From IMG/VR virus record IMGVR_UViG_3300029536_000014, positions 1 through 46,001 of that record: a stretch of 46,001 bases of DNA; one strand, 5' to 3'. Made by a program: the position numbers and the translations under genes. Source of the DNA: a virus. Below, one piece after another: positions 1 through 46,001 of this stretch. A model generated the notes under the pieces. It had not been told where the DNA came from. It saw only the letters and a program-made list of their open reading frames with translations, and did not search any database. How positions within the stretch are numbered: the stretch's first letter is position 1; each line of letters begins with the position of its first letter.

Positions 1-1
1 A

Positions 2-427
2 ATCAATGCGCTACTGTCACAGCTTAGCTACAAATGTGGATTTAGCAGTGGTTATTTTGTGTTTAACGAGAAAACTGGAATGGTGACGGCTACGCAGGTG
101 GAAGCGGACGACCGCCGGACAATTCAGTTTATTAAGGACGTTCGGGATAAGCTGGAGGATTGTCTGAATGGCGTAATCTATGCACTCAATGTTTTTGCCG
201 ACCTGTACGATCTAACTCCGGTGGGCGTTTATGAAACAACATACGACTTCGGAGACATAACCTACAACAGAGAAGAAGACCGTGCAAGATGGTGGCAGTA
301 TGTTGTACAGGGAAAGGTTCCAGCATGGCTGTTTTTCGTAAAATTTGAAGGAATGACCGAGGAAGATGCGAAAGCAATGGTCAAAGAAGCTCAGCCAGAC
401 GAACCAACACTATTCGGAGAGGAGTAA
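2..427 (+). CDS. Portal protein, C-terminal part (continuation of 44884-46001 across the wrap)
   Basis: Same frame as the ORF opening at ATG 44884 (44884 to 45904 is 340 codons). Combined product is 481 aa, immediately downstream of the terminase. Size and position fit an SPP1 gp6-type portal. Confidence 0.85.
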   Translation: MNALLSQLSYKCGFSSGYFVFNEKTGMVTATQVEADDRRTIQFIKDVRDKLEDCLNGVIYALNVFADLYDLTPVGVYETTYDFGDITYNREEDRARWWQYVVQGKVPAWLFFVKFEGMTEEDAKAMVKEAQPDEPTLFGEE

Positions 428-431
428 AAAG

Positions 432-1943
432 ATGGCTGATACATTCAAGGGAATAATCACAGCAGATGGAAAGAAGAGACAGTTGCCTTATAGAAATGTT
501 ATCGAAACGCCCGTGTCTGATGAAACATTGTCCATACAGGGAGCATTTGCCGACTCCAAAGCAGTAGGGGATAAATTTAAAGAAGTAAAGACAGAAACTG
601 ATTCACTAAAGAAAGATTTATCCAATAAAATCACTAAATTCTACGCATCAAATCAGGGAGAAACTCACATCACCGATTCTGATAATGGAAAAATTCAAGA
701 TATGATAATCTACGGCAAATCATCACAGGATGGAGTGCCAACGCCAGAGAATCCAGTTGAGATTAAAAGCGTGGCGAATCCGACAGTGAAGGTGTGCGGG
801 AAGAATTTAATAGACACAGGCGAGATTAAGGCGTTTAAAAATGTAACGATATCTAACGGAACCGTTAAGCAAGCAACCGCGGACGAAAGGACTGAGTTAC
901 GATGGAAAGCTGTACAGTATGATCTAAAAGATAACATACTTGGGATAAACAGTAGTAACGTATTACAGAGCGGGACGCGTTTTGGAGTTGTATTTACAGC
1001 TAAGGAAAAAGTAAAACGAATTGTATTTGGTCTAAACGGATCAAAAATAGACACGACTGTTGCGATATCTGTCGATTTAAAAGTTGGAGCAAAGTATATC
1101 ATTTCATGTAATTTATTAAATTCAACGCAAGGATCAATCGAATGGAATGACATGATGTTGGAAGAAGGCACCACGATTGCAGCCTACGAACCCTACCACG
1201 AACAGACCGTCACTCTCCCTTACACCCTCAACGCAATCCCTGTAAACTCAGGCGGTAACGTCACAATTGATGGCCAGCAGTATATTGCAGATTATGTGGA
1301 TGTGGAACGTGGGAAATTGGTGAGGATGTGCAAAGAAGTAAACGCATTGGATTATGAATGGACTGATAGATACAAGGGATATGTGAGTATTGATTATGGT
1401 ATCTTACCAGACTGCGTACATTCTGATAATGTTACTTTTGCAAAATCTACACATGACTATTACACTTCTTTTCAAGACAAGTGGAGTGATAAGAATACAG
1501 TAATATTTTTGGTGTCTGGCCAAAATAGGGGTGTAAGAATCGCTTATAATTCACAGATACAAAGCAACTATTCAAATTTAGCCGAATTTAAAGAGTGGTT
1601 GAAGTCTCAAGCTGATAATGGAACTCCTTTAAAATTTGTTTATGCACTTGTTACACCCGAAGAAATAGACCTCACCGAGGAAGAAATCAAAGCATTCAAA
1701 GCACTTGTAACATATTATCCAACAACAAATATATCTATTAATTCAGAGCAGCTTGACGGATATACAGTATTCAACTATCCAATTTCGATGAAAAACGGAT
1801 GGGATTATGTTAAGAAACAGCTCAACGACAATCGTGATTACATCTATAATATGGACACAAAGACACAGGACATCGACACACAATCAGCAGAAGCCTATGT
1901 CAACAGCGAATACGCAGTAGCATTAACAGAATTGGAGGTATGA
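432..1943 (+). CDS. Tail-fibre / receptor-binding-like protein (503 aa) in an atypical position
   Basis: ATG 432 follows GGAGAGGAG; the track start at 366 lies inside the portal gene. The N-terminal DETLSIQGAFADSKAVGDKFKEVK and PTPENPVEI patterns resemble Firmicutes phage fibre proteins. It is followed by an XkdX-like gene. Confidence 0.55.
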   Translation: MADTFKGIITADGKKRQLPYRNVIETPVSDETLSIQGAFADSKAVGDKFKEVKTETDSLKKDLSNKITKFYASNQGETHITDSDNGKIQDMIIYGKSSQDGVPTPENPVEIKSVANPTVKVCGKNLIDTGEIKAFKNVTISNGTVKQATADERTELRWKAVQYDLKDNILGINSSNVLQSGTRFGVVFTAKEKVKRIVFGLNGSKIDTTVAISVDLKVGAKYIISCNLLNSTQGSIEWNDMMLEEGTTIAAYEPYHEQTVTLPYTLNAIPVNSGGNVTIDGQQYIADYVDVERGKLVRMCKEVNALDYEWTDRYKGYVSIDYGILPDCVHSDNVTFAKSTHDYYTSFQDKWSDKNTVIFLVSGQNRGVRIAYNSQIQSNYSNLAEFKEWLKSQADNGTPLKFVYALVTPEEIDLTEEEIKAFKALVTYYPTTNISINSEQLDGYTVFNYPISMKNGWDYVKKQLNDNRDYIYNMDTKTQDIDTQSAEAYVNSEYAVALTELEV

Positions 1944-1945
1944 TT

Positions 1946-2116
1946 ATGTTATACAGAACATTATTAAAACTTAAAGAAAGAAACGGTCTGACAGATGATT
2001 TAAAGAATAAAATTGATATTTTCTTCGCAACGGGCAGGATTACAGAGGAACAGTACAATGAGCTGATGGATATTAATAAGGAAGAAGAACCGAAAGCGGA
2101 AAAACTAATTAACTAA
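1946..2116 (+). CDS. XkdX-like small protein (56 aa)
   Basis: ATG 1946 lies 7 nt after GGAGG; the ORF is below the 60-aa track cut-off. MLYRTLLKLKERNGLTDD...GRITEEQYNELM resembles XkdX-family proteins, which usually follow tail-fibre genes. Confidence 0.5.
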   Translation: MLYRTLLKLKERNGLTDDLKNKIDIFFATGRITEEQYNELMDINKEEEPKAEKLIN

Positions 2117-2149
2117 AGAGGGCTTTAGTTAATCATAAAAAACTAAAAT

Positions 2150-2185
2150 ATGTACCACGACTTTTGACGAAAGAGGTGATATACT
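2150..2185 (+). promoter_or_regulatory. Conserved bipartite phage promoter element, copy 1
   Basis: ATGTACCACGACTTTT (2150-2165), a 12-nt spacer, then TGaTATACT (extended -10 like). Same architecture as copies at 7945 and 43058. Caveat: the -10 abuts ATG 2186, and the spacer contains that gene's RBS. Confidence 0.4.
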
Positions 2186-3415
2186 ATGCTTAGCCCAGAA
2201 TATTTACGCCGGATAACAGAGGGCAGCGAACAAATTGCCGAAGAACTGCATCAATATATCATCTCTGAGATCGTGTCGAGAATGATGGCAAGAATCGGCA
2301 GGGGTGAGGATTATATTCTGACCAATGCCGATGCGTGGAGAATCAGAACACTACAGGAATCCGGTGAGCTACTAGAGGACATTCTGGCAGAATTATCCAA
2401 ATACACCAAACGTGAACAGCAGGAACTCCTTGAAGCGTTTGAAGATGCCGGAATCACTGCTCTCGATTATGATGATAAGATATACAAGGCGGCAGGATTA
2501 AGTCCGGTACCGCTCGAACAGTCGCCAGCTATGATAAGACTCATGGAGCGAAATATGCTTGCGACTATGGGAGAGTGGAAGAACTTCACAAGAACGACTG
2601 CAAGTGCCGCTCAAAGGCTCTATATTGAGCAGTGCGACCTTGCATACAACCATGTAATGACTGGGGCGGTTGGGTATACGCAAGCCATCAAAGAGGCAGT
2701 TAATAACGTTGTGAGTGATGGTGTTACGGTCACATATCCATCTGGCAGAAAAGACACGATTGAAACAGCAGTCGCACGTTCTGTTAGAACTGGTGTGGCT
2801 CAGGCTACTGGAGATATATCCCTCAAACGCATGGAAGAGATGGGCTGGGATTTAGTTCTGGTCAGTGCTCACATGGGAGCCAGAACAGGTGACGGTGGTG
2901 AGAACCCGGGAAATCACGCATGGTGGCAAGGAAAGATATACTCTCGTTCTGGCAAGAGCAAGAAATTTCCGCCGTTCTCATTGACCGGATACGGAACAGC
3001 AAGCGGACTGTCAGGAGTTAACTGTCGGCATAGCTTTGGGGCAAGTGACGGGGAATTTAATCCTTATGCAGAATTATCAGCACAGGATAAAGCCGACAAA
3101 GGTAAACAGTACGAAAAGGAACAGCGGCAACGTACTTACGAGCGAAGAATCCGAAAGGCAAAGAGAGAAGTCCTTGGAATGCAAACGGCGGTTGACAACT
3201 GCAAGGACGAACAGGCAAAATTCGCATTACAGCAAGACCTTGACAGGAAGTCTTATCTTTTGCAGAAACAAAATGCTGCATACAAAGAGTACTGCAAGCA
3301 GAATGGCCTGAGAGAATTGCAAGACCGGCTTATGATCGCCAAGTGGAACCGCCAGAATGCCGCAAAAGTCAGAGGAGCGGCAAAACGATATAAGACAGCA
3401 AAGGGGATTGACTGA
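2186..3415 (+). CDS. Head morphogenesis / minor capsid protein, Phage_Mu_F (SPP1 gp7) family
   Basis: 409 aa with RBS AGAGGTG. HMGARTGDGGENPGNHAWWQGKIY and GVNCRHSF match the MuF-domain pattern. The C-terminus is a basic coiled-coil. Confidence 0.85.
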   Translation: MLSPEYLRRITEGSEQIAEELHQYIISEIVSRMMARIGRGEDYILTNADAWRIRTLQESGELLEDILAELSKYTKREQQELLEAFEDAGITALDYDDKIYKAAGLSPVPLEQSPAMIRLMERNMLATMGEWKNFTRTTASAAQRLYIEQCDLAYNHVMTGAVGYTQAIKEAVNNVVSDGVTVTYPSGRKDTIETAVARSVRTGVAQATGDISLKRMEEMGWDLVLVSAHMGARTGDGGENPGNHAWWQGKIYSRSGKSKKFPPFSLTGYGTASGLSGVNCRHSFGASDGEFNPYAELSAQDKADKGKQYEKEQRQRTYERRIRKAKREVLGMQTAVDNCKDEQAKFALQQDLDRKSYLLQKQNAAYKEYCKQNGLRELQDRLMIAKWNRQNAAKVRGAAKRYKTAKGID

Positions 3416-3801
3416 TGGATAGATGGGAATATTACAATCCGAATCCTACGGGCGATCGAGTCGGAGATTGTACTGTCCGGGCAATATGCAAAGCAACCGG
3501 ATTTGATTGGGAAACGGTATTTACCGGACTGATGGTGCAGGCGTGCGCGCTGTCAGATATGCCAAGTGCAAATTATGTCTGGGGTGCGTATCTTTATAAG
3601 CATGGATACAGGCGTAAACTGATAGAACAGTCAGAACGATATATCTATACAGTCAATGATTTTTGCACAGACCATCCGACAGGTACATACATTCTCTGCA
3701 TAGATGGTCATGTGGTGACGGTACAGAACGGCAAATATTACGATACATGGGATAGTGGTAATGAGATCCCGGTATACTACTGGGAAAAGGAGAGCAAATG
3801 A
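3415..3801 (+). CDS. Hypothetical protein, possible papain-like thiol peptidase fold
   Basis: 128 aa, ATGA-coupled to the MuF gene. Cys19 (VGDCTVRA), His98 (DGHVV) and Asp (YDTWD) are spaced like a Cys-His-Asp triad. Family not recognised. Confidence 0.6.
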   Translation: MDRWEYYNPNPTGDRVGDCTVRAICKATGFDWETVFTGLMVQACALSDMPSANYVWGAYLYKHGYRRKLIEQSERYIYTVNDFCTDHPTGTYILCIDGHVVTVQNGKYYDTWDSGNEIPVYYWEKESK

Positions 3802-4103
3802 GCATATCAGAATTTGTACAAGTATTCCTCTCGATCTGCGGAGGAGTGTCTATTGTCGGAGGAGCGGTGGCTGTAATTCTTAAGTGGATTACTCCGGCGT
3901 TTCGACTTAACAAGCGAGTTGAGACACTGGAAGAACACGACAAACGAGATTACGAGAGTCTTCAGAGGATTGCGGAACGAGATTCATTGATTCTGGAAGT
4001 GTTATCAACCATGTTGGATAGTCAGATTAGTGGGAATAATGTAGAAGAATTAAAAAAAACAAAACAGAAGCTTACAAATTATCTTGCACAGAATCAGCGT
4101 TAA
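3798..4103 (+). CDS. Membrane-anchored coiled-coil protein
   Basis: 101 aa. N-terminal TM helix FLSICGGVSIVGGAVAVILKWI followed by a charged helical region; ATGA overlap with the upstream gene. Confidence 0.6.
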   Translation: MSISEFVQVFLSICGGVSIVGGAVAVILKWITPAFRLNKRVETLEEHDKRDYESLQRIAERDSLILEVLSTMLDSQISGNNVEELKKTKQKLTNYLAQNQR

Positions 4104-4126
4104 TTGCATTAATAAGAGGTATGCTC

Positions 4127-4327
4127 ATGAAATTATATGTGTTCACGAAAAAAGATATAGACAGGTTCTTGATAGAGTGTAATTTCACACCGGACGAAGA
4201 AAGACTGTTCCGGCTGAGATGTCAGGAACACACGCTTGAATACTGTGCTGAACAGATGAATGTGAGTATATCCACAGCGAAACGGTTAAGTCGGAGGGTA
4301 AACAATAAAATAATTAAAGTATGCTAA
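4127..4327 (+). CDS. Stand-alone sigma-70 region-4-like / LuxR-type HTH protein (candidate late-gene regulator)
   Basis: 66 aa from ATG 4127 (AAGAGG 7 nt upstream; ATG 4121 is too close to the RBS). TPDEERLFRLRCQEHTLEYCAEQMNVSISTAKRLSRRVNNKI has the region-4 HTH pattern. Confidence 0.6.
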   Translation: MKLYVFTKKDIDRFLIECNFTPDEERLFRLRCQEHTLEYCAEQMNVSISTAKRLSRRVNNKIIKVC

Positions 4328-4334
4328 AAAGTAA

Positions 4335-4366
4335 GGAGAGGATATTTCTACCCTCTCCCATTTTTT
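4335..4366. terminator. Bidirectional intrinsic terminator between convergent genes
   Basis: GGAGAGG (4335-4341) pairs with CCTCTCC (4352-4358), then CATTTTTT. An A-rich tract upstream gives a U-tract on the other strand. Confidence 0.75.
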
Positions 4367-4535
4367 AACAAAAATCTTCTTTTACAACCCTTTCAAGTAG
4401 TTTTATCAAATATTCTGGCGGAGTTCTTCTTTCTGCCTCCCAGTCTTCTATGGTTCTCTTGGGTATCTCGTACTTATCAGAAAAAACCTTCTGACTCAAT
4501 CCGGTAAGTGATCTTAATTCTTTTATTGTCATCAT
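4365..4535 (-). CDS. Small XRE-type HTH protein (56 aa), last gene of the antisense moron
   Basis: Not in the track (<60 aa). The reverse strand reads MMTIKELRSLTGLSQKVFSDKYEIPKRTIEDWEAERRTPPEYLIKLLERVVKEDFC. RBS GGAGA is upstream of ATG 4535. The pattern is antitoxin/Aca-like HTH. Confidence 0.7.
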   Translation of the reverse strand: MMTIKELRSLTGLSQKVFSDKYEIPKRTIEDWEAERRTPPEYLIKLLERVVKEDFC

Positions 4536-4542
4536 ACTCTCC

Positions 4543-4830
4543 TTAGTCTAAAACTTTTAAATACTGTCTGCGACCGTTCATGTTGTTATCCAGAGCATAA
4601 AAACAAGGATTTTTATTACCCGAAAGGACTTCATTTATTTCATAGTTCCATCCCCAGGGAGCCGTTACCATTAAATTCCCCATGGCGTTTTCGAACGTTT
4701 CCCAGCCTTCTGGAATTTCTACTGTCATTTCATCCCAACACGTTGCTGCACTGTGCGGTGCTCCGTATGTATATACGTTCCTTTTTTCGGCAGATAAAAC
4801 ACCATAATTGCAATAAATTTTAATTTTCAT
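4543..4830 (-). CDS. Hypothetical protein (95 aa), moron gene 2
   Basis: ORF with RBS AGGAGGAA upstream (reverse strand of 4832-4845); tightly packed between 4847-5167 and 4365-4535. No family recognised. Confidence 0.65.
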   Translation of the reverse strand: MKIKIYCNYGVLSAEKRNVYTYGAPHSAATCWDEMTVEIPEGWETFENAMGNLMVTAPWGWNYEINEVLSGNKNPCFYALDNNMNGRRQYLKVLD

Positions 4831-4846
4831 GTTGTATTCCTCCTTT

Positions 4847-5167
4847 TTATAAAACGCGATATCTCACGATATCTTCAACTTTCGCAGGACTTCCATACCA
4901 GTATTTTTCATCTGGATTCCATTTAAGCCCAAATTCTTTTAAAGTCTTTCTGCAATAAAAAGTATTTCCAGAAACGACTCCATCACCAAGATTAAAAAGA
5001 ACTTCACATCCGTCAAGGCAAGCGTTGAAATATTTGCCAAGTTTTGCAAGCTTGAGATCTTCTTTGGCTTTTTCCCATGCTCTTTTAAGAGCTACGGAAA
5101 TTGTGCATTTACACTGTCTTACGATTCCCCATGCGTTTTTCATGATTTCTGACTTGTTATACTTCAT
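4847..5167 (-). CDS. Hypothetical protein (106 aa), moron gene 1
   Basis: ATG 5167 is preceded by GGAGGTAGG. It is the first gene downstream of a sigma-A-type promoter. No family recognised. Confidence 0.65.
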   Translation of the reverse strand: MKYNKSEIMKNAWGIVRQCKCTISVALKRAWEKAKEDLKLAKLGKYFNACLDGCEVLFNLGDGVVSGNTFYCRKTLKEFGLKWNPDEKYWYGSPAKVEDIVRYRVL

Positions 5168-5210
5168 AGTGCCTACCTCCTAAATGTTTTTATTTCCTCT
5201 TTCTGATATT

Positions 5211-5239
5211 ATAATACCACGCAATGCGTGATAAGTCAA
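5211..5239 (-). promoter_or_regulatory. Sigma-A-type promoter with an inverted-repeat operator in the spacer
   Basis: Reverse strand reads TTGACT (5239-5234), a 17-nt spacer, then TGgTATTAT (-10 at 5216-5211, extended -10). The inverted repeat CACGC-AAT-GCGTG (5218-5230) sits between -35 and -10. Confidence 0.7.
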
Positions 5240-5316
5240 TACTTTTTTGACACTTTCTTGAACTTTTTAGATTGATATATCTATGTAAAAATATAATCAG
5301 AAAGGCGGTGTATAAG

Positions 5317-5787
5317 ATGGCATTATATAACAATCCTTATCAATATAGTTTTGGCGTTCCTGGGCAGATGAACCAGTTCCAGCAACAGCCTGTCCAGATT
5401 CCAACTCAACCAGTACAGCAACCACAGCAGAATAATAGCGGTATCCTGTGGGTATCCGGCGAAGTTGGTGCAAAATCCTATCTGGTAGCACCTGGGACAA
5501 GCGTTTTACTGATGGACAGTGAAAGTGAAAAGTTCTACATAAAATCCACAGACGTATCCGGCATGCCGCAGCCACTGCGAACGTTTGAATACCACGAGGT
5601 AGGCTCTCAGATGCCGCCTAAGCAGACTGTTCAGAACATGGACAGTAAATACGTCACCAGACAGGAATACGACGATTTAAAGGGCAAATACGAAGCTATC
5701 ATAAACCGATTAAATTCATTTTCTGAACCTGTTAGGGCTAATACCGTGCAGAAGTCAGCAATCAAGGGAGGAAATGCAGATGAGTAA
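5317..5787 (+). CDS. Gln/Pro-rich hypothetical protein
   Basis: 156 aa from ATG 5317 (AGAAAGGCGGTG upstream; the track start 5272 is TTG without an RBS). The N-terminus is a QQQPVQIPTQPVQQPQQ low-complexity tract. Confidence 0.65.
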   Translation: MALYNNPYQYSFGVPGQMNQFQQQPVQIPTQPVQQPQQNNSGILWVSGEVGAKSYLVAPGTSVLLMDSESEKFYIKSTDVSGMPQPLRTFEYHEVGSQMPPKQTVQNMDSKYVTRQEYDDLKGKYEAIINRLNSFSEPVRANTVQKSAIKGGNADE

Positions 5788-6001
5788 TCCATTATTTAAC
5801 GCACTTGGCGGTGGGATGCCGCAGGGAAATGGGCCAATGCAGATGATACAGCAGTTTATGCAGTTTAAGCAGAATTTTAAAGGAGATCCGAAAGCAGAAG
5901 TTGAGAAAATGCTACAGTCTGGAAGGATTTCACAGCAACAGCTTAATCAGGTTCAACAGATGGCAGGGCAGTTCCAACACATGCTGAAAGGAATGAAATA
6001 G
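5774..6001 (+). CDS. Small Gln/Met-rich hypothetical protein
   Basis: 75 aa; GGGAGG lies upstream of ATG 5774/5780. Composition is rich in Q, M and G. Confidence 0.6.
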   Translation: MQMSNPLFNALGGGMPQGNGPMQMIQQFMQFKQNFKGDPKAEVEKMLQSGRISQQQLNQVQQMAGQFQHMLKGMK

Positions 6002-6054
6002 TACATTACAATCTGGCCAGATTGATGTAAATATACAAAAAGGAGATTATAACT

Positions 6055-6834
6055 ATGGATGGAAATTATAGCTTAGCAGATATTGCCGCTGCTACTGGAA
6101 ACGGTAGAAATAATGACGGCATGTTTGGTGGAGATGGCAGCTGGTGGATTATTGTTTTATTCATTTTTGCTTTCTTCGGATGGGGAAACAACGGCTGGGG
6201 CAATAATGGCAACGGCGGCGGATATACAGCCACGGCAGCTACTCAGGCGGATATTCAGAGAGGATTCGACAATTCCGCAGTAATCAGCAAACTTGACGGA
6301 ATCAACAACGGTCTCTGTGATGGATTCTATGCAGTGAACAACGGTATGCTTACCGGACTCAATGGAATCAACACAAACATCATGCAGACTGGCTTCGGAA
6401 TTCAGCAGGCAATCAATGCTGATACTGTAGCGAATATGCAGAACGCCAACGCACTCCAGGCTCAGCTTGCGAACTGCTGTTGCGAAACCAGGGAAGCTAT
6501 TCAAGGCGTGAACTACAACATGGCGCAGAACACCTGTGCATTACAGAACACCATGAACAACAACACAAGAGACATTATTGACAGCCAGAACGCTGGAACA
6601 AGAGCCATTCTTGATTATCTTTGCAATGAAAAGATTTCTAACTTGCAGGCTGAAAACAATGATCTCAGACGCGCTGCTTCTCAGGATCGCCAGAGTGCGC
6701 TTCTCACAACTGCAATGGCTTCTCAGACACAGCAGCTCATTAATGCAATCAATCCAGCACCGATTCCGGCATATCAGGTTCCTAACCCGAACACATATTA
6801 CGGATGCGGATGCAACACCGGATGTAATTGTTAA
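6055..6834 (+). CDS. Gly/Asn-rich membrane protein with a Cys-rich C-terminus
   Basis: 259 aa with RBS AAAGGAG. The hydrophobic segment WWIIVLFIFAFF is flanked by GGDG and GWGNNGWGNNGNGGG. It contains internal CCC and ends YYGCGCNTGCNC. Confidence 0.7.
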   Translation: MDGNYSLADIAAATGNGRNNDGMFGGDGSWWIIVLFIFAFFGWGNNGWGNNGNGGGYTATAATQADIQRGFDNSAVISKLDGINNGLCDGFYAVNNGMLTGLNGINTNIMQTGFGIQQAINADTVANMQNANALQAQLANCCCETREAIQGVNYNMAQNTCALQNTMNNNTRDIIDSQNAGTRAILDYLCNEKISNLQAENNDLRRAASQDRQSALLTTAMASQTQQLINAINPAPIPAYQVPNPNTYYGCGCNTGCNC

Positions 6835-6897
6835 CAACTTCATATCGAGAGTATCTTTCGATTGATTCGGATGTCGGCTTATGCCGTATTACACAGA

Positions 6898-6924
6898 GGG
6901 GCAGGCTGAGACCTGTCCTTTTGT
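6898..6924 (+). terminator. Putative intrinsic terminator
   Basis: GGGGCAGG / CCTGTCC(T) stem with a 6-nt loop, followed by TTTTGTG. Confidence 0.5.
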
Positions 6925-6944
6925 GATATGAAAGGAGTATTTTT

Positions 6945-7367
6945 ATGGCAGAATTTACAAATGTAGCTGCTCAGACTGTAGCAGCAAATGGAAACGTAGT
7001 ATTTTCAAACACAGCAGTCAAAGGTTCTAACTGCATTCATCACAGGGAAGGAAGCGGGATTATTACGCTGAGAGGGTTTACTAACCAGTGCAAGGCTAGA
7101 TTTTTCGTGGACTTCTCTGGTAATATCGCAATTCCAACAGGCGGTACTGTCGGAGCTATTTCTCTGGCTATTGCAATCTCTGGTGAACCTGTATTATCTT
7201 CACAGATGATTTCCACACCGGCAGCAGTAGATCAGTACAACAATGTGTCCTCTGGTATCTATATTGATGTACCTCGCGGATGTTGCGTTAATATCGCAGT
7301 AGAGAACACAAGCGATCAAGCTATTTCTGTTGCGAACGCAAACATTGTTGTGACCAGAGAAGCATAG
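6945..7367 (+). CDS. Beta-rich protein, possibly a TNF/C1q-like jelly roll (BclA C-terminal-domain-like)
   Basis: 140 aa with RBS GAAAGGAG. Alternating hydrophobic beta pattern: ARFFVDFSGNIAIPTGGTVGAISLAIAISG...VNIAVENTSDQAISVANANIVVTR. The fold call is pattern-level only. Confidence 0.6.
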   Translation: MAEFTNVAAQTVAANGNVVFSNTAVKGSNCIHHREGSGIITLRGFTNQCKARFFVDFSGNIAIPTGGTVGAISLAIAISGEPVLSSQMISTPAAVDQYNNVSSGIYIDVPRGCCVNIAVENTSDQAISVANANIVVTREA

Positions 7368-7378
7368 GAGGTGTGATT

Positions 7379-7933
7379 ATGAGAGACATTAAAGACTTAT
7401 GTGCAAGAATCGAAGATGAACTTTCCAAAATTGCTGACAGTGGGCTGACCACTGGAAATCTGGAAATGACATATAAGTTGATTGATATGTACAAAGATAT
7501 CAAGAATACACAGTACTGGGACAAAAAAGTGGAGTATTACAACACTGTCCTTGATGAGATGCGTGGCGGATACAATGACGATTACAGCGAGCGCGGAAGA
7601 AAACGTGACAGCATGGGGAGATACAGCGCAAATGATGGCAGAATGATGCCGGATTACGACAGGGGCAATTCTTATGCCAGACGTGGTGAACATTATGTCA
7701 GAGGGCATTACAGTCGTTCTGATGGGCGAGATGCTTACGATGACTATATGACGCAGAAGCAAAGCTATCGTTCCGGCAAGTCTGAGGACTGTAAGAGGAA
7801 GATGCTTGCCGCATTGGAAGAACACCTTGACGAGCTTACTACAGAAATGAGCGATATGTCCAAGGATGCAGAGTGTAGGGAAGAACGTGATCTTGTCAAG
7901 AGATACGTGGAAAAACTTCGGGATATGCTCTAA
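7379..7933 (+). CDS. Hypothetical protein with an Arg/Tyr/Asp/Ser-rich disordered centre
   Basis: 184 aa from ATG 7379 (AGGAGG 7 nt upstream). Helical ends flank GRKRDSMGRYSANDGR...YARRGEHYVRGHYSRSDGRDAYDDY. Confidence 0.65.
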   Translation: MRDIKDLCARIEDELSKIADSGLTTGNLEMTYKLIDMYKDIKNTQYWDKKVEYYNTVLDEMRGGYNDDYSERGRKRDSMGRYSANDGRMMPDYDRGNSYARRGEHYVRGHYSRSDGRDAYDDYMTQKQSYRSGKSEDCKRKMLAALEEHLDELTTEMSDMSKDAECREERDLVKRYVEKLRDML

Positions 7934-7944
7934 TTTGATGAAAC

Positions 7945-7980
7945 ATGTACCACAACTTTTTGAAGGTTCTGTGATACAAT
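7945..7980 (+). promoter_or_regulatory. Conserved bipartite phage promoter element, copy 2
   Basis: ATGTACCACAACTTTT (7945-7960), a 12-nt spacer, then TGaTACAAT (7971-7980). It lies directly upstream of the non-coding RNA locus and the scaffold/capsid genes. Confidence 0.6.
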
Positions 7981-7986
7981 ATATTC

Positions 7987-8490
7987 GTAGGGAAGATTTG
8001 TAAGCAGAAATGCTTGACATAGACATTTTTATTGCTTTCCTCCTTTCTTTAAGCAGATGCGTGTCCTTAATAGAAACAGGTTCGGGGTGGAATCTGGAGG
8101 TTGAAAAGCGGATGCAATTTCCGACACGTATCATTGCCGCTAGTGCATGGCGGCATACCTCCTTGTGAGCATATAACTGAACAGTGAAATCCAACCCGTG
8201 CAGAGGTGTGCGGCCGTATAGGCGGTGTTGACGTAGCCCGAAACGTCTCGTGTTTAGGCATAGCACGATAAATACCTTGCTAACCCGGGAATCCGGGTTA
8301 TGTGGAATGTACGCTAGTGGAAAACTGACAGGGTCGCGCTCTGGTCTCCGGTTCGATTCCGGGCATTCCGCTTTGATTTGGTTAGAATTACGCTGTCTGT
8401 ATACAGATGGTCTATGATTCGACTGAATTTATCTCATGAGAAAAGGTTATTGCTTATCCTGCTGTCTGGTGTCCGGATCAAAAAGCATAA
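7987..8490 (+). ncRNA. Candidate large structured non-coding RNA (about 0.5 kb), class unassigned
   Basis: No credible + strand ORF. Nested helices: 8002-8015 (GAAA loop), 8083-8090/8191-8198, 8096-8101/8157-8162, 8135-8140/8150-8155, 8230-8247, and a perfect 8-bp hairpin at 8281-8300. Located next to a tRNA. Confidence 0.45.
8303..8371 (+). ncRNA. tRNA-like module lacking a canonical anticodon arm
   Basis: 7-bp acceptor stem TGGAATG/CATTCCG. T-arm TCCGG-TTCGATT-CCGGG (8347-8363). An AGTGG D-loop motif is present. The central 37 nt cannot form a D-stem plus a 7-nt anticodon loop. Confidence 0.45.
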
Positions 8491-8562
8491 TGAAATGTAG
8501 CTCAGTGGTAGAGCAACATCCGCATAGGGTGCGTGTCGGCGGTTCGATTCCGCCTATTTCAT
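8491..8562 (+). tRNA. tRNA with anticodon CAU (Met or Ile2 type), 72 nt, CCA not encoded
   Basis: Cloverleaf folded by hand: acceptor TGAAATG/TATTTCA; D arm GCTC-AGTGGTA-GAGC; anticodon arm ACATC-CGCATAG-GGTGC; variable loop GTGTC; T arm GGCGG-TTCGATT-CCGCC. Unusual G33 and an A27-C43 mismatch. Confidence 0.7.
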
Positions 8563-8639
8563 TACCCTGCCAGTGGTCTAACTGGCTTAATCCACTTACC
8601 TGCGGCGGCAGGTCAATAAACACGACCAGGAGGATATAT

Positions 8640-9272
8640 ATGCAGAAACTTATTGACACATTAAAATCATTTGGAATTGAGATCCCGGAGGACAAGCAGG
8701 CAGATGTAAAAAAATCACTCTCTGAGCATTATAAGAATGCAAAAGAAGTTGCGAAGACTCTGTCAAAAGTCGAGGGAGAACGTGATGACTGGAAAGAACG
8801 CGCTGAGACAGCAGAGGAAACCTTAAAAGGCTTTGACGGTATCGACCCGGCAAATGTTAAGACCGAGTTAGAGACCTGGAAACAGAAAGCGGCAGATGCA
8901 GAGAAAGAATTCAATGCGAAAATCTATGACCGTGATTTCTCAGATGCTCTGAAAGCAGCACTCGATGATGTTAAATTTTCAAGCGAAGCGGCAAAGAAAT
9001 CAGTCATGGCAGACATCAAAGAAGCAGGTCTTAAGCTGAAAGACGGCAAAATCCTTGGGCTGAACGATCTGATTGAGCAGATGAAACAGTCTGACGCATC
9101 CGCTTTCGTGGATGAATCTCAGCAGCAAGCTCAGCAGAATCAGGCAAGATTTACCACTCATGTTGGACAGCAGCAGACACCGGGAAGCATGACAAAGAAG
9201 GAAATCGAAGCGATCAAAGACCCATCTGAGAGACAGGCTGCGATTGCTCAGAATATCCAGCTATTCCAGTGA
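8640..9272 (+). CDS. Scaffolding protein (Phage_GP20-like)
   Basis: 210 aa from ATG 8640 (AGGAGG 7 nt upstream); the track start 8436 reads through the tRNA. Highly charged helical protein with a Gln-rich tail, directly upstream of the capsid gene. Confidence 0.8.
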   Translation: MQKLIDTLKSFGIEIPEDKQADVKKSLSEHYKNAKEVAKTLSKVEGERDDWKERAETAEETLKGFDGIDPANVKTELETWKQKAADAEKEFNAKIYDRDFSDALKAALDDVKFSSEAAKKSVMADIKEAGLKLKDGKILGLNDLIEQMKQSDASAFVDESQQQAQQNQARFTTHVGQQQTPGSMTKKEIEAIKDPSERQAAIAQNIQLFQ

Positions 9273-9348
9273 TTTTTACACCGACTATACACCAGAGTAT
9301 AGCCGCTAACCCAATACCTTAACAATTATGGGTAGAAAGGATTTTTTT

Positions 9349-10515
9349 ATGCCAGCAAAAACAAATCTTATTATGACTAATGATATTCAGGTCACAGCAC
9401 GTGAGATTGATTTTGTTACCAGATTCGAAAGAAACTGGCAGCACTTACGTGATATTCTTGGTATCATGAGACCTATCAAAAAACAGCCGGGTGCTGTACT
9501 CAAGTCCAAGTACGCAGAGGGTACTTTACAGAGCGGACTTGTCGGTGAGGGCGAGGAAATCCCTTACAGCAAATTCGTTGTAAAAGAAAAGAAATATGCG
9601 GAAATGACTATCGAGAAGTACGCAAAGGCTGTATCTATCGAAGCAATCAAGGATCACGGCTATGAGAACGCCGTTCAGATGACTGATGATGAATTCCTTT
9701 TCCAGCTTCAGACTGATGTTACCGGCAGATTCTATGATTATCTGAAAACCGGTACACTTACTTCCACAGAAACAACATTCCAGATGGCTTTGGCAATGGC
9801 CAAAGGCCGTGTAGAAAACAAATTCAAACAGATGCACAGAAATGTGACTGGTGTTGTTGGATTCGTGAACATTCTGGACGTATATGAATATCTCGGAGCG
9901 GCTGAGATTACTATTCAGAACCAGTTCGGCTTCCAGTACATGAAGGATTTCATGGGATTCAAAACTATCTTTCTGTTATCTGACAGCGAGATTCCAAGAG
10001 GGCAGGTTATTGCAACTCCTGTTGAGAACATCGTACTTTACTATGTTGACCCGAATGAATCTGACTTTGCAAGAGCTGGTCTGGTGTATACCGTATCTGG
10101 CGAGACAAACCTGATCGGATTCCATACACAGGGTAACTACCACACAGCAGTGTCCGAAGCGTTCGCAGTTATGGGACTTACTCTTTTTGCGGAGTACATT
10201 GATGCAATCGCAGTAATTACCATTGATGAAACACCGACCCTCGGTACCCTGACAGTAACATCTGCAGCTGGAACAGCAACTGGTGATACGAAAATCACTG
10301 TAAATCCGGCTAAGGAAAATGCTAACAACGTATATAAATACAAAGTTGCAACAGACGCAGTAACTGTTGGATATGGACAGAACCTCAGAAACTGGACTTC
10401 TTGGGACGGAAAAGCTGACGTTAAGGCAACAACCGGACAGAAGATCACAGTGGTTGAATGTGATGGAACATACAAAGCACTGAATGCCGGAAGCGCAAGC
10501 GTAACAGCAAAATGA
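9349..10515 (+). CDS. Major capsid protein with a C-terminal Ig-like extension
   Basis: 388 aa from ATG 9349 (GAAAGGA upstream), positioned after the scaffold gene. The C-terminal ~90 aa (TLTVTSAAGTATGDTKITV...KITVVECDG) looks like a Big_2-type Ig domain. Confidence 0.75.
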   Translation: MPAKTNLIMTNDIQVTAREIDFVTRFERNWQHLRDILGIMRPIKKQPGAVLKSKYAEGTLQSGLVGEGEEIPYSKFVVKEKKYAEMTIEKYAKAVSIEAIKDHGYENAVQMTDDEFLFQLQTDVTGRFYDYLKTGTLTSTETTFQMALAMAKGRVENKFKQMHRNVTGVVGFVNILDVYEYLGAAEITIQNQFGFQYMKDFMGFKTIFLLSDSEIPRGQVIATPVENIVLYYVDPNESDFARAGLVYTVSGETNLIGFHTQGNYHTAVSEAFAVMGLTLFAEYIDAIAVITIDETPTLGTLTVTSAAGTATGDTKITVNPAKENANNVYKYKVATDAVTVGYGQNLRNWTSWDGKADVKATTGQKITVVECDGTYKALNAGSASVTAK

Positions 10516-10538
10516 TGATCGATTAGGAGGTAACTGGC

Positions 10539-11033
10539 ATGGCGTATGCAGATTATAAATTCTATACAGAATCATTCGGCAATGTCGTGCCAGAAGCCGA
10601 CTTTCCACGACTGGCAGAAAGAGCCAGTGATTTCGTGGACACAATGACATTTGACAGACTGGTGGACGGACTGCCAGCTGATAAGCGTTCACAGAAACGT
10701 ATTAAAAAGGCGGTCTGTTCACTGACTGAATTAATGTATCAGATTGAGCTTGCTGAGAAGAATGCTACCAATGCCGCTGTGAGCGGTACGTCAACCGCAA
10801 TCGGGTCCGGTGGTAGCACGACAGGCATTGTAACATCTGTATCATCTGGCAGTGAATCCATCTCTTATGCAACGCCACAGCAGAAAGCATCAGGTGCAAA
10901 GGAATGGAGTGCAGTGTATGCCGCCGCCGGAGATGTACAGAAAACGAACGACTTACTCTTAAAGACAGCTTTACCGCTTCTGATGGGAGTAAGGACGGAT
11001 GATGGAATACCAATTCTTTATGCAGGGGTATGA
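10539..11033 (+). CDS. Head-tail connector/adaptor protein (gp6/gp15-like)
   Basis: 164 aa with RBS GGAGG. The N-terminal YADYKFYTESFGNVVPEADFPRLAERASDFVD pattern is typical of head-tail adaptors. First gene after the capsid gene. Confidence 0.6.
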   Translation: MAYADYKFYTESFGNVVPEADFPRLAERASDFVDTMTFDRLVDGLPADKRSQKRIKKAVCSLTELMYQIELAEKNATNAAVSGTSTAIGSGGSTTGIVTSVSSGSESISYATPQQKASGAKEWSAVYAAAGDVQKTNDLLLKTALPLLMGVRTDDGIPILYAGV

Positions 11034-11269
11034 GTATGAAAGAATTTTTAAGAAAAATACTTTGCAAACATAAGAACAGCGAAGTGATCTGCTGGCACTG
11101 GACGCACGGACCAAATGGCAATGATATAAGATTTTTAGAAATCCAAAGAAAATGTACGGAATGTGGGAAATATTTCTTTACGCATATAAAAGGTTGGGAT
11201 GAATGTAACAGATTTGTTAGCCATTACCCAGAAAAGGAATGGTCTGACAAATGCAAACCCGTTTTATAA
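11030..11269 (+). CDS. Small Cys-rich (zinc-ribbon-like) protein
   Basis: 79 aa, ATGA-coupled to the upstream gene. Contains CKHK...C...CTECGKYF...C; inserted among the connector genes. Confidence 0.55.
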   Translation: MSMKEFLRKILCKHKNSEVICWHWTHGPNGNDIRFLEIQRKCTECGKYFFTHIKGWDECNRFVSHYPEKEWSDKCKPVL

Positions 11270-11283
11270 AGGAGTGTGATTAT

Positions 11284-11553
11284 ATGGACATTTCAACATT
11301 AGGCTCATGTATAGCAATCGTTATGATTTGCTACATCGTAGGAATGGGCTGCAAAGCATCAAAAAGAATCTCTGATGAATGGATTCCGGTAATCATGGCT
11401 GTTATTGGTGGAATTCTCGGAGCGGTCGGAATGGGAGTTATCCCGGATTTCCCGGCATCGGACTATATAACGGCAGTTGCGGTCGGTATGTTTAACGGAT
11501 TGTCGGCCACTGGCGTGAATCAGATTATTAAGCAGACAGTGCAGAAAGAATAA
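11284..11553 (+). CDS. Holin (clostridial phage / Hol44-type, holin superfamily V-like)
   Basis: 89 aa from ATG 11284 (AAGGAG 9 nt upstream). Predicted TM helices, with DEWIPVIMAVIGGILGAV...GLSATGVNQIIKQ matching the DK(W/Y)IP...G..NQI.KQ pattern of C. difficile-phage-type holins. Confidence 0.75.
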   Translation: MDISTLGSCIAIVMICYIVGMGCKASKRISDEWIPVIMAVIGGILGAVGMGVIPDFPASDYITAVAVGMFNGLSATGVNQIIKQTVQKE

Positions 11554-11569
11554 TTAAGGAGATGGTATC

Positions 11570-12031
11570 ATGTACGAAAAAACTTTGACGATTTTCAATT
11601 ATTATGAGAGTCCGACAACTGGAGATGCGTACTGGTATCCTCATGTTTTATGCAGCGTTGACCTCATTACCGACAAAGGAGCAATCCTTAAAAAGTACGG
11701 ACCAGACGCAACTGACAACGCACAGTTGCACGTACGCTATACCGTCCAGAACGGCGATATAACCATTGCTGACAAGAATGGTAAAATTCTCCCATATGTA
11801 CCGCCTAAAGAGTGGAAAAGGCAGATCAACAATGCCCTGGAAGACACTATCACATTCTCAGATGAATCGTTCTTCTGGGAGGGTAAGTGGGCTGGCGGAA
11901 CGATAATTGACAGTGATTATCGGAATGGATTCTATCAATACATGAATGAGAATAAGGATAACGTGTTCAAGATTACCAGTGTAGGCGGTCCATATACACT
12001 GATTCCGCACTTTGAAATTCTAGGTAAGTAA
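11570..12031 (+). CDS. Head-tail joining / head closure protein (putative)
   Basis: 153 aa with RBS AAGGAG; call rests on position between the adaptor and tail genes. No specific family recognised. Confidence 0.5.
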   Translation: MYEKTLTIFNYYESPTTGDAYWYPHVLCSVDLITDKGAILKKYGPDATDNAQLHVRYTVQNGDITIADKNGKILPYVPPKEWKRQINNALEDTITFSDESFFWEGKWAGGTIIDSDYRNGFYQYMNENKDNVFKITSVGGPYTLIPHFEILGK

Positions 12032-12032
12032 T

Positions 12033-12524
12033 ATGAGTAAGATTCATCATTTCAAAGGATTCTCCGTAGTTGATGGAGATATGAAAATTAAACTGAATAT
12101 GGACAGATTCTCCAGACAGTATCAAGAAGCTCAGTATCTCCTTGATGGAATGGTCATGGACAGCATGGTGCCATTTATGCCAATGATTTCAGGAGATTTT
12201 ATCGATAAGACAAGGGCAAGAAGCTCCTCTATGCAAGGCACAGGCTTTGTTTGTGCGGCGGCAGAACCTTATGGCAGATTTCTTTATATGGGAAAAACGA
12301 TGGTGGACGAGCTGACTGGAAGCCCTTACGCTCGGCAGTATGCGAAGAAAGTCCTTGTTAGTCAGTTCTCCGGACAGACAGCAGCTAAGGAAAATCTTGA
12401 ATACACCAAACAAGCGCACCCACGGGCACAAGCCCATTGGTTTGATGCCGCTAAACGACAATACGGAAGCACATGGATTCGTAAAGTAAAAGCACAGGCA
12501 GGAGGTGGCAGACATGGCAGATAA
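12033..12524 (+). CDS. Minor capsid / head-tail joining protein (Minor_capsid_2-like)
   Basis: 163 aa. The pattern MDRFSRQYQEAQYLLDGMVMDSMVPFMP...AHWFDAAK resembles lactococcal-type minor capsid proteins. Confidence 0.55.
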   Translation: MSKIHHFKGFSVVDGDMKIKLNMDRFSRQYQEAQYLLDGMVMDSMVPFMPMISGDFIDKTRARSSSMQGTGFVCAAAEPYGRFLYMGKTMVDELTGSPYARQYAKKVLVSQFSGQTAAKENLEYTKQAHPRAQAHWFDAAKRQYGSTWIRKVKAQAGGGRHGR

Positions 12525-13014
12525 ACCTATCGGAGTAGATGCAACCGGATATGACATTCTGACAGACGCCATGAAAGCACTTCTAAACCAGTATCCGGGA
12601 CTACACGACAATGAAATAATCAAATTCGAGGAACTTGGCAAAGAATCGGGAATTGCGTTTTCAGCAGACAACGGGGCGCTGATCTATTCAGAAAAAGAAG
12701 ATGTTTGTGGCGTAATGCATCAGGTATGCCAGTATCCATTTTATGTGGTATACCGAACAGCATCCGACAAGGAGAGGCAGAAATTATCTGTTCAGAAATT
12801 TTTGGATAATCTCGGTAAATGGATATGTCGAGAACCAGTTATCATAAATGGCTCTGAGACACGCTTAAATGCTTTTCCAGAGCTTTCTCAAGGAAGAGTG
12901 ATAAAACGTATAACCCGTGGAAACTCCTACGGTACAGAGCCGCAGGAGAACGGCGTACAGGACTGGTTATTGCCATTGTCAGTACGCTACGAAAATACTT
13001 ATGAAGTAATATAA
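12514..13014 (+). CDS. Tail completion / terminator-like protein (putative)
   Basis: 166 aa from ATG 12514 (GGAGGTGG upstream; the track start 12505 is GTG inside the RBS). Last gene before the major tail protein. Confidence 0.5.
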   Translation: MADKPIGVDATGYDILTDAMKALLNQYPGLHDNEIIKFEELGKESGIAFSADNGALIYSEKEDVCGVMHQVCQYPFYVVYRTASDKERQKLSVQKFLDNLGKWICREPVIINGSETRLNAFPELSQGRVIKRITRGNSYGTEPQENGVQDWLLPLSVRYENTYEVI

Positions 13015-13095
13015 CAAGTAACAACCGGCTATCAATTGGAGATAGTCGCTAACCTACACAGCCTTTTAAAAGTTATAGGCAGAAAGGACATTTCT

Positions 13096-13596
13096 ATGGC
13101 AGTTACAGGAAAAATTGACCGTAAATATATGGCTCATTATATTGATGCAGGTTCCCTCTGCGGAGGGCTGACACCGAAATATGAGCGTCTTGGAAAGGAT
13201 CTGGAAGAGTACAACATCGAACTCAACCCGGATACCGAAACATCTAAAAATATTCTTGGAGAATCCACATTTAAGCATAACGGCTATGAGGTATCTTCTG
13301 ATGCCGATCCATTTTATGCAGATACCACTTCTGACCTATTCACGGCGTTACAGAAGATTGTAGACGGACGCCTCAAAGACGATAACCTCAAGACAAAAGC
13401 AGTTGAAGTCCATCTCTGGACGGAAGCCACAGCAGGCAAGTATGAAGCATATCAGCAGGATTGCTACGTTGTGCCGACATCCTACGGTGGAGACACATCT
13501 GGCTATCAGATTCCATTTACTGTCAACTATGTTGGCGAACGTGTAAAAGGAAAATTTGATATCAGTTCCGGTACATTCACAGCTGACAGTGAATAA
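13096..13596 (+). CDS. Major tail protein
   Basis: 166 aa from ATG 13096 (GAAAGGA upstream), upstream of the chaperone pair and tape measure. KYMAHYIDAG...YERLGKDLEEYNIELNPD is a typical siphovirus tail-tube N-terminus. Confidence 0.7.
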   Translation: MAVTGKIDRKYMAHYIDAGSLCGGLTPKYERLGKDLEEYNIELNPDTETSKNILGESTFKHNGYEVSSDADPFYADTTSDLFTALQKIVDGRLKDDNLKTKAVEVHLWTEATAGKYEAYQQDCYVVPTSYGGDTSGYQIPFTVNYVGERVKGKFDISSGTFTADSE

Positions 13597-13622
13597 GCAC
13601 ATACACAAGGAGGATATGCTAA

Positions 13623-14048
13623 ATGGCAAAAGTAATTAATACCAAAATTGATGATGGAATTTTTACATTCACGTTTACCAACAACGAAGACGAAGTTTTT
13701 TCTTCTTTCAAGCTTAACCCGACTGATATCAATGTAGCAGCACGTGCGGAGGAACTGGGAGAGTACTTTGACCAGCTTAAAAATTCTATTCAAAAAGTCA
13801 CATCTGGTAAGGAAGTGGCAGAACTGAACAAACAGATCGAAGACAAAATCAACTATCTGCTCGGATATGAAGCATCAAAAGACCTGTTCAAGGAGCCGAT
13901 CACAGCGACTACTGTATTCGGCAATGGTCAGGTATTCGCCTACATCGTACTTGACAAGATCGCAGAAGCAATCGCACCGGAAATCGAAAAGAGAAAAAAG
14001 AAAATGCAGACGGCAGTCAATAAGTACGTGGAGAAATATACAAAATGA
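13623..14048 (+). CDS. Tail assembly chaperone (gpG-like)
   Basis: 141 aa with RBS AAGGAGG; acidic protein immediately upstream of the second chaperone and the tape measure. Confidence 0.65.
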   Translation: MAKVINTKIDDGIFTFTFTNNEDEVFSSFKLNPTDINVAARAEELGEYFDQLKNSIQKVTSGKEVAELNKQIEDKINYLLGYEASKDLFKEPITATTVFGNGQVFAYIVLDKIAEAIAPEIEKRKKKMQTAVNKYVEKYTK

Positions 14049-14617
14049 CCGCCTATGAGCTTCCCACCTCACTGAACATAAGTGGGGTGGATTTTTCTAT
14101 CAGGACAGATTTCCGAGCGATTATTGATATTCTCATAGCCATGAACGACCCGGAGCTGGACGAACAGGCAAAAGCAGTTGTTATGTTGAAAATCTTATTT
14201 GTGGATTGGCAAATCATACCACCAGAGCATTTATCGGAAGCTTGTCAGAAAGCTTGTGAGTTTATCGACTGTGGACAAGCTGACAGTGATCCGAATCGCC
14301 CAAAACCACGATTAATGGACTGGGAGCAGGACGGAGACATGATCGTGCCGGCTGTAAACAAGGTTGCTGGTAAAGAAATCAGATCAGTACCTTATATGCA
14401 CTGGTGGACGTTCTTCGGATACTTCATGGAATCTGGCGAATGTCTGTTCAACACAGTTGTTGGAATCCGGTCAAAAAAAGCAAAAGGCGAAAAGCTCGAT
14501 AAATGGGAAAAGAAATTCTATCAGGAAAATAAGAACATTATTGATATAAAAACACGTCTCAGCGAAGAGGAGCAAGCGTACAAGGATGCGCTGAATGAGA
14601 TGTTAAACCTCAAATAG
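14045..14617 (+). CDS. Tail assembly protein (Phage_Gp15-like)
   Basis: 190 aa with an ATGA overlap. The N-terminus YELPTSLNISGVDFSIRTDFRAIIDILIAMNDPEL resembles the Listeria A118 Gp15 family. Confidence 0.6.
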   Translation: MTAYELPTSLNISGVDFSIRTDFRAIIDILIAMNDPELDEQAKAVVMLKILFVDWQIIPPEHLSEACQKACEFIDCGQADSDPNRPKPRLMDWEQDGDMIVPAVNKVAGKEIRSVPYMHWWTFFGYFMESGECLFNTVVGIRSKKAKGEKLDKWEKKFYQENKNIIDIKTRLSEEEQAYKDALNEMLNLK

Positions 14618-14632
14618 TTAGGAGGTGAATGT

Positions 14633-17344
14633 ATGGCTGCTGATGGCTCAGTCATTATTGATACCAGAATGGACACGTCAGGCGTCCAAAATGGGGTATC
14701 AGCTATAAAACAGTCATTTAACGGCCTTGGGAGTGCTGTAAAAAAAATTGGTCTGCTGATTGGTGGGGCTTTTGCTGTCGGTAAATTGGCACAGTTTGGG
14801 AAAGAGTGTGTGGAACTTGGCTCTGACCTCGCAGAAGTGCAGAACGTGGTCGATGTTACATTTACCACCATGTCGGATAAGGTCAATGAATTCGCCAAAA
14901 ACGCCATGACCTCAGCCGGACTGTCAGAGACAATGGCAAAGCGGTATGTTGGTACATTCGGGGCAATGTCAAAGTCGTTCGGATTCTCAGAATCGCAGGC
15001 TTACGACATGTCAACGGCTCTGACACAGCTAACTGGTGATGTGGCATCGTTTTATAATATCAGTCAGGATCTGGCGTATATCAAACTGAAATCAGTGTTT
15101 ACGGGCGAAACGGAAACACTCAAAGATCTTGGCGTGGTAATGACCCAGTCGGCACTTGACCAGTATGCATTAGCTAATGGATACGGAAAAACCACGTCTG
15201 AAATGACCGAACAGGAGAAAGTTGCCCTCCGTCTGGCTTTTGTACAGAAACAATTATCGGCTGCATCTGGTGATTTCATCCGAACATCTGACTCATGGGC
15301 GAATCAGGTGCGAGTGATGCAGTTGCAGCTGCAATCTCTCAAGGCAACAGTCGGACAAGGACTGATTAATATTTTTACACCTGTTCTGAAAGTAATCAAT
15401 ATTCTTCTCGGCAAACTGGCGACTCTGGCAAACGCATTTAAGTCATTCACGGAGCTTATTACTGGCAAGAAATCTTCCGGTCAAACGAGCGGAAGTGGAG
15501 CGGGTCTTGCCGGAACAGACGCGATCGCAGATACAGCGGACCAGTATGGACAGGCGGCAGATAATGCAGAAAAACTGGCAGATGCCACGAACGACAATGC
15601 AAAAGCAACAAAAAAAGCGAATAAGGAAACAAAAAACTATCTTTCATCGCTTGATGAAGTGCACAAAGTCACATCTACTGGCAGTAATTCATCTTCCACG
15701 CCATCTTCATCTGGTGGAAGTGGTGGAACAGGTAACAGTGGTATTCCGAGTTCAGTTGGTAATGTGGACTACGGCAATCTCGCAGAAGGCGAAACCGCAC
15801 TTGACAAGATTAGCGATTCCGCAAAGAAACTTGCCGACCTTCTCAAAAAACTCTGGAAGCCATTCCAGGACGCATGGAAAAAAGAGGGTAAGAATACCAT
15901 TGAAGCGGCAAAATTTGCGCTTGATGGGTTAAAAAAACTTGCTGTAAATGTAGGCAAAAGTCTTGTTGAAGTTTGGACAAACGGAACCGGCACAACAATG
16001 TTAGAAACCATGCTGAGGATTGCTCAGAACGTTCTTAAAACTATCGGGAATATTGCATCCGGTTTTGCGGATGCGTGGAATAAGAACAGTGTAGGGACAC
16101 AGATTATACAGAACATTGCAGATGCTCTTGTAGTAGTTATGCAGTTTGTGGAAAAAATCGCAGAAGATACTGCAAAATGGGCGGCAAACCTTGATTTTTA
16201 TCCTTTGTTAGAATCCATCAGTAATCTGACCAGTACCTTTGCGCCAATTCTGGAATCTATCGGAAATGTTCTTGAATGGATTTATAACAATATTGTTCTC
16301 CCAATGCTGAAATGGCTGATTGAAACAGGAATTCCAACAGTGATCAACCTAGTGTCTGATTTGGCAGGATTTTTTGCGGATCACCAATCAATCATTGAAG
16401 CATTCGGCGCAGCTTTGATTGGAGCGTTCGCGGCGGCGAAAATTGCAGGGCTAGCGTCAAGAATAGCAGGAAGTATAACGACAGTAGCGAGTTTTATAAA
16501 GGGCCTTATTGCACTCATGACCGGAACTGGCGGAATTATGGGTGGAATCAAAGCTATTGCAACGGCTATCGGACCGGGCGGAATTTTTATAGCAGCAATA
16601 ACGGCTTGCATTGCAATTGGCGTATTACTGTACAAAAACTGGGACAAGATTAAAGAAGTTGCAGGGGAAGTATGGGATTGGATTAAAAATAAAACATCAA
16701 CATTTGTCAACGCTATAAGCTCTAGTCTTAAGAATCTCGCATCTAAAATTGTGACGATTTGGGATAATGTCAAATCCAGCGCATATCAAAAATGGACTGC
16801 AATTTGGTCAACAGTAGGAAATCTTGTTGAGAGAATTAAAAACGGTATAGTGGAAAAATTTACATCAGCCAAAAATAAGGTTGTCGATATATTTGGCGGA
16901 ATTAAAGATACCATTCGAAAAATATTGAACAAGGTCATTGGCATTGTAAATAGCGCAATTGGAACTGTCAACAGTGCGATTGGTGGAATTGAATCTGCAT
17001 TTTCTTTTGGCCCGTGGGAAGTGCCTACACCGTTCGGAAAGAAAACAATCGGATTTAGTGCAACATTTCCGAGAGTGCCAACAGTACCTTATCTTGCAAA
17101 AGGTGCGGTTATCCCTCCAAGATCAGAATTCCTCGCTGTGTTAGGAGATCAGAAGCAAGGAAACAACATCGAGGCACCAGAAGCTCTGCTCAGAAGAATC
17201 GTGCGTGAGGAATCAGGGCAGCAGAGTGGTGGTGATTACAGATTCACAGCTCAGATTAATAGACGGACTATTTTTGACGAAATTATAGACGAAGCAAAAT
17301 TAAGACGCAGCACAAGCGGAAGAAATCCGTTTGAACTGGCATAG
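14633..17344 (+). CDS. Tape measure protein
   Basis: 903 aa with RBS GGAGGTG. Long helical protein with Gly/Ala-rich hydrophobic segments, downstream of the chaperones. Confidence 0.9.
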   Translation: MAADGSVIIDTRMDTSGVQNGVSAIKQSFNGLGSAVKKIGLLIGGAFAVGKLAQFGKECVELGSDLAEVQNVVDVTFTTMSDKVNEFAKNAMTSAGLSETMAKRYVGTFGAMSKSFGFSESQAYDMSTALTQLTGDVASFYNISQDLAYIKLKSVFTGETETLKDLGVVMTQSALDQYALANGYGKTTSEMTEQEKVALRLAFVQKQLSAASGDFIRTSDSWANQVRVMQLQLQSLKATVGQGLINIFTPVLKVINILLGKLATLANAFKSFTELITGKKSSGQTSGSGAGLAGTDAIADTADQYGQAADNAEKLADATNDNAKATKKANKETKNYLSSLDEVHKVTSTGSNSSSTPSSSGGSGGTGNSGIPSSVGNVDYGNLAEGETALDKISDSAKKLADLLKKLWKPFQDAWKKEGKNTIEAAKFALDGLKKLAVNVGKSLVEVWTNGTGTTMLETMLRIAQNVLKTIGNIASGFADAWNKNSVGTQIIQNIADALVVVMQFVEKIAEDTAKWAANLDFYPLLESISNLTSTFAPILESIGNVLEWIYNNIVLPMLKWLIETGIPTVINLVSDLAGFFADHQSIIEAFGAALIGAFAAAKIAGLASRIAGSITTVASFIKGLIALMTGTGGIMGGIKAIATAIGPGGIFIAAITACIAIGVLLYKNWDKIKEVAGEVWDWIKNKTSTFVNAISSSLKNLASKIVTIWDNVKSSAYQKWTAIWSTVGNLVERIKNGIVEKFTSAKNKVVDIFGGIKDTIRKILNKVIGIVNSAIGTVNSAIGGIESAFSFGPWEVPTPFGKKTIGFSATFPRVPTVPYLAKGAVIPPRSEFLAVLGDQKQGNNIEAPEALLRRIVREESGQQSGGDYRFTAQINRRTIFDEIIDEAKLRRSTSGRNPFELA

Positions 17345-17355
17345 GAGGTGGAAAC

Positions 17356-17754
17356 GTGGCAACTATTCCAAAAAGTATAACAAAACGATACAAGATGAAC
17401 GGGGCCTCCATCTATCAGCCAGATAAAGATATGGGTTATAACCTCGAAACAACTTATTCAGAAGGTAGTAACCGTACGCAGTTCGGAAAAGCGTTGTTAA
17501 CTCCATTGTTTACAGTCGAACAGTATAGCTATGAAGCATCAAACGTTCCAGTTATAGAAGCAAACAAAATTCTCAAAATTATCGCAAAAGGAAAAACTTT
17601 CAATTTGTACCATTGGTCGCTTTACCACATGGCATGGAGAACTGACCCGTTTTATGTCGGAAAAGCAAGCCTAACTATTGGAGAAATTTCGCCAGACTTA
17701 AAATTTGTATCAAAAATATCTTTTAACATGCAGGGGGTGAATCCACTTGATTAA
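17356..17754 (+). CDS. Tail component (small distal-tail-like protein)
   Basis: 132 aa with GTG start after AGGAGGTGG; lies between the tape measure and the large tail fibre gene. Confidence 0.55.
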   Translation: MATIPKSITKRYKMNGASIYQPDKDMGYNLETTYSEGSNRTQFGKALLTPLFTVEQYSYEASNVPVIEANKILKIIAKGKTFNLYHWSLYHMAWRTDPFYVGKASLTIGEISPDLKFVSKISFNMQGVNPLD

Positions 17755-20700
17755 TGTATCCGATACATTTAAGCAAAAACTACAGGACGGAGAAAGAGTC
17801 TGGCAGGAAGTGGAAATCACCTTTCCTGACGGAACTGTAAAAACAGTCAAAAACGAAATCATGGGCGAAAATTGTACTTTTTCTGATTGTGCAGAAAGTA
17901 GCAGCTTTCCGATTGGCTGCGTTGTTTGTAAATCCATGACATTGGAGTTGGACAACACTTCTGATCAATGGAAAAACTATAATTTCTATATGGCAAAAGT
18001 TCATGCGTATCTTAAAATGCAGACCTCCGTAGCAAGTCCAGCTGCAACAGATGAATTGCTGGATGAAAACTATGACCCAATTCTTGATCAGAGTGGCGGT
18101 GCGATTCTGGCAACAAAAGCAGCGACAGAAGACAGAGTCGAAACCATTGATAAAGGTATTTATACAATTACGACACCAGAACAATATGGCGAAATCCTTA
18201 GTTTTACCGCTTTGGACGATATGTATAAAACGAACGCAACTTATATATCTCATCTGGTTCTGCCACAGTCAATAGAGACTCTTGTTAGAGATGCGTGTGA
18301 GACTCTTGGTATTCCGTCAGAAGTCTCCATGGCTCATGGAAATCTGATCGTGTCAGAGATTCCGGAAAACATGACGTTTCGTCAGTTGTTCGGATGGGCA
18401 GCAATGCTTGAGACTGCGAACGCTCGCCTGGACAGCAGAGGATACTTGCGATTTATCAGATGGGATTTTTCCAATGTACAAGAAGATTACAACGCAGTAG
18501 TGGACGCTGATGGAAATGTAACATTTAAAGGCGGCGCAAGTATTGACTCAGAAAGTTTTATCAGTCCGACAGGGAACTGGACAATTGATAGTGATGGATT
18601 CTTGACACTGATCGAATCAGCAGCTGACACATCCGAAAAGCTCAAAGACTTTTTTACAAGTCCAACCGTTTCTAGTGATGATATTGTGATTACTGGAATC
18701 AAGCTAAAAAATAGAGAAAATGAAGCCATGTACGGAAGCACAGGATATGTTCTTAAATTGGAGAACGACCTTGTTGCGGATTCGGACTTGGACACGGTAG
18801 CTGCTCAAATTGGCGATTCCATAATTGGAGCTAAATTCCGTAACATGTCGGGAGAACTTGTATATAACCCACTCATTGAGTTTGGAGATATGGCATATAC
18901 TTATGATCGCAAATGGAACAGATATATAACTCCGCTGACGGACGTTTCTTGTTCCGTTAATGGAAAGACTACTGTAAAAACTCAATCCGACGACCCTATC
19001 AGAGGGCAGAGCAAGTTCCAGTCAGAATCCACTAAGGCAATCGTAGAGGCAAGACGACTTGTTAAAAAAGAACAATCAGCTAGAGAAAAAGCAGTAAAGA
19101 AATTAGAAGAAACCTTAAAAAATTCTTCTGGATTATATGAAACATCAGTCGCACAGGAAGATGGCAGTACTATCACATATCTGCATGACAAGCCTACACT
19201 TGCAGAATCAAAAAATGTAATTAAATTCACAGCAGAAGCCATTGGCGTATCCAATGATGGTGGCAAAACATATCCTTACGGTTTCTTTCTGACAGGCGAT
19301 TTGATAGCAAAAATTCTGTACGCACATGGTATCAATGCTGATTATATTGACACAGGTGCACTGACTGTCAGAGATAGCGATGGAAACATAATCTTCCAAG
19401 TTGATATGGATACCAAAAAAGTAATCATCAGCGGAGATAATGTTGTAATTGGTGACAGTTCTTTGCCGGATAAACTGACAAAAATGGACAACAATATTGC
19501 GGATGCCAAGAATATGACATTCCAGCTGTCGAACGATATGCAGACGATCACATCTGACGCAGACGGCAACATTCCGGTATTTCCAACAGTGGCAACTACA
19601 GCGAAAGTTATGTACGGCTCGTCAGATATCACAAATGATTGTAGCTATACCATTACAAAATCAGACAGTGTAACCGGCTCTTGGGATGTAGATACGCATA
19701 CTTACACTGTCACAGGCTTGAGTGCAGACAATGGATGGGTGGATATTAAGGCAACGTACCTGATTAATCTTTCTATAACGAAGAGATTTACGATTTCCAA
19801 GCAGAAATCAGGGAAAAACGGAAAACAGCTTTATACATGGAGAAAATACGCATCCATGCCGGATGGCTCTGATATGAGTGATAGCCCATATTATGTAAAA
19901 CTTCTGGACAGCGCCGAAAGTCCCATACTGGACAGTACCGGGGATGAAATCTATACAGTCACAGAAGCAATCTATGTTGGAATTGCTGATAATAAAACTA
20001 CAGAAACACCGTCTGATAATCCGAAAGATTACATTTGGAGCCGTTTTCGCGGCGAAGACGGAGCGGATGGAATTGGCATTCCGGGAGAGAACGGAGAAAC
20101 TTCTTACATCCATACCGCTTATGCAAATAGTATTGACGGAACTGTGGACTTTTCCACAACTGATACAGATAGAATTTACATTGGCCATTATTCCGATTTC
20201 GAAAAGACGGACAGTGCAGACCCAGCGAAATATACATGGGCGAGAATGCGTGGAGAAGACGGGCCTCCAGGAAGAACGTATTACCTGAGAGCCAACGCAG
20301 GAGTCCTGATGATGGGACAGGATAAGAAAATAACTCCTAATCCATTCAAGGTTCATGCGTATTACAGAGATGGACAGGGTGACGAAGCAACTTTTAAAAC
20401 CTGGTGGGTAGTAGAATACAGCAAAAATTCCGGAAAAACATGGACAAAACTGGCCTTTAATGTACAGACCAGTGGAATAACTATTAATCCAGATAGCTAT
20501 TCTCTTGGTGCTGACGGAATGATACGTGCAACAATTTATACGGATTCCGGAAGAACTAAAATCGCCGATCAGCAAACATGGCAGGTTGCTGTTGACGTTG
20601 GCATGCTTACGCAGGAGCAGATTGTTGAGATATTGTCCAATGACGGAGAATTTAAAGGTCTCTACTATTTGAATGGACATCTGTACATCAGTTTAGACGC

Positions 20701-21493
20701 ATTGATGGGAAACGCCGCAATTCTAGGTGGAACCAAAAACGGCAACGGATACCTAAAGATTAAAGATAAAAAAGGCACCGTGAAGGGACTGATAGATTAC
20801 TCAGGCTACACTGCATTTACAAGCTATGAAGAAAATTCTACGCGCATGAAATATACAGGAATTTGTTTTTCAGATACTGGAATAAATCCTGTTAGTGCCG
20901 AGAAATACTTTAGCAGCACTGCGGACATTGAATACGTTGAAACGGCGTGGGGAATCGACTGGACTGCCGAAGAGCTTAATATTAGTGCAACAGAAGTATC
21001 GGCTGATACCGGTACATTTGGAGATTTAACTGTTACTAATTCTGCATCTTTCACAAAATCACCAAAGATAGAAGACATGGAGTATACGACATCATCAAAT
21101 ACTATTTGTTGGGATGGACGTACAGGATACAAACAGCTGATGCTGAAATCTTCATCCTCGAAACGCTATAAAGATATTGGAAATGATATTTCAGAGCAAG
21201 AAATTGAAGAATGGTACAATATCAAACCACTTTGGGCGAAATATAAAGAGGGATATCTAGTTAAAGGGGACGAGAATGAAGGAAGATATATCCCGATGTT
21301 TATTGCTGAGAATGTAGAAGCATTCTTTCCAGAAGCTACTCGGCATCAAAACGGACTTGTTGAGGACTGGAACGAACGTATCATGATACCGGCTATGTTT
21401 GCGATGATTAAAAGCCAGAAAGAACAGATTGACCGACAGGAGAAACTAATTAATCAGCTCTATAAAAAGCTCAATATAGAAAAGGAGAATTAA
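17747..21493 (+). CDS. Tail-associated fibre/spike protein with a C-terminal intramolecular chaperone (Peptidase_S74) domain
   Basis: 1248 aa. The N-terminus is Sipho_tail/Tal-like. The C-terminal SSSSKRYKDIG...IPMFIAENVEAFFPEATRHQNGLVEDWNERIMIPAMFAMIKSQKEQIDRQEKLINQL is the S74 auto-cleaving chaperone pattern. Confidence 0.8.
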   Translation: MINVSDTFKQKLQDGERVWQEVEITFPDGTVKTVKNEIMGENCTFSDCAESSSFPIGCVVCKSMTLELDNTSDQWKNYNFYMAKVHAYLKMQTSVASPAATDELLDENYDPILDQSGGAILATKAATEDRVETIDKGIYTITTPEQYGEILSFTALDDMYKTNATYISHLVLPQSIETLVRDACETLGIPSEVSMAHGNLIVSEIPENMTFRQLFGWAAMLETANARLDSRGYLRFIRWDFSNVQEDYNAVVDADGNVTFKGGASIDSESFISPTGNWTIDSDGFLTLIESAADTSEKLKDFFTSPTVSSDDIVITGIKLKNRENEAMYGSTGYVLKLENDLVADSDLDTVAAQIGDSIIGAKFRNMSGELVYNPLIEFGDMAYTYDRKWNRYITPLTDVSCSVNGKTTVKTQSDDPIRGQSKFQSESTKAIVEARRLVKKEQSAREKAVKKLEETLKNSSGLYETSVAQEDGSTITYLHDKPTLAESKNVIKFTAEAIGVSNDGGKTYPYGFFLTGDLIAKILYAHGINADYIDTGALTVRDSDGNIIFQVDMDTKKVIISGDNVVIGDSSLPDKLTKMDNNIADAKNMTFQLSNDMQTITSDADGNIPVFPTVATTAKVMYGSSDITNDCSYTITKSDSVTGSWDVDTHTYTVTGLSADNGWVDIKATYLINLSITKRFTISKQKSGKNGKQLYTWRKYASMPDGSDMSDSPYYVKLLDSAESPILDSTGDEIYTVTEAIYVGIADNKTTETPSDNPKDYIWSRFRGEDGADGIGIPGENGETSYIHTAYANSIDGTVDFSTTDTDRIYIGHYSDFEKTDSADPAKYTWARMRGEDGPPGRTYYLRANAGVLMMGQDKKITPNPFKVHAYYRDGQGDEATFKTWWVVEYSKNSGKTWTKLAFNVQTSGITINPDSYSLGADGMIRATIYTDSGRTKIADQQTWQVAVDVGMLTQEQIVEILSNDGEFKGLYYLNGHLYISLDALMGNAAILGGTKNGNGYLKIKDKKGTVKGLIDYSGYTAFTSYEENSTRMKYTGICFSDTGINPVSAEKYFSSTADIEYVETAWGIDWTAEELNISATEVSADTGTFGDLTVTNSASFTKSPKIEDMEYTTSSNTICWDGRTGYKQLMLKSSSSKRYKDIGNDISEQEIEEWYNIKPLWAKYKEGYLVKGDENEGRYIPMFIAENVEAFFPEATRHQNGLVEDWNERIMIPAMFAMIKSQKEQIDRQEKLINQLYKKLNIEKEN

Positions 21494-21494
21494 T

Positions 21495-21962
21495 ATGGCA
21501 AAATTTAATGAATACACAGTAAAGGCAACTCCAGAAGATGCAGATACCTTAATGCTCTATGATGCTGCATCAAAAACAAACAAACTTTCACCATTCAGCG
21601 GAATCTGGAACTGGATGGTCAATAAATTGACAAATGCAGTAATCAATAACTTGCAGACTTCAAACAAGACTGTAGTGGGGGCTCTTAATGAATTAAATAG
21701 TAACAGAAAATTCTCTATAAATCCACAAAGCAACACATATGACAATTTTGAAGCGGTATTTAATAAATGTTTGGAACTCTCAATCATCGGAGTAGAAGAA
21801 GTTTTCTGTGTAAATATAAAATCGTTTGAAAGTTATTGTATCGTAAAATTCTACAAACGTTCCGATGATTCGGCAAAGATGATTGTATTTAGGTACGACG
21901 GTATTACTATTGTTGACGGAGCTACAAATTCATTATTTATAAAATCAATCGTTGCAGAATAA
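21495..21962 (+). CDS. Tail fibre-associated protein
   Basis: 155 aa with RBS AAAGGAG. The N-terminal FNEYT...DADTLMLYD...LQTSNKTVVGALNELN motif is common at the N-termini of phage receptor-binding and fibre proteins. Confidence 0.55.
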   Translation: MAKFNEYTVKATPEDADTLMLYDAASKTNKLSPFSGIWNWMVNKLTNAVINNLQTSNKTVVGALNELNSNRKFSINPQSNTYDNFEAVFNKCLELSIIGVEEVFCVNIKSFESYCIVKFYKRSDDSAKMIVFRYDGITIVDGATNSLFIKSIVAE

Positions 21963-22076
21963 AGTGAAAAAGCAAACAACATATTTTGACGAACTCCTGT
22001 TTAATCTAATTGTGAACAGCACATCTCATGTGGCAAAATGAACCTGTGGAAGGTACATTATTTTGACAAAAATTGA

Positions 22077-22247
22077 AAAAATCTGCATCTGATAAGACGC
22101 ACTACTGCTACAAGCGCTTTGAAACGTGGCATGGATGTTACAGAATTACAAAAGATGTTAGGACATGAAAAACTAGACACAACTATGATTTATGCGAAAG
22201 TATCGCAAGAATCATTGAGATATAGTCACCACAGATACGTGGTGTGA
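22077..22247 (+). pseudogene. C-terminal remnant of a tyrosine recombinase
   Basis: Open frame with no start codon: KNLHLIRRTTATSALKRGMDVTELQKMLGHEKLDTTMIYAKVSQESLRYSHHRYVV. This equals box II (H-x-L-R-x-T...LGH...Y) of XerC/phage integrases; TGA lies immediately upstream at 22074. Confidence 0.7.
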
Positions 22248-22259
22248 AAGGAGCACAAC

Positions 22260-23681
22260 ATGGAAATTAAAGGCATTGACGTATCATCTTATCAAGGGAA
22301 ACCGGATTGGGCAAAAGTATCGAATTCTGGAATTAAGTTTGCAATTTTGAGAATTCATCAGAAATCCGGCACAGATGCATCATTCGAACACAACTACAAG
22401 GGCTGTAAATCCAATGGAATTCTTATTGGTGGATATAAATACAGTTATGCTTTAACACCGGCACAGGCAATTGACGAAGCTGAGAACTTAATTTCCGTTC
22501 TTGGTGGACGCGGATTGGATTTCCCAGTATTCTATGACCTCGAATGGAAACAGCAGAGAAGTCTTGGAAAACAGGCTATTGAGAATATTGCAGTAGCATT
22601 TCTGACCAGAATCAAGAAAGCCGGTTATAAGGCAGGCATCTATTGCAATCTTGATTGGCACAATAACGTTTTGTCAGATGCGCTGAAACAGTATGATTGT
22701 TGGATTGCTCGTTATCCGGCTAACGACAACGGCTCTGCACAGGAAAGATTACGTCCGAACGTCGGTGTAGGCTGGCAGTATTCCAGTAAAGGAAAAGTTC
22801 CAGGAATTAATGGAAATGTTGATATGGATGTGTTTTACAAGGATTATAGAGATTCTGACCAGAAAGGAGAAACTAAAATGGTAAAAATCAGTAACTGCGG
22901 ACATGATGAAAGAGGAAGATATGCAGGTGGGAAAGCAGGAGATCAGACTGGTACAGAATATCAGATCATGAACTGGTACAGTAGACCGTGGCTCTGTGTC
23001 CTAAGATTCAATGACGCCAAAATCGCAACCATGATTGCAGACATGGCGACAAAAGCGGCACAGAACAATCTCATCGGATACGATCAGGGCACTGCCGGAA
23101 ACAGCAATGACCGGTATTCGTTCTGGCGGCACTTAAAGGCAAGCAACTACGATCCGGCGCAGATCACGGTAGCTTGCGAATCTGATTGCAGCGCAAGTAC
23201 AGCAGCTATCGTCAAGGGAGCTGGGTATCGCTTAAATAACGCAAGACTCAAAGCGGTCAGCATCTATCTGACGACACGAAACATGAGAGCTGCAATGAAG
23301 ATTGCCGGTGCGAAAGTACTGACGGATAGAAAGTATCTGACATCCGGCGACTATCTAAAGGCAGGAGATATCCTCCTGAATGATAACCACCACGTGGCTA
23401 TCGCTGTTACCACCGGCGCAAAAGCAAATACGCTTTCAGCGTCAACTATTCTGTCTAAAACTCCGAAGTGGGTGGGAAAGGTAACTGCAAATACACTTAA
23501 TGTCCGCACATGGGCAGGAACAGAGTATGCACAGCTTAAAAGCTATCCTACACTTGCAAAAGGCAATTTAGTTGATGTATGCGATACCATTAAAGCCAAA
23601 GATGGAGCATCTTGGTACTATATCCGCATTGCCGGAAAATATTTTGGATTTGTTTCTGCAAAATACATCAAAAAGGTATAA
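22260..23681 (+). CDS. Endolysin: GH25 muramidase + Cys/His peptidase-like middle domain + SH3 cell-wall-binding domain
   Basis: 473 aa. N-terminal IKGIDVSSYQGKPDWAKVSNSGIKFAILRI indicates GH25. The middle domain has ESDCSAS...NDNHHVAIAV. The C-terminal NVRTWAGTEYAQLKSYP...WYYIRIAGKYFGFVSAKYI is SH3-like. Confidence 0.85.
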   Translation: MEIKGIDVSSYQGKPDWAKVSNSGIKFAILRIHQKSGTDASFEHNYKGCKSNGILIGGYKYSYALTPAQAIDEAENLISVLGGRGLDFPVFYDLEWKQQRSLGKQAIENIAVAFLTRIKKAGYKAGIYCNLDWHNNVLSDALKQYDCWIARYPANDNGSAQERLRPNVGVGWQYSSKGKVPGINGNVDMDVFYKDYRDSDQKGETKMVKISNCGHDERGRYAGGKAGDQTGTEYQIMNWYSRPWLCVLRFNDAKIATMIADMATKAAQNNLIGYDQGTAGNSNDRYSFWRHLKASNYDPAQITVACESDCSASTAAIVKGAGYRLNNARLKAVSIYLTTRNMRAAMKIAGAKVLTDRKYLTSGDYLKAGDILLNDNHHVAIAVTTGAKANTLSASTILSKTPKWVGKVTANTLNVRTWAGTEYAQLKSYPTLAKGNLVDVCDTIKAKDGASWYYIRIAGKYFGFVSAKYIKKV

Positions 23682-23687
23682 AACTTA

Positions 23688-23722
23688 AGCCCCTTGGAGG
23701 TTACTCCTTGGGGCTGTTTTTT
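23688..23722 (+). terminator. Intrinsic terminator after the endolysin gene
   Basis: AGCCCCTTGGAG / CTCCTTGGGGCT stem (one internal 2x2 mismatch) followed by GTTTTTT. Confidence 0.7.
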
Positions 23723-23737
23723 ACATATTGTATCAAA

Positions 23738-23763
23738 TTCGTGTTGCATTTCGTGTTGCATAG
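23738..23763. repeat. attP arm repeat (2 x GTGTTGCAT), left arm
   Basis: TTCGTGTTGCATTTCGTGTTGCATAG recurs with 1 mismatch at 23954-23979, on the other side of the tRNA-derived core. Confidence 0.6.
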
Positions 23764-23886
23764 TTCTTCTTTTTTATGCCAAAACTGGCAAAATAACATA
23801 TTTTATGAGCTAATTTGAAATTGCCGAAACCATTGAAAACACTACGTTCTTTGCGAGAACCAGTGAATACAAGATTTTCATAAAAA

Positions 23887-23911
23887 TGCGGATGACAGGA
23901 CTTGAACCTGT
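23887..23911 (-). other. attP core: 3' end fragment of a host tRNA gene
   Basis: The reverse strand reads ACAGG-TTCAAGT-CCTGT-CATCCGCA, a T-arm plus 3' acceptor strand, but no 5' tRNA half precedes it. It lies 40 nt from the integrase gene. Confidence 0.65.
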
Positions 23912-23949
23912 AAGAAAAAGCCTAACATTCCCTATTTTACAGCATTTGT

Positions 23950-25041
23950 TTATTTCGTGTTGCATTTTGTGTTGCATAGCTTTGAAAAATAATCATTCCC
24001 AATTTCATTCATCTCTTTTTCTCGATCAACCAGAACGTGCCGATATACATTTTTTAATGTGGTATCATCCTCCCAACCGCCGCGCTGCATAATATATACA
24101 TCTGGAATTCCAAGAGTATGCAACTCAGATGCGCAATAATGACGCAAATCATGAAAACGGAAATGATGTATATGATTATCCTCTAAAACATCAGCGAATC
24201 TATTAGATATTTGCGCCGGATTCAAATTTGTTATTTTTCCATGTATACCTTTAAGTTTTTCTGCAACGAAATCCGGAAATGGAATAAAACGATCGCCAGC
24301 AAAAGATTTTGGTCTTTTGATAACCCAACCATGAGAATCATTCATAACCATAGCATATTCGACATGTACTATGTTCTGCTTGATATGATCAGAATTAAGC
24401 GCGCAGATTTCTGACCGCCTCATTGGACCGAATGCTGCCAGAAGAACAGGTATCTCTAATTCACTACCTACAGTACATTCAATTACCTTTTTGACTTCGG
24501 CAGATGTAGGTACATAGATTTTCGGTCTTACCTTTTTAGGTAAGGAAGTTCTTAAGATGAAATCCGAACGATAAGTCTTCAAGACAGTAGAAAGAAAGCC
24601 ATGCATATTGTACACAGTTTTTGGCGAATGAGTAAGTGCTTCACGATTCATTTCAGCTTGAACATCCTCTTGAGTGATTTCCATTATATTTAATGACATA
24701 AGTTTAGCCATGTCTCTTTTGACAGATCGCTTATATTCTCTAATAGTTCCAGGGGATAAAACACCTGTTCTGCTTTCTATGTATTTATTACATGCCTCTT
24801 TTAATGTCATATCTTCTGGTGGAACATATCGCGCAGTCAATACTTCACTTTCTTTTTTTGCTGCCCATTCGGCAGCCATTTGCTCACAGATTCGCTTCCC
24901 TTTTTTGCTAGGATCTGAGCATGTAAAAGATTTATAAACCCTTTTCTTTTTGATGGTCCCGTCTGATAATGGGATTTCTTCGATGTGACTGAATACCTGA
25001 CATCTCCATGAGCCAGATGGCAGTTTTTTTGCAGTTGCCAT
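23950..25041 (-). CDS. int: Tyrosine integrase
   Basis: 363 aa. The C-terminal HDLRHYCASEL...GGWEDDTTLKNVYRHV carries the H-x-x-R and catalytic Tyr motifs. Adjacent to the attP core. Confidence 0.9.
   Translation of the reverse strand: MATAKKLPSGSWRCQVFSHIEEIPLSDGTIKKKRVYKSFTCSDPSKKGKRICEQMAAEWAAKKESEVLTARYVPPEDMTLKEACNKYIESRTGVLSPGTIREYKRSVKRDMAKLMSLNIMEITQEDVQAEMNREALTHSPKTVYNMHGFLSTVLKTYRSDFILRTSLPKKVRPKIYVPTSAEVKKVIECTVGSELEIPVLLAAFGPMRRSEICALNSDHIKQNIVHVEYAMVMNDSHGWVIKRPKSFAGDRFIPFPDFVAEKLKGIHGKITNLNPAQISNRFADVLEDNHIHHFRFHDLRHYCASELHTLGIPDVYIMQRGGWEDDTTLKNVYRHVLVDREKEMNEIGNDYFSKLCNTKCNTK
23954..23979. repeat. attP arm repeat (2 x GTGTTGCAT), right arm, overlapping the integrase 3' end
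   Basis: TTCGTGTTGCATTTTGTGTTGCATAG. On the reverse strand it encodes the integrase C-terminal tail CNTKCNTK. Confidence 0.6.
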
Positions 25042-25181
25042 TTCTTTTCCTCCTTATTAACCGAACAAACTTTCTGACTTGTCCGAACACACCGAAGATG
25101 ATACAATATGACTTGTCAGGCGATACGTTTCACTTCAGTATGCTTTGCGGAACGTAAAAATATTTTTCTTTTTTTTTTAAA

Positions 25182-25212
25182 AACCGGTTCTCATTGGTAG
25201 TGAGAGCCGGTT
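25182..25212. terminator. Bidirectional intrinsic terminator
   Basis: AACCGGTTCTCA / TGAGAGCCGGTT 12-bp stem, flanked by a T-run (25166-25178) and CTTTTTT. Confidence 0.75.
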
Positions 25213-25217
25213 CTTTT

Positions 25218-26096
25218 TTATAAAAGTTCTGATTTTTTCTGGTCAAATTCTTCTTGAGTAATAATACCGCTATCTAAAAGCTCTTTGTAATCCTTCAGTA
25301 GTTCAACGGATGTTTTCTGATTTCGAACATTTTCAACAGCATCAGAGCTTTTGGAAATATTGAAGCTCTTTAACTGCATATCTATATTTGAACTACAGCG
25401 GAATCCAATAGTATTTATTTGATTGGTTTCGATATTCCGCATTTTCATAGATGCATAAGAATCCACTTCAATGTTATCACTTGTTGTGGTAGCAGTTCCA
25501 GTAGTAGTGGAATTATTCTTTCCTTTGGTTTTCTTTCCAGTTCCAACAGCTGCACCGACTATAGTTCCAACTCCCGGAGCAATAGCGGTTCCAACAACGG
25601 CTCCTGCTAAATGCCCTCTTCGTTTCGTTTTTTCTTTACTTTTCCCTTTAGTGTGAGATGTTGTAGTTGTCTTTTCTACTGTTCTGTATTCCGGCCCGTT
25701 CCATTCATAGTCGAAAAGTTCATATTTGGTTGGAGCATCTGACACTGTAACAGACCCATCTTTCCATTGCTTCAAATCAAATCTTGCGTGTTTGGAACCA
25801 AGCTCAAAATCCTCCTTACCGGATATAACTCTCAGATTCAATACTCGAACAGGTTTTTCTACAACCGCTGGCTGGGTTGCTACGGAATTATTTGATATTG
25901 CAGGTTTTTGAACCTTATTTTTAATAGACAGCAAAAGTGCAAAAATAAGATACAAAACAGCAATTCCAAATACCTCAAGTACAACAACGACCATAATATT
26001 GTCTGATGAAAGATCGTTTGAACTCATCAAGGCCACAATCATTAATACAATTAATGCGGTCCAAACGATCATCAACACATTTCGTATTTTTTTCAT
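25218..26096 (-). CDS. Membrane protein with glycine-zipper segment and C-terminal SHOCT domain
   Basis: 292 aa from ATG 26096 (AAGGGGGA upstream; the track GTG is at 26114). Two N-terminal TM helices, GHLAGAVVGTAIAPGVGTIVGAAVGTG, a Thr-rich linker, and ELLKDYKELLDSGIITQEEFDQKKSELL (SHOCT). Confidence 0.75.
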   Translation of the reverse strand: MKKIRNVLMIVWTALIVLMIVALMSSNDLSSDNIMVVVVLEVFGIAVLYLIFALLLSIKNKVQKPAISNNSVATQPAVVEKPVRVLNLRVISGKEDFELGSKHARFDLKQWKDGSVTVSDAPTKYELFDYEWNGPEYRTVEKTTTTSHTKGKSKEKTKRRGHLAGAVVGTAIAPGVGTIVGAAVGTGKKTKGKNNSTTTGTATTTSDNIEVDSYASMKMRNIETNQINTIGFRCSSNIDMQLKSFNISKSSDAVENVRNQKTSVELLKDYKELLDSGIITQEEFDQKKSELL

Positions 26097-26116
26097 ATTT
26101 CCCCCTTTTGACACGA

Positions 26117-26821
26117 TTACTCAAAATTCTCGATATAATTCTTATATAGATTCCTTATTTTGGCAGCCTCCCTCTGCCTGATTGGAACAATATCCCCCGA
26201 TATCATCTCAAAATGATCTGATGCATCTTTAATTTCGTCCATGTTGACGATATAACTTTGATGGCAACGGAGAAATCTTCCATCAAGATGCGGCTCTATA
26301 TCTGACAGCTTTCCACGTGCTACATGAATAACGCCGCAAGTACAGTGGACGAGAATTGATTTATTTCGGCTTTCTATGTATTCGATATGCCGGAATTCTA
26401 CCCGGTGGAAGTGGTCTCGGTTTTTGATAGTTAAGGCTTTCTCTCGGATATCTTCCAACGTGTGCGCTACGACAGAAAACATGCGTCCATGTTCAGAACC
26501 TTTGATGATGTAATGCACTGGTAAGACGTCTAATGCGTCAAATACATAGTTTTTATATGCTGTCCAGAAGGCAATGTTGCCATTATATCCATTTTTCCTG
26601 AGCTGCTTTGCGACATTTATGCCATTCTCATTATTTAGGACCACATCCAGCACGACTATATCGTACCATTGACCGTCTGCTATATCATCAATCAGCGGCT
26701 TCCCACTACTATAAGTGTTTAGCGTGTAGCTCTTGTCTCCACACTTTTTCAAAAACTCATCAACATGAGCCTTAAAAAAATCAATCTGCAAAGGATTATC
26801 GTCACAAATCGCAATTTTCAT
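26117..26821 (-). CDS. Response regulator, REC + LytTR DNA-binding domain (AgrA/LytR family), no cognate kinase
   Basis: 234 aa. REC residues DD7-8, D59 (IVVLD), T87, K107. The LytTR part is HIEYIESRNKSILVHC...FLRCHQSYIVNMDEI. No histidine kinase ORF occurs anywhere in the genome. Confidence 0.85.
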   Translation of the reverse strand: MKIAICDDNPLQIDFFKAHVDEFLKKCGDKSYTLNTYSSGKPLIDDIADGQWYDIVVLDVVLNNENGINVAKQLRKNGYNGNIAFWTAYKNYVFDALDVLPVHYIIKGSEHGRMFSVVAHTLEDIREKALTIKNRDHFHRVEFRHIEYIESRNKSILVHCTCGVIHVARGKLSDIEPHLDGRFLRCHQSYIVNMDEIKDASDHFEMISGDIVPIRQREAAKIRNLYKNYIENFE

Positions 26822-26889
26822 TCAAATCATTCCCTTATGGGCGTTGTTTTCGCCATTTGCAAAAAAAAGTGTTTAAATATGTTATTTTT

Positions 26890-26918
26890 ATTATAACATC
26901 GTTAAATTTAGTTGTAAA
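26890..26918 (-). promoter_or_regulatory. Sigma-A-type promoter of the LytTR operon
   Basis: Reverse strand reads TTTACA (26918-26913), a 17-nt spacer, then TATAAT (26895-26890). A ~65-nt leader contains a GGCG-AAAACAA-CGCC hairpin. Confidence 0.65.
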
Positions 26919-26943
26919 TAGACATTTTTAGGTGATTTGTAAA

Positions 26944-27378
26944 ATGAAAATAATCAAAAATATACTAATTATAATAGGAGCTGTGCTTTTGCTTAATTAC
27001 ATTGTTTGTTTACCAATGTGCGTAGACGATTATATCCGCGAAGAGTCAGAAGTGTATTCTGTCCAAAATGCGTACAGATCTTCTACCCTACATAAGAATA
27101 GCGCCCATGAAATAAAGCAGACCATGCCACCGTTTTTATTCGCCCTGCCACTAAACAGAAAAGACTATATCTTTGATGTTACGAATAATTTCTATGCAAT
27201 CATAAACATATCGGTGTATATCTGGCAGTTTCCAAGGGCGAACATTAGTGGTATAATAGCAAAAAATGAACGAATGTTCGGTTATATTTCCCACAAACCG
27301 CACATATACTGTAATGTAGGTGGTAATTGCAATAGGGAGGGTTATTTATGGATTATAAGAAAGAGATTATTGAAATGA
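26944..27378 (+). CDS. Hypothetical protein with an N-terminal signal/TM segment
   Basis: 144 aa from ATG 26944. The IIKNILIIIGAVLLLNYIVCL hydrophobic N-terminus is the only clear feature. Divergent from the LytTR operon. Weak RBS and atypical composition. Confidence 0.5.
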   Translation: MKIIKNILIIIGAVLLLNYIVCLPMCVDDYIREESEVYSVQNAYRSSTLHKNSAHEIKQTMPPFLFALPLNRKDYIFDVTNNFYAIINISVYIWQFPRANISGIIAKNERMFGYISHKPHIYCNVGGNCNREGYLWIIRKRLLK

Positions 27379-27458
27379 TAGAAAATATACATAGTGAAAA
27401 ATTTATGAAGTTTTTATACAACATGATTATTTCGTTCAAAAAACAATGGGGGTATTAA
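27348..27458 (+). CDS. Small 36-aa protein with a strong RBS
   Basis: GGGAGGG lies 6 nt upstream of ATG 27348. Product MDYKKEIIEMIENIHSEKFMKFLYNMIISFKKQWGY. Overlaps the 3' end of 26944-27378 in another frame and is followed by a terminator. Confidence 0.5.
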   Translation: MDYKKEIIEMIENIHSEKFMKFLYNMIISFKKQWGY

Positions 27459-27462
27459 GAAA

Positions 27463-27488
27463 GCAGGGAATTAATCCCTGCCTTTTTT
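27463..27488. terminator. Bidirectional terminator between convergent genes
   Basis: GCAGGGA / TCCCTGC stem followed by CTTTTTT. The stop codon of the repressor gene lies in the loop. Confidence 0.7.
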
Positions 27489-27824
27489 ATGGAGAAATTC
27501 AATCATGTCGAAAACGCTTTTCTTATCAGATTCGCTTAATTCAATCAGCAACTTAACATGTTCAACGATGTTTGGATTTGACATCATCTTTGGAATAAAA
27601 TCCGTGTCTGTTTCCAAATTCTCTTCCCATCCCATTAGGTAAGCGGGCGTTGTACTAAGTGCTTTCGCTAACTTATCTATGTATTCAGCAGGAACTTTAT
27701 CAATATCACCCTTTTCATATCTAAATATAGTTGATCTTGAAACTCCCAATTTCTCAGCTAACTCATCAGCACTCATATTAAGTTGTTTTCTTCTTTTTTT
27801 CATTTGTTCACCAGTTTCCGACAT
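27471..27824 (-). CDS. cI-like repressor (XRE HTH, no S24 peptidase domain)
   Basis: 117 aa from ATG 27824 (GGAGG 8 nt upstream). LNMSADELAEKLGVSRSTIFRYEKGD is the HTH_3 pattern. Divergent from a cro-like gene. Confidence 0.8.
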   Translation of the reverse strand: MSETGEQMKKRRKQLNMSADELAEKLGVSRSTIFRYEKGDIDKVPAEYIDKLAKALSTTPAYLMGWEENLETDTDFIPKMMSNPNIVEHVKLLIELSESDKKSVFDMIEFLHKKGRD

Positions 27825-27850
27825 TTTCCACACCTCCTTTCCTTGAAAAT

Positions 27851-27879
27851 ATAATACCACAAGTGATGCAAATATGCAA
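27851..27879 (-). promoter_or_regulatory. Repressor-gene promoter (P_RM-like)
   Basis: Reverse strand reads TTGCAT (27879-27874), a 17-nt spacer, then TGgTATTAT (-10 at 27856-27851). Embedded in TGCA-rich repeats (ATGCAAATATGCAA, TTGCAAAAATGCGA). Confidence 0.6.
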
Positions 27880-27911
27880 CAAAAATAATTGCAAAAATGC
27901 GATTTTTAGTA

Positions 27912-27940
27912 TTGACAAATGCGACTGCGAGAGGTAATAT
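27912..27940 (+). promoter_or_regulatory. Early lytic promoter (P_R-like)
   Basis: TTGACA (27912-27917), a 17-nt spacer, then TAATAT (27935-27940). Inverted half-sites TGCGACT (27919-27925) and AGTCGCA (27951-27957) flank the -10. Confidence 0.65.
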
Positions 27941-27950
27941 ATAATCATAA

Positions 27951-27977
27951 AGTCGCAATAATGCTACTGGAAAGGAG
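27951..27977 (+). repeat. 27-nt perfect direct repeat, copy 1 (includes an RBS)
   Basis: AGTCGCAATAATGCTACTGGAAAGGAG is identical to 28198-28224. Confidence 0.9.
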
Positions 27978-27986
27978 GTGAAACTT

Positions 27987-28208
27987 GTGATTGTAAATAT
28001 AGCAAGACTTAAAGGTAAAATTGTTGAGCATGGAAATACGCAAGAAGCTGTTGCAAGCGCAATTGGTATGGACAGAAGTACTTTTTACCGCAAACTGAAA
28101 GACGGCGGCGAGAAATTTACAATCGGTGAAATTCACGGAATTGTAAGCGCAGTTCCTTTAAGCAGGGACGAAGCAATAGACATTTTTTTTACACAGCAGT
28201 CGCAATAA
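27987..28208 (+). CDS. Cro-like HTH regulator
   Basis: 73 aa from GTG 27987 (GGAGG 8 nt upstream; the track GTG 27978 is inside the RBS). GNTQEAVASAIGMDRSTFYRKLKDG is the HTH. Confidence 0.7.
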   Translation: MIVNIARLKGKIVEHGNTQEAVASAIGMDRSTFYRKLKDGGEKFTIGEIHGIVSAVPLSRDEAIDIFFTQQSQ

Positions 28209-28224
28209 TGCTACTGGAAAGGAG
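28198..28224 (+). repeat. 27-nt perfect direct repeat, copy 2
   Basis: Identical to 27951-27977. Overlaps the cro-like stop codon and supplies the RBS of ORF 28233. Confidence 0.9.
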
Positions 28225-28232
28225 ACGAAAAC

Positions 28233-28586
28233 ATGAAATACAGTCCGCTTGGTAGTGGAAAGCTGATATTTCAAACTTTCAATGATGGTTGCTTGAAAAC
28301 CACTTTTGAAAGAGAGAACGGATTGAAGTCCGAATATGAAATTTATGTAAATTGGACGAATCCGAATCAGTTAGCAGAAGTTTCATTTCAGTTGCCCTTC
28401 CGCGATTGGCAGACACTTGAAAAGTCTGAGGTTTGGAAAAATCTGGATGAATTTCTGTCGGAAGTTCAAATCGAATATATTCCGAAGTACCGCCAAGCCC
28501 AACCAATTGTAGAGGAAAAGGTTGTGTATAGAAGTCTGTTAGGTTCTTTAATTGCATTCTTTCGTGATAAATTGACTCGCCAATAG
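28233..28586 (+). CDS. Hypothetical protein (117 aa), overlapped antisense by 28279-28872
   Basis: ATG lies 8 nt after GGAAAGGAG (from the repeat). The composition looks protein-like, but 308 nt are shared with a longer ORF on the opposite strand. Confidence 0.5.
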   Translation: MKYSPLGSGKLIFQTFNDGCLKTTFERENGLKSEYEIYVNWTNPNQLAEVSFQLPFRDWQTLEKSEVWKNLDEFLSEVQIEYIPKYRQAQPIVEEKVVYRSLLGSLIAFFRDKLTRQ

Positions 28587-28872
28587 CACGCCCTTTTAAG
28601 CATGAATAATGGGTTCCGCTATACACATAAGAAATATTTACGATTGATATGGCAACTCTGGAATGATTGATGATTTCAAAATGAACAATCAGTTCATTAT
28701 TATCTTTCAACTTGAAACCAATAGGAATAAACTCTATCTTTTTTCGAGATTGGAATAAGTTCCATGCAGTTCCAGCAGACCCTATTAACCCAAGCATAAA
28801 GGAAACATTTTCAAATGTAATGATTTCTTTAGCTGATTTTAAAATTGAAATGATTTGATTTATTTTAATCAC
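28279..28872 (-). CDS. Hypothetical membrane-anchored beta-rich protein; start unresolved
   Basis: The reverse frame is open for 735 nt (to 29013) in AT-rich DNA. It contains a TM-like MLGLIGSAGTAWNLF followed by a beta-rich domain. Candidate starts are GTG 28872 and ATG 28797; neither has a clean RBS. Confidence 0.45.
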   Translation of the reverse strand: MIKINQIISILKSAKEIITFENVSFMLGLIGSAGTAWNLFQSRKKIEFIPIGFKLKDNNELIVHFEIINHSRVAISIVNISYVYSGTHYSCLKGRAIGESIYHERMQLKNLTDFYTQPFPLQLVGLGGTSEYIRFELPTEIHPDFSKPQTFQVSANRGRATEMKLLLTDSDSSNLHKFHIRTSIRSLFQKWFSSNHH

Positions 28873-28914
28873 CTCCCCGTACAGGGAGTATAACACGAAA
28901 CGAGGATTTTTAAA

Positions 28915-29493
28915 ATGAAATTTCCGAGATATGTATATGTGATTACTCATGTAGTCACAGGAAAGAAATATGTAGGCAGCACAAGAAATGTTAAATCCAG
29001 ATTTGCAGAGCATTTAAATCTTTTAAAATCTGGCAGACATACTGTCGAACTTTTTCAATCTGATTGTGATACTTTTGGTGTCAATTTAACTTGTGAGACG
29101 ATTGACACAATATCGGATTATAGTGAAAAAGAAAAAGAGCATGAATGGCAGAAAAAACTTGGGACATTAAATCCGTCAACTGGTTATAACTACAAAGATC
29201 AGAAATGGAATAACCACAAAGACTGGGCTTTAAGCCATGGGAAAAGCACTGAAGGAAGAGAAAAATGGAAAGAAATATTAGAAAACAGTTCCGAACCATG
29301 TGTTCTGATTTCTGCGTGCATCACAAATTCCTGGCTCGGCAGAAACGGATTTGCAAAAGAATTAGGAATTTCCATAAAAGAGCTGAAAGAAATTGAATCC
29401 TATAAAAAAGAACCAACAATCAACCAGCTTAGAAAGATTAGTGAATTATCATCAATTCCTATGGATTATATTTATGTGCCAAATATTTTTTGA
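28915..29493 (+). CDS. GIY-YIG nuclease fused to a C-terminal XRE-type HTH
   Basis: 192 aa. YVYVITHVVTGKKYVGSTRNVKSRFAEH is the GIY-(10)-YVG...R motif. The C-terminal FAKELGISIKELKEIESYKKEPTINQLRKI is the HTH. Confidence 0.75.
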   Translation: MKFPRYVYVITHVVTGKKYVGSTRNVKSRFAEHLNLLKSGRHTVELFQSDCDTFGVNLTCETIDTISDYSEKEKEHEWQKKLGTLNPSTGYNYKDQKWNNHKDWALSHGKSTEGREKWKEILENSSEPCVLISACITNSWLGRNGFAKELGISIKELKEIESYKKEPTINQLRKISELSSIPMDYIYVPNIF

Positions 29494-29746
29494 TCAGGAG
29501 TAAGAAGAAAATTCTTAAAAGTAAATATAACCTAATCAAACCATATATAAGGAGGAAAACATGAAGAAATTTGAACGATACCTTATGATTGCTGACCTTA
29601 TGGAAAAACATTTTGAAAAATAAAGTGCTCCGAAGGAGAGCTGAAACCTCTCGCCTCGGAGCTGTAAACCACTAACCACACTAGCGGATTACGGGATAAT
29701 CATATCATTTCTTCCTGTATTTCGCAAGAGAACAGGAGGATTTTTT

Positions 29747-29866
29747 ATGAAGAAAACCGAGGATAAAAAAGTGACAAATTTTGAAGAGTTCGAAACTTTC
29801 TATGCAGTTGAAGTTGTAAGAGAGGCAAAAAAGCAGACTCACAAATGGTTCTGCGCATGGATTGTA
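29747..29866 (+). CDS. Small ORF (39 aa) that changes frame at an A5 run
   Basis: AGGAGG upstream of ATG 29747. After AAAAA (29827-29831) the -1 frame continues to 29916, encoding a TM tail KQTHKWFCAWIVTMIALILSNAAWMFIK. Confidence 0.35.
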
Positions 29867-29933
29867 ACCATGATTGCATTAATTCTTTCAAACGCTGCAT
29901 GGATGTTTATTAAGTAAGAAAGGAGGAAAGACT

Positions 29934-30170
29934 GTGGCAATCAGATATACCACAGAGCAAAAGAAATACATCCTTTTAAAAGGCAATATTGCAAAAAGGA
30001 TGGAGGCCGAGCGAGTAAGTGATGCACAGATGGCAGCAATTACCGGAATGGCAGAAAACACTTTCCGTAAAAAGCGAAATAAGCCAGAAACATTCACGTA
30101 TCCGGAACTGCGGCATATTTTTATTCGATTGAACTTCCCTAACGAGGAAATATTGGAGGCTTTGACATGA
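29934..30170 (+). CDS. Small HTH-like early protein
   Basis: 78 aa with GTG start after AAAGGAGGAAAG. SDAQMAAITGMAENTFRKKRNKP is HTH-like. Confidence 0.6.
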   Translation: MAIRYTTEQKKYILLKGNIAKRMEAERVSDAQMAAITGMAENTFRKKRNKPETFTYPELRHIFIRLNFPNEEILEALT

Positions 30171-30319
30171 AAGATTGGATAGACTCCATTCTGATTGGAG
30201 GGATAGCAACGTATCTTCCGTTCTGGATCTGGGACAATAGCCGTGACCAGATCATGGGAGCGTTGGGACTGATCGGAGCTGTGTACATAGCAAGGACGTG
30301 GAAAGAATGGACATGCTAG
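30167..30319 (+). CDS. Small membrane peptide (50 aa)
   Basis: ATGA-coupled. Product MKDWIDSILIGGIATYLPFWIWDNSRDQIMGALGLIGAVYIARTWKEWTC has two hydrophobic segments. Below the track cut-off. Confidence 0.45.
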   Translation: MKDWIDSILIGGIATYLPFWIWDNSRDQIMGALGLIGAVYIARTWKEWTC

Positions 30320-30434
30320 ACATGCCAACTAAAAAAGGATCCTCAGAGCTGCAACTCAAATAAGGATCCAAGACAATATATCTCTTCTTCATTGTAGAAG
30401 GAAAGAAACTAAAAGTCAATACAAGGAGGAAATT

Positions 30435-30692
30435 ATGAACGAAGAGAAAGTCAGAGAAATCTTTGATTTATGTGTCAGGGTTTCTGACGAGACAAGCAGG
30501 CGCATAACATTTGATTACAAAATTGATGGTGATGAAACGATGGTTTATTTGTATATCTTTGGACACAATGGTGCAATCGAAAAGCATTTTATGCTTTCGC
30601 AGCATTATGAGTTCAAATCAGACATCTATAGTTTCGATAAAGCCAATGAATATCTACTCAGCATTCTGAATGAAGGAGGGTGTCCGGTATGA
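30435..30692 (+). CDS. Hypothetical early protein
   Basis: 85 aa with RBS AAGGAGG. Confidence 0.6.
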   Translation: MNEEKVREIFDLCVRVSDETSRRITFDYKIDGDETMVYLYIFGHNGAIEKHFMLSQHYEFKSDIYSFDKANEYLLSILNEGGCPV

Positions 30693-30967
30693 ATTTAGAG
30701 GAGCTTAGACTTCTCCCCAAATGGGATATGGTCTTGGCGGCAAACGTCATTCTGGACGAACTCAACAAACGTGAGGCACCGATCGTTGATTGGGAGAATC
30801 CAGATATGTACGTGGATCATCTTGAATATCACGCCGCTGATTCCATTCAGAACGGTAAGACGGTTCCGGGCATGGGGGATAAGTCAGACGCAATCTATTG
30901 TTTTTTTAAGCAGTTAAAGGAGCCAGTCTATGAACGAGAGGATACAGGAAGTACTGAGACTGATTGA
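30689..30967 (+). CDS. Hypothetical early protein
   Basis: 92 aa from ATG 30689 (GAAGGAGGG 7 nt upstream). Confidence 0.6.
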   Translation: MNLEELRLLPKWDMVLAANVILDELNKREAPIVDWENPDMYVDHLEYHAADSIQNGKTVPGMGDKSDAIYCFFKQLKEPVYEREDTGSTETD

Positions 30968-31100
30968 TGTTCAGCTTGCACTTGTTCCAGATAATCCAAT
31001 AGAGGAACAGTACAAGGCGAGGACATTGGCAAGTTACACGCAAGCACTAAATGGGCTTTTAGCGGCTCAGAAAGCATATAAGGAGAACGCTCATGAGTGA
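30930..31100 (+). CDS. Hypothetical small protein (56 aa)
   Basis: AAAGGAG lies 7 nt upstream of ATG 30930. Product MNERIQEVLRLIDVQLALVPDNPIEEQYKARTL... is below the track cut-off. Confidence 0.45.
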   Translation: MNERIQEVLRLIDVQLALVPDNPIEEQYKARTLASYTQALNGLLAAQKAYKENAHE

Positions 31101-31293
31101 TTTTGAAATCCGTATTCCAGCGAGAAAGAAACAGCCTGCAACTGATAAGGATAACCCGGTCGTGAAAGTATCAACAGGCGCATACAATGCGCTGGTTGAA
31201 ATCTATAACGAATCGACCTTATCAATGAAAGATATCGCAAGTTTGCTGATCGTTGAGGGCAGTAAGCATGTAGTTTATGACAAGGAGGAATAA
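31093..31293 (+). CDS. Hypothetical early protein
   Basis: 66 aa with RBS AAGGAG. Confidence 0.6.
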   Translation: MSDFEIRIPARKKQPATDKDNPVVKVSTGAYNALVEIYNESTLSMKDIASLLIVEGSKHVVYDKEE

Positions 31294-31295
31294 CA

Positions 31296-31946
31296 ATGGC
31301 AACACCAGTATTGATTATTGGAAAATCTGGTTCCGGTAAAAGTACTAGTCTTAGAAACTGCCAGAATGAACACTGGAATCTTATTAGAGTATTAAATAAG
31401 CCACTTCCGTTTAAAGGAAAGATTGACGGATGGTTTACAGATGATTACCAGCAGGTAATGAAGTGCCTGATTGCATCAAAAGCGGAGTCAATTGTGATTG
31501 ACGATGCAGGTTATCTTATCACGAATCATTTTATGAAAGGACACGCTTCTGCCGGAAAAGGCAATGCGGTGTTCGCTCTGTACAATGATATTGGAGACTA
31601 TTTCTGGAATCTTATCCAGTTCATTGTAACAAAAGTACCGCAGAATAAAATTGTTTACCTTATGATGCATGAAGAAAAAGATGATTCCGGGGAAGTAAAA
31701 CCTAAGACAATTGGTAAGCTTCTGGACGAAAAAGTTTGCATCGAGGGTATGTTTACCATCGTTCTTCGCTGCATCGAAGAGAGTGGAAAACACTTATTTG
31801 TCACTCAGTCCAGTCAGGGAGCGGTAAGCAAGTCCCCGATCGGAATGTTTGACAGTTTGACTATTGATAATGACCTTGCAGAGGTGGATAAGGTTATCAG
31901 AGACTACTACGAATTAGGAGGAATTGAAGATGGTGGAAGTAACTAA
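31296..31946 (+). CDS. P-loop ATPase (AAA_24 / Sak4-like recombination ATPase)
   Basis: 216 aa. Walker A is GKSGSGKST and Walker B is IVIDDAGY. Followed by an SSB-like gene, as in many Firmicutes phages. Confidence 0.7.
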   Translation: MATPVLIIGKSGSGKSTSLRNCQNEHWNLIRVLNKPLPFKGKIDGWFTDDYQQVMKCLIASKAESIVIDDAGYLITNHFMKGHASAGKGNAVFALYNDIGDYFWNLIQFIVTKVPQNKIVYLMMHEEKDDSGEVKPKTIGKLLDEKVCIEGMFTIVLRCIEESGKHLFVTQSSQGAVSKSPIGMFDSLTIDNDLAEVDKVIRDYYELGGIEDGGSN

Positions 31947-32298
31947 CTATTGTTTTAAATACGCAATAGAATTAAATACTATCATCGATGAATACAAAGG
32001 TGAATGTTCTTTTGATCATTTGATTAAAGTCGAACCAAAAAGCTATTCAAATTTAAGCTCTATATTTTCAAAAATTAATAATTCCGTTCACTATGTGCTG
32101 GAAAAATATGGAGACGTAAGAGAATGTCATTTGTTTTATCTCCCGGCATTTATGGGTGATACGTATAATTCGTCACTTATCAACATTGTAAAAGCAGACA
32201 ATAATGGAACGACAATCGTATTTTGTGATAATAAAGAAATCGTTCCGTCAGATTGCATCGAAAAAATAATTTGTTTTGAGGAGGAATCAAAATGTTAA
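31930..32298 (+). CDS. Hypothetical protein
   Basis: 122 aa from ATG 31930 (GGAGG upstream). Confidence 0.55.
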   Translation: MVEVTNYCFKYAIELNTIIDEYKGECSFDHLIKVEPKSYSNLSSIFSKINNSVHYVLEKYGDVRECHLFYLPAFMGDTYNSSLINIVKADNNGTTIVFCDNKEIVPSDCIEKIICFEEESKC

Positions 32299-32900
32299 AA
32301 CCACAGAATTATGACACAACACAGGCAGCAGGAGAATTTGAACCGATTGCGCTCGGCGGTCACAAGATGGTAATTAAGCAGTTATCAGAGAAAAAATCCC
32401 AGGGTGGACTTGATATGCTTGTTATCTTGTTTGATTTTGCAGACGGAGACGAGCAGGCAGGTTACTTTATGAAGCAGTTCGAAAATGATATCCGACCAGA
32501 CAAGAAATATCCGAATGCCGGTACAAACTACATGGTTATTGACGAGAGTGTAGATTATGGTGTCCGTAACCTTAAAACTTTTATCACATGCGTAGAAAAG
32601 TCAAATCCGGGATTTGCTGTTAAGTGGGGCGATAACTTCGGGCAGCAGTTCAAAGGTAAGCTGATCGGAGGCATCTTCCGTCTGGAGAAAGACTGGTACG
32701 ATAACAAAGAAGTAAAACGTCACAAGCTTGCATGGTTCCGAAGTATTGAGGGAATTAAAGATGCAGATATTCCAGAAGAGCGTACCACAAAAGCCTATGA
32801 CGATCATCTGAAAGAAAAAGCTATCATGGGAGCGAATCCGGCAGGTACGGACTTTATGAGTATTCCAGATGGAATTGATGAAGAACTTCCATTTAATTAA
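32292..32900 (+). CDS. DUF669-like ssDNA-binding protein
   Basis: 202 aa. The acidic C-terminal tip IPDGIDEELPFN resembles the SSB C-terminal DD(I/L)PF tail. Positioned after the ATPase gene. Confidence 0.6.
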   Translation: MLKPQNYDTTQAAGEFEPIALGGHKMVIKQLSEKKSQGGLDMLVILFDFADGDEQAGYFMKQFENDIRPDKKYPNAGTNYMVIDESVDYGVRNLKTFITCVEKSNPGFAVKWGDNFGQQFKGKLIGGIFRLEKDWYDNKEVKRHKLAWFRSIEGIKDADIPEERTTKAYDDHLKEKAIMGANPAGTDFMSIPDGIDEELPFN

Positions 32901-32915
32901 AAGGATGTGTTTTTA

Positions 32916-33413
32916 ATGGTTATACAAGTGGACACAAGGGAACATAAATCAGAATGGGAACGGATTCAAAAGCAGTTTGATGACCTTGGAGTGCAGTATT
33001 TTCGCTCGAAATTGTATTGTGGAGATTATCAGTCATTAGACAATGCAAAGCTCTGTATTGATCGTAAAAAGGATTTACAGGAGTTATGTGGGAATGTCTG
33101 CCAGCAGCATGAAAGATTTAAAACGGAGCTTATCAGAGCGCGTGAAGCAGGTATTCAGCTGATTATTCTATGTGAACACGGGCCAGATATTAAATCAGTT
33201 GGTGATGTGTATTTTTGGGAGAACCCAAGAAAGCACAAAGTGATCTGGAAGACGGTAAACGGTAAGAGAGTAAAGACTGTAATTTCCGATAAGGCTGTTG
33301 ATGGCTGCCAGTTATATAAATCTCTATGCACGATCAGAGATAAATACGGTGTTCGATTTGAATTCTGTACAAAAGAAGAGACTGGACGGCGAATCGTGGA
33401 GTTGCTGACATGA
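32916..33413 (+). CDS. ERCC4/XPF-type nuclease domain protein
   Basis: 165 aa. VDTREHKS...GDYQS...CIDRKKDLQEL matches the D-x-R-E...GDY...ERK pattern. Confidence 0.65.
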   Translation: MVIQVDTREHKSEWERIQKQFDDLGVQYFRSKLYCGDYQSLDNAKLCIDRKKDLQELCGNVCQQHERFKTELIRAREAGIQLIILCEHGPDIKSVGDVYFWENPRKHKVIWKTVNGKRVKTVISDKAVDGCQLYKSLCTIRDKYGVRFEFCTKEETGRRIVELLT

Positions 33414-33901
33414 CGAAAGAAGAAATTAAGCAGCAGAACAGCATGAGAGATGTTCTTTTCAGATACGGAATGATTCCGAACAGAGCTGGCTTTATCAGTT
33501 GCCCATTTCATTCCGGTGACCGTACTGCTTCAATGAAAATTTACAAAGACAGCTACTATTGCTTCGGATGTGGCGCGACAGGAGACATATTTACATTCGT
33601 TCAGAGCATGGATAATTGCGATTTTAAGACAGCTTTTAACTTACTCGGAGGAACTTACCAAAAGCCAAATTTCTCATCCAGAATGGCAATATATCACCAT
33701 CAGAAACAGATGGAAATGCGGCAGAAGGAAGAACAGAAGAAAAAGGTTGAGCTGCAAGAATGCTTGTCCGATATAGATTTCTACAGGGCTATCCTTGACA
33801 GGGCGAAACCATTGTCTGACGGATGGTGTGAAGTATGGAACAGGTTGCAACTTGCACTATATCACCATGGATTCATAACAGGACTGGAAGAAGGTGATTA
33901 A
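33410..33901 (+). CDS. Primase zinc-finger (CHC2) protein
   Basis: 163 aa. ISCPFHSGDRTASMKIYKDSYYCFGCGATGDIFTFV is the DnaG-type zf-CHC2 motif. Confidence 0.75.
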   Translation: MTKEEIKQQNSMRDVLFRYGMIPNRAGFISCPFHSGDRTASMKIYKDSYYCFGCGATGDIFTFVQSMDNCDFKTAFNLLGGTYQKPNFSSRMAIYHHQKQMEMRQKEEQKKKVELQECLSDIDFYRAILDRAKPLSDGWCEVWNRLQLALYHHGFITGLEEGD

Positions 33902-33903
33902 AA

Positions 33904-35805
33904 ATGGAAATGATAAGCAAGCTCACGAAGGACTCTATTCTGGATGAAGAAGTATTTGACGAGATATTCAGTCAGGAAGACGAGATATATAAGGCGCGTC
34001 TTACACTGACACTTCTGGACAGAGCCAAGGAGCTTGGCGTAAAGAAAAAATTTGAGGATTTGCTGAAAGCTTACACAAAAGTACAGAAGCAGATGATCGA
34101 GAAAGAGAAAAGTAATAGGACGTTGTCTATGCTGGACCAGTGGACTAATTTCTCTGATTGCGAATACGACAGAATGAAGTGCCTTAACTGGGTAGCAGAT
34201 GATGATGGGATCAGAATATCAAATACGAATCCAGGATCACCGGACATCATAGCTTGTTATCATCCTATACTTCCAATAGAGAGAATGAAGAATCTGGAGA
34301 CCGGAGAAGAACAGATAAAGCTAATCTATAAGAGGAATAATAAGTGGTCAGAGGTTATTGTTCCAAAAACCATGGTTGCGTCAGCGAGCAAAATTGTTGG
34401 TTTATCCGCGCTTGGTATTTCAGTGACTTCTGAGAATGCGAAGTTCCTTGTCCGGTATCTGTCAGACGTAGAGAATGCCAATGACGATTATATCAATATT
34501 CAATATTCATCAAGTAAAATCGGGTGGATCAGGGATTATTTTCTTCCCTATGACAAGGATATTGTGTTCGATGGAGACATGAGGTTCCGACAACTGTATG
34601 AAAGTATCAGCGTAGGTGGCAGCAGGACAGAATGGTATGAGCACGTGAAGAATGTTCGTGCTACTGGAAGAATAGAGCCGAAAATCATGCTGGCCGCAAG
34701 CTTCGCCAGTATTCTGATCAAACTGGTCGGTGCCCTTCCATTTTTTGTAGACCTCTGGGGAGAAACCGAGGGTGGTAAGACTGTAACACTTATGCTAGGA
34801 GCTTCTGTCTGGGCGAACCCTGGCGAATCCAGATACATAGGAGATTTTAAAACAACCGATGTGGCCCTTGAAGCAAAGTCTGATATGCTCAACAACTTAC
34901 CGTTGATCCTGGACGATACTTCCAAAGTATCGGCTAAAATCCGGGATAATTTCGAAGGAATTGTATATGACCTGTGTTCTGGAAAAGGAAAGAGCCGTTC
35001 CAACAAGGAGCTGGGTGTTAACCGGGAGAATCGCTGGCAGAATTGTATCCTTACTAACGGTGAACGTCCACTGGCCGGATATGTCAGCCAGGGCGGAGCG
35101 ATTAACCGAATTATTGAGGTTGAGTGCTCTGAAAAGATATTTGATGATCCGCAGCTTACCGCAGATACCCTTAAAAAGAACTACGGGCACGCTGGAATCG
35201 ATTTTGTAAATGTAGTTAAGGAAATGTCCATTGACGATATAAAAGCCATGCAGAAGCATTTTCAGAGCCTTATACAGGACGATGACAAGATGCAGAAGCA
35301 AAGTATATCAATGAGCATTATCTTGACAGCAGATAAAATCGCAACAGATCAGCTGTTCCATGATGGCCAGTACATTGACATTGAGACGGCTAAGAATCTT
35401 CTGACAGAGAAAGAAATGGTATCTGAAAACGAACGCGCTTACTGGTTCGTGCTTGATAAGATTGCTATGAACGGAATTAAGTTCGATGATAACCCGGATG
35501 TTAAGACAGAAAGATGGGGAGTTATTGACAATGATCCGGCAGAGAAGACGTCAACCGCAATAATCTATAGCGCAGCGTTTGATGATTTATGCAAAATCGG
35601 AAGATTCTCCAGGAAAGCATTTTTGTCATGGGCTGTTAAGAAGGGGCTTGTGGAAACCGACAGCAGAGGTTATCCGACCAAAGCAAAGAAACTGGATGGA
35701 ATTGTTACCAAATGTGTGTTTTTGAAAATTGTAGATGAAATTCCGAAAGGATTCGTGAATTGTAATGATGATTTTGAGATTACAGACGATATTGTATTTG
35801 ATTGA
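33904..35805 (+). CDS. DUF927-type primase/helicase (SF3-like replicative helicase)
   Basis: 633 aa. Walker A is LWGETEGGKTV and Walker B is LPLILDD. Lies upstream of the iteron origin. Confidence 0.75.
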   Translation: MEMISKLTKDSILDEEVFDEIFSQEDEIYKARLTLTLLDRAKELGVKKKFEDLLKAYTKVQKQMIEKEKSNRTLSMLDQWTNFSDCEYDRMKCLNWVADDDGIRISNTNPGSPDIIACYHPILPIERMKNLETGEEQIKLIYKRNNKWSEVIVPKTMVASASKIVGLSALGISVTSENAKFLVRYLSDVENANDDYINIQYSSSKIGWIRDYFLPYDKDIVFDGDMRFRQLYESISVGGSRTEWYEHVKNVRATGRIEPKIMLAASFASILIKLVGALPFFVDLWGETEGGKTVTLMLGASVWANPGESRYIGDFKTTDVALEAKSDMLNNLPLILDDTSKVSAKIRDNFEGIVYDLCSGKGKSRSNKELGVNRENRWQNCILTNGERPLAGYVSQGGAINRIIEVECSEKIFDDPQLTADTLKKNYGHAGIDFVNVVKEMSIDDIKAMQKHFQSLIQDDDKMQKQSISMSIILTADKIATDQLFHDGQYIDIETAKNLLTEKEMVSENERAYWFVLDKIAMNGIKFDDNPDVKTERWGVIDNDPAEKTSTAIIYSAAFDDLCKIGRFSRKAFLSWAVKKGLVETDSRGYPTKAKKLDGIVTKCVFLKIVDEIPKGFVNCNDDFEITDDIVFD

Positions 35806-35823
35806 TAAACAATTCGTCCAAAA

Positions 35824-36010
35824 GGTAACCGGGTAACCTAGGTAACCTTTGATTCTGCATATATATATTTGAGTATTTATATGCACATATTGAGTATAAA
35901 AGTTTCCCTATATGAGAAAGTCAGGGTTACTCGGTTACTCGGTTACCTACCAGTAAAATCAAGGGTTTGCGGATTTTCGCTCGGTTACTTCTCGGTTAAC
36001 GAAGGTTACT
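35824..36010. repeat. Origin of replication: inverted blocks of GGTAACC iterons flanking an AT-rich spacer
   Basis: GGTAACC at 35824, 35832 and 35841. AT-rich tract at 35848-35915. GGTTAC on the opposite sense at 35925, 35933, 35941, 35983, (35994) and 36004. Confidence 0.7.
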
Positions 36011-36027
36011 CATAAAGAAGGTGAATA

Positions 36028-36255
36028 ATGAAAGTAGAAGCTAAAGATATTCCGGTCATGCATAAGTTCATGCCAGAGTTCTGGAAGGCGATAAAAGAAT
36101 TTTACGATGTTAAAAATGATGATGAATATTTTGATGCATTACATAAAAAAATCGAGGATTTATATGAAATCTATCCAGACAGTTTGGCAAGGTATCTGTC
36201 TTTGGCCTTTTACAAATGGGCTGCAGATGCGTCAAAGGGGAAATGCAAAGTATGA
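36028..36255 (+). CDS. Hypothetical protein
   Basis: 75 aa with RBS GAAGGTG. Confidence 0.6.
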   Translation: MKVEAKDIPVMHKFMPEFWKAIKEFYDVKNDDEYFDALHKKIEDLYEIYPDSLARYLSLAFYKWAADASKGKCKV

Positions 36256-36269
36256 ATGAGGTGATAGAA

Positions 36270-36533
36270 ATGCCATATAACACAGCAAGAAAGTACTATG
36301 AGGGTATCCAGACAAGGAAAGACATATATCTATACATCATAAGATACTTGAAAGAACATAATTATCCGCCAAGCATTCCAGAAATCGCAGCAGGTCTGAG
36401 CATATCTAGCCATACCGTGCAGAATCATTTCGGCGAATTACTGGAAAGTGGTTTACTTGCGACAGACAACCCCGGTACGCCACGAGCGTATCGAGTGACA
36501 GGATATAAGTTCAGAAAGGTGAAGGAAAAATGA
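36270..36533 (+). CDS. Winged-helix (LexA-N/MarR-like) DNA-binding protein
   Basis: 87 aa from ATG 36270 (GAGGTG 6 nt upstream). IYLYIIRYLKEHNYPPSIPEIAAGLSISSHTVQNHFGELLESGLL is the wHTH pattern. Confidence 0.6.
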   Translation: MPYNTARKYYEGIQTRKDIYLYIIRYLKEHNYPPSIPEIAAGLSISSHTVQNHFGELLESGLLATDNPGTPRAYRVTGYKFRKVKEK

Positions 36534-36913
36534 GTAGCAAGTTAAAAGTCAAGAAAAAGACCAGATTTCCTGTTCAGACTTCTAATCAGGCAGCTCAGGC
36601 GTTCGGGCGGGCTATGCAGAACTGTCAGAGCCAAATTAAAGACATGGAACAGAAAGCCTATGAAGATGGCTTTGCTGTTGGTGAAGATTGGAGCAATACG
36701 ATCAACACTGTTACAACCATGATGGCTCTGAGACGTTTATATGGCTTTTCTACGAAACGTTTACTTGATGTGATAAGAACTGCCAATGAGTACGTTGAAA
36801 TGGCAAATGAGGGAAAAATGAGCGTTCTGAACATGATGCAGGACATTGAGGAGAACACAGATGTAAGATTTGACGAGATGAATAAAAATCTGGTTAAGAA
36901 GATGGGAGTTTAA
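36530..36913 (+). CDS. Hypothetical protein
   Basis: 127 aa with an ATGA overlap. Confidence 0.6.
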   Translation: MSSKLKVKKKTRFPVQTSNQAAQAFGRAMQNCQSQIKDMEQKAYEDGFAVGEDWSNTINTVTTMMALRRLYGFSTKRLLDVIRTANEYVEMANEGKMSVLNMMQDIEENTDVRFDEMNKNLVKKMGV

Positions 36914-36914
36914 A

Positions 36915-38318
36915 ATGAAATTTATAGATTTTTTCGCAGGAATCGGAGGATTTCGCAGGGGAATGGAATTGGCGGGGCATGAATGCGTTGGTTTTTGCGA
37001 ATTTGATAAATTTGCTACTGCGAGTTACATCTCAATGCACTTACTGACAGAAGAGCAGCGAAAGGCATTGGAAGATATTCCTATCAAGAAAAGACAGAAG
37101 GAAATATTAAAGGAGGAATACAGAAATGGAGAATGGTATGCAAATGACATTCGAAGAGTGTATGCCGGAGATATTCCCAAAGCAGACTGTTGGTGTTTCG
37201 GATTTCCATGCCAAGATATCTCAGTCGCAGGAAAACAAGCCGGATTTCAAGGAAACCGTTCAAGCCTGTTTTTCAGAGTTATGTACCTTGTCGTACAACT
37301 CAAAGAAGAAGATAAACCCACTTACCTTTTCATTGAGAACGTTAAAAATCTGCTTAGTGTTAATGGAGGATGGGATTTTGCCAGACTGCTCATTGAAATG
37401 GATCAGTGTGGGTATGATGCAGAATGGCAGGTGCTCAACTCCAAAGATTTCGGAGTGCCACAAAACCGGGAAAGATGTTTCATTATCGGACATCTTAGAG
37501 GGAGAAGTACCACAAAAGTATTTCCTATCGAAGGAACAGACGGAAAAAATAGTGTTTCGTTAAATCTTTTTGGTTGTCTTAATGGTAGAAATTCGCAGCG
37601 AGATAGAGTTTATAGTGACAATGGATTAGCACCAACAATCAGTACGAAGCCGGGAGGAAATACAGAACCCAAAGTATCCATATTATTTGATACAAGTTAT
37701 ATTGGTCAAGATGGAAAAGCACGCATATATGAAAATATTTGTCCAACACTAACAAGCAGAGATTATAAAGAGCCTAGAAGTGTCGGAGTAGTATGCAATG
37801 TGAACCCGTCAGGAAAAGGAATGAACGGAAATGTGTATGATTCGACTGGCTTAAGCCCTACTTTAACAACAAATAAAGGAGAGGGAAATAAGATTGTAAT
37901 CCCAGTATTGACACCAGATCGTATAGAAAAACGTCAGAATGGAAGAAGATTCAAAGAAAATGGCGAACCAATGTTTACGCTCACAAGAGCAGATATACAT
38001 GGCGTAGCGATTGAACCTACGGGATTTAATTGTGTGCCAAATGGAACATGCAATCAAGGAATATTTGTGCAGGTATCAGAAGAATTAACGGTATATGCAG
38101 TGTGGTATGAAAAATATCAGTGCTACATAGCAATCAGAAAATTAACCCCAAAAGAATGCTTTAGGTTGCAAGGTTGGTCGGATGATTATTTTGAAAAGGC
38201 TCAGTTTGTTAATTCTGACAGCCAGTTATACAAACAGGCAGGAAACGGCGTAACAGTGACAGTTATAGAAGCTATAGCAAGAAAAATGAAGGTGGAGAGC
38301 GTAAAGCTGCGCCGGTGA
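36915..38318 (+). CDS. DNA (cytosine-5) methyltransferase, orphan
   Basis: 467 aa. Motifs: I FAGIGGF, IV GFPCQDIS, VI FIENVKNL, VIII QNRERCFIIG, X GNGVTV. No restriction endonuclease gene is nearby. Confidence 0.9.
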   Translation: MKFIDFFAGIGGFRRGMELAGHECVGFCEFDKFATASYISMHLLTEEQRKALEDIPIKKRQKEILKEEYRNGEWYANDIRRVYAGDIPKADCWCFGFPCQDISVAGKQAGFQGNRSSLFFRVMYLVVQLKEEDKPTYLFIENVKNLLSVNGGWDFARLLIEMDQCGYDAEWQVLNSKDFGVPQNRERCFIIGHLRGRSTTKVFPIEGTDGKNSVSLNLFGCLNGRNSQRDRVYSDNGLAPTISTKPGGNTEPKVSILFDTSYIGQDGKARIYENICPTLTSRDYKEPRSVGVVCNVNPSGKGMNGNVYDSTGLSPTLTTNKGEGNKIVIPVLTPDRIEKRQNGRRFKENGEPMFTLTRADIHGVAIEPTGFNCVPNGTCNQGIFVQVSEELTVYAVWYEKYQCYIAIRKLTPKECFRLQGWSDDYFEKAQFVNSDSQLYKQAGNGVTVTVIEAIARKMKVESVKLRR

Positions 38319-38412
38319 TTTACATGCAGAATAATGGGCAAGTAGCATTTGGATAAGAAATCATGGAGGACTACACAATAGCGTGTCAGTTGCTTACATG
38401 GGGAAAGTGAGG

Positions 38413-38676
38413 ATGAAAATGAAAAATAATAATTACACTTCATTTTTCAAAACGAAGCCAAAGAAAGTAGAGAGATACATCCGTTGCAGAAAATGTGGCG
38501 GAAACATGGAATGGAGTAGAGACTTTCCACCACAAATCAAATGTCCGAAGTGCGGATATACTGTATATCCAAAACCTTATGAGCCAGATTGTATCAAACT
38601 GCCAGAAACATTTGAAGAATATTATGAATTATACGAGAAAGCGAGGACACAAAATGCTAATCAGAAGTCAGGATAA
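38413..38676 (+). CDS. Zinc-ribbon protein
   Basis: About 86 aa from ATG 38413/38419. Contains CRKCGGNMEW...CPKCGY (two CxxC pairs). Confidence 0.55.
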   Translation: MKMKNNNYTSFFKTKPKKVERYIRCRKCGGNMEWSRDFPPQIKCPKCGYTVYPKPYEPDCIKLPETFEEYYELYEKARTQNANQKSG

Positions 38677-38893
38677 AAGAATGATTGTAAATTTCGACAA
38701 TATTTGCACAGTATCAGCGTTTCCTGAAAAGGATAGTGAGGATATCTATGTCGAAGATGGCACAGGCTCACTCATGGTCGGAAGATATTCCGCAAAAGAA
38801 AAAGCCATGAAGGTACTGGATATGATTCAGGAAGCCTATGTAAATGGACATATTGATTATCAGATACCAGCAGATAGCGAGGTGGTTGTATGA
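38654..38893 (+). CDS. Hypothetical protein
   Basis: 79 aa from ATG 38654 (GAGGA upstream); the track start 38495 overlaps the previous gene out of frame. Confidence 0.55.
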   Translation: MLIRSQDKRMIVNFDNICTVSAFPEKDSEDIYVEDGTGSLMVGRYSAKEKAMKVLDMIQEAYVNGHIDYQIPADSEVVV

Positions 38894-39456
38894 AAAGATC
38901 TGAAACAACAAAATTTCTTAGCCAATTGCTGGAAAAAAGCTGTTTTTCTGGACCAGGTAAATACTGGGCTAGAGAAGTAAGCTTTGATTATGACTACGCA
39001 GCAGGAAAGCCAAGAAGAGTAGATTACATGCAGTTTATTCCAGAAAATCAGTGCTCTATCTCAGCAATCGAAAAAGGAATATTTACATGCTATGAAATCA
39101 AAAGCTGTAAAGAGGATATTTACAGCGGAAATGGATTAAATTTTATTGGAGAAAAAAATTACCTTGTAACAACAATGGAGTGCTACAAAGAGATTTTACC
39201 TGATTTAAAAAATGGAAAATTTGCCCAACATATACGTGAGAATTTTCCGGAATGTTACGCGGAAATAGGTAACATGGGAGTAATGGTTGCAGTTCCGTAT
39301 CAGAGAGAGGTTGACGAAGAATTCGAAAACCCAACACCACTAGATGGAGATGTGGAAAAATGGAAATTTTCGGTTGCTATAAAGTGTGAACACAATGGAT
39401 CAAGAAAAAGATCCATGACAGAACTGCTGTTTTGCATGGTAAGAAGCGGACATTGA
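38890..39456 (+). CDS. PD-(D/E)xK-like nuclease fold protein (MmcB-like), tentative
   Basis: 188 aa. RRVDYMQF...FTCYEIKSCKED has D...E-x-K spacing. Confidence 0.45.
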   Translation: MKRSETTKFLSQLLEKSCFSGPGKYWAREVSFDYDYAAGKPRRVDYMQFIPENQCSISAIEKGIFTCYEIKSCKEDIYSGNGLNFIGEKNYLVTTMECYKEILPDLKNGKFAQHIRENFPECYAEIGNMGVMVAVPYQREVDEEFENPTPLDGDVEKWKFSVAIKCEHNGSRKRSMTELLFCMVRSGH

Positions 39457-39472
39457 GAAAGGATGAGATAAT

Positions 39473-39877
39473 ATGAGCCATATCGAAGACAGATTAATTC
39501 AACTGAAGAATGAGGTGGAAAACGCAGGGAACGGAGCTTATTTCTCGAAAAATAATATCTCAAAAATTGTAGAATTACTTCTTGCTGACCTAGAACATGA
39601 CGAGAAAGAAAATGGCTGGATTCCGGTCAGCGAGAGATTGCCGGAAGAACACGATTCCATATTTGCAAAGTTTAAAGGAACGGATAACTGGAAAAGAGGA
39701 ATGTTCGAAAAAATATCTAAATATGTGATTGCTACAGTTGTATTCGATGATGGGACAGTGTTAGTAGAGCAGGCACATACTACTGATGGAATTTGGAGAA
39801 CGGATAAAAAAGTTTTAGGCGGAACAGTAGTTGCATGGATGGACTATCCAAAACCATATAGGGAGGACAGAGTATGA
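39473..39877 (+). CDS. DUF551-like protein
   Basis: 134 aa. NGWIPVSERLPEEHD is the characteristic W-I-x-V-x-x-x-LPE motif. Confidence 0.6.
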   Translation: MSHIEDRLIQLKNEVENAGNGAYFSKNNISKIVELLLADLEHDEKENGWIPVSERLPEEHDSIFAKFKGTDNWKRGMFEKISKYVIATVVFDDGTVLVEQAHTTDGIWRTDKKVLGGTVVAWMDYPKPYREDRV

Positions 39878-39975
39878 TTACATTCTTATTAGGATTTACC
39901 CTTGGAACCATATTCGGGGTGGTTGGTCTTGTATGCGTAGCAATCATGTACGATAAACACCACCCAGACGAATAG
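39874..39975 (+). CDS. 33-aa single-TM peptide
   Basis: ATGA-coupled. Product MITFLLGFTLGTIFGVVGLVCVAIMYDKHHPDE is below the track cut-off. Confidence 0.4.
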   Translation: MITFLLGFTLGTIFGVVGLVCVAIMYDKHHPDE

Positions 39976-39988
39976 AAAGGAGAACGGT

Positions 39989-40303
39989 ATGCTGACAAGG
40001 AATAAAAAGCTGAAAGACTACGGTATTCCGGCAGAGGACATAGAAAAACTGAATACGATGCTGAAAGACTTCCCGGCAGAGTACGGATACCTGCTTTCCA
40101 GTGCTGCCTTGTCAGCTTGCCCGAAAAACACGGTGATAGCGGATATGGTTATTGAAAACATCCTACACCGGAAAAGCTACAGGAAAATCAGCAAAGAAAG
40201 ATATATCCCGATGAACCCGAAAGACTTCTACGGATACAGGCGCAAGACCGTCGCTGTACTGTATGAGAGAATGCGGTTGTTTGGAGTGTGGGAGGAAAAA
40301 TAA
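39989..40303 (+). CDS. Hypothetical protein (possible transcription regulator)
   Basis: 104 aa with RBS AAAGGAG and a basic C-terminal half. Located in the region where late activators are often encoded; no family recognised. Confidence 0.55.
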   Translation: MLTRNKKLKDYGIPAEDIEKLNTMLKDFPAEYGYLLSSAALSACPKNTVIADMVIENILHRKSYRKISKERYIPMNPKDFYGYRRKTVAVLYERMRLFGVWEEK

Positions 40304-40558
40304 ATGAAAGAATATAAATGTCCAAAGCAGAAACACGTAGACGATGCTAATAGCAAACAAGACGATATTGCAAGCATCATTTATAGCACTCTCGATCATA
40401 TGTATTGCGATAATTGCAGATTCAATAGCGAAATTAAAGAAAGTGATAATGGTGAATGGAACTGTGATGAATGCCACAGAAAATATAATGGATGGGGAAT
40501 TTCCATGCAGGAAAGTAATAAAATTGCAAAAGAAATTTTAAAACAGTTAGGAGAATAG
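40304..40558 (+). CDS. Cys-rich small protein
   Basis: 84 aa containing YCDNCRF...WNCDECH. Confidence 0.55.
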   Translation: MKEYKCPKQKHVDDANSKQDDIASIIYSTLDHMYCDNCRFNSEIKESDNGEWNCDECHRKYNGWGISMQESNKIAKEILKQLGE

Positions 40559-40561
40559 AAT

Positions 40562-40831
40562 ATGAGCCGATTGATTGATGCAGACAAAATAATTGACTCT
40601 CTTGGAAATTCGGATATGGATTTTGCAATAGGTGCAGTTATTGATGAACAGCCAACAGCTTTTGATGTAGATAAGGTTGTGGAGCAGTTAAAACAATTAA
40701 AAATGAAATACTTCTTAACAATTGCAAATACGGGAGATGCCGATAAAGATTGTGCTTACGAAAATATTGCAAATACAATTGATAAAGCAATTGAAATCGT
40801 GAAAGGTGGAGGAATTAAATGGGCAGATTAA
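40562..40831 (+). CDS. RLIDADK-family small protein, paralogue A
   Basis: 89 aa. MSRLIDADKI...EQPTAFDVDKVVEQL...AIEIVKGGG is a paralogue of the next gene. Confidence 0.6.
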   Translation: MSRLIDADKIIDSLGNSDMDFAIGAVIDEQPTAFDVDKVVEQLKQLKMKYFLTIANTGDADKDCAYENIANTIDKAIEIVKGGGIKWAD

Positions 40832-41049
40832 TAGATGCAGATAAATTAAAACATGTGATACATTGTGCATATTCTGACGATTTAGAGATTCTTGAAAAGA
40901 TTGACAATCAGCCGACAGCTTTTGATGCGGAAAAAGTTACGGAATCGCTTATGGACAGATTTCGTGTTGTTTCCAATGATGAGGACTTGGAATGGAATAG
41001 AGCTATAGACTATGCTGTTAAAATCGTGGAAGGCGGTGGAGCTGAATGA
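40819..41049 (+). CDS. RLIDADK-family small protein, paralogue B
   Basis: 76 aa. MGRLIDADKL...NQPTAFDAEKVTESL...AVKIVEGGG. Confidence 0.6.
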   Translation: MGRLIDADKLKHVIHCAYSDDLEILEKIDNQPTAFDAEKVTESLMDRFRVVSNDEDLEWNRAIDYAVKIVEGGGAE

Positions 41050-41330
41050 GCAATGTATCAGTTGGGACATTAGGGAAGCTAAAAGATAGCATGGTCGGAA
41101 GAAGATATAAACACTTCAAAGGAAGAATCTATATTGTCACCGATATCGCAGTACATACAGAATCTGATGAAATCATGGTGATCTACAAGTGCTTTGCATA
41201 CCCATTTGTAACATGGTGCAGACCGTTGACTATGTTTACGAGTGATGTGGACAGAAAGAAATATCCAAATGTAAAGCAGAAAAGAAGATTTGAACCACTT
41301 TCTAAGATACAGGAGGAATCAGATGAGTAA
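41046..41330 (+). CDS. DUF1653-like protein
   Basis: 94 aa. YKHFKGRIYIVTDIAVHTESDEIMVIYKC matches the DUF1653 core pattern. Confidence 0.6.
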   Translation: MSNVSVGTLGKLKDSMVGRRYKHFKGRIYIVTDIAVHTESDEIMVIYKCFAYPFVTWCRPLTMFTSDVDRKKYPNVKQKRRFEPLSKIQEESDE

Positions 41331-41478
41331 AGGAAAAGACATTTCCACTATGTTCACAAGAGAAGAAAACAAAAAGAATGGAAGACTTGGATATTATAAT
41401 GCTACCAGAGAGAAGAAAGATGTTATCAGTCCGGCACAGTATGGAGCATTCTTGCAGAAAAGAGGTAGGAGAAAATGA
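41323..41478 (+). CDS. Small basic protein
   Basis: 51 aa from ATG 41323 (AGGAGGAA upstream). Confidence 0.45.
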   Translation: MSKGKDISTMFTREENKKNGRLGYYNATREKKDVISPAQYGAFLQKRGRRK

Positions 41479-41720
41479 GCAAATCAGTATTAGTGATTGA
41501 TACACCAGAAAACTGTGGAAAATGTAAATTTATAAGTACTTTCTGGTGCAGAGCAACGGGTGACAGGAGAGTTCCAAACAATGATGTAATTCCTGTTTGG
41601 TGTCCGCTGGATCCACTGCCGGAGAAAGATATGGAAAGCTATTTTCCAGACGAATTTGGAGATGGATATGCTACTGGCTGGAACGCTTGTATTGATGCAA
41701 TTACGGGAGAGGTGAAGTAG
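41475..41720 (+). CDS. Cys-rich small protein
   Basis: 81 aa. ENCGKCKF...WCPLDPLPEK is a pattern common in Firmicutes phages. Confidence 0.55.
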   Translation: MSKSVLVIDTPENCGKCKFISTFWCRATGDRRVPNNDVIPVWCPLDPLPEKDMESYFPDEFGDGYATGWNACIDAITGEVK

Positions 41721-42152
41721 ATGGAGAGATTAACAAAATGGGAAGATGGTAGTATCACATATAACGAAAAACGAGAGCTTGAGTGTGGTGAATATTGCGA
41801 TAGCTGCTCACAGGGCGCAGGAAATTGCAAAACAGTAGAGAATATGATTAAAAAGCTTGCCACTTATGAAGACTTAGAAGAACAGGGCTTGCTTGTGAGA
41901 TTGCCAGATGATTTAAACAGAATATTGTATCAAGTAAATTATAGATGGAAATGCACAGAATACGGTGAGGAAAATAATAAATGTGAAATCTATGATTGCA
42001 AATGTGAATGTGATATCAGGAAAGAATATTATATAGCCGAAGTTGATTTGCAATATATTTCGATTAAAAGCTATTATAATTGTCTTGGCGAATTTTTATT
42101 CCTCACCCGTGAAGCAGCTGAGAAGAAGTTGGAGGAGATGAAGAAAAAATGA
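41721..42152 (+). CDS. Cys-rich hypothetical protein
   Basis: 143 aa. MERLTKWEDG...KKLATYEDLEEQGLLVRLP is a common Firmicutes phage pattern. Confidence 0.55.
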   Translation: MERLTKWEDGSITYNEKRELECGEYCDSCSQGAGNCKTVENMIKKLATYEDLEEQGLLVRLPDDLNRILYQVNYRWKCTEYGEENNKCEIYDCKCECDIRKEYYIAEVDLQYISIKSYYNCLGEFLFLTREAAEKKLEEMKKK

Positions 42153-42796
42153 ATTCCATAATTGTTTATTGGGATGATATTGTTGATAAGTTTGATACTT
42201 ATCAAATAATAGATAAATTTGTTTATGATTCGTTTACGATGCTTCTTAGTCCTAATGAATATGCTCAAACAGGGTTGATTTTTGAAATAGCAACTAATAA
42301 CGGGAATCCTAATGAATGCTCTTGCAAAGCCATCTTCGTAGACTTAGAAAAAGAAAAAGAGGTATACATAGGAGAATTTAATTGGAGTGTGCATGGTGAA
42401 TATACTACTGTAGAGATATACGAAAAAGATAGAGAATACGAGGAAGCTTATGCAAACTGGGCAGGTAATATATATGCAATAATGTCTTATATAATGACAA
42501 CTGAAAGAAAAAGAGTGGAAAAGCAAAGACCCATACAAAAGGTAAGCTCGAAAAAGAAATATAAAAATAAAAGTGAAAATAAGAGCATCTATCTTCTTTC
42601 GGAAATTGTGGATTATGTAAATGATAATGGTTTGCTGATAAAACCAAGTGGAAATCACAAAATAACTTGTCCTTGTTGGAGCGTAAGAGGACATTACAGA
42701 ACGTACAAGAGCGGTAAGAAAGTATTTGTAAAGTCTTTCGAGAAAGGGAAAGAACGTGGAAAAGTAGCACCAAAACAGCATGTTTATACGATTTGA
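42149..42796 (+). CDS. Hypothetical protein with a basic C-terminal domain
   Basis: 215 aa containing ITCPCWSVRGHYRTYKSGKKVFVKSFEKGK. Confidence 0.55.
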   Translation: MNSIIVYWDDIVDKFDTYQIIDKFVYDSFTMLLSPNEYAQTGLIFEIATNNGNPNECSCKAIFVDLEKEKEVYIGEFNWSVHGEYTTVEIYEKDREYEEAYANWAGNIYAIMSYIMTTERKRVEKQRPIQKVSSKKKYKNKSENKSIYLLSEIVDYVNDNGLLIKPSGNHKITCPCWSVRGHYRTYKSGKKVFVKSFEKGKERGKVAPKQHVYTI

Positions 42797-42810
42797 GAGG
42801 AGTGGCAACT

Positions 42811-43005
42811 ATGCCAGATAAACTCACACCAGAAATAACCCCGCAACTCGCCATATCAGCATTCGCAGTACTACATCAATATTGCAGCTCAATCAGTCCA
42901 CATGACTGCATCAGATGCACGTTTTACGAACATTGCCCGGAATGTTTCATGGGGTGTCCAGGAGATCAGGGCGAGACGATCAGAAAATTGCGTAACAATG
43001 AATAA
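42811..43005 (+). CDS. Cys-rich small protein
   Basis: 64 aa from ATG 42811 (GAGGAG upstream). Contains HDCIRCTFYEHCPECFMGCPG. Confidence 0.5.
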   Translation: MPDKLTPEITPQLAISAFAVLHQYCSSISPHDCIRCTFYEHCPECFMGCPGDQGETIRKLRNNE

Positions 43006-43010
43006 AATTA

Positions 43011-43038
43011 GAGAGTCGGTATTTACCGGCTCTTTTTT
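43011..43038 (+). terminator. Intrinsic terminator closing the early region
   Basis: GAGTCGG / CCGGCTC stem with a 6-nt loop, followed by TTTTTT. Confidence 0.8.
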
Positions 43039-43057
43039 AGCACAAAATTCCTCAAAC

Positions 43058-43093
43058 ATGTACCACAACTTTTCCGCCAACCTATGATAGAAT
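43058..43093 (+). promoter_or_regulatory. Conserved bipartite phage promoter element, copy 3 (upstream of the terminase)
   Basis: ATGTACCACAACTTTT (43058-43073), a 12-nt spacer, then TGaTAGAAT (43084-43093). Lies right after a terminator and 54 nt before the terminase start. Confidence 0.6.
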
Positions 43094-43146
43094 ATACTCA
43101 GAAGTGTTACTATGGGATTTTATAGCTTAATTCAGAAAGGATATGA

Positions 43147-44718
43147 TTGGATGTTGATAGGATGGCAAATGATCAGAATTTAAATAATAGAGCGGCGACA
43201 CAGTTTCGAAGCGGTGAGGAAGCGGTGAGAAATGGGAAAAAAGGCGGTATCGCATCTGGATATTCTAGGAGACAAAAAAAAGCCCTTTCTGATTATGTGA
43301 AAATTATAGCTGAAAGCCCTGCATCAAGTACTGCAAAAAAGAAACTTGCAAAAATGGGGATTGCTGACGAAGACGCAAATAACATGGCAGTCGTAGCAAC
43401 TTCTCTGTATAAAAAAGCGGCAGATGGAAATATACAGGCTATCGAAAAATGGGAGCAGCTAACAGCAGCTTCAAAAGACGATGATGAAAAATATGAACTT
43501 CCTGCCAGAGTACTTGGCAAGGCGTTCGTGGATATTAACCGACAGATTAAGCCTAATATTGAATATGTATTTGAGGGCGGTCGTGGTGGCCTAAAATCGT
43601 CGTTTGTAGCCTTTAAGATTGTTGAGCTTATCAAGAATAATCCCCAGATGCACGCCTGCATTACAAGACAAGTAGCCGGTACTCTGAAAGATTCTGTATA
43701 TGCTAACATGAAATGGGCTATCAATGAACTGGGATTGATGGAAGAATTTGAATGCAAGGTGTCGCCACTTGAGATCAAGTATATTAAGACAGGGCAGACA
43801 ATATACTTCCGTGGTCTGGACGATGAAACCAAACTGAAATCTATTAAGCCGGAATTTGGATATATCGGAATCCTTTGGAAAGAAGAAAAAGACCAGATGA
43901 AGGGAGATGCTCAGGAACGTTCTGTTAATCAGTCAGTACTTCGTGGCGGCGATGAATCCTATGATTTTTCATCGTATAACCCACCAAAATCAAAATCAAA
44001 CTGGGTAAACAGGATCAAGCTCACACCTAACCCGAAAAGAGTTATTCATCATTCGAGTTATTTGGAAGCCCCGGCGGAGTGGCTCGGACAGAAGTTTATT
44101 GACGATGCAGCACATCTGAAAGAAATCAATCCAGAAGCCTATGAACATGAATACCTGGGTGTTCCGAATGGCGATGGTGGAAACGTATTTGAATACCTAG
44201 AAATCAGAGATATTACAGATGAAGAAATTAGCCGCATGGATCGCATTTTTGCTGGTGTAGATTTTGGATGGTATCCTGACCAGTTCTGCTATCTCCGAAC
44301 TTATTACGATTCTGCTAGAGAGAAAATATATCTGATTGACGAATTGTATGTAAATAAATGGAGCAACTCCAAGACCGCTGATTGGATCAAGAAAAAAGGC
44401 TATGACGATTATACGATGATATGTGATTCTGCGGAGCCTAAGTCCGTGAATGATTTCCGGGACGCCGGACTTCCTGCCAGAGGAGCAATCAAAGGGCCGG
44501 GAAGTATCGAGTATGGTTTTAAGTTCTTACAGACTAAGACACTTGTCATTGACCCGAAGCGGACACCGAACGCATACAAAGAAATTACAGAATATGAGTA
44601 TGATCGGGACAAAGAGGGAAATGTAATAAGCGGTTATCCTGATGGAAACGATCATGCAATTTCGGCACTCAGGTATGCTTATGAGCCGTTATTTAACAGG
44701 AGGGGGTACAGTGCATAA
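43147..44718 (+). CDS. terL: Terminase large subunit (PBSX/XtmB-type) with an N-terminal small-subunit-like extension
   Basis: 523 aa from TTG 43147 (GAAAGGA upstream), or from ATG 43162. The TerL core starts near aa 125 (YVFEGGRGGLKSS is Walker A-like; WKEEKD). The N-terminus GGIASGYSRRQKK...AADGNIQAIEKWEQL is TerS-like. Confidence 0.85.
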   Translation: MDVDRMANDQNLNNRAATQFRSGEEAVRNGKKGGIASGYSRRQKKALSDYVKIIAESPASSTAKKKLAKMGIADEDANNMAVVATSLYKKAADGNIQAIEKWEQLTAASKDDDEKYELPARVLGKAFVDINRQIKPNIEYVFEGGRGGLKSSFVAFKIVELIKNNPQMHACITRQVAGTLKDSVYANMKWAINELGLMEEFECKVSPLEIKYIKTGQTIYFRGLDDETKLKSIKPEFGYIGILWKEEKDQMKGDAQERSVNQSVLRGGDESYDFSSYNPPKSKSNWVNRIKLTPNPKRVIHHSSYLEAPAEWLGQKFIDDAAHLKEINPEAYEHEYLGVPNGDGGNVFEYLEIRDITDEEISRMDRIFAGVDFGWYPDQFCYLRTYYDSAREKIYLIDELYVNKWSNSKTADWIKKKGYDDYTMICDSAEPKSVNDFRDAGLPARGAIKGPGSIEYGFKFLQTKTLVIDPKRTPNAYKEITEYEYDRDKEGNVISGYPDGNDHAISALRYAYEPLFNRRGYSA

Positions 44719-44719
44719 A

Positions 44720-44878
44720 ATGTTAGATAGGTACTTTTCAGATAAAATAAATAAATTCTTAAGCATCGGTTTAAAAATATATGGATCATCTGACATTAAC
44801 GAAATCTTAAAAGTTGTAGAATATGAAGACATTATTGTGCGAGATACTTCTGTAAGATGGATGGATTTTAAAAGGTAG
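44720..44878 (+). CDS. Small protein between terminase and portal
   Basis: 52 aa from ATG 44720; the track start 44642 lies inside terL. Confidence 0.45.
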   Translation: MLDRYFSDKINKFLSIGLKIYGSSDINEILKVVEYEDIIVRDTSVRWMDFKR

Positions 44879-44883
44879 ATTAA

Positions 44884-46001
44884 ATGGGACTTATAACAAC
44901 ACTAAAAAGGTGGTTTAACATGATTTTCAAAAAACAAGCCGAAGAGGACTTTAATATCCAGGCGTCAGAATTCCCGGAGATGGAATCACTGATTAACCGG
45001 TGTGCGAACATCTATAGGGGTGCGCCGGAATGGCTGGATGATGAGGATAATATCAAGACGATCAATTTCGCGAAAACTGTCTGCTCAGAGACAGCACGGC
45101 TCACAACGCTGGCAATCGGCATCCAGATCGGCGGTTCCGCAAGGGCTACATGGCTTCAGAAACAGATTAACAAGGTATATTTTCAGATACGTCACTGGGT
45201 AGAGTACGGTTGCGCCTATGGAACGGTTTTCATCAAGCCGAACGGTGAGAGCCTTGATGTATTTACTCCGGCAGATGTGATGATTGTGGATTATGACAAT
45301 CAGGAAATAAAAGGGATTATATTCAAGGATTCTTATACTGTTGGACGAAAATACTATACACGGCTTGAATATCATCGTTTTGTTGAAACCACCGTGGACG
45401 GCGTGACAACTTACCCATATTATGTTTCTAATAGAGCCTATGTATCAAAATCCCCTCAGTCAATTGGCAATAAGATTGACCTTAAACAGACCAAATGGGC
45501 TGATCTCATGGCAGATACGCCACCGATTCTCAAGGCAAACGGAGAAAAGCTGGACGGACCGCTTTTCGGAGTTCTACGGACGCCACAGGCGAACAATGTG
45601 GATATTAGCACACCACTGGGCTTGCCGGTTTTTGCTGAAGGCATTGAGGAGCTGGGAGACATTGATGTTGCGTATAGTCGGAACGCGGGGGAAATTAAAG
45701 ACTCTCAGAAGATTGCTCTGTTAGATGATAGACTACTGATGCCAAGCGGTACACCTGTTTCAGCCATGTCACCACGAGGTATGGAGAACAGGCGAAACGA
45801 GATGAAATTGCCGCATTATGTCAAGAACGTGTTCGGACAGGACGAAAAAGAGTTTTATCAGGAAATCAATCCACAGCTCAACACGGATGCACGGTTGGCC
45901 GGAATCAATGCGCTACTGTCACAGCTTAGCTACAAATGTGGATTTAGCAGTGGTTATTTTGTGTTTAACGAGAAAACTGGAATGGTGACGGCTACGCAGG
46001 T
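44884..46001 (+). CDS. Portal protein, N-terminal part (runs off the window and continues at nt 100-427 via the wrap)
   Basis: ATG 44884; the frame stays open to the window end, so it is absent from the ORF track. I translated it by hand: MGLITTLKRWFNMIFKKQAEEDF...SQLSYKCGFSSGYFVFNEKTGMVTATQ. Confidence 0.85.
   Translation, partial: MGLITTLKRWFNMIFKKQAEEDFNIQASEFPEMESLINRCANIYRGAPEWLDDEDNIKTINFAKTVCSETARLTTLAIGIQIGGSARATWLQKQINKVYFQIRHWVEYGCAYGTVFIKPNGESLDVFTPADVMIVDYDNQEIKGIIFKDSYTVGRKYYTRLEYHRFVETTVDGVTTYPYYVSNRAYVSKSPQSIGNKIDLKQTKWADLMADTPPILKANGEKLDGPLFGVLRTPQANNVDISTPLGLPVFAEGIEELGDIDVAYSRNAGEIKDSQKIALLDDRLLMPSGTPVSAMSPRGMENRRNEMKLPHYVKNVFGQDEKEFYQEINPQLNTDARLAGINALLSQLSYKCGFSSGYFVFNEKTGMVTATQ
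45903..46001. repeat. 99-nt terminal overlap of the window (copy of nt 1-99)
   Basis: Base-by-base identity with nt 1-99; lies inside the portal ORF, so it marks circular closure rather than a biological repeat. Confidence 0.95.

Follow-up and report, generated by a model that had tools for sequence, protein, structure and literature searches.

The 46,001-nucleotide stretch of viral DNA analysed here, referred to below as the window, contains a three-gene cassette that probably represents an accessory operon of the acr-aca (anti-defence) type, controlled by autorepression and situated at a hypervariable hot spot in the genome of a temperate siphovirus-like phage, whose hosts are Lachnospiraceae of the human gut. 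Apart from this cassette, positions 59 to 23681 are encoded on the plus strand, with the gene order minor capsid, scaffold, major capsid, tape measure, tail and endolysin. A preliminary description of this DNA had reported three reverse-strand genes within the unidirectional late region, and all three are found where it had placed them (Table 1). They encode proteins of 106, 95 and 56 residues, each preceded by a Shine-Dalgarno sequence (AGGAGG for the first two genes and AAGGAG for the third). The 56-aa gene has the same orientation as the two cargo genes, and the intergenic gaps are 7-16 bp. The cassette has a GC content of 35-40% and an inverted GC skew along its length. An integrase gene at 23950-25041 indicates that the phage is temperate.

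Table 1 Features of the cassette, in window coordinates.
Feature	Position	Strand	Basis
Inserted cassette, whole, 956 bp	4326..5281	-	Gap in related phage alignment; low GC, inverted GC skew
A-rich stretch aaagtgtcaaaaaagta, 5' of -35, UP-element-like	5240..5262	-	Sequence reading; cassettes conserve it as tcaaaaaagtNtcaaaaaagta
Sigma-70-type promoter TTGACT, 17 nt, TGgTATTAT (extended -10)	5211..5239	-	10/12 matches; arrangement kept in at least 48 cassettes
Candidate operator, perfect palindrome CACGCA-T-TGCGTG	5218..5230	.	Symmetric variants in other cassettes
Inferred 5' untranslated region, RBS AGGAGG	5168..5204	-	Conserved core TATTATAATATCAGAAA; predicted unstructured
Gene 1, 106 aa, AcrIIA3-N-like hairpin and DUF5710-like module	4847..5167	-	Profile and family searches
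Gene 2, 95 aa, conserved all-beta orphan	4543..4830	-	Family alignment; AF2 model pLDDT 94
Gene 3, 56-aa XRE/HTH_3, candidate autorepressor (Aca-like)	4365..4535	-	Pfam HTH_3; conserved terminal cassette gene
Intrinsic terminator	4334..4359	.	Folds on both strands

The related phage sequence MT835739.1 (L001) aligns to window positions 3000-4325 and 5282-7000 at ~86% identity and has just 55 bp between these flanks, where the window has 956 bp. The cassette is therefore a clean insertion, and the earlier claim that it is a moron is borne out. In dozens of phages with flanks 90-97% identical, the same promoter/operator and a gene for a ~55-aa HTH protein were found at the same spot, and nearly all IMG/VR cassettes with the operator sit between homologues of the genes at 4121-4327 and 5272-5787. 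The content of this hot spot ranges from a single operon of two to four genes to two operons in tandem.

A set of 48 distinct cassettes shares TTGAC(A/T), a 17-nt spacer with TCACnCAnTGnGTG and then TATTATAATATCAGAAA, and most of them terminate in a gene for a 54-64-aa HTH protein. The cargo between promoter and HTH gene is drawn from ~11 unrelated small families (45-180 aa), which are shuffled among the cassettes and of which several members are strongly acidic. The immediate upstream neighbour of the HTH gene belongs to the 95-, 119-, 71-, 45-, 46-, 106- or 147-aa family, or is lacking; the HTH gene comes first in some cassettes, and in others it is fused to 217-247-aa and 126-aa proteins. 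A second operon with a duplicated promoter/operator and without its own HTH gene is present in L002, L017, L060, L065, L068 and L079. Judged from the sequences, the promoter/operator and the HTH gene form a conserved frame, and the small cargo inside it varies. The acr-aca layout proposed for the window is seen in its relatives as well, where a promoter with a spacer palindrome and a terminal small HTH gene enclose the varying genes.

The promoter consists of a -35 hexamer at 5239-5234 and a -10 hexamer at 5216-5211, with TG at -15/-14, and is the top-scoring site in 3500-6500. We note that promoter-like sites are not enriched in this region (4 found versus 7.6 expected), so that the match by itself is no evidence. 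We call the promoter because its arrangement is conserved in at least 48 distinct cassettes, and the near-consensus promoter described earlier is thereby upheld. The A-rich stretch upstream may act as an UP element, and transcription would start at ~5204, in the conserved AATATCAGAAA. An Aca2-like RNA structure was sought in the 5' untranslated region, which is predicted to be unstructured (0 kcal/mol). At the other end of the cassette, the terminator hairpin has folding energies of -18.3 (minus strand) and -13.4 kcal/mol (plus strand), with a U-run after it on each strand. It thus folds in both directions, in line with the bidirectional terminator proposed earlier, and closes the cassette as well as the 68-aa gene that converges on it (4121-4327).

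The palindrome inside the -35/-10 spacer is a perfect 6-1-6 repeat, the right arm of which takes in the TG of the extended -10. The preliminary description had read it as CACGC-AAT-GCGTG; the inverted repeat is present at that position, with arms of 6 nt, slightly longer than reported. A perfect arm of at least 6 nt is expected in ~0.6% of random 17-mers with matched composition, and no second copy of the operator was found elsewhere in the window. Among the cassettes, the variable position of the half-sites is T/T, C/C, G/G or C/T. G pairs only with G, and dyad symmetry is preserved via changes in both half-sites (T/T, C/C, G/G). The 56-aa HTH protein would bind this palindrome and repress its own promoter, for which the conserved dyad and a partial correlation between HTH and operator variants provide indirect support. 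The three HTH variants of SQK type are all paired with a G/G operator. A simple rule that links the Lys in 'SQK' to operator G fits these three cassettes and is broken by L132, which has a G/G operator alongside an SQQ HTH.

The 56-aa protein matches Pfam HTH_3 with 26.4 bits (E = 7.2e-6), above the gathering threshold of 23 bits, and is essentially an HTH alone. Its proposed resemblance to HigA/MqsA is detectable, at a sub-threshold level only: the MqsA-family model TIGR03830 gives 23.1 bits (cut-off 61.8, E = 5e-5) and covers the HTH part only. When the HTH family profile was searched against the PDB, 43 matches were obtained at E <= 10, the best being Atu1735, HigA-2 (E = 5e-5) and 434 repressor, and no chain named Aca was among the 43. 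BLASTP against the Aca11/Aca13 references WP_009730540.1 and WP_094140901.1 gave no alignment at E <= 100.

Two parts can be distinguished in the 106-aa protein: residues ~1-45 correspond to an AcrIIA3-N-like helical hairpin, and residues ~46-106 to a DUF5710-like beta/alpha module. It scores 21.3 bits (E = 2e-4) against the NCBIfam equivalog model AcrIIA3_fam (NF033948, cut-off 70 bits), with residues 3-38 aligned to model positions 1-51 of 119. Among its relatives, 75 of 96 match AcrIIA3_fam and no other family. The best match has an E-value of 2.4e-10 and spans model positions 1 to ~60, and ten relatives examined individually score 19-38 bits over positions 1 to ~60-98. Neither the 106-aa protein nor any of these ten relatives reaches the family cut-off, and their alignments cover roughly the N-terminal half of the model. 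The N-terminal 40-60 residues share with AcrIIA3 the pattern (K)YNKSEIMKxAW ... [ST][FIL]SxxLKxAWxxAK, a predicted helical hairpin, whereas the C-terminal part differs from AcrIIA3 and corresponds to the DUF5710-like module. These comparisons indicate that the N-terminal hairpin is homologous to the N-terminal half of AcrIIA3, at a level below the family cut-off. The AcrIIA3-like N-domain is a widespread module and is attached to several different C-termini.

Other proteins, 200-2000 aa long, also contain the C-terminal module of the 106-aa protein, and 4-8 tandem copies per protein are common. Multi-repeat proteins recovered by the 106-aa family profile (positions 68-108) match Pfam DUF5710 (PF18974) with E-values down to 2e-21. 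The module of the 106-aa protein shares with DUF5710 the motif G-x-T-[YF]-x3-K-x2-[LI]-K-x2-G-x2-[WF]-x4-5-K-x-W, but it is present in a single copy. Searches of the PDB with the single protein and with the family profile returned nothing, and Foldseek of the 106-aa model against the PDB gave zero matches at E <= 0.001.

The AF2 model of the 95-aa protein is all-beta, and its family carries the motif CNYGxLxAEKRxxYTYG. Foldseek of this model against the PDB and BFVD gave no informative match at E <= 0.001. The 95-aa family weakly matched 4epc, a structure of AtlE amidase repeats (E = 3.5e-4); this match was considered unreliable because Foldseek of the pLDDT-94 model failed to reproduce it. 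Identity within the family is 55-93% over more than 120 clusters, which is unusually conserved for an anti-defence protein, and members are also found among early genes without an HTH gene (L008-L012).

For the three window proteins and ten cargo representatives, searches of Pfam, NCBIfam and PHROGs returned only a generic HTH, PHROGs of unknown function and the AcrIIA3 N-domain. PDB sequence and profile searches with the 119-aa and 179-aa cargo proteins gave nothing, and no cargo protein reached the threshold of a validated anti-CRISPR or anti-defence family among the families searched. Such orphan status would be typical of anti-defence proteins. A reading of the cargo as virion components was rejected.

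The setting of the cassette resembles that in Mu-like Pseudomonas phages such as JBD30, where a variable anti-CRISPR locus regulated by Aca1 lies between head-morphogenesis genes. This locus is located between the MuF/minor-capsid and scaffold/capsid genes, its content varies among otherwise syntenic phages, and its strong promoter requires repression by the co-encoded HTH protein. The window has in common with it an accessory locus among head genes with variable content in syntenic phages. It differs in that its operon lies on the opposite strand, has its own terminator folding on both strands, and contains other regulator and cargo families.

The closest parallels in organization were found in the Aca11/Aca13 operons of Streptococcus mobile elements (PMC8934645, PMC12282945, PMC12658196). 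These share with our cassettes a strong sigma-70 promoter (TTGACA, 17 nt, -10), an inverted repeat that sits between the -35 and -10 or overlaps them, and unrelated small cargo genes together with an in-operon small HTH gene. In both systems a duplicated promoter/operator drives an adjacent operon without its own regulator, regulator-cargo fusions occur, and an AcrIIA3-type protein is present in a co-regulated operon. By contrast, the HTH of the window has no detectable similarity to either Aca11 or Aca13, the hosts belong to the gut Lachnospiraceae and not to Streptococcus, the cargo includes no validated Acr, and the operon is antisense within a head-gene block. Aca11 controls a neighbouring acrIIA3 operon (PMC12658196, PMC12282945), and multi-operon control is also reported in bioRxiv 10.64898/2026.07.27.740549. 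The HTH-less tandem operons match this control, and the HTH fusions resemble the known Acr-Aca fusions AcrIIA32 and AcrIIA13-15 (PMC12282945, PMC8934645); both were therefore counted in favour of the acr-aca reading. That reading is weakened by the 95-aa family, because it is highly conserved and found without an HTH gene among early genes. By the criterion used in PMC8934645, a regulator is regarded as an Aca when it is associated with at least two distinct validated Acr families. The guilt-by-association check suggested earlier linked the 56-aa HTH to ~11 cargo families, none of which is a validated Acr. The cargo may have an anti-defence function.

On the acr-aca reading, the cassette may operate as follows. 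After entry of the phage DNA, host RNA polymerase would fire the strong promoter, producing a leftward transcript that would cover the 106-, 95- and 56-aa genes in turn and end at the terminator, which would also insulate the convergent head-gene transcript. As the 56-aa HTH protein builds up, it would bind the palindrome as a dimer over the extended -10 and shut the promoter. As a result, strong antisense transcription would have ceased by the time the late head genes are expressed. The payload would be the proteins of 106 and 95 residues. Both would most likely inhibit host defence, the former acting through its AcrIIA3-like N-domain joined to the DUF5710-like module and the latter as a compact beta binder.

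We consider it unlikely that the cassette is instead a moron expressed from the prophage to the lysogen's advantage, conferring for instance superinfection exclusion, protection from other phages or some different lysogenic-conversion trait, with the HTH setting the expression level. The phage is temperate, and the cassette could be expressed in a lysogen, since its sigma-70 promoter would not depend on the transcription programme of the phage. The same frame, whose recurrence at other sites also favours the acr-aca reading, is found at a prophage end in L003-L007, a classic moron site beside lysis genes, where it adjoins the endolysin gene and encloses genes for two acidic small proteins. However, no PADLOC defence model, in searches with the window proteins, matched the 106-aa or the 95-aa protein, no Pfam or NCBIfam match indicates an enzymatic domain in the cargo, and the two window proteins have no long hydrophobic stretch by eye. 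The cargo is small and in several cases strongly acidic, and its sole family link is an anti-CRISPR N-domain. Fast shuffling of cargo behind a very strong, self-limiting promoter fits known anti-defence loci more closely.

It is also rather improbable that the cassette serves an early accessory or host-takeover function on nucleic acids (replication, DNA ends) through the DUF5710-like module, under the same regulation and not directed at immunity. The long proteins that carry this module contain RepB primase, RNase H, SAP or Phage_Mu_F domains, and its presence on primases, RNase H and SAP-domain proteins could therefore indicate a DNA-related role. On the other hand, the 106-aa protein itself has no Pfam match, to DUF5710 or otherwise, at E <= 1, and its module might just as well serve as an adaptor for protein binding. 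Neither the interchangeable, unrelated cargo nor the presence/absence polymorphism among near-identical phages is explained by such a function.

A toxin-antitoxin cassette had been put forward as an alternative. A type II system of this kind, in which the 95-aa protein would be the toxin and the 56-aa HTH a HigA/MqsA-like antitoxin, is highly improbable. HigBA and MqsRA operons likewise encode a small XRE-type HTH last and have palindromic operators in the promoter, and the TIGR03830 and HigA-2 matches point the same way, but here the HTH has no fixed partner (at least six unrelated upstream families, none, or a fusion) and no extra toxin-neutralising domain. The 95-aa family occurs without any HTH, and among PDB structures its high-confidence model found neither a RelE/HigB/MqsR fold nor that of any other toxin. 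The cargo showed no resemblance to toxins in Pfam, NCBIfam and Foldseek searches, nor, for the window proteins, in PADLOC.

We assign the host to the Lachnospiraceae because a promoter/operator scan of species-representative genomes gave one match, in an uncultured Lachnospiraceae MAG, and one protein is named from uncultured Blautia. The Lachnospiraceae are dominant bacteria of the human colon. To our knowledge, very few anti-defence genes are known from their phages, and no Aca regulator has been described, as far as we could establish. The locus connects AcrIIA3, which is poorly understood, with a modular superfamily that is much larger. The locus also offers three practical handles: its promoter and operator provide a DNA signature, the small HTH serves as a marker, and the cassette occurs naturally in empty, single and double form in isogenic variants. 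Together they render about ten candidate anti-defence families directly testable.

Related operators occupy the same promoter position in other phage lineages. As a tentative extension, gut Firmicutes phages might share a promoter chassis (A-rich stretch, TTGACA, 17-nt spacer, TATTATAATATCAGAAA) in which only the spacer operator is swapped according to the co-encoded regulator, marking a large unrecognised set of anti-defence islands. If true, this would add a new Aca family and roughly ten new anti-defence protein families, and the AcrIIA3-like N-domain would be a reusable adaptor on different effector modules, in ~1000 protein clusters. If general, the promoter chassis with its swappable operators would provide a cheap, sequence-only route to accessory and anti-defence operons in gut viromes. 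In L138-141, the frame lies between the MuF and scaffold genes in the orientation of the head genes, with an HTH protein 56% identical and the promoter TTGACA-ta-TCACTCAATGGGTGA-TATAAT.

Three ORFs are tightly packed on the minus strand of the cassette, and each element that surrounds them is listed in the table below. The hairpin has predicted folding energies of -18.3 kcal/mol (minus strand) and -13.4 kcal/mol (plus strand) and is followed by a U-run in both directions; the 5' UTR of the cassette is predicted to be unstructured. Across the cassette, GC content falls to 35-40% and GC skew is inverted. The other functional genes in 59-23681 (minor capsid 2, scaffold, major head, tape measure, tail, and endolysin) all lie on the plus strand, and beyond 23681 an integrase module on the minus strand is followed by replication genes on the plus strand. 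This layout of head, tail, endolysin, integrase, and replication genes is that of a temperate siphovirus-like phage. The preliminary description of an antisense three-gene cassette with its own promoter, operator-like repeat, and terminator, ending in a small HTH gene, is therefore upheld. The inverted repeat in the promoter spacer is also present, but each arm is one base longer than described. A perfect arm of at least 6 nt occurs in ~0.6% of composition-matched random 17-mers, and the site itself occurs once in the window.

Features of the cassette and its surroundings in the window.
Feature	Position	Strand	Remark
128-aa neighbour	3415-3801	+	
68-aa protein	4121-4327	+	
Hairpin, 11-bp stem	4359-4334	both	3' of the cassette genes
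Gene 3, 56 aa	4535-4365	-	own Shine-Dalgarno sequence; above Pfam HTH_3 threshold
Gene 2, 95 aa	4830-4543	-	own Shine-Dalgarno sequence
Gene 1, 106 aa	5167-4847	-	own Shine-Dalgarno sequence
17-mer TATTATAATATCAGAAA	5200-5216	-	
Palindrome CACGCA-T-TGCGTG, perfect 6-1-6	5218-5230		in promoter spacer
Promoter TTGACT, 17 nt, TATTAT; TG at -15/-14	5239-5211	-	top promoter-like site within 3500-6500
Right flanking gene	5272-5787		
AAAATATAATCAGAAAGGCGG	~5290-5316	+	shortly before the first gene on the right side of the hot spot

The cassette occupies a site with highly variable content. The 46-kb human-gut phage MT835739.1 is ~86% identical to window 3000-4325 and 5282-7000, and between these blocks it has only 55 bp, including its own terminator. 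At the same place, MT839401.1 carries two tandem antisense operons. In the first, a promoter with TCACTCA-T-TGAGTGA precedes a 119-aa protein and a 59-aa HTH; in the second, a near-identical promoter precedes the orthologue of the 106-aa protein and an unrelated 97-aa protein, without an HTH. When IMG/VR was scanned with TATTATAATATCAGAAA, which spans the -10 and start region, more than 119 loci were found, including 48 distinct cassettes with operator type TCACnCAnTGnGTG. Nearly all of these are flanked by homologues of the 68-aa gene and the right flanking gene, and the flanking proteins of phages carrying them at the hot spot are 90-97% identical to those of the window. The content 106-95-HTH (lengths in aa) is that of the window, L124. 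Other contents at the hot spot in IMG/VR are 98-172/179-95/97-HTH, 95-77-71-HTH, 127-109-HTH, 119-HTH, 45-HTH, 147-(HTH fused to a 217-247-aa protein), 106-HTH-84-96, and double cassettes. The cassette proteins cluster into the HTH family and ~11 cargo families of 45-180 aa. Virion components are ruled out as the identity of the cargo, because close phage relatives lack these proteins or carry replacements.

We note that the flanks have features of their own. The 68-aa protein looks like region 4 of sigma-70 (Pfam Sigma70_r4, E = 7e-3; PHROG 1190 'RNA polymerase sigma factor', E = 4e-6), and its gene ends 7 bp short of the shared terminator. Beside the cassette of L054, a far more distant phage, it is still 91% identical, against only ~30-35% for the other flanking genes. 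On the right, AAAATATAATCAGAAAGGCGG resembles the -10/start core of TATTATAATATCAGAAA but has no obvious -35, and may be a promoter restarting head-gene transcription past the terminator.

The variable position of the operator half-site is T/T, C/C, G/G, or C/T, and G is found only when it is in both arms. Such symmetric two-sided changes are expected of a dimer-bound site, and we infer that an HTH dimer binds the operator. The TG of the extended -10 falls within the right arm, so RNA polymerase would be kept off the promoter by a bound dimer. All three distinct 'GLSQK' HTH variants have a G/G operator, and ~30 '[ST]QQ' variants have C or T. A strict pairing of SQK with G/G was rejected as a rule, because one locus (L132) combines a G/G operator with an SQQ-type HTH.

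The same frame is found at other sites. One homologue of the 95-aa protein, P0025, is encoded at the end of a prophage and convergently to the endolysin and holin genes; on its outer side the host DNA varies from contig to contig. Its operon is headed by TTTACA-ta-CCACTCA-T-TGAGTGG-TATTATAATATCAGAAA and encodes a 127-aa protein sharing the N-terminal motif of the 106-aa protein, the 99-aa homologue, acidic 76-aa and 71-aa proteins, and a 57-aa HTH. In another phage group, an HTH only 56% identical (P0401), between the MuF and scaffold genes, is preceded by TTGACA-ta-TCACTCAATGGGTGA-TATAAT and a 46-aa gene, with 4 or 5 variable small genes downstream. A Lachnospiraceae MAG contig has a G/G operator followed by three genes, the third encoding a 126-aa protein with a C-terminal HTH. 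At some loci the HTH is alone or is the first gene behind the promoter.

The close family of the 106-aa protein consists of 16 clusters, all metagenomic. A profile search among 1.8 billion representatives gave 1048 matches and revealed two independent modules. The N-terminal module (~residues 1-50, MKYNKSEIMKxAW ... SxxLKRAWxxAK) stands at the start of many small proteins whose C-termini differ. The C-terminal module (~residues 68-108, GNT[FY]xxRKxLKxxGxxWxxxxKxW) is present in up to eight copies in long proteins that match Pfam DUF5710 and also have RepB-primase, RNase H, SAP, or Mu-F domains. The AlphaFold2 model (pLDDT 89) is a helical hairpin plus a beta/alpha domain, with no match in PDB. 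The protein matches NCBIfam AcrIIA3_fam with E = 2e-4, and this is the sole family matched by 75 of its 96 relatives (best E = 2.4e-10). Taken individually, ten relatives align from model position 1 to ~60-98 of 119 and score 19-38 bits, where the cut-off is 70. Judged from these profile matches, the 106-aa protein is homologous to the N-terminal half of AcrIIA3 and is not a family member. Separately, PHROG 15863 (312 positions) matches the N-terminal part of the 128-aa neighbour (E = 4e-9) and, at positions 243-274, the DUF5710-like C-terminal module of the 106-aa protein (E = 9e-3); therefore, fusions of the two exist in other phages.

With more than 120 clusters, the 95-aa family spans 55-93% identity, and the model (pLDDT 94) is an eight-stranded beta protein with nothing at E <= 0.001 in PDB or BFVD. 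Its family profile (alignment A3) weakly matches the R2ab cell-wall-binding repeats of staphylococcal AtlE amidase (PDB 4epc, E = 3.5e-4, residues 44-92), a match that Foldseek with the high-confidence model did not recover. Apart from the sub-threshold AcrIIA3_fam N-domain, the 106-aa and 95-aa proteins and ten cargo representatives matched no curated Pfam or NCBIfam family, and their PHROGs matches are function-unknown families only. PADLOC, run on the window's proteins, gave no match for the 106-aa and 95-aa ones.

These features resemble the hallmarks of published acr-aca systems. There, a strong promoter has its inverted repeat between -35 and -10, and the operon combines small orphan proteins with one small HTH; promoter duplication places an HTH-less neighbour operon under the same regulator, and the regulator also occurs in fusions. 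For Aca11, the bound inverted repeats overlap two near-identical promoters (TTGACA-17-TATACT), of which one serves an acrIIA3 operon (PMC12658196); the repeats bound by Aca13 and by the AcrIIA32 fusion sit between -35 and -10 (PMC12282945); and control of adjacent operons is predicted for most Aca families (bioRxiv 10.64898/2026.07.27.740549). To be named an Aca, a regulator should, among other criteria, accompany more than two validated Acr types (PMC8934645); the cassette HTH does not, because no validated Acr is among its cargo. In BLASTP this HTH gave no alignment with Aca11 or Aca13, and among 43 PDB matches of its family profile (E <= 10) no chain is named Aca, the nearest being Atu1735, HigA-2, and 434 repressor. 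We consider it fairly probable that the cassette is an anti-defence operon of an Aca-like, autorepressed kind, at a hypervariable site in phages of Lachnospiraceae. A moron benefiting the lysogen seems unlikely, and we give still less credence to an accessory role directed at nucleic acids. The toxin-antitoxin module suggested as an alternative in the preliminary description is contradicted and highly improbable, since the HTH has no fixed partner and no toxin fold is seen. As an anti-defence operon, the locus would open the search for anti-defence genes in phages of gut Clostridia, and it ties AcrIIA3 to a large modular superfamily.

In loci L013-L131, TATTATAATATCAGAAA forms a promoter 'chassis' common to gut phages. 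The -35 lies exactly 17 nt upstream in 109 of the 128 IMG/VR matches, and 36 of the 54 different spacers have a perfect inverted-repeat arm of at least 4 nt, versus 17% of random 17-mers. Several operator classes exist besides the cassette's own. Elsewhere, the phage early genes of L008-L012 include one for a 98-aa homologue of the 95-aa protein. It has no adjacent HTH, and its neighbours are a 458-aa LRR_5 protein, YopX, and an opposite-strand Fic-domain protein. Class-2 promoters (L015, L019, L021, L028, L033, and others) have the spacer operator CACC-N5/6-GGTG, and no XRE HTH was found in their operons. These encode shuffled small acidic proteins (70, 75, 84, 99-104, and 192 aa), then a 210-214-aa protein, which by eye has a zinc-ribbon/AP2-type look, and small Cys-rich proteins. 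In Streptococcus, acrIIA3 is likewise accompanied by an AP2-domain gene (PMC12658196).

Follow-up and report, generated by a model that had tools for sequence, protein, structure and literature searches.

The window analysed here is the whole stretch of 46,001 nt of DNA from a gut phage. Positions 7941-8639 are a non-coding structured leader between head genes of this phage, and the scaffold and capsid genes that follow share its strand; the features described below all lie on the + strand unless stated otherwise. The scaffold protein gene occupies 8640-9272 (Pfam PF06810 Phage_scaffold, 81.4 bits; PHROG 194). Open reading frames on the + strand of the leader do not exceed 55 amino acids, except for 8436-9272, which runs through a tRNA, and none of the frames tested matched a PHROG family, including a minus-strand ORF of 289 amino acids at 7397-8266. 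The latter is not conserved, its median stop-free stretch over the core being 98 codons among 80 relatives. These results agree with an earlier note on this DNA, which had described the region as protein-free, structured and lacking a credible + strand ORF, and every helix and motif listed in that note was found at its position. Between the modules and the scaffold gene, the only terminator-like or promoter-like sites detected were a weak hairpin (8230-8247) and the tRNA's T arm.

The region consists of separate modules rather than one large ornate RNA, and its core is a known motif, RAGATH-21 (RF03097), at 8056-8132. The Rfam match, at 86.9 bits (gathering cut-off 70.3; E = 2e-17), covers the full length of the model (positions 1-76 of 76). 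The family is classed in Rfam as Gene; sRNA, and we take it to come from the collection of candidate structured RNAs of Weinberg et al. (2017). No mention of RAGATH-21 was found in the literature searched, and the word RAGATH is absent from the main text of Weinberg 2017. According to the Rfam model, the RNA is a compact junction with a 10-bp closing stem, P1 (8056-8065/8123-8132), followed inside by J1/2 CTTAATAGAAA (8066-8076), P2 (8077-8083/8090-8096), the trinucleotide GAG between P2 and P3 (8097-8099), P3 with a GAAA loop (8100-8102/8107-8109) and P4 with the loop TGCAATT (8110-8112/8120-8122). About 45 of its nucleotides are nearly invariant, and all upper-case consensus positions were matched, including J1/2 CCUUAAnAGAAA and the core GAGGUUGAAAAGCGGAUGCAAUUUCCG. 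A small ORF beginning at the AUG in the P4 loop (MQFP...) was rejected, as the frame crosses tRNAs in part of the loci and shows no variation at any codon position. In GenBank, a spurious CDS has been annotated across the motif in at least one phage record.

The earlier suspicion that a known class of phage RNA lies beside the tRNAs was right as to a known class, but the class is not ROOL, GOLLD or Y RNA. The comparison with Rfam that had been proposed returned RAGATH-21 and the tRNA. GOLLD, Y RNA/YrlA, RNase P RNA and group I/II introns gave no match, either at E ≤ 10 within 7700-8900 or at the gathering score across the whole window, and the same was true of ROOL (RF03087, a model of about 574 positions). 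No tmRNA was found by ARAGORN, and Rfam gave only a 12.6-bit T-arm fragment at 8327-8364 for this family (cut-off 47). The hammerhead, twister, twister-sister, pistol, hatchet and HDV-like models did not match here or in 27 related loci.

The RAGATH-21 fold was recovered by RNAalifold from 88 unique homologues, in which P1 and P2 covary, with compensatory changes in eight of the nine P1 pairs and in three predicted pairs at the base of P2. P3 and P4 are uninformative for covariation in these homologues because they are invariant. P1 is 9-11 bp long in 86 of 98 sequences, and the P2 insert ranges from 24 to 49 nt. The GAGG sequence is nearly free of variants; scans at three positions among 2.9 million IMG/VR viral contigs found 1, 0 and 0, and the only variant, GAAG, is uncompensated. 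This invariance hints at a specific ligand or partner. The predicted, covariation-supported fold is incompatible with two of the three nested long-range pairings that the earlier note had proposed. The pairing 8083-8090/8191-8198 would occupy the loop and the 3' strand of P2, and relatives with an unrelated P2 sequence retain CCAACCCG unaltered. The pairing GGAGGT/ACCTCC (8096-8101/8157-8162) overlaps P2 and P3 of the Rfam fold and is beyond a covariation test because both sides are invariant; relatives in which the second box (the 8157-8162 side) is mutated still keep the core. Neither of them could be upheld, while the innermost hairpin (8135-8155) is kept through compensatory changes.

Upstream of RAGATH-21, there is a promoter-like box at 7952-7980 in which ACAACTTTTT (7952-7961) is separated by an 8-nt spacer from an extended -10 (TG at 7972-7973 and TACAAT at 7975-7980). 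It is kept in the relatives L001-L004 and in most IMG/VR loci, and a second copy with two mismatches lies at 43065-43093, upstream of the terminase gene, so that the recurring box noticed earlier ahead of this locus is borne out. A sigma-70 consensus scan did not call the box, because it has no -35 hexamer. From its sequence, the box is a candidate promoter, and transcription would start near 7987. The 5' leader hairpin AAGCA-GAAA-TGCTT (8002-8015), also listed earlier, keeps its pairing through compensatory changes, as in relatives that carry AAGTGG-loop-CCACTT at this position. A boxA/nut-like reading of the leader was discarded; CUUUAA occurs in some lineages only.

Between this hairpin and P1 lies box 1, CCTCCTTTCTT (8039-8049), an anti-Shine-Dalgarno-like pyrimidine box outside the Rfam model, with the consensus CCUCC(UUUCU) and the anti-SD-like form CCUCCUUUCUU or CCUCCUUUCU. 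CCTCC occurs within 40 nt before P1 in 89 of 98 unique sequences, against a chance rate of 2.9% per 40-nt window, and CCTCCTTTC occurs in 70 of the 98. The spacing between the box and P1 is 7 nt in 47 of the 89 loci and 12 nt in the phage sequence analysed. A contingency table of variants showed no covariation between box 1 and the core GGAGG. We also considered box 1 as a ribosome-binding site for the minus strand, with an ATG 12 nt on, both here and in the minihelix loci described below. This was rejected: the encoded peptides are not related to one another, a start codon is lacking in several lineages, and the long antisense ORF is unconserved and without a PHROG match.

Downstream of P1, the spacer 8133-8300 is 90% identical among 37 sequences of this lineage, too uniform for covariation analysis except at the hairpin TGCCGC-loop-GCGGCA (8135-8155), where GCCGC/GCGGC changes to GCCGT/ACGGC inside the lineage. 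Other lineages have unrelated hairpins in this slot, CTGTCTAT/ATAGACAG and GCCAGT/ACTGGT. The hairpin is followed by a second anti-SD-like box, box 2 ACCTCCTTGT (8157-8166), which is conserved in this lineage, stands also behind the alternative minihelix cassette as TCACCTCCTTGA, and is missing from minimal loci (L012 and L095, for example). Its partner in the minimum-free-energy fold is local, GAGGT near 8203. Two further items of the earlier list did not hold up. The GACGT/ACGTC hairpin (8230-8247) is not conserved in the shorter lineages, and the recurring 8-9-mers are at chance level, since 700 nt should contain about 3.6 identical 8-mer pairs by chance; TAAGCAGA occurs five times in the window. 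Directly before the first tRNA slot stands a block at 8256-8300, made up of AGGCATAGCACGATAAATACCTTGCTAA and the hairpin TAACCCGG-GAAT-CCGGGTTA (8281-8300). Its columns are 80-100% conserved, and it is common to RAGATH-21 and minihelix loci. The hairpin, listed earlier as a perfect helix, is kept through compensatory changes, as in the L036 version, AACCGGC-GTTT-GCCGGTT.

The first tRNA slot holds a degenerate tRNA-like element at 8304-8371. A tRNA-like module had been noted here; it is real, but it is degenerate and falls below threshold at default settings. ARAGORN reports it only under the relaxed options -ps80/-ps60, as a tRNA-Ala(CGC) of 68 nt. Its acceptor stem is 7 bp long and its T arm is canonical, with the loop TTCGATT, whereas the D arm is broken and its stem mismatched. 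Its anticodon arm can be drawn with 5 bp and a 5-nt loop or with the 7-nt loop GTCGCGC; positions 32 and 38 are G and C and are able to pair. The G3:U70 pair is the identity element of AlaRS; the third acceptor pair here is A:U. Relatives keep the stems through compensatory changes around a conserved TCGCG loop (CAGGG/CCCTG, CAGAG/CTCTG and GAGGG/CCCTC), and others have true tRNAs in the same slot. A structured spacer without a credible ORF follows (8372-8489), with the hairpin TCTGTATACAGA at 8396-8407, of which the pairing is maintained in L001 and L146 (TCTGCGTGCAGG and TTTGTTTGCAGG). The tRNA itself was confirmed at 8490-8563 by both ARAGORN (tRNA-Met(CAU)) and Rfam (45.9 bits against 29). 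Its anticodon loop, CGCAUAG, is atypical in having G at position 33, and a purine occupies this position in 16 of 31 unique CAU tRNAs of related arrays.

The remaining segment, 8564-8639, is the near-invariant 5' UTR of the scaffold gene and has no match in Rfam. It contains the hairpin GCCAGT/ACTGGC (8569-8586), a TAATCCA box, the hairpin ACCTGC-GGCG-GCAGGT (8598-8613) and the SD sequence AGGAGG (8628-8633). Both hairpins keep their pairing through compensatory changes among 85 unique homologues, and the AUCC within the TAATCCA box is able to base-pair with GGAU in the SD region.

Across relatives, RAGATH-21 always opens the sole tRNA array of the phage. In 79 of 106 unique loci, tRNAs follow it on the same strand within 800 nt, while no tRNA was found upstream in 102 loci or on the opposite strand, and the other 910 kb of these contigs contain none. 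Of the 27 loci in which no tRNA was called, 15 hold sub-threshold tRNA-like elements, and in the other 12 the scaffold gene follows directly after about 92 nt. A PF06810 scaffold homologue (27-100% identity) stands downstream on the same strand in 112 of 121 RAGATH-21 loci. This gene begins anywhere between about 90 nt and more than 1.2 kb beyond RAGATH-21, and the interval is filled with zero to three called tRNAs, tRNA-like elements and sometimes ROOL, which was found in L150, L073 and L113 (375-385 bits); skipping-rope RNA also occurs within such arrays. The segment between RAGATH-21 and the first tRNA slot ranges from 0 to about 170 nt and its content is lineage-specific, which indicates that the modules are independent. 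In three loci the end of P1 is only 0-3 nt from the 5' end of a tRNA. A strong terminator hairpin is located just upstream in several lineages. When the equivalent slot of more distant phages with this scaffold gene was searched for ribozymes, only RAGATH-21, GP20-b and tRNAs were present.

In near-identical phages, RAGATH-21 is exchanged, in exactly this slot, for a tRNA-like minihelix of acceptor stem and T arm. In about 34 of 77 loci with a scaffold protein of 97-100% identity, the minihelix stands in place of RAGATH-21 with the flanks unchanged, and L221 shows this exchange in a second lineage. Over its whole length, the minihelix can be aligned to the Rfam tRNA model as an acceptor stem and a T arm, with a sub-threshold score (17.5 bits, E = 0.18), and the mascRNA model aligns it weakly. 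Its P1 and T stem show compensatory changes. The cassette retains box 1 but is without GGAGG, and the RAGATH-21 and minihelix cassettes share sequence beyond chance (z = 4-10).

We consider it somewhat probable that the 0.7-kb region as a whole is the untranslated leader of the late scaffold/major-capsid operon, processed at its tRNA elements and headed by an RNA that is handled like a tRNA. It is plausible from the arrangement that the modules are co-transcribed with the scaffold mRNA as one precursor, which RNase P and RNase Z would cut at the tRNA-like element and the tRNA. These cuts would release a leader RNA of about 315 nt bearing RAGATH-21, and the scaffold-capsid mRNA would keep a protected 5' UTR of its own. 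The transcript would begin near 7987, and processing would create ends at 8304, 8490 and about 8371 and 8563. What lies between RAGATH-21 and the scaffold gene would then be a freely variable payload that is excised, and RAGATH-21 could therefore not be a conventional switch on the scaffold ribosome-binding site and would have to act as an autonomous folded domain. Its surroundings are also not those of a riboswitch: in minimal loci a tRNA begins 0-3 nt after P1, no terminator follows P1, and the variable distance to the scaffold gene is filled with tRNAs that we read as excisable.

Such a domain may possibly be recognised by the tRNA machinery. The P4 hairpin abuts the 3' strand of P1 as the T arm abuts the acceptor stem, and in our own reading the P4 loop UGCAAUU resembles UUCGAAU. 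Because a minihelix can take the place of RAGATH-21 and P4 is T-arm-like, recognition by the tRNA-handling machinery of the host would be the most likely mode of action. The first candidate is RNase P, whose cut at the foot of P1 would set where the precursor of the array starts and would stabilise that 5' end. A cut of this kind, at or near 8056, would give a fragment of about 68 nt ending in ...CCUCCUUUCUUUAAGCA. Against a tRNA mimic, the Rfam tRNA model does not detect RAGATH-21, and the stack of P1 and P4 would be about 13 bp, compared with 12 bp in tRNA. The invariant core of about 45 nt also exceeds the needs of a processing signal. Conserved box 1 is left unexplained by processing and tRNA mimicry. 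The 3' tail of Firmicute 16S rRNA is ...CACCUCCUUUCU-3'. The 3' end that such a cut would leave, ...CCUCCUUUCUU, copies this tail, and an anti-Shine-Dalgarno mimic can be imagined, in which RAGATH-21 and the minihelix are 'punctuation' modules for RNase P. The cut at the foot of P1 would free a short 5' leader RNA, a hairpin with a single-stranded tail, made in bulk from the late promoter, and the freed leader ending in ...CCUCCUUUCUU-3' would reprogram late translation by binding SD sequences, or would decoy factors or toxins that recognise the 16S tail. We regard this as very unlikely.

Several other explanations compete with processing by the tRNA machinery. RAGATH-21 could be a stable small RNA acting in trans, which uses the tRNA pathway for maturation only and has a partner protein unrelated to tRNA metabolism. 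The Rfam class, the large invariant core suggesting a specific partner, and the presence of other free-standing RNAs (ROOL and skipping-rope) in the array are consistent with this, and RNase P would free the RNA precisely in the three loci where P1 nearly touches the tRNA. A free-standing gene, however, is expected anywhere in the array, and RAGATH-21 is always first; moreover, in twelve loci there is no tRNA by which it could be matured. We consider this rather unlikely. The constant position ahead of the array, directly after the promoter or the leader terminator and never inside, would be natural for a cis-acting element of processive antitermination, by which nascent RAGATH-21 would modify RNA polymerase across the array and the late operon of about 20 kb and prevent Rho-dependent and intrinsic termination. 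The wide range of payload lengths calls for a distance-independent action, an untranslated and highly structured array would be exposed to Rho, and the terminator upstream in several lineages suggests late antitermination control. But that terminator is beyond the reach of an RNA made after it, and no + strand intrinsic terminator was predicted in 7300-10700 save in the tRNA and the weak hairpin. The absence of sequence similarity to put, EAR or boxA and the replacement by a plain minihelix, which is hard to square with a specific fold binding RNA polymerase, make this explanation an unlikely one in our analysis.

The invariance of GAGG and the frequent box 1 could instead reflect a decoy for ribosome binding, in which GGAGGU parks a 30S subunit and protects the transcript from 5'-to-3' decay, like STAB-SD in cryIIIA mRNA. 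Box 1 CCUCCUUUCU would be an intramolecular anti-SD gate or would form an H-type pseudoknot with GGAGG; the order of box 1, the P1 5' strand, GGAGG and the P1 3' strand is that of such a pseudoknot, and box 1 commonly keeps a distance of about 7 nt to P1, whose length is itself fixed at about 10 bp. Box and core variants nevertheless do not covary, the change of GAGG to GAAG is uncompensated, and the minihelix cassette keeps the box without GGAGG. Besides, GGAGG is partly used by P2 and P3, and the spacing of 11 nt from GGAGGU to AUG is long, so that a decoy appears quite unlikely. It is highly improbable that RAGATH-21 is a self-cleaving ribozyme by which the late transcript is cut ahead of the tRNAs and the scaffold mRNA. 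RAGATH motifs were reportedly gathered as ribozyme candidates from intergenic regions by genes that often neighbour twister and hammerhead ribozymes, and the compactness of the junction and its many invariant nucleotides are in keeping with a catalytic core. To our knowledge, however, no activity has been reported for RAGATH-21, and it is absent from the separately published validated ribozymes of that screen. The lack of any match to known ribozyme models here and in the related loci, and the substitution by a non-catalytic tRNA-like minihelix, also speak against catalysis. The proposal of the earlier note, a single large ornate RNA of 0.3-0.5 kb with nested long-range helices, of the ROOL/GOLLD/Y-RNA kind or of a new class, is the hardest to maintain and we give it hardly any credence. 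Positions 7988-8302 fold only modestly better than shuffled sequences do (z = -2.4), conservation extends to several blocks beyond RAGATH-21, and ROOL lies in the array of some relatives. But no ROOL, GOLLD or Y RNA was matched in the window, the long-range helices clash with covarying P2 or are unsupported, and what stands at the core is the 77-nt RAGATH-21 among independent modules.

RAGATH-21, one of the many structured RNAs associated with phages, is thus given a sharply defined context for the first time. It heads the sole array of tRNAs and ornate RNAs in a very abundant family of Lachnospiraceae phages of the human gut, ahead of the scaffold and capsid genes, and in some relatives it would share a transcription unit with ROOL. 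For annotation, this means that no gene has been missed in the gap that separates the head genes.

The RNA of this locus shares with RF03097 the same four-helix architecture, the invariant J1/2 CCUUAAnAGAAA and core GAGGUUGAAAAGCGGAUGCAAUUUCCG, and a context in phages of gut Clostridia, and nothing observed speaks against its membership of the family. The 5' CCUCC box, the leading place in tRNA arrays, the link with PF06810 and the exchange with the minihelix go beyond the Rfam model. T4 encodes the stable RNAs C and D, small non-tRNA RNAs that are co-encoded and co-processed with the phage tRNAs; these are not confined to the head of the cluster, unlike RAGATH-21, and the likeness is one of organisation, with no similarity in sequence or structure expected. 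ROOL and GOLLD are RNAs of phages and prophages that adjoin tRNAs (PMC5737381). They are about 560 nt or more, compared with 77 nt for RAGATH-21, and ROOL sits among the tRNAs, whereas RAGATH-21 is always first. With mascRNA (the MALAT1 3' end) and the minihelix substrates of RNase P, RAGATH-21 has in common a long closing stem and a hairpin with a 7-nt loop abutting the 3' strand. Like tRNA-like processing modules, it would be contained in a precursor with real tRNAs and is replaceable by an acceptor/T-arm minihelix; unlike them, it is undetected by tRNA models and has an extra P2 and a GNRA hairpin, and its cleavage is predicted. The put RNA of HK022 and EAR of B. subtilis are also compact structured RNAs near the start of, or inside, a long operon, but the analogy is positional only, with no similarity and no downstream terminator found here that would have to be overcome. 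Finally, GP20-b RNA (RF03003), a 5' UTR motif of PF06810 genes, directly follows RAGATH-21 in L095 and L137, while in the phage analysed here the corresponding segment, 8564-8639, is a different conserved 5' UTR with two hairpins that matches no Rfam family.

The whole window was scanned with Rfam 15, and the interval 7700-8900 was scanned again permissively (E ≤ 10). Two matches were obtained from the whole window, a tRNA and the RNA motif RAGATH-21 (RF03097) at 8056-8132, the latter over its full length and at 86.9 bits, above the gathering score of 70.3. The ROOL, GOLLD or Y-RNA class considered in the earlier note was not borne out, as 7700-8900 gave no match to these, to RNase P RNA, to introns or to ribozymes even at E ≤ 10, and its tmRNA match was a T-arm fragment only (12.6 bits). 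A literature search found no paper mentioning RAGATH-21, and therefore, as far as can be told, its function is uncharacterised in the literature. The core of the locus joins a known but uncharacterised RNA family, and the locus itself is no new class. In Dulem virus 35 (L219 2344-2475; PP511522.1 10501-10632), the GenBank annotation places a 'hypothetical protein' CDS directly over RAGATH-21 (83.9 bits); this gene call is probably spurious.

This gut phage genome of ~46 kb encodes a minor head protein (2186-3415), a scaffold protein (8640-9272; Pfam PF06810), a major capsid protein (9328-10515) and the large subunit of terminase (43147-44718). The C-terminal domain of the capsid protein (residues 314-394) matches Pfam PF18316 (S-layer SbsC C-terminal, Ig-like). 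The claim that the locus is protein-free stands, because the gap from the CDS 7379-7933 stop codon to the start of the scaffold gene holds no credible ORF. The + strand ORFs are 55 aa or shorter, except 8436-9272, which crosses a tRNA, and none of the gap ORFs tested matched a PHROG family. The 289-aa antisense ORF 7397-8266 (− strand), over CDS 7379-7933 and RAGATH-21, is spurious, since it is unconserved in relatives and also lacks a PHROG match. The promoter box occurs again at 43065-43093, as ACAACTTTT-N-TATGATAGAAT with 2 mismatches, 54 nt 5' of the terminase large-subunit gene. This recurrence suggests that both copies belong to one type of late promoter, which has an upstream activator site.

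Relatives were collected from GenBank (4), IMG/VR (119 loci) and genomes (14 loci), the last two sets by a core-pattern scan; their hosts are Lachnospiraceae (Enterocloster, Blautia, Faecalimonas, Mediterraneibacter and others). From 88 unique sequences, RNAalifold recovered the Rfam fold of RAGATH-21, with compensatory changes in 8 of the 9 pairs of the closing stem P1 and in all 3 pairs predicted at the P2 base, and with P3 and P4 invariant. P1 was 9-11 bp long in 86 of 98 sequences, and the P2 insert ranged from 24 to 49 nt. The core GAGG was essentially without variants in scans of 2.9 million viral contigs.

The tRNA seen in the locus was called by ARAGORN as tRNA(CAU) at 8490-8563 and by Rfam at 8491-8562. 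It carries G33 in place of the near-universal U (loop CGCAUAG); a purine at this position was also found in 16 of 31 unique CAU tRNAs of related arrays and in one UAU tRNA. The proposed tRNA-like module was recovered at 8304-8371 as a 68-nt tRNA-Ala(CGC)-like cloverleaf, under relaxed ARAGORN thresholds only. Its acceptor stem and T arm are good and its D arm is broken; G3:U70 is absent, and G32 and C38 could pair, leaving a 5-nt loop. Because its slot holds real tRNAs in relatives, and its stems covary there around a conserved UCGCG loop, the sequences indicate a maintained tRNA-like element rather than debris. Between the tRNA and the scaffold gene, the near-invariant 5' UTR (8564-8639) matches no Rfam family and contains two hairpins with compensatory changes, as well as a UAAUCCA box, in which AUCC could form pairs with the SD-region GGAU. 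GP20-b was found immediately 5' of the scaffold gene in L044, L095, L137 and phage RG-TP1, and takes the place of this motif in other lineages.

RAGATH-21 is the head marker of each phage's sole tRNA array, since tRNAs occur only downstream of it and nowhere else on the contigs: same-strand tRNAs lie within 800 nt downstream in 79 of 106 unique loci, and none was found upstream (0/102), on the opposite strand, or in the other 910 kb of these contigs. No tRNA was called at 27 loci: sub-threshold tRNA-like elements are present in 15 of these, and the other 12 reach the scaffold gene directly after ~92 nt. A scaffold homologue (27-100% identity) follows in 112 of 121 loci. Rfam scans of 27 relatives also placed ROOL (375-385 bits) among the tRNAs of RAGATH-21-led arrays, 5' of the scaffold gene (L150 1784-2343; L073 4213-4771; L113 7044-7602), and skipping-rope at an equivalent array position (L028 10362-10445).

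In 77 loci, the scaffold protein is 97-100% identical to that of the window; RAGATH-21 is absent from ~34 of them, and an element of ~50 nt fills the same place. Both cassettes share their flanks, namely the anti-SD-like box 1, a hairpin with the second such box, and the conserved pre-tRNA block. The two cassette types have sequence in common far beyond shuffles (z = 4-10). The replacing element is a tRNA-like minihelix (L141 2133-2240; also L146-L216), and it replaces RAGATH-21 in a separate lineage too (L221, about 2160-2250). A stem of 7-9 bp closes the minihelix, which also has a small hairpin (CUUU/AAAG) and a canonical T arm, and its stems show compensatory changes. No Rfam family covers it; the tRNA model spans it end to end (7-bp acceptor stem and canonical T arm) at a sub-threshold 17.5 bits (E 0.18), and the mascRNA model gives 11.7 bits.

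The modules are arranged in order, on one strand and behind a promoter-like box, with no internal promoter- or terminator-like sites besides a weak hairpin and the tRNA T arm. RNase P and RNase Z, acting on the tRNA-like element and on the tRNA, would cleave a single late precursor, giving a ~315-nt leader with RAGATH-21 and a scaffold-capsid mRNA that keeps its own structured 5' UTR; the variable payload from RAGATH-21 to the scaffold gene would be excised. Because this payload is variable and, as we infer, excised, RAGATH-21 would not be a conventional riboswitch or a switch of the scaffold ribosome-binding site. RAGATH-21 would have to be an autonomous domain, or act regardless of distance. 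That it is a trans-acting stable RNA is unlikely.

In other lineages (L012, L046, L071, L083, L095 and L221), about 60-130 nt 5' of RAGATH-21, a direct repeat, GCCAGAC-GCCAGAC-GCAGAGCCA, opens the leader and is followed by a strong terminator-like hairpin and U tract ~25 nt before box 1. The interval from hairpin to box is too short for a promoter, a layout suggesting that the late operon is controlled by antitermination. A role of RAGATH-21 itself as a processive antitermination element is slightly less likely than a trans-acting one. A CCUCC box, mostly CCUCCUUUC, lies within 40 nt 5' of P1 in 89 of 98 unique sequences (chance rate, 2.9%), most commonly 7 nt away, and is kept even in lineages with no other upstream likeness. 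No covariation of this box with the core GGAGG was seen, and a 30S-binding SD/anti-SD device is less probable still. A ribozyme is very improbable, and ribozyme families were absent from the Rfam scans of the window and the 27 relatives. The single large RNA of the earlier note is the least probable. Its local hairpins (8002-8015, 8135-8155 and 8281-8300) do show compensatory changes in relatives, and its GACGT/ACGTC hairpin is lineage-specific. The pairing 8083-8090/8191-8198 is unsupported, taking up the P2 loop and 3' strand, with CCAACCCG unchanged where P2 differs wholly. GGAGGT/ACCTCC overlaps P2 and P3 and is unfavoured; both sides are invariant, and covariation is therefore uninformative. 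The recurring 8-9-mers are at chance level (~3.6 identical 8-mer pairs expected per 700 nt). The observation in that note is partly confirmed, and its interpretation is partly supported.

We tentatively favour, at somewhat less than even chances, recognition of RAGATH-21 by the tRNA-handling machinery, with RNase P cleaving at the foot of P1, because the minihelix can replace RAGATH-21 and because P4 and P1 are arranged like a T arm and acceptor stem. The context added here is useful and makes the function of RAGATH-21 testable. The P4 hairpin has a 7-nt loop, UGCAAUU, compared with the T-loop UUCGAAU, and adjoins the 3' strand of P1 as a T arm stands beside the acceptor stem of a tRNA.

Follow-up and report, generated by a model that had tools for sequence, protein, structure and literature searches.

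The response regulator (RR) gene and the SHOCT-domain gene located beside the integrase of a 46 kb phage of a gut bacterium (Blautia) are best read as independent accessory genes and not as one signalling system. In the explanation that we favor, at a probability of roughly 0.6, they are two independent prophage morons in the slot that separates the integrase from the cI-like repressor, one a regulator most likely phosphorylated by the host and the other probably an exclusion or defence cargo. This explanation draws on what was directly observed in gene structures, domains, residue conservation, separability, an exact cargo swap, the absence of a kinase, and box conservation. By sequence, both genes fall within existing families. 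The remark in the first-pass annotation that no system of this composition has been described was true, mainly because the RR and SHOCT pair does not appear to be a system. The whole stretch of DNA analysed (46,001 nt) is called the window below.

The RR gene (26117..26821, minus strand) encodes an orphan REC-LytTR regulator of the AgrA/LytR family with 234 aa. It is followed after a gap of 20 nt by the cargo gene (25218..26096, minus strand) for a protein of 292 aa, with the SHOCT domain at 25221-25298 and a zipper insert at 25536-25604. The tyrosine integrase gene (23950..25041, minus strand; Pfam Phage_integrase) lies 176 nt downstream of the cargo gene, which agrees with the position next to the integrase described earlier. 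The module also contains a cI-like HTH repressor gene (27471..27860, minus strand; Pfam HTH_3, 1e-15) and, according to the ORF list, a cro-like gene (27978-28208, plus strand). An Rfam scan of 23600-28300 returned one chance miRNA match and nothing else.

The divergent gene ORFdiv (26932..27378, plus strand; likely start ATG 26944) encodes a small protein with an N-terminal transmembrane (TM) helix. Its homologues show 29-99% identity, share the motif NI(P/S)VYxWQ, and were seen in phages that have just RR, just SHOCT, or the two together; ORFdiv had no match in Pfam, PHROG or PADLOC. Judged by this distribution, ORFdiv is a regular member of the lysogeny module and is not specific to RR. As a candidate for the true partner of RR, it was rejected as a specific partner because its family is equally present in RR-less phages.

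The separability of the two genes was compared among related prophages. Where RR was at least 96% identical, the SHOCT gene lay 20 nt downstream in 50 of 50 IMG/VR loci, and where RR was about 71% identical, a gene for a Zn-ribbon/TM/tRNA_anti-like (OB-fold) protein was found instead in 30 of 30 loci, both among the best 80 listed. RR loci number 522 in IMG/VR and 498 in genomes. Since these best 80 came mostly from one metagenome project, clades are to be counted rather than loci. By this count, the SHOCT gene was downstream of RR in one of seven RR clades of related prophages, the clade of 96-100% identity. The clades at 66, 65, 53, 51, and 48% identity carried a solo RR converging on a lysin gene. 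The cargo of the 71% clade is unrelated to the SHOCT gene and was swapped into exactly the same slot: homology between the window and locus L175 extends from 27380 to 26154 and sets in again at 25220, where it runs at 95% through the integrase, and the cargo ORF alone differs.

The SHOCT gene was likewise found on its own. Among the matches listed, its homologues of 56-75% identity had no RR, nor had about 50 that were more remote. In all 26 close loci and in about 10 remote loci, a gene for a tyrosine or serine recombinase followed downstream of the SHOCT-family gene at a distance of less than 250 nt. The SHOCT-only genes have promoters of their own, and a search upstream of them for an RR remnant found none. 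The PH_gly_zipper and SHOCT family normally resides just upstream of an integrase, without a regulator. The survey of co-occurrence placed the pair together only where RR was at least 96% identical, and the SHOCT family was widespread without RR. The earlier proposal that the membrane protein is a modulator or dedicated effector of RR was not supported, because the pair occurred only among near-identical phages, the cargo was replaced, and five clades were solo. Each RR allele was perfectly linked to one cargo type, which would also be expected from a functional pairing of RR and cargo.

The RR protein was examined by profile searches and alignment. Its receiver matched Pfam Response_reg at residues 3-116 (41.8 bits, cut-off 30.2), and its DNA-binding domain matched LytTR at residues 138-204 (51.3 bits, cut-off 22.6). 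Against PDB, the receiver gave matches at 1e-6 and the LytTR domain of 3d6w matched at 9e-6; phrog_8810 matched over the full length at 1e-34. The phospho-acceptor set of D7, D8, D59, T87, and K107 was present. In an alignment of 28 homologues spanning 26% to 100% identity, D7 and K107 were invariant, D8 and D59 were at least 90% conserved, and position 87 was T or S. Therefore, the REC-LytTR regulator with DD7-8, D59, T87, and K107 that had been annotated at first was confirmed by both Pfam and the alignment.

RR resembles the AgrA/LytR/BtsR-type regulators in the two-domain REC-LytTR architecture, in the Asp at position 59, and in the full set of acidic pocket, T, and K. However, it scored far under the NCBIfam equivalog cut-offs (AgrA, 38.7 vs 400; LytR, 50.8 vs 375; BtsR, 38.9 vs 246), the phage has no agrBDC and no kinase, and the phage RR clade has G after K107, where the usual residue is P. 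One RR clade showed D8S together with D59E. In view of this clade and of the K107-G pair, phosphorylation may be dispensable. The closest RR cluster, P0121, was found on 828 contigs; for a sister allele, the number of collection blocks was 180.

Unlike a classical two-component system, the phage RR has no cognate kinase gene. Pfam detected no histidine kinase (no HATPase/HisKA) in window ORFs of at least 200 aa, and a tblastn search that took two kinases of the AgrC type and an Hpt protein as queries gave nothing below E=0.1 in the window and about 160 related phage loci; both searches agree with the absence of a phage kinase stated in the first-pass annotation. Among species-representative genomes, cellular relatives shared at most 39% identity with the phage RR. 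In the best 80 genome loci of these relatives, an AgrC-type kinase gene was present within 6 kb in 38 and an Hpt gene in 12. The nearest relatives adjoin AgrC-type HATPase_c_5 kinases or Hpt, and some are fused to Hpt. In view of the conserved phospho-acceptors and the lack of a phage kinase, RR most likely gets its phosphate from a host donor, and the dependence on a host phosphodonor suggested earlier is supported to that extent. D59 would be phosphorylated by a host AgrC-type (HPK10) kinase or by an Hpt phosphorelay protein. The Ruminococcus phage NatCom_29429 is an example of a phage with a full kinase and regulator pair.

CdtR of Clostridioides difficile, an orphan response regulator of the LytTR type, belongs to the binary-toxin locus. 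Like the phage RR, it is a kinase-less REC-LytTR regulator in an accessory locus, encoded directly upstream of the associated cargo. It differs in being chromosomal and not phage-borne, and in having a toxin as cargo.

A sigma-70-type promoter for the RR-cargo transcript is located at 26890..26918 on the minus strand (TTTACA-17-TATAAT with TG). It matched the consensus at 11 of 12 positions and was the top-scoring promoter in 23800-28400, as expected from the first description of it, and it was kept in three diverged leader types. RR and the cargo would be co-transcribed from this one strong promoter. An inverted repeat at 26872..26906, with 14-nt arms (26872-26885 and 26893-26906; 86% complementary), brackets the -10 and looks like a candidate operator for a dimeric HTH protein. 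Among direct repeats at 19-23 bp spacing, there was one weak 8/10 pair between the -35 and just past the -10, and none upstream of the -35. The repeats reported for 26871-26919 were mainly the 14-nt inverted repeat around the -10, and no LytTR-type direct repeats were among them. When read by eye, the L002-type and L015-type promoters showed related palindromes around the -10.

The RR leader contains the box GCAAATGGCGAAAA with the core AATGGCGAAA (26847..26860, minus strand), 27-36 nt ahead of the start codon of RR, which is probably an autoregulatory site for RR through its LytTR domain. One exact copy is present in the window. The box was found in the window-type, L002-type, and L015-type leaders; L015 has two copies 21 bp apart, a LytTR-typical period, and the L019 leader has a different 10-nt repeat, likewise 21 bp apart. 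Because recombination partly links the leader types, they count as about three independent observations. The box was missing in the RR clades L386 and L388 and was not found upstream of SHOCT genes without RR. It was not enriched in the phage (9 matches with at most one mismatch vs 5.75 expected), and an IMG/VR scan for the 14-mer was uninformative, with more than 120 scattered single matches on unrelated contigs. The single box of the window lies downstream of the -10, which fits repression and not the activation typical of LytTR regulators. Once phosphorylated, RR would bind DNA via LytTR, with the core box in its own 5' leader as the best candidate target, and its binding there may determine how strongly its own gene, and hence the downstream cargo, is transcribed.

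The cargo slot is closed by a hairpin at 25182..25212 (14 pairs, with an A-run and a T-run on its sides) that probably terminates transcription in both directions. The hairpin annotated earlier was present, and it scored as a terminator on the plus strand only. On the minus strand the T-run is short, with TTT or, if the stem is taken shorter, TTTTT; bidirectional termination is thus plausible, though weaker than first claimed. Homology with phages that carry other cargo resumes at 25220, right after the SHOCT coding sequence, and the hairpin is therefore part of the conserved flank.

The cargo protein was assigned the start ATG 26096 with a AAGGGGGA ribosome-binding site, giving 292 aa. This start was preferred over the upstream GTG 26114 (298 aa) because the homologues align from MKK. 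Pfam SHOCT matched residues 267-292 (36.6 bits, cut-off 27), and AlphaFold2 placed helices at 263-275 and 281-291 in this region. Two hydrophobic segments are centred at about 16 and 45, with AlphaFold2 helices at 2-25 and 31-62. The glycine zipper GAVVGTAIAPGVGTIVGAAVGTG covers residues 165-187 (window 25536-25604). The 292-aa protein with two TM helices, a zipper, and a SHOCT domain reported at first was thus reproduced by Pfam, hydropathy, and AlphaFold2.

In the AlphaFold2 model, which is of moderate quality (pLDDT 69, and below 50 in the zipper region), the zipper is inserted between the two parts of a split beta domain (84-149 and 198-243). It is a 23-residue insert with Lys/Arg-rich linkers on either side, too short for two membrane crossings, and a role as an anchor is more likely. 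In the predicted topology, the protein faces the cytoplasm and would be anchored at the membrane by its pair of TM helices together with a short hairpin formed by the glycine zipper. TelE and EsxX are glycine-zipper membrane toxins of the secreted LXG type (PMC10434224, PMC12744356); they share a GxxxG-type zipper within a short hydrophobic stretch with the SHOCT protein, but they are secreted LXG toxins, whereas the SHOCT protein has its zipper inside a beta domain.

The database protein P0001, identical to the cargo protein, and many homologues have a precomputed match to PF27000 'PH_gly_zipper', which is weak for P0052. The cargo protein also matched phrog_4431 and phrog_888. Clustered at 50% identity, its family comprised 130 clusters that matched at E<=1e-30; with the cut-off at E<=1e-10 there were 520. 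The members are mostly of 210-250 aa and without the N-terminal TM pair. A Foldseek search of the model against PDB gave PTB/PH-like top matches, none of them significant and nothing below E=0.4, and PDB sequences searched with a profile of the SHOCT family yielded nothing meaningful. The tblastn search of 50,697 GenBank phage records with the SHOCT protein found no match. PADLOC-DB 2.0 at E<=0.01 gave no defence-model match for RR, the SHOCT protein, or ORFdiv.

From its position and architecture, the SHOCT protein is probably an exclusion or defence cargo. Lactococcal Sie2009 and streptococcal Ltp are exclusion proteins encoded between int and the repressor. PdpSau is a membrane-anchored prophage protein of exclusion or abortive infection (PMC10127798). 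The SHOCT protein is comparable to these three as a small membrane-anchored accessory protein expressed in the lysogen, encoded in the lysogeny module or beside it and swappable among related prophages; PADLOC, Foldseek, and the PDB profile search showed no sequence or structural similarity to proteins of this type. Its role would be an envelope function expressed in the lysogen, such as superinfection exclusion or abortive-infection defence.

A dedicated pair of regulator and membrane partner like HdrRM or BrsRM, in which the SHOCT protein sequesters RR, senses for it, or is its specific effector, is unlikely; the Zn-ribbon/OB-fold protein would then do the same job for the 71% RR allele. The 20-nt spacing, the single promoter, the allele-cargo linkage at 50/50 and 30/30 loci (best 80 listed), and the predicted membrane anchoring of both the SHOCT and the Zn-ribbon/OB-fold proteins are in line with such pairing, although adjacency within a 1.6-kb cassette suffices for this linkage. 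The membrane inhibitors of LytTR regulatory systems are non-homologous from system to system, and therefore cargo diversity alone does not exclude a pair (PMC6193735). However, five of the seven RR clades have no downstream partner and the SHOCT family is overwhelmingly RR-free and integrase-linked. HdrRM and BrsRM share with the phage locus an operon in which the gene of a LytTR regulator precedes that of a membrane protein, but their regulators are without a receiver domain and their membrane partner is obligatory (PMC6193735), whereas the phage RR has a full receiver with conserved phospho-acceptors and its partner is missing in five of seven clades and replaced in one. The HdrRM and BrsRM sites consist of two 9-bp direct repeats with a spacer of 12 bp (11-13), located 4-11 bp upstream of the -35 (PMC6193735), and such 9-12-9 repeats were absent upstream of the -35 of RR. 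The parallel to HdrRM and BrsRM suggested at first thus fails on the receiver and on the repeats.

There is also a small chance that RR is a host-signal input to the lysis-lysogeny decision, similar to VP882 VqmA-Phi/Qtip, with phosphorylated RR tipping the switch by activating ORFdiv or some other gene of the phage. RR lies in the lysogeny module beside the cI-like gene and divergent from a small ORF, no consensus sigma-70 promoter was seen for ORFdiv itself, and the leader box would be about 35-45 nt upstream of the position expected for an ORFdiv promoter. In the C. difficile phages LIBA2945 and LIBA6276, a solo RR comes right after three antirepressor/BRO genes, and phage quorum-sensing receivers such as VP882 VqmA-Phi/Qtip are known (PMC10426928, PMC11945551). 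However, the ORFdiv family is equally frequent in RR-less phages, the RR clades L019 and L388 have no divergent ORF, and the cI-cro region contained no box-like site. Because of its N-terminal TM helix, ORFdiv looks like a membrane or extracytoplasmic protein; this predicted anchoring is unlike a cytoplasmic antirepressor. Quite improbable is an RR that works independently of phosphorylation or as a decoy, being constitutive or draining phosphate from, or competing with, a host Agr-like pathway, which would mean lysogenic conversion and not sensing. Constitutive action has been suggested for some orphan LytTR regulators, and the K107-G pair of the phage clade in place of K-P, the D8S and D59E clade, the strong and constitutive-looking promoter, and the abundance of RR (cluster P0121 on 828 contigs) point the same way. 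Against this, D7, D8, D59, T/S87, and K107 are otherwise kept from 26% to 100% identity, which is unexpected for an inert receiver, and D59E implies that RR is active when in a phosphorylated-like state. Among these explanations, we favor the two independent morons.

Phages that hold part of a host signalling pathway and need the host for the rest are known from VP882 and phiCDHM1 (PMC10426928; PMC4124054), and the Blautia phage is similar in this respect. The agr3 cassette of phiCDHM1 contains agrB, agrD, and agrC without agrA (PMC4124054), a mirror image of the Blautia phage, with kinase and signal but no regulator. VqmA-Phi of VP882 works by ligand binding, whereas phosphotransfer is the input proposed here, and no downstream antirepressor was identified here. 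Phage 'LytTR homologs/response regulators' are already listed in the literature, including PMC11945551; for functional study of phage-encoded REC-LytTR regulators, the literature yielded passing mentions only.

The claim of a new signalling system made of RR and a membrane protein should not be carried forward. The exact swap of cargo downstream of RR defines a 'regulated cargo slot' in which new genes for exclusion or defence could be sought. The PH_gly_zipper/SHOCT family, with its 130 or more clusters at 50% identity, represents a prophage gene that is widespread and linked to integrases. More tentatively, a large, gut-wide clade of Lachnospiraceae prophages might use kinase-less AgrA-type RRs, phosphorylated by a host AgrC-type kinase or an Hpt phosphorelay, to eavesdrop at the phosphotransfer step on peptide quorum sensing or stress signalling of the host and so set the expression of swappable defence or exclusion cargo, or of host genes. 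If true, this would be the two-component counterpart of the ligand-level eavesdropping of VP882 VqmA-Phi. Should a kinase or Hpt protein of the host indeed be the phosphate source of RR, a virus would clearly be tapping a bacterial two-component pathway at phosphotransfer. The setting would be the abundant Blautia/Lachnospiraceae prophages of the human gut, and RR would offer a handle on the host signals that shape prophage expression.

The window comprises the complete genome of a temperate siphovirus-type phage, with a terminase (43147-44718), minor capsid protein 2 (Phage_min_cap2), a scaffold protein and other head and tail ORFs between 2186 and about 21500, and a GH25/ELLD lysin (22260-23681). 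Blautia obeum is the host indicated by the database names of near-identical proteins. The lysogeny module contains a tyrosine integrase (23950-25041, minus strand), a divergent small ORF (26932-27378, plus strand), a cI-like HTH repressor (27471-27860, minus strand) and a cro-like gene (27978-28208, plus strand). The response regulator gene (RR; 26117-26821, minus strand) and the SHOCT gene (25218-26096, minus strand) are placed between the integrase and the divergent small ORF.

The RR encodes 234 aa, scores above the Pfam thresholds for Response_reg and LytTR, and matches the phage family phrog_8810 over its full length (1e-34). The first-pass annotation described an AgrA/LytR-type regulator with intact phospho-acceptor residues, and D7, D8, D59, T87 and K107 were all found; the protein shares this architectural family but is not an orthologue of AgrA, LytR or BtsR. 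In a 28-sequence alignment (26-97% identity), D7 and K107 were invariant, D8 and D59 were at least 90% conserved, and position 87 was T or S. Positions 107-108 are K-G in the phage clade, whereas K-P is usual. One RR clade, that of P0159 (locus L388, 4001-4699), carries D8S and D59E and still lies within a prophage lysogeny module. This change is of the classic phosphomimetic type, suggesting that activity resides in the phosphorylated-like state. In P0161, P0168 and P0170, a cI-like HTH N-terminus is joined in frame to the C-terminal part of the phage RR (late receiver and LytTR), and the N-terminus of P0170 is nearly identical to the window repressor. These proteins are either natural deletion derivatives from cI to RR or assembly chimeras.

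The best start of the SHOCT gene, ATG at 26096, gives 292 aa. The protein begins with two hydrophobic helices, followed by a beta-rich domain in two halves (residues 84-149 and 198-243), with a Lys/Thr-rich linker and a glycine zipper (residues 165-187) between the halves, and a C-terminal SHOCT domain. All the parts originally claimed for this protein were thus found (292 aa, two TM helices, zipper, SHOCT), and an identical database protein has a precomputed match to Pfam PF27000, PH_gly_zipper. In a profile search against 1.84 billion representative proteins, 130 family clusters passed E<=1e-30 and 520 passed E<=1e-10, the majority having lengths of 210-250 aa. Because many of them have no N-terminal TM pair, with a zinc ribbon in its place in some, the conserved core consists of the split beta domain, the zipper and SHOCT. 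Lys/Arg-rich segments border the zipper on either side, and its length does not suffice for two membrane crossings; it would instead dip into the membrane and so anchor a cytoplasmic domain. A proposed role of SHOCT is the anchoring or assembly of proteins at the inner leaflet (PMC11237479). The protein had no match among defence models, solved structures or annotated phage proteins.

To relate the two genes, neighbourhoods of homologues of both proteins were gathered from metagenome assemblies, IMG/VR and GTDB genomes and scored by tblastn. Among the matches listed, the SHOCT gene lay 20 nt downstream of the RR clade of 96-100% identity at 50 of 50 IMG/VR loci, and an unrelated 184-189-aa protein followed the clade of about 71% at 30 of 30 loci; these counts are swollen by near-identical contigs of one metagenome project, and clades are the meaningful unit. 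The SHOCT gene followed its clade both where the next gene was for a tyrosine integrase and where it was for a serine recombinase. The protein behind the 71% clade has a zinc ribbon, one TM helix and a tRNA_anti-like OB fold. The 66, 65, 53, 51 and 48% clades have no downstream partner, the next gene being the convergent lysin. The SHOCT gene therefore stands behind one of seven RR clades. SHOCT homologues of 56-75% identity occupy the same slot between the cI-like gene and the integrase with their own promoters and without RR, and none of about 50 remoter homologues had an RR nearby. In every one of the 26 close loci, and in about 10 remote ones, the distance from the SHOCT-family gene to a recombinase gene downstream was under 250 nt.

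Between the window and the related locus L175, DNA homology extends from 27380 to 26154 through the divergent ORF, promoter and RR; it resumes at 25220 and continues at 95% through the integrase. Because the cargo ORF alone is exchanged, RR and the SHOCT gene are separable units; the SHOCT gene fills a swappable cargo slot between RR and the shared terminator. The perfect linkage of RR allele and cargo is what simple adjacency predicts, and it is also compatible with functional pairing in the two clades concerned (96-100% and about 71%). With a single SHOCT-bearing clade, RR-less homologues and the cargo swap in L175, the two-gene signalling system of the first-pass annotation is not supported, and the sequence features on which it was built are real. 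In its constant integrase-side position and swappability, the SHOCT gene is similar to PdpSau (PMC10127798); its product may be likened to lysogen-expressed exclusion or abortive-infection proteins of that type, an analogy and not evidence of function.

Exchange was also seen at the level of alleles. Upstream of the RR start, a stretch of 260 nt (window 26812-27081) is identical in L158 (4741-5010) and near-identical in L175, where the integrase is 95-96% identical, yet the RR is just 71% identical and the cargo is different. P0143 matches P0121 over the N-terminal part, and P0122 joins a P0121-like receiver half to a P0124-like LytTR half. Both look like recombinants between RR alleles, a pattern of mosaic exchange with apparent breakpoints inside the RR gene.

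The proposed promoter TTTACA-17-TATAAT (26918-26890, minus strand) is the top sigma-70 match of the region. The reported repeats at 26871-26919 consist for the most part of an inverted repeat whose arms flank the -10, and the hairpin at 25182-25212 is real, its strength as a minus-strand terminator being weaker than implied. The box AATGGCGAAA recurs in three 5' leaders that have otherwise diverged, at 27-36 nt (or 46-55 nt) ahead of the start codon. The L015 leader has two copies with a 21-bp period, and the L019 leader has a different perfect 10-nt repeat, likewise with a 21-bp period; the established LytTR binding architecture is a 9-10-bp direct repeat with a 12-bp spacer (PMC6193735). The box was not found upstream of SHOCT genes without RR, and no enrichment of it was seen in the rest of the phage. 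Its presence in diverged leaders, duplication in L015 and absence at RR-less SHOCT genes are no more than suggestive of the proposed autoregulation, in which RR would bind this candidate site and thereby also set the level of cargo expression. The window leader has a single copy, located past the -10; repression and activation are equally likely.

The whole window encodes neither a histidine kinase nor an Hpt protein, which agrees with the kinase absence first described, and about 160 related phage loci likewise contained no kinase or Hpt gene. Because the phospho-acceptor residues are nevertheless conserved, we infer that a host donor supplies the phosphate. The phage clade is well apart from cellular regulators (best match 39% identical in species-representative genomes). 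These cellular relatives are of the classical kind. Among the best 80 cellular loci listed, an AgrC-type HATPase_c_5 kinase was located within 6 kb in 38 and a single-domain Hpt gene within 6 kb in 12, and some relatives (P0175, P0178, P0180) are fused to Hpt. After the nearest cellular relatives (L022, 5001-6498; L187, L190, L191 and others) comes a 114-aa single-domain Hpt protein, and in L022 a Spo0A_C-domain ORF is next. Such a REC-LytTR/Hpt phosphorelay arrangement, seen in Oscillospiraceae and Ruminococcus, is unusual.

Several further features of the phage were recorded. The product of the divergent small ORF has a TM helix at its N-terminus and the conserved motif NI(P/S)VYxWQ(L/F)xR, with homologues in L002, L027, L010 and L012 (several alleles, 29-99% identity), and its family occurs in lysogeny modules with or without the RR or SHOCT gene. 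It had no match in Pfam, PHROG or PADLOC and may be an exclusion-type membrane protein. An inverted repeat at 27454-27490 (16-nt arms, T-runs on the flanks), at the 3' end of the cI-like gene and shortly past the end of the convergent small ORF, probably terminates transcription in both directions. An ORF resembling a GIY-YIG homing endonuclease and carrying a C-terminal HTH (28915-29493, plus strand) overlaps the start of an antisense ORF (28279-29013, minus strand; 244 aa, no family match), which also overlaps a 117-aa ORF (28233-28586, plus strand); both overlapping ORFs are conserved in L158. The ARAGORN tRNA-Met at 8490-8563 falls within the scaffold-protein ORF (8436-9272) and is probably spurious. 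Serine-recombinase prophage versions (L003, 8602-9434; L009, 7587-8362) are integrated beside or into cotJC (Mn_catalase) of the cotJABC spore-coat operon, where the Mn_catalase product measures just 68-72 aa, suggesting truncation by the integration.

The locus showed none of the three testable defining features of HdrRM/BrsRM LytTR regulatory systems. Phage LytTR homologs or response regulators have been mentioned in passing since 2014 (PMC4124054; PMC11945551), and such mentions were all that the literature yielded, with no functional study of phage-encoded REC-LytTR regulators found. The GenBank phage set contains 55 records with RR relatives, including solo RRs in the C. difficile phages LIBA2945 and LIBA6276. 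In LIBA2945 (MF547663.1, 1272-4702), the solo REC-LytTR gene is directly downstream of three antirepressor/BRO genes, an adjacency that hints at a link between some phage RRs and the control of induction. Ruminococcus phage NatCom_29429 (PV036441.1, 3794-6078) has a complete Agr-type pair, a REC-LytTR gene (3998-4726) followed by a 430-aa AgrC-type HATPase_c_5 kinase (4786-6078). A 42-aa ORF just upstream could be a signal-peptide precursor; all three ORFs are annotated as hypothetical. Both the RR and the SHOCT gene belong to known kinds, and what stays of interest is a widespread, conserved, kinase-less phage RR with an adjoining cargo slot.

Follow-up and report, generated by a model that had tools for sequence, protein, structure and literature searches.

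The presence of one bipartite sequence element at three late positions of a single phage genome raises the question of what reads it, and of whether the reader is supplied by the host or by the phage. The window, that is, the whole stretch of 46,001 nucleotides analysed here (IMG/VR record IMGVR_UViG_3300029536_000014), begins and ends with the same 99 nt and is thus a circular assembly of 45,902 bp. It is the 45.9-kb circular genome of a temperate siphophage of Lachnospiraceae (Blautia-type), placed on this host by comparison with a defective Blautia fusiformis prophage and with other Lachnospiraceae prophages. The original prediction described the three copies as a set of late promoters recognised by a phage-encoded activator or sigma-like factor.

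The 16-mer ATGTACCACRACTTTT occurs three times in the window, always on the + strand (2150–2165, 7945–7960 and 43058–43073), in agreement with the positions first given. The second and third copies are identical and the first departs from them by a single A to G change at position 10, as had been noticed; the four nucleotides ahead of the box read AAAT in the first copy and AAAC in the other two (AAAY overall). When up to three mismatches to the 16-mer were allowed across the whole window, two additional weak matches appeared, both on the − strand; the chance expectation at this threshold is 0.81, and five matches were reached in none of 100 shuffles. Each copy is followed by an extended −10 of the form TGATAnnnT (TGATATACT at 2177, TGATACAAT at 7972 and TGATAGAAT at 43085), so that TG, one base and a TAnnnT hexamer stand at all three sites in the arrangement of a sigma-70/sigma-A extended −10. 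The distance from the last T of the box to this TG is constant, measuring 11 nt in all three copies and not exactly 12 nt as had been proposed. A check of every TGnTAnnnT of the window for a box-like 21-mer upstream returned the three known sites and no other. None of them has a TTGACA-like −35: the hexamer at 17-nt spacing is ACAACT or ACGACT, matching two to three of the six consensus positions, which upholds what had been said of the upstream box. Canonical-promoter consensus scans of the window listed none of the three box sites; TTGACA-17-TATAAT candidates were found at the lysogeny switch, near 26.9–27.9 kb. No second copy of the box (up to three mismatches) was found near any of the three sites, and each promoter thus carries a single box.

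The genes that follow are those of the late region, and matches in Pfam, PHROG and Rfam bear out the contexts originally assigned to the three copies (terminase and portal; MuF; an RNA locus with scaffold and capsid genes). The first candidate promoter, P1, consists of a box at 43054–43073 (+ strand; AAAC followed by ATGTACCACAACTTTT), an 11-nt spacer at 43074–43084 and the extended −10 TGATAGAAT at 43085–43093, from which a start near 43100 is predicted; the box would then span about −47 to −27. Just 5′ of it lies an intrinsic terminator closing the early rightward operon (43010–43041, + strand; stem 43010–43035, then UUUUUU), which had been placed at 43011–43038 and which our folding supports (−15.1 kcal/mol, z = −5.2). 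The first gene after P1 encodes the large terminase subunit TerL (43147–44718, + strand; Pfam Terminase_3 and Terminase_3C, PHROG terminase large-subunit families), and a portal candidate comes next, running from 44884 to 427 across the circular junction. P3 (7941–7980, + strand; AAAC and ATGTACCACAACTTTT, the 11-nt spacer and TGATACAAT, predicted start near 7987) precedes a 450-nt non-coding stretch that holds a RAGATH-21 RNA in the putative leader of the P3 transcript (8056–8132, + strand; Rfam RF03097, 86.9 bits), and, between this RNA and the scaffold gene, a tRNA-Met (CAT) at 8490–8563 (+ strand), which would be part of the same transcript; the scaffold and major capsid genes follow. A search of the literature on RAGATH-21 and on the late regulation of Blautia phages returned nothing relevant. 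P2 (2146–2185, + strand; AAAT and ATGTACCACGACTTTT, the 11-nt spacer and TGATATACT) adjoins the ATG, at 2186, of a gene for a MuF-like minor capsid protein 2 (2186–3415, + strand; Pfam Phage_min_cap2, E = 9e-76, alignment starting at residue 2).

To avoid selecting on the box itself, 80 loci were fetched through the TerL protein, and among the 21 distinct terminase upstream regions that were classed as type A by their leader sequence the 22-nt sequence TCAAACATGTACCACAACTTTT is invariant (21/21). The 11-nt spacer behaves otherwise: up to nine of the 21 distinct sequences differ in a given column, and its length is constant. TG and TA...T are nearly invariant in the same set, the changes falling on non-critical positions of the hexamer. 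The exact box of type A was also found in more than 119 IMG/VR stretches with 111 distinct flanking sequences, nearly all of them in the same three contexts. Among the exact-box matches listed, TGnTAnnnT is retained 3′ of the box, with variation of the hexamer at positions 3–5 (TATACT, TATGCT, TATATT, TATAGT, TAGAAT, TAAAAT, TACAAT). An invariant box, a spacer free in sequence and a retained TG/TA...T make up the pattern of a bipartite promoter, and the search of related phages proposed with the original prediction thus recovered the box with its TGnTAnnnT at the terminase site of 21 distinct relatives.

About half of the TerL relatives (89–97% amino acid identity) have a different box at the same position as that of the window, whose own box we call type A. 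Type B of the IMG/VR loci has the core AAAAGTGGTAGAGAG (box and extended −10: AAAAGTGGTAGAGAGCTA ... TGGTATTAT), with a variant B2, AAAAGTGGTGTAGAGGTA; type C, from the same source, has AAAATGTGGGGACAAC (AAAATGTGGGGACAAATTTTT ... TGGTAATAT); type D, from Dulem virus 35, has AAAGGTGTATACAAAA (AAAGGTGTATACAAAAA ... TGATACAAT); and type E, AAATGAGACCAAA, stands at three late sites of a Faecalimonas prophage (L323). The cores of types A, C and D share a terminal ACA that stands exactly 17 nt from the TG; in type B the distance to TG is 16–17 nt. The E sites lie ahead of the terminase gene, ahead of a 140-aa ORF that precedes MuF and ahead of the scaffold gene; at the middle one the TG is absent and the hexamer is a perfect TATAAT. 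In phages of types C, D and E the RAGATH-21 RNA begins 60–110 nt 3′ of the −10 of P3, at about the same position as in the window. Of 17 distant prophage loci searched de novo for repeats, the Faecalimonas prophage alone showed a clear multi-copy box; two others (L318 and L328) have a single box and extended −10 immediately after an ORF of the Reg family described below, and the remaining distant loci gave noise.

The exchange of box types is coordinated between distant sites. In the IMG/VR-type loci that hold both a terminase and a scaffold site, the window included, the two boxes are of the same type in 18 of 18 cases (A/A 7, B/B 10, C/C 1) with no mismatch, these loci being those of closely related and hence non-independent phages. 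Two further genomes agree as well, Dulem virus with D/D and the Faecalimonas prophage with E/E/E. The distance between the terminase and the scaffold site is 8–11.5 kb. Because TerL identity does not track box type (loci with B or B2, such as L132 and L137–L139, are 97% identical to the window, and loci with A, namely L175, L184 and L191, are 89% identical), this agreement is not simply the signature of two clonal lineages. Such site-to-site agreement favours a trans-acting reader encoded by the phage and disfavours a host factor. A strict covariation of one box type per phage failed, since box A is retained at MuF in B and C phages, and the comparison was for this reason conducted site by site.

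These observations bear directly on the simplest reading, in which the three elements would be ordinary extended −10 promoters, used by the host polymerase on its own or aided by an alternative sigma factor or a regulator of the host, the box being an UP-like or host-factor site. An extended −10 can function without a −35 element, and the box opens with an A-tract, both of which are in keeping with this reading. On the other hand, a site read by the host would be expected to remain constant, whereas the box gives way to unrelated sequences in phages with about 90–97% identical structural genes, and in step at two distant sites; moreover, it has no match to sporulation or ECF sigma consensus sequences as they are generally known. 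We therefore regard a host-only reading as quite unlikely.

The exchanged boxes also differ in their RNA context. At the B and C terminase sites a hairpin of −30 kcal/mol (z = −4.5 to −5) with a U run encloses the −10, and its variants show compensatory changes (CCCTAG/CTAGGG versus CCCCAGT/ACTGGGG). We read this hairpin as the terminator of the early operon with a late promoter nested in it, whose transcripts, beginning in the loop, would evade the terminator. The same overlap of a strong hairpin with the terminase-site element, like the terminator just 5′ of P1 in the window, could instead be taken to mean that the box is the loading site of a Q-like antiterminator and that late genes are expressed by read-through. 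Yet the 5′ arm of the B/C hairpin lies upstream of the predicted start, the terminator of the window stands apart from P1, P3 has no terminator, and the leaders of the window (43100–43170 and 7987–8060) fold no better than shuffled sequences (z = +0.6 and +1.3), so that the type-A leaders have no significant hairpin, unlike a Q-type read-through leader. A TGnTAnnnT kept everywhere at a fixed distance is moreover what an initiation element would be expected to show, and we hold antitermination to be very unlikely. Even more improbable, to our judgement, is a non-regulatory repeat, whether a junction for the recombination of modules or a signal acting at the RNA level. Flanks are indeed swapped precisely at the edge of the box in some loci (L107/L115 and L101), and P2 is optional in relatives; a role as a junction nonetheless leaves the −10 at fixed distance, the strand bias and the agreement between sites unexplained, and in the window the element is not predicted to fold into a stable RNA structure.

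An ORF of about 100 aa ends 0–20 nt 5′ of the terminase-site box in B, C, D and E phages, and its stop codon overlaps the box in the E-type Faecalimonas prophage. These ORFs, which we call Reg, are homologous across the types yet only 26–37% identical. The window has a single homolog, the ORF at 39989–40303 (+ strand; E = 5e-13 to 7e-18 against the ORFs of B, C and D phages), one of the two candidate regulators of the original prediction. It encodes a basic, all-alpha protein of 104 aa from a family without annotation, RegA, our candidate activator of box A. RegA lies 2.7 kb 5′ of P1, with about ten small ORFs and the terminator in between. The Reg homologs of 310 loci fall, on clustering, into RegB (155 matches), RegA (85), RegC (4) and RegD (1). 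Wherever RegB occurs, a box of type B or B2 is present; RegC is accompanied by C and RegD by D, and the B2 box corresponds to a separate RegB subclade distinguished by about 15 substitutions. All 13 type-A terminase loci that extend 3.6 kb or more in the upstream direction have RegA, located 1.6–3.9 kb upstream, and no other paralog. The genome MT835739, which combines an A box at MuF with C boxes at the two other sites, terminase and scaffold, encodes two Reg paralogs; in Dulem virus a single paralog accompanies a single box type. Since Reg is the immediate neighbour of the terminase-site box in types B to E, linkage contributes to their association. The agreement at the unlinked scaffold site is the stronger argument. 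RegA is also present, at 95% identity, in the Blautia fusiformis locus (L312), a deleted prophage without the terminase-to-capsid region, which makes it uninformative on boxes. As the type of the box tracks that of a fast-evolving Reg paralog, the ORF at 39989–40303 is the probable late activator, and the comparison sustains its nomination as a candidate regulator.

Beside P1, the ORFs at 41721–42152, 42149–42796 and 42793–43005 belong to no regulator-like families, and the 215-aa one among them, found in four loci only, is an accessory gene; they were set aside as regulators. Early genes of the window specify a CI-like repressor, a C5 methylase and an ERCC4 nuclease, as well as a DUF927 primase-helicase and a DnaG zinc ribbon. 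The ORFs scanned with Pfam and PHROG, with the small ones covered in part, yielded no phage RNA polymerase and no full sigma factor (regions 2 and 4). Of the two kinds of reader first envisaged, the activator fits better and the sigma-like factor loses ground on this account.

The family to which RegA belongs has no evident relatives in the resources that we searched. The RegA of the window has no match in Pfam, PHROG or NCBIfam, 30 diverse members of the family have none in Pfam at E ≤ 1, and four members have none in NCBIfam. An exhaustive profile search gave 271 clusters at 50% identity, nearly all of about 100 aa. AlphaFold2 models RegA confidently as a six-helix bundle (pLDDT 88, pTM 0.82). 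Comparison of the Reg model with the PDB gave no significant fold match, the best being an insignificant helix-turn-helix overlap with KorA, and a profile search against PDB sequences found nothing; in BFVD one uncharacterised phage protein alone matched at E ≤ 0.001. Reg proteins are basic (median pI 9.1), and conservation is concentrated at the N-terminus (MRTRxKxLxDYG) and at the start of the last helix (DFYGYRRK), helices 2–5 being variable. A conserved docking surface combined with a variable DNA-reading surface would fit this pattern.

The second candidate regulator had been a 68-aa ORF (4121–4327, + strand) with weak similarity to sigma-70 region 4 (PHROG 1190, 3.9e-6; Sigma70_r4, 0.007; TIGR02937, 3e-4). 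This protein, found in phages of all types, is 92–98% identical among those of types A, B and C, recognition helix included. A factor that remains nearly the same across differing boxes cannot set the specificity of the terminase and scaffold sites, and the ORF had to be abandoned as the specificity factor. A two-piece sigma factor formed with the neighbouring ORF (3798–4103 and 4121–4327) was also considered and rejected, the 101-aa product of the former having no match to sigma region 2. It could still be argued that the 68-aa protein reads box A in the manner of LtrA, and that Reg serves boxes B to E only or has some other role: besides the resemblance to sigma region 4, the ORF occurs in every examined phage that keeps box A at MuF, including those of types B and C without RegA, and late activators of the LtrA type are known (PMC3753634). 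We find this unlikely. The conservation of the protein leaves the differing boxes of the terminase and scaffold sites unexplained; RegA, present in 13 of 13 type-A phages, would be left without a target; and the gene lies inside the late region, 3′ of P2, which would give a circuit without a starter.

The retention of box A at MuF calls for separate consideration of P2. Its −10 hexamer, TATACT (2180–2185), adjoins the MuF ATG at 2186, and its spacer contains the ribosome-binding site of MuF; these coordinates confirm the caveat that had been attached to this copy. A transcript starting 7 nt past the −10 would begin inside the MuF coding sequence, so that P2, if active, would serve the genes after MuF. 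Since the −10 overlaps the translation start region of MuF, what has preserved it could be the ribosome-binding site. Relatives can do without the P2 module: a translationally coupled junction with no box is found instead in about 13 of 31 B-type loci and in one A-type locus. Seven B-type loci keep box A at MuF apparently without RegA, and two have RegA without a MuF box; among B-type phages, the presence of RegA and that of box A at MuF show no correlation. It may be, then, that recombination has left P2 as an orphan in some genomes, or that another factor reads it, and its standing as a productive promoter of MuF is doubtful.

Taken together, the conservation of the element, the exchange of boxes and the agreement between sites lend support, from comparative sequence evidence, to the original proposal of late promoters read by a phage-encoded factor. 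We consider it probable that the three elements are late promoters read by the host sigma-A RNA polymerase together with such a factor, which would most likely be RegA. Under this model, P1 would drive the terminase and portal genes, and P3 the RAGATH-21 RNA, the tRNA-Met, the scaffold and capsid genes and those beyond. Host sigma-A RNA polymerase would recognise the extended −10 (TGnTAnnnT) at promoters that have no usable −35, and an early-operon phage protein, most likely RegA, would bind the box of about 20 bp at about −47 to −27. We infer that Reg would supply the missing upstream contact, either as a class-II-type activator or as a substitute for sigma region 4, or else would re-target that contact. 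With the early operon ending at the terminator at 43010–43041, late genes would stay silent until RegA accumulates. This model of Reg and sigma-A accommodates the lack of a −35, the fixed spacing and the strand specificity.

Among known systems, the one that invites comparison is the Ltr superfamily of Gram-positive phages, which comprises RinA, ArpU, LtrA/Sigma70_r4, LtrB/DUF1492 and LtrC (Quiles-Puchalt et al. 2013, PMC3753634) and whose members, in Staphylococcus, Enterococcus and Streptococcus phages, recognise direct repeats that precede a single terS promoter (PMC3753634). They are small phage proteins needed to switch on the morphogenesis operon, and their genes close the early operon, directly 5′ of the terminase promoter. 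Reg is likewise a small phage protein and is predicted to have such a role; its gene lies directly upstream of the terminase box in the B, C, D and E relatives and 2.7 kb away from it in the window. Another likeness is that one genomic slot is occupied by many mutually unrelated families. Unlike Ltr proteins, Reg has no Pfam or NCBIfam match to the phage_rinA, phage_arpU, Sigma70_r4, DUF1492 or phi55 ORF34-like families, and its predicted fold has no sigma-4-like match. The DNA side differs too: in place of direct repeats, two or three promoters along the late region each have here a single box of about 20 bp, which overlaps the −35 region and keeps a fixed 11 nt to the extended −10.

Such an arrangement recalls the middle promoters of phage T4, where sigma appropriation by MotA and AsiA relies on a phage box that takes the place of the −35, at constant spacing to a good −10 of the sigma-70 type. 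The likeness is one of architecture only: among the window ORFs scanned with Pfam and PHROG, none matched MotA or AsiA. The box described here reaches further upstream, to about −47, and the host is a Firmicute. Late promoters that lack a −35 and need a small phage activator also occur in Gram-positive hosts, with p4 of phi29 (at the late A3 promoter) and Alt of TP901-1, which bind further upstream and at one promoter each; homology of Reg to either protein was not detected. In architecture, the system stands closer to class II activation and to the MotA-type promoters of T4 than to the Ltr proteins. Reg is likely to be a new family of phage late-gene activators within a well-known kind of system, the late activator of a phage with its cognate promoters; what is new is the protein family, the architecture of a single box at fixed spacing in several promoters, and the coordinated exchange of cassettes.

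A more far-reaching version of the model is possible, although we advance it tentatively. Reg might be a structurally new and exchangeable reader of the −35 position, its conserved ends (MRTRxK...DYG and DFYGYRRK) docking on the polymerase and its variable centre setting specificity; co-circulating gut phages would swap Reg/box cassettes so that their late regulons stay orthogonal, and some would run two orthogonal circuits at once, with MuF under A and the terminase and scaffold sites under B or C. If this were true, swapping could serve, for example, to avoid cross-activation between co-resident prophages or hijacking by satellites.

The phages concerned are abundant in human gut metagenomes, boxes A and B each being found in at least about 120 IMG/VR stretches and single RegA clusters at 90% identity comprising 1,500–2,000 member sequences. 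Should the assignment of Reg as late activator be right, the late switch of a very common group of gut phages would be named, and the late activators of Gram-positive phages would gain a protein family without detectable relatives. Genetic tools for Clostridia are scarce, and at least five natural activator/promoter pairs, seemingly orthogonal, would then be at hand for use in these bacteria. The matched exchange of boxes at distant promoters would, finally, offer a clean natural experiment on how regulons keep their coherence in mosaic phage genomes.

The RNA motif RAGATH-21 (Rfam RF03097) was found in the window at positions 8056–8132, in the leader of the operon encoding the scaffold and capsid proteins. 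The same placement is observed in phages carrying box A, the upstream box of the predicted late promoters in the window, and in phages where unrelated boxes of types C, D and E replace it, with matches in Dulem virus 35 (L310, type D, 10502–10578), in a Faecalimonas prophage (L323, type E, 18459–18542) and on the minus strand of the related locus L309 (1306–1390). The RNA starts 60–110 nt 3′ of the -10 element of the predicted scaffold-site promoter, within the operon leader, and this position suggests that it is a cis-acting leader RNA of the head genes. Two B-type loci gave no RAGATH-21 match, and no mention of this RNA was found in the literature searched. A tRNA-Met (CAT, 8490–8563) falls within the mechanically listed ORF 8436–9272; since the Pfam scaffold match begins only at residue 76 of this ORF, the true start of the scaffold gene is probably downstream of the tRNA.

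The start codon of the minor capsid gene MuF (2186–2188) is ATG in the window versus ATA in about half of the relatives. In the latter, the strong ribosome-binding site is unchanged, the in-frame TGA immediately 5′ of the codon is also retained, and no alternative start codon was found nearby. The ATA is either a rare initiation codon or a means of keeping MuF translation deliberately weak. Just 5′ of the predicted promoter at this site, the stop codon of a 58-amino-acid ORF lies within a perfect 11-bp hairpin (2108–2133, z = -5.2), which is kept in relatives having this promoter module. It was ruled out as a canonical terminator because the run that follows is A-rich instead of U-rich.

At the terminase site of L168 and L198, related loci of types B and C, a hairpin followed by a U run encloses the extended -10 element (2925–2985 in each). 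Its predicted energy is -30 kcal/mol, and variants of it differ by compensatory changes. The hairpin appears to terminate the early operon and to contain the late promoter within its loop. In a few other loci (L107, L115, L101 and L035), the sequence flanking box A on one side has been exchanged, with the breakpoint precisely at the edge of the box; L107 and L115 no longer have the extended -10. These swaps suggest that box A provides the short homology at which modules cross over.

A three-gene cassette lies on the minus strand inside the late region (4334–5167), with its own terminator (4334–4359) and an Xre-type helix-turn-helix ORF (4365–4535). On the minus strand of the related locus L127 (1555–2813), ORFs with hits to the same PHROGs (25567, 2104, 28198 and 8305) form an insertion that separates the terminator from box A of the terminase-site promoter. 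The cassette resembles a mobile moron or a toxin–antitoxin-like module.

The two termini of the window share an identical stretch of 99 nt (1–99 and 45903–46001), which shows it to be a circular assembly of 45,902 bp. A portal-candidate ORF of 481 amino acids spans the junction, starting at 44884 and ending at 427. At its N-terminus, the terminase large subunit is extended by about 120 amino acids (43147–43500); this part corresponds to PHROG 2412, of unknown function, and may be a fused small-terminase-like domain. The terminase of Dulem virus 35 (L310, 1–1893) is annotated as two pieces with a small ORF between them.

Finally, RegA, the candidate box A activator, shares 95% identity with its counterpart in a defective prophage of Blautia fusiformis (L312, NZ_JAJEQQ010000019.1), where the terminase-to-capsid region is absent and the early region joins the tail genes directly. 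The presence of this prophage in B. fusiformis helps to assign the host of the phage.
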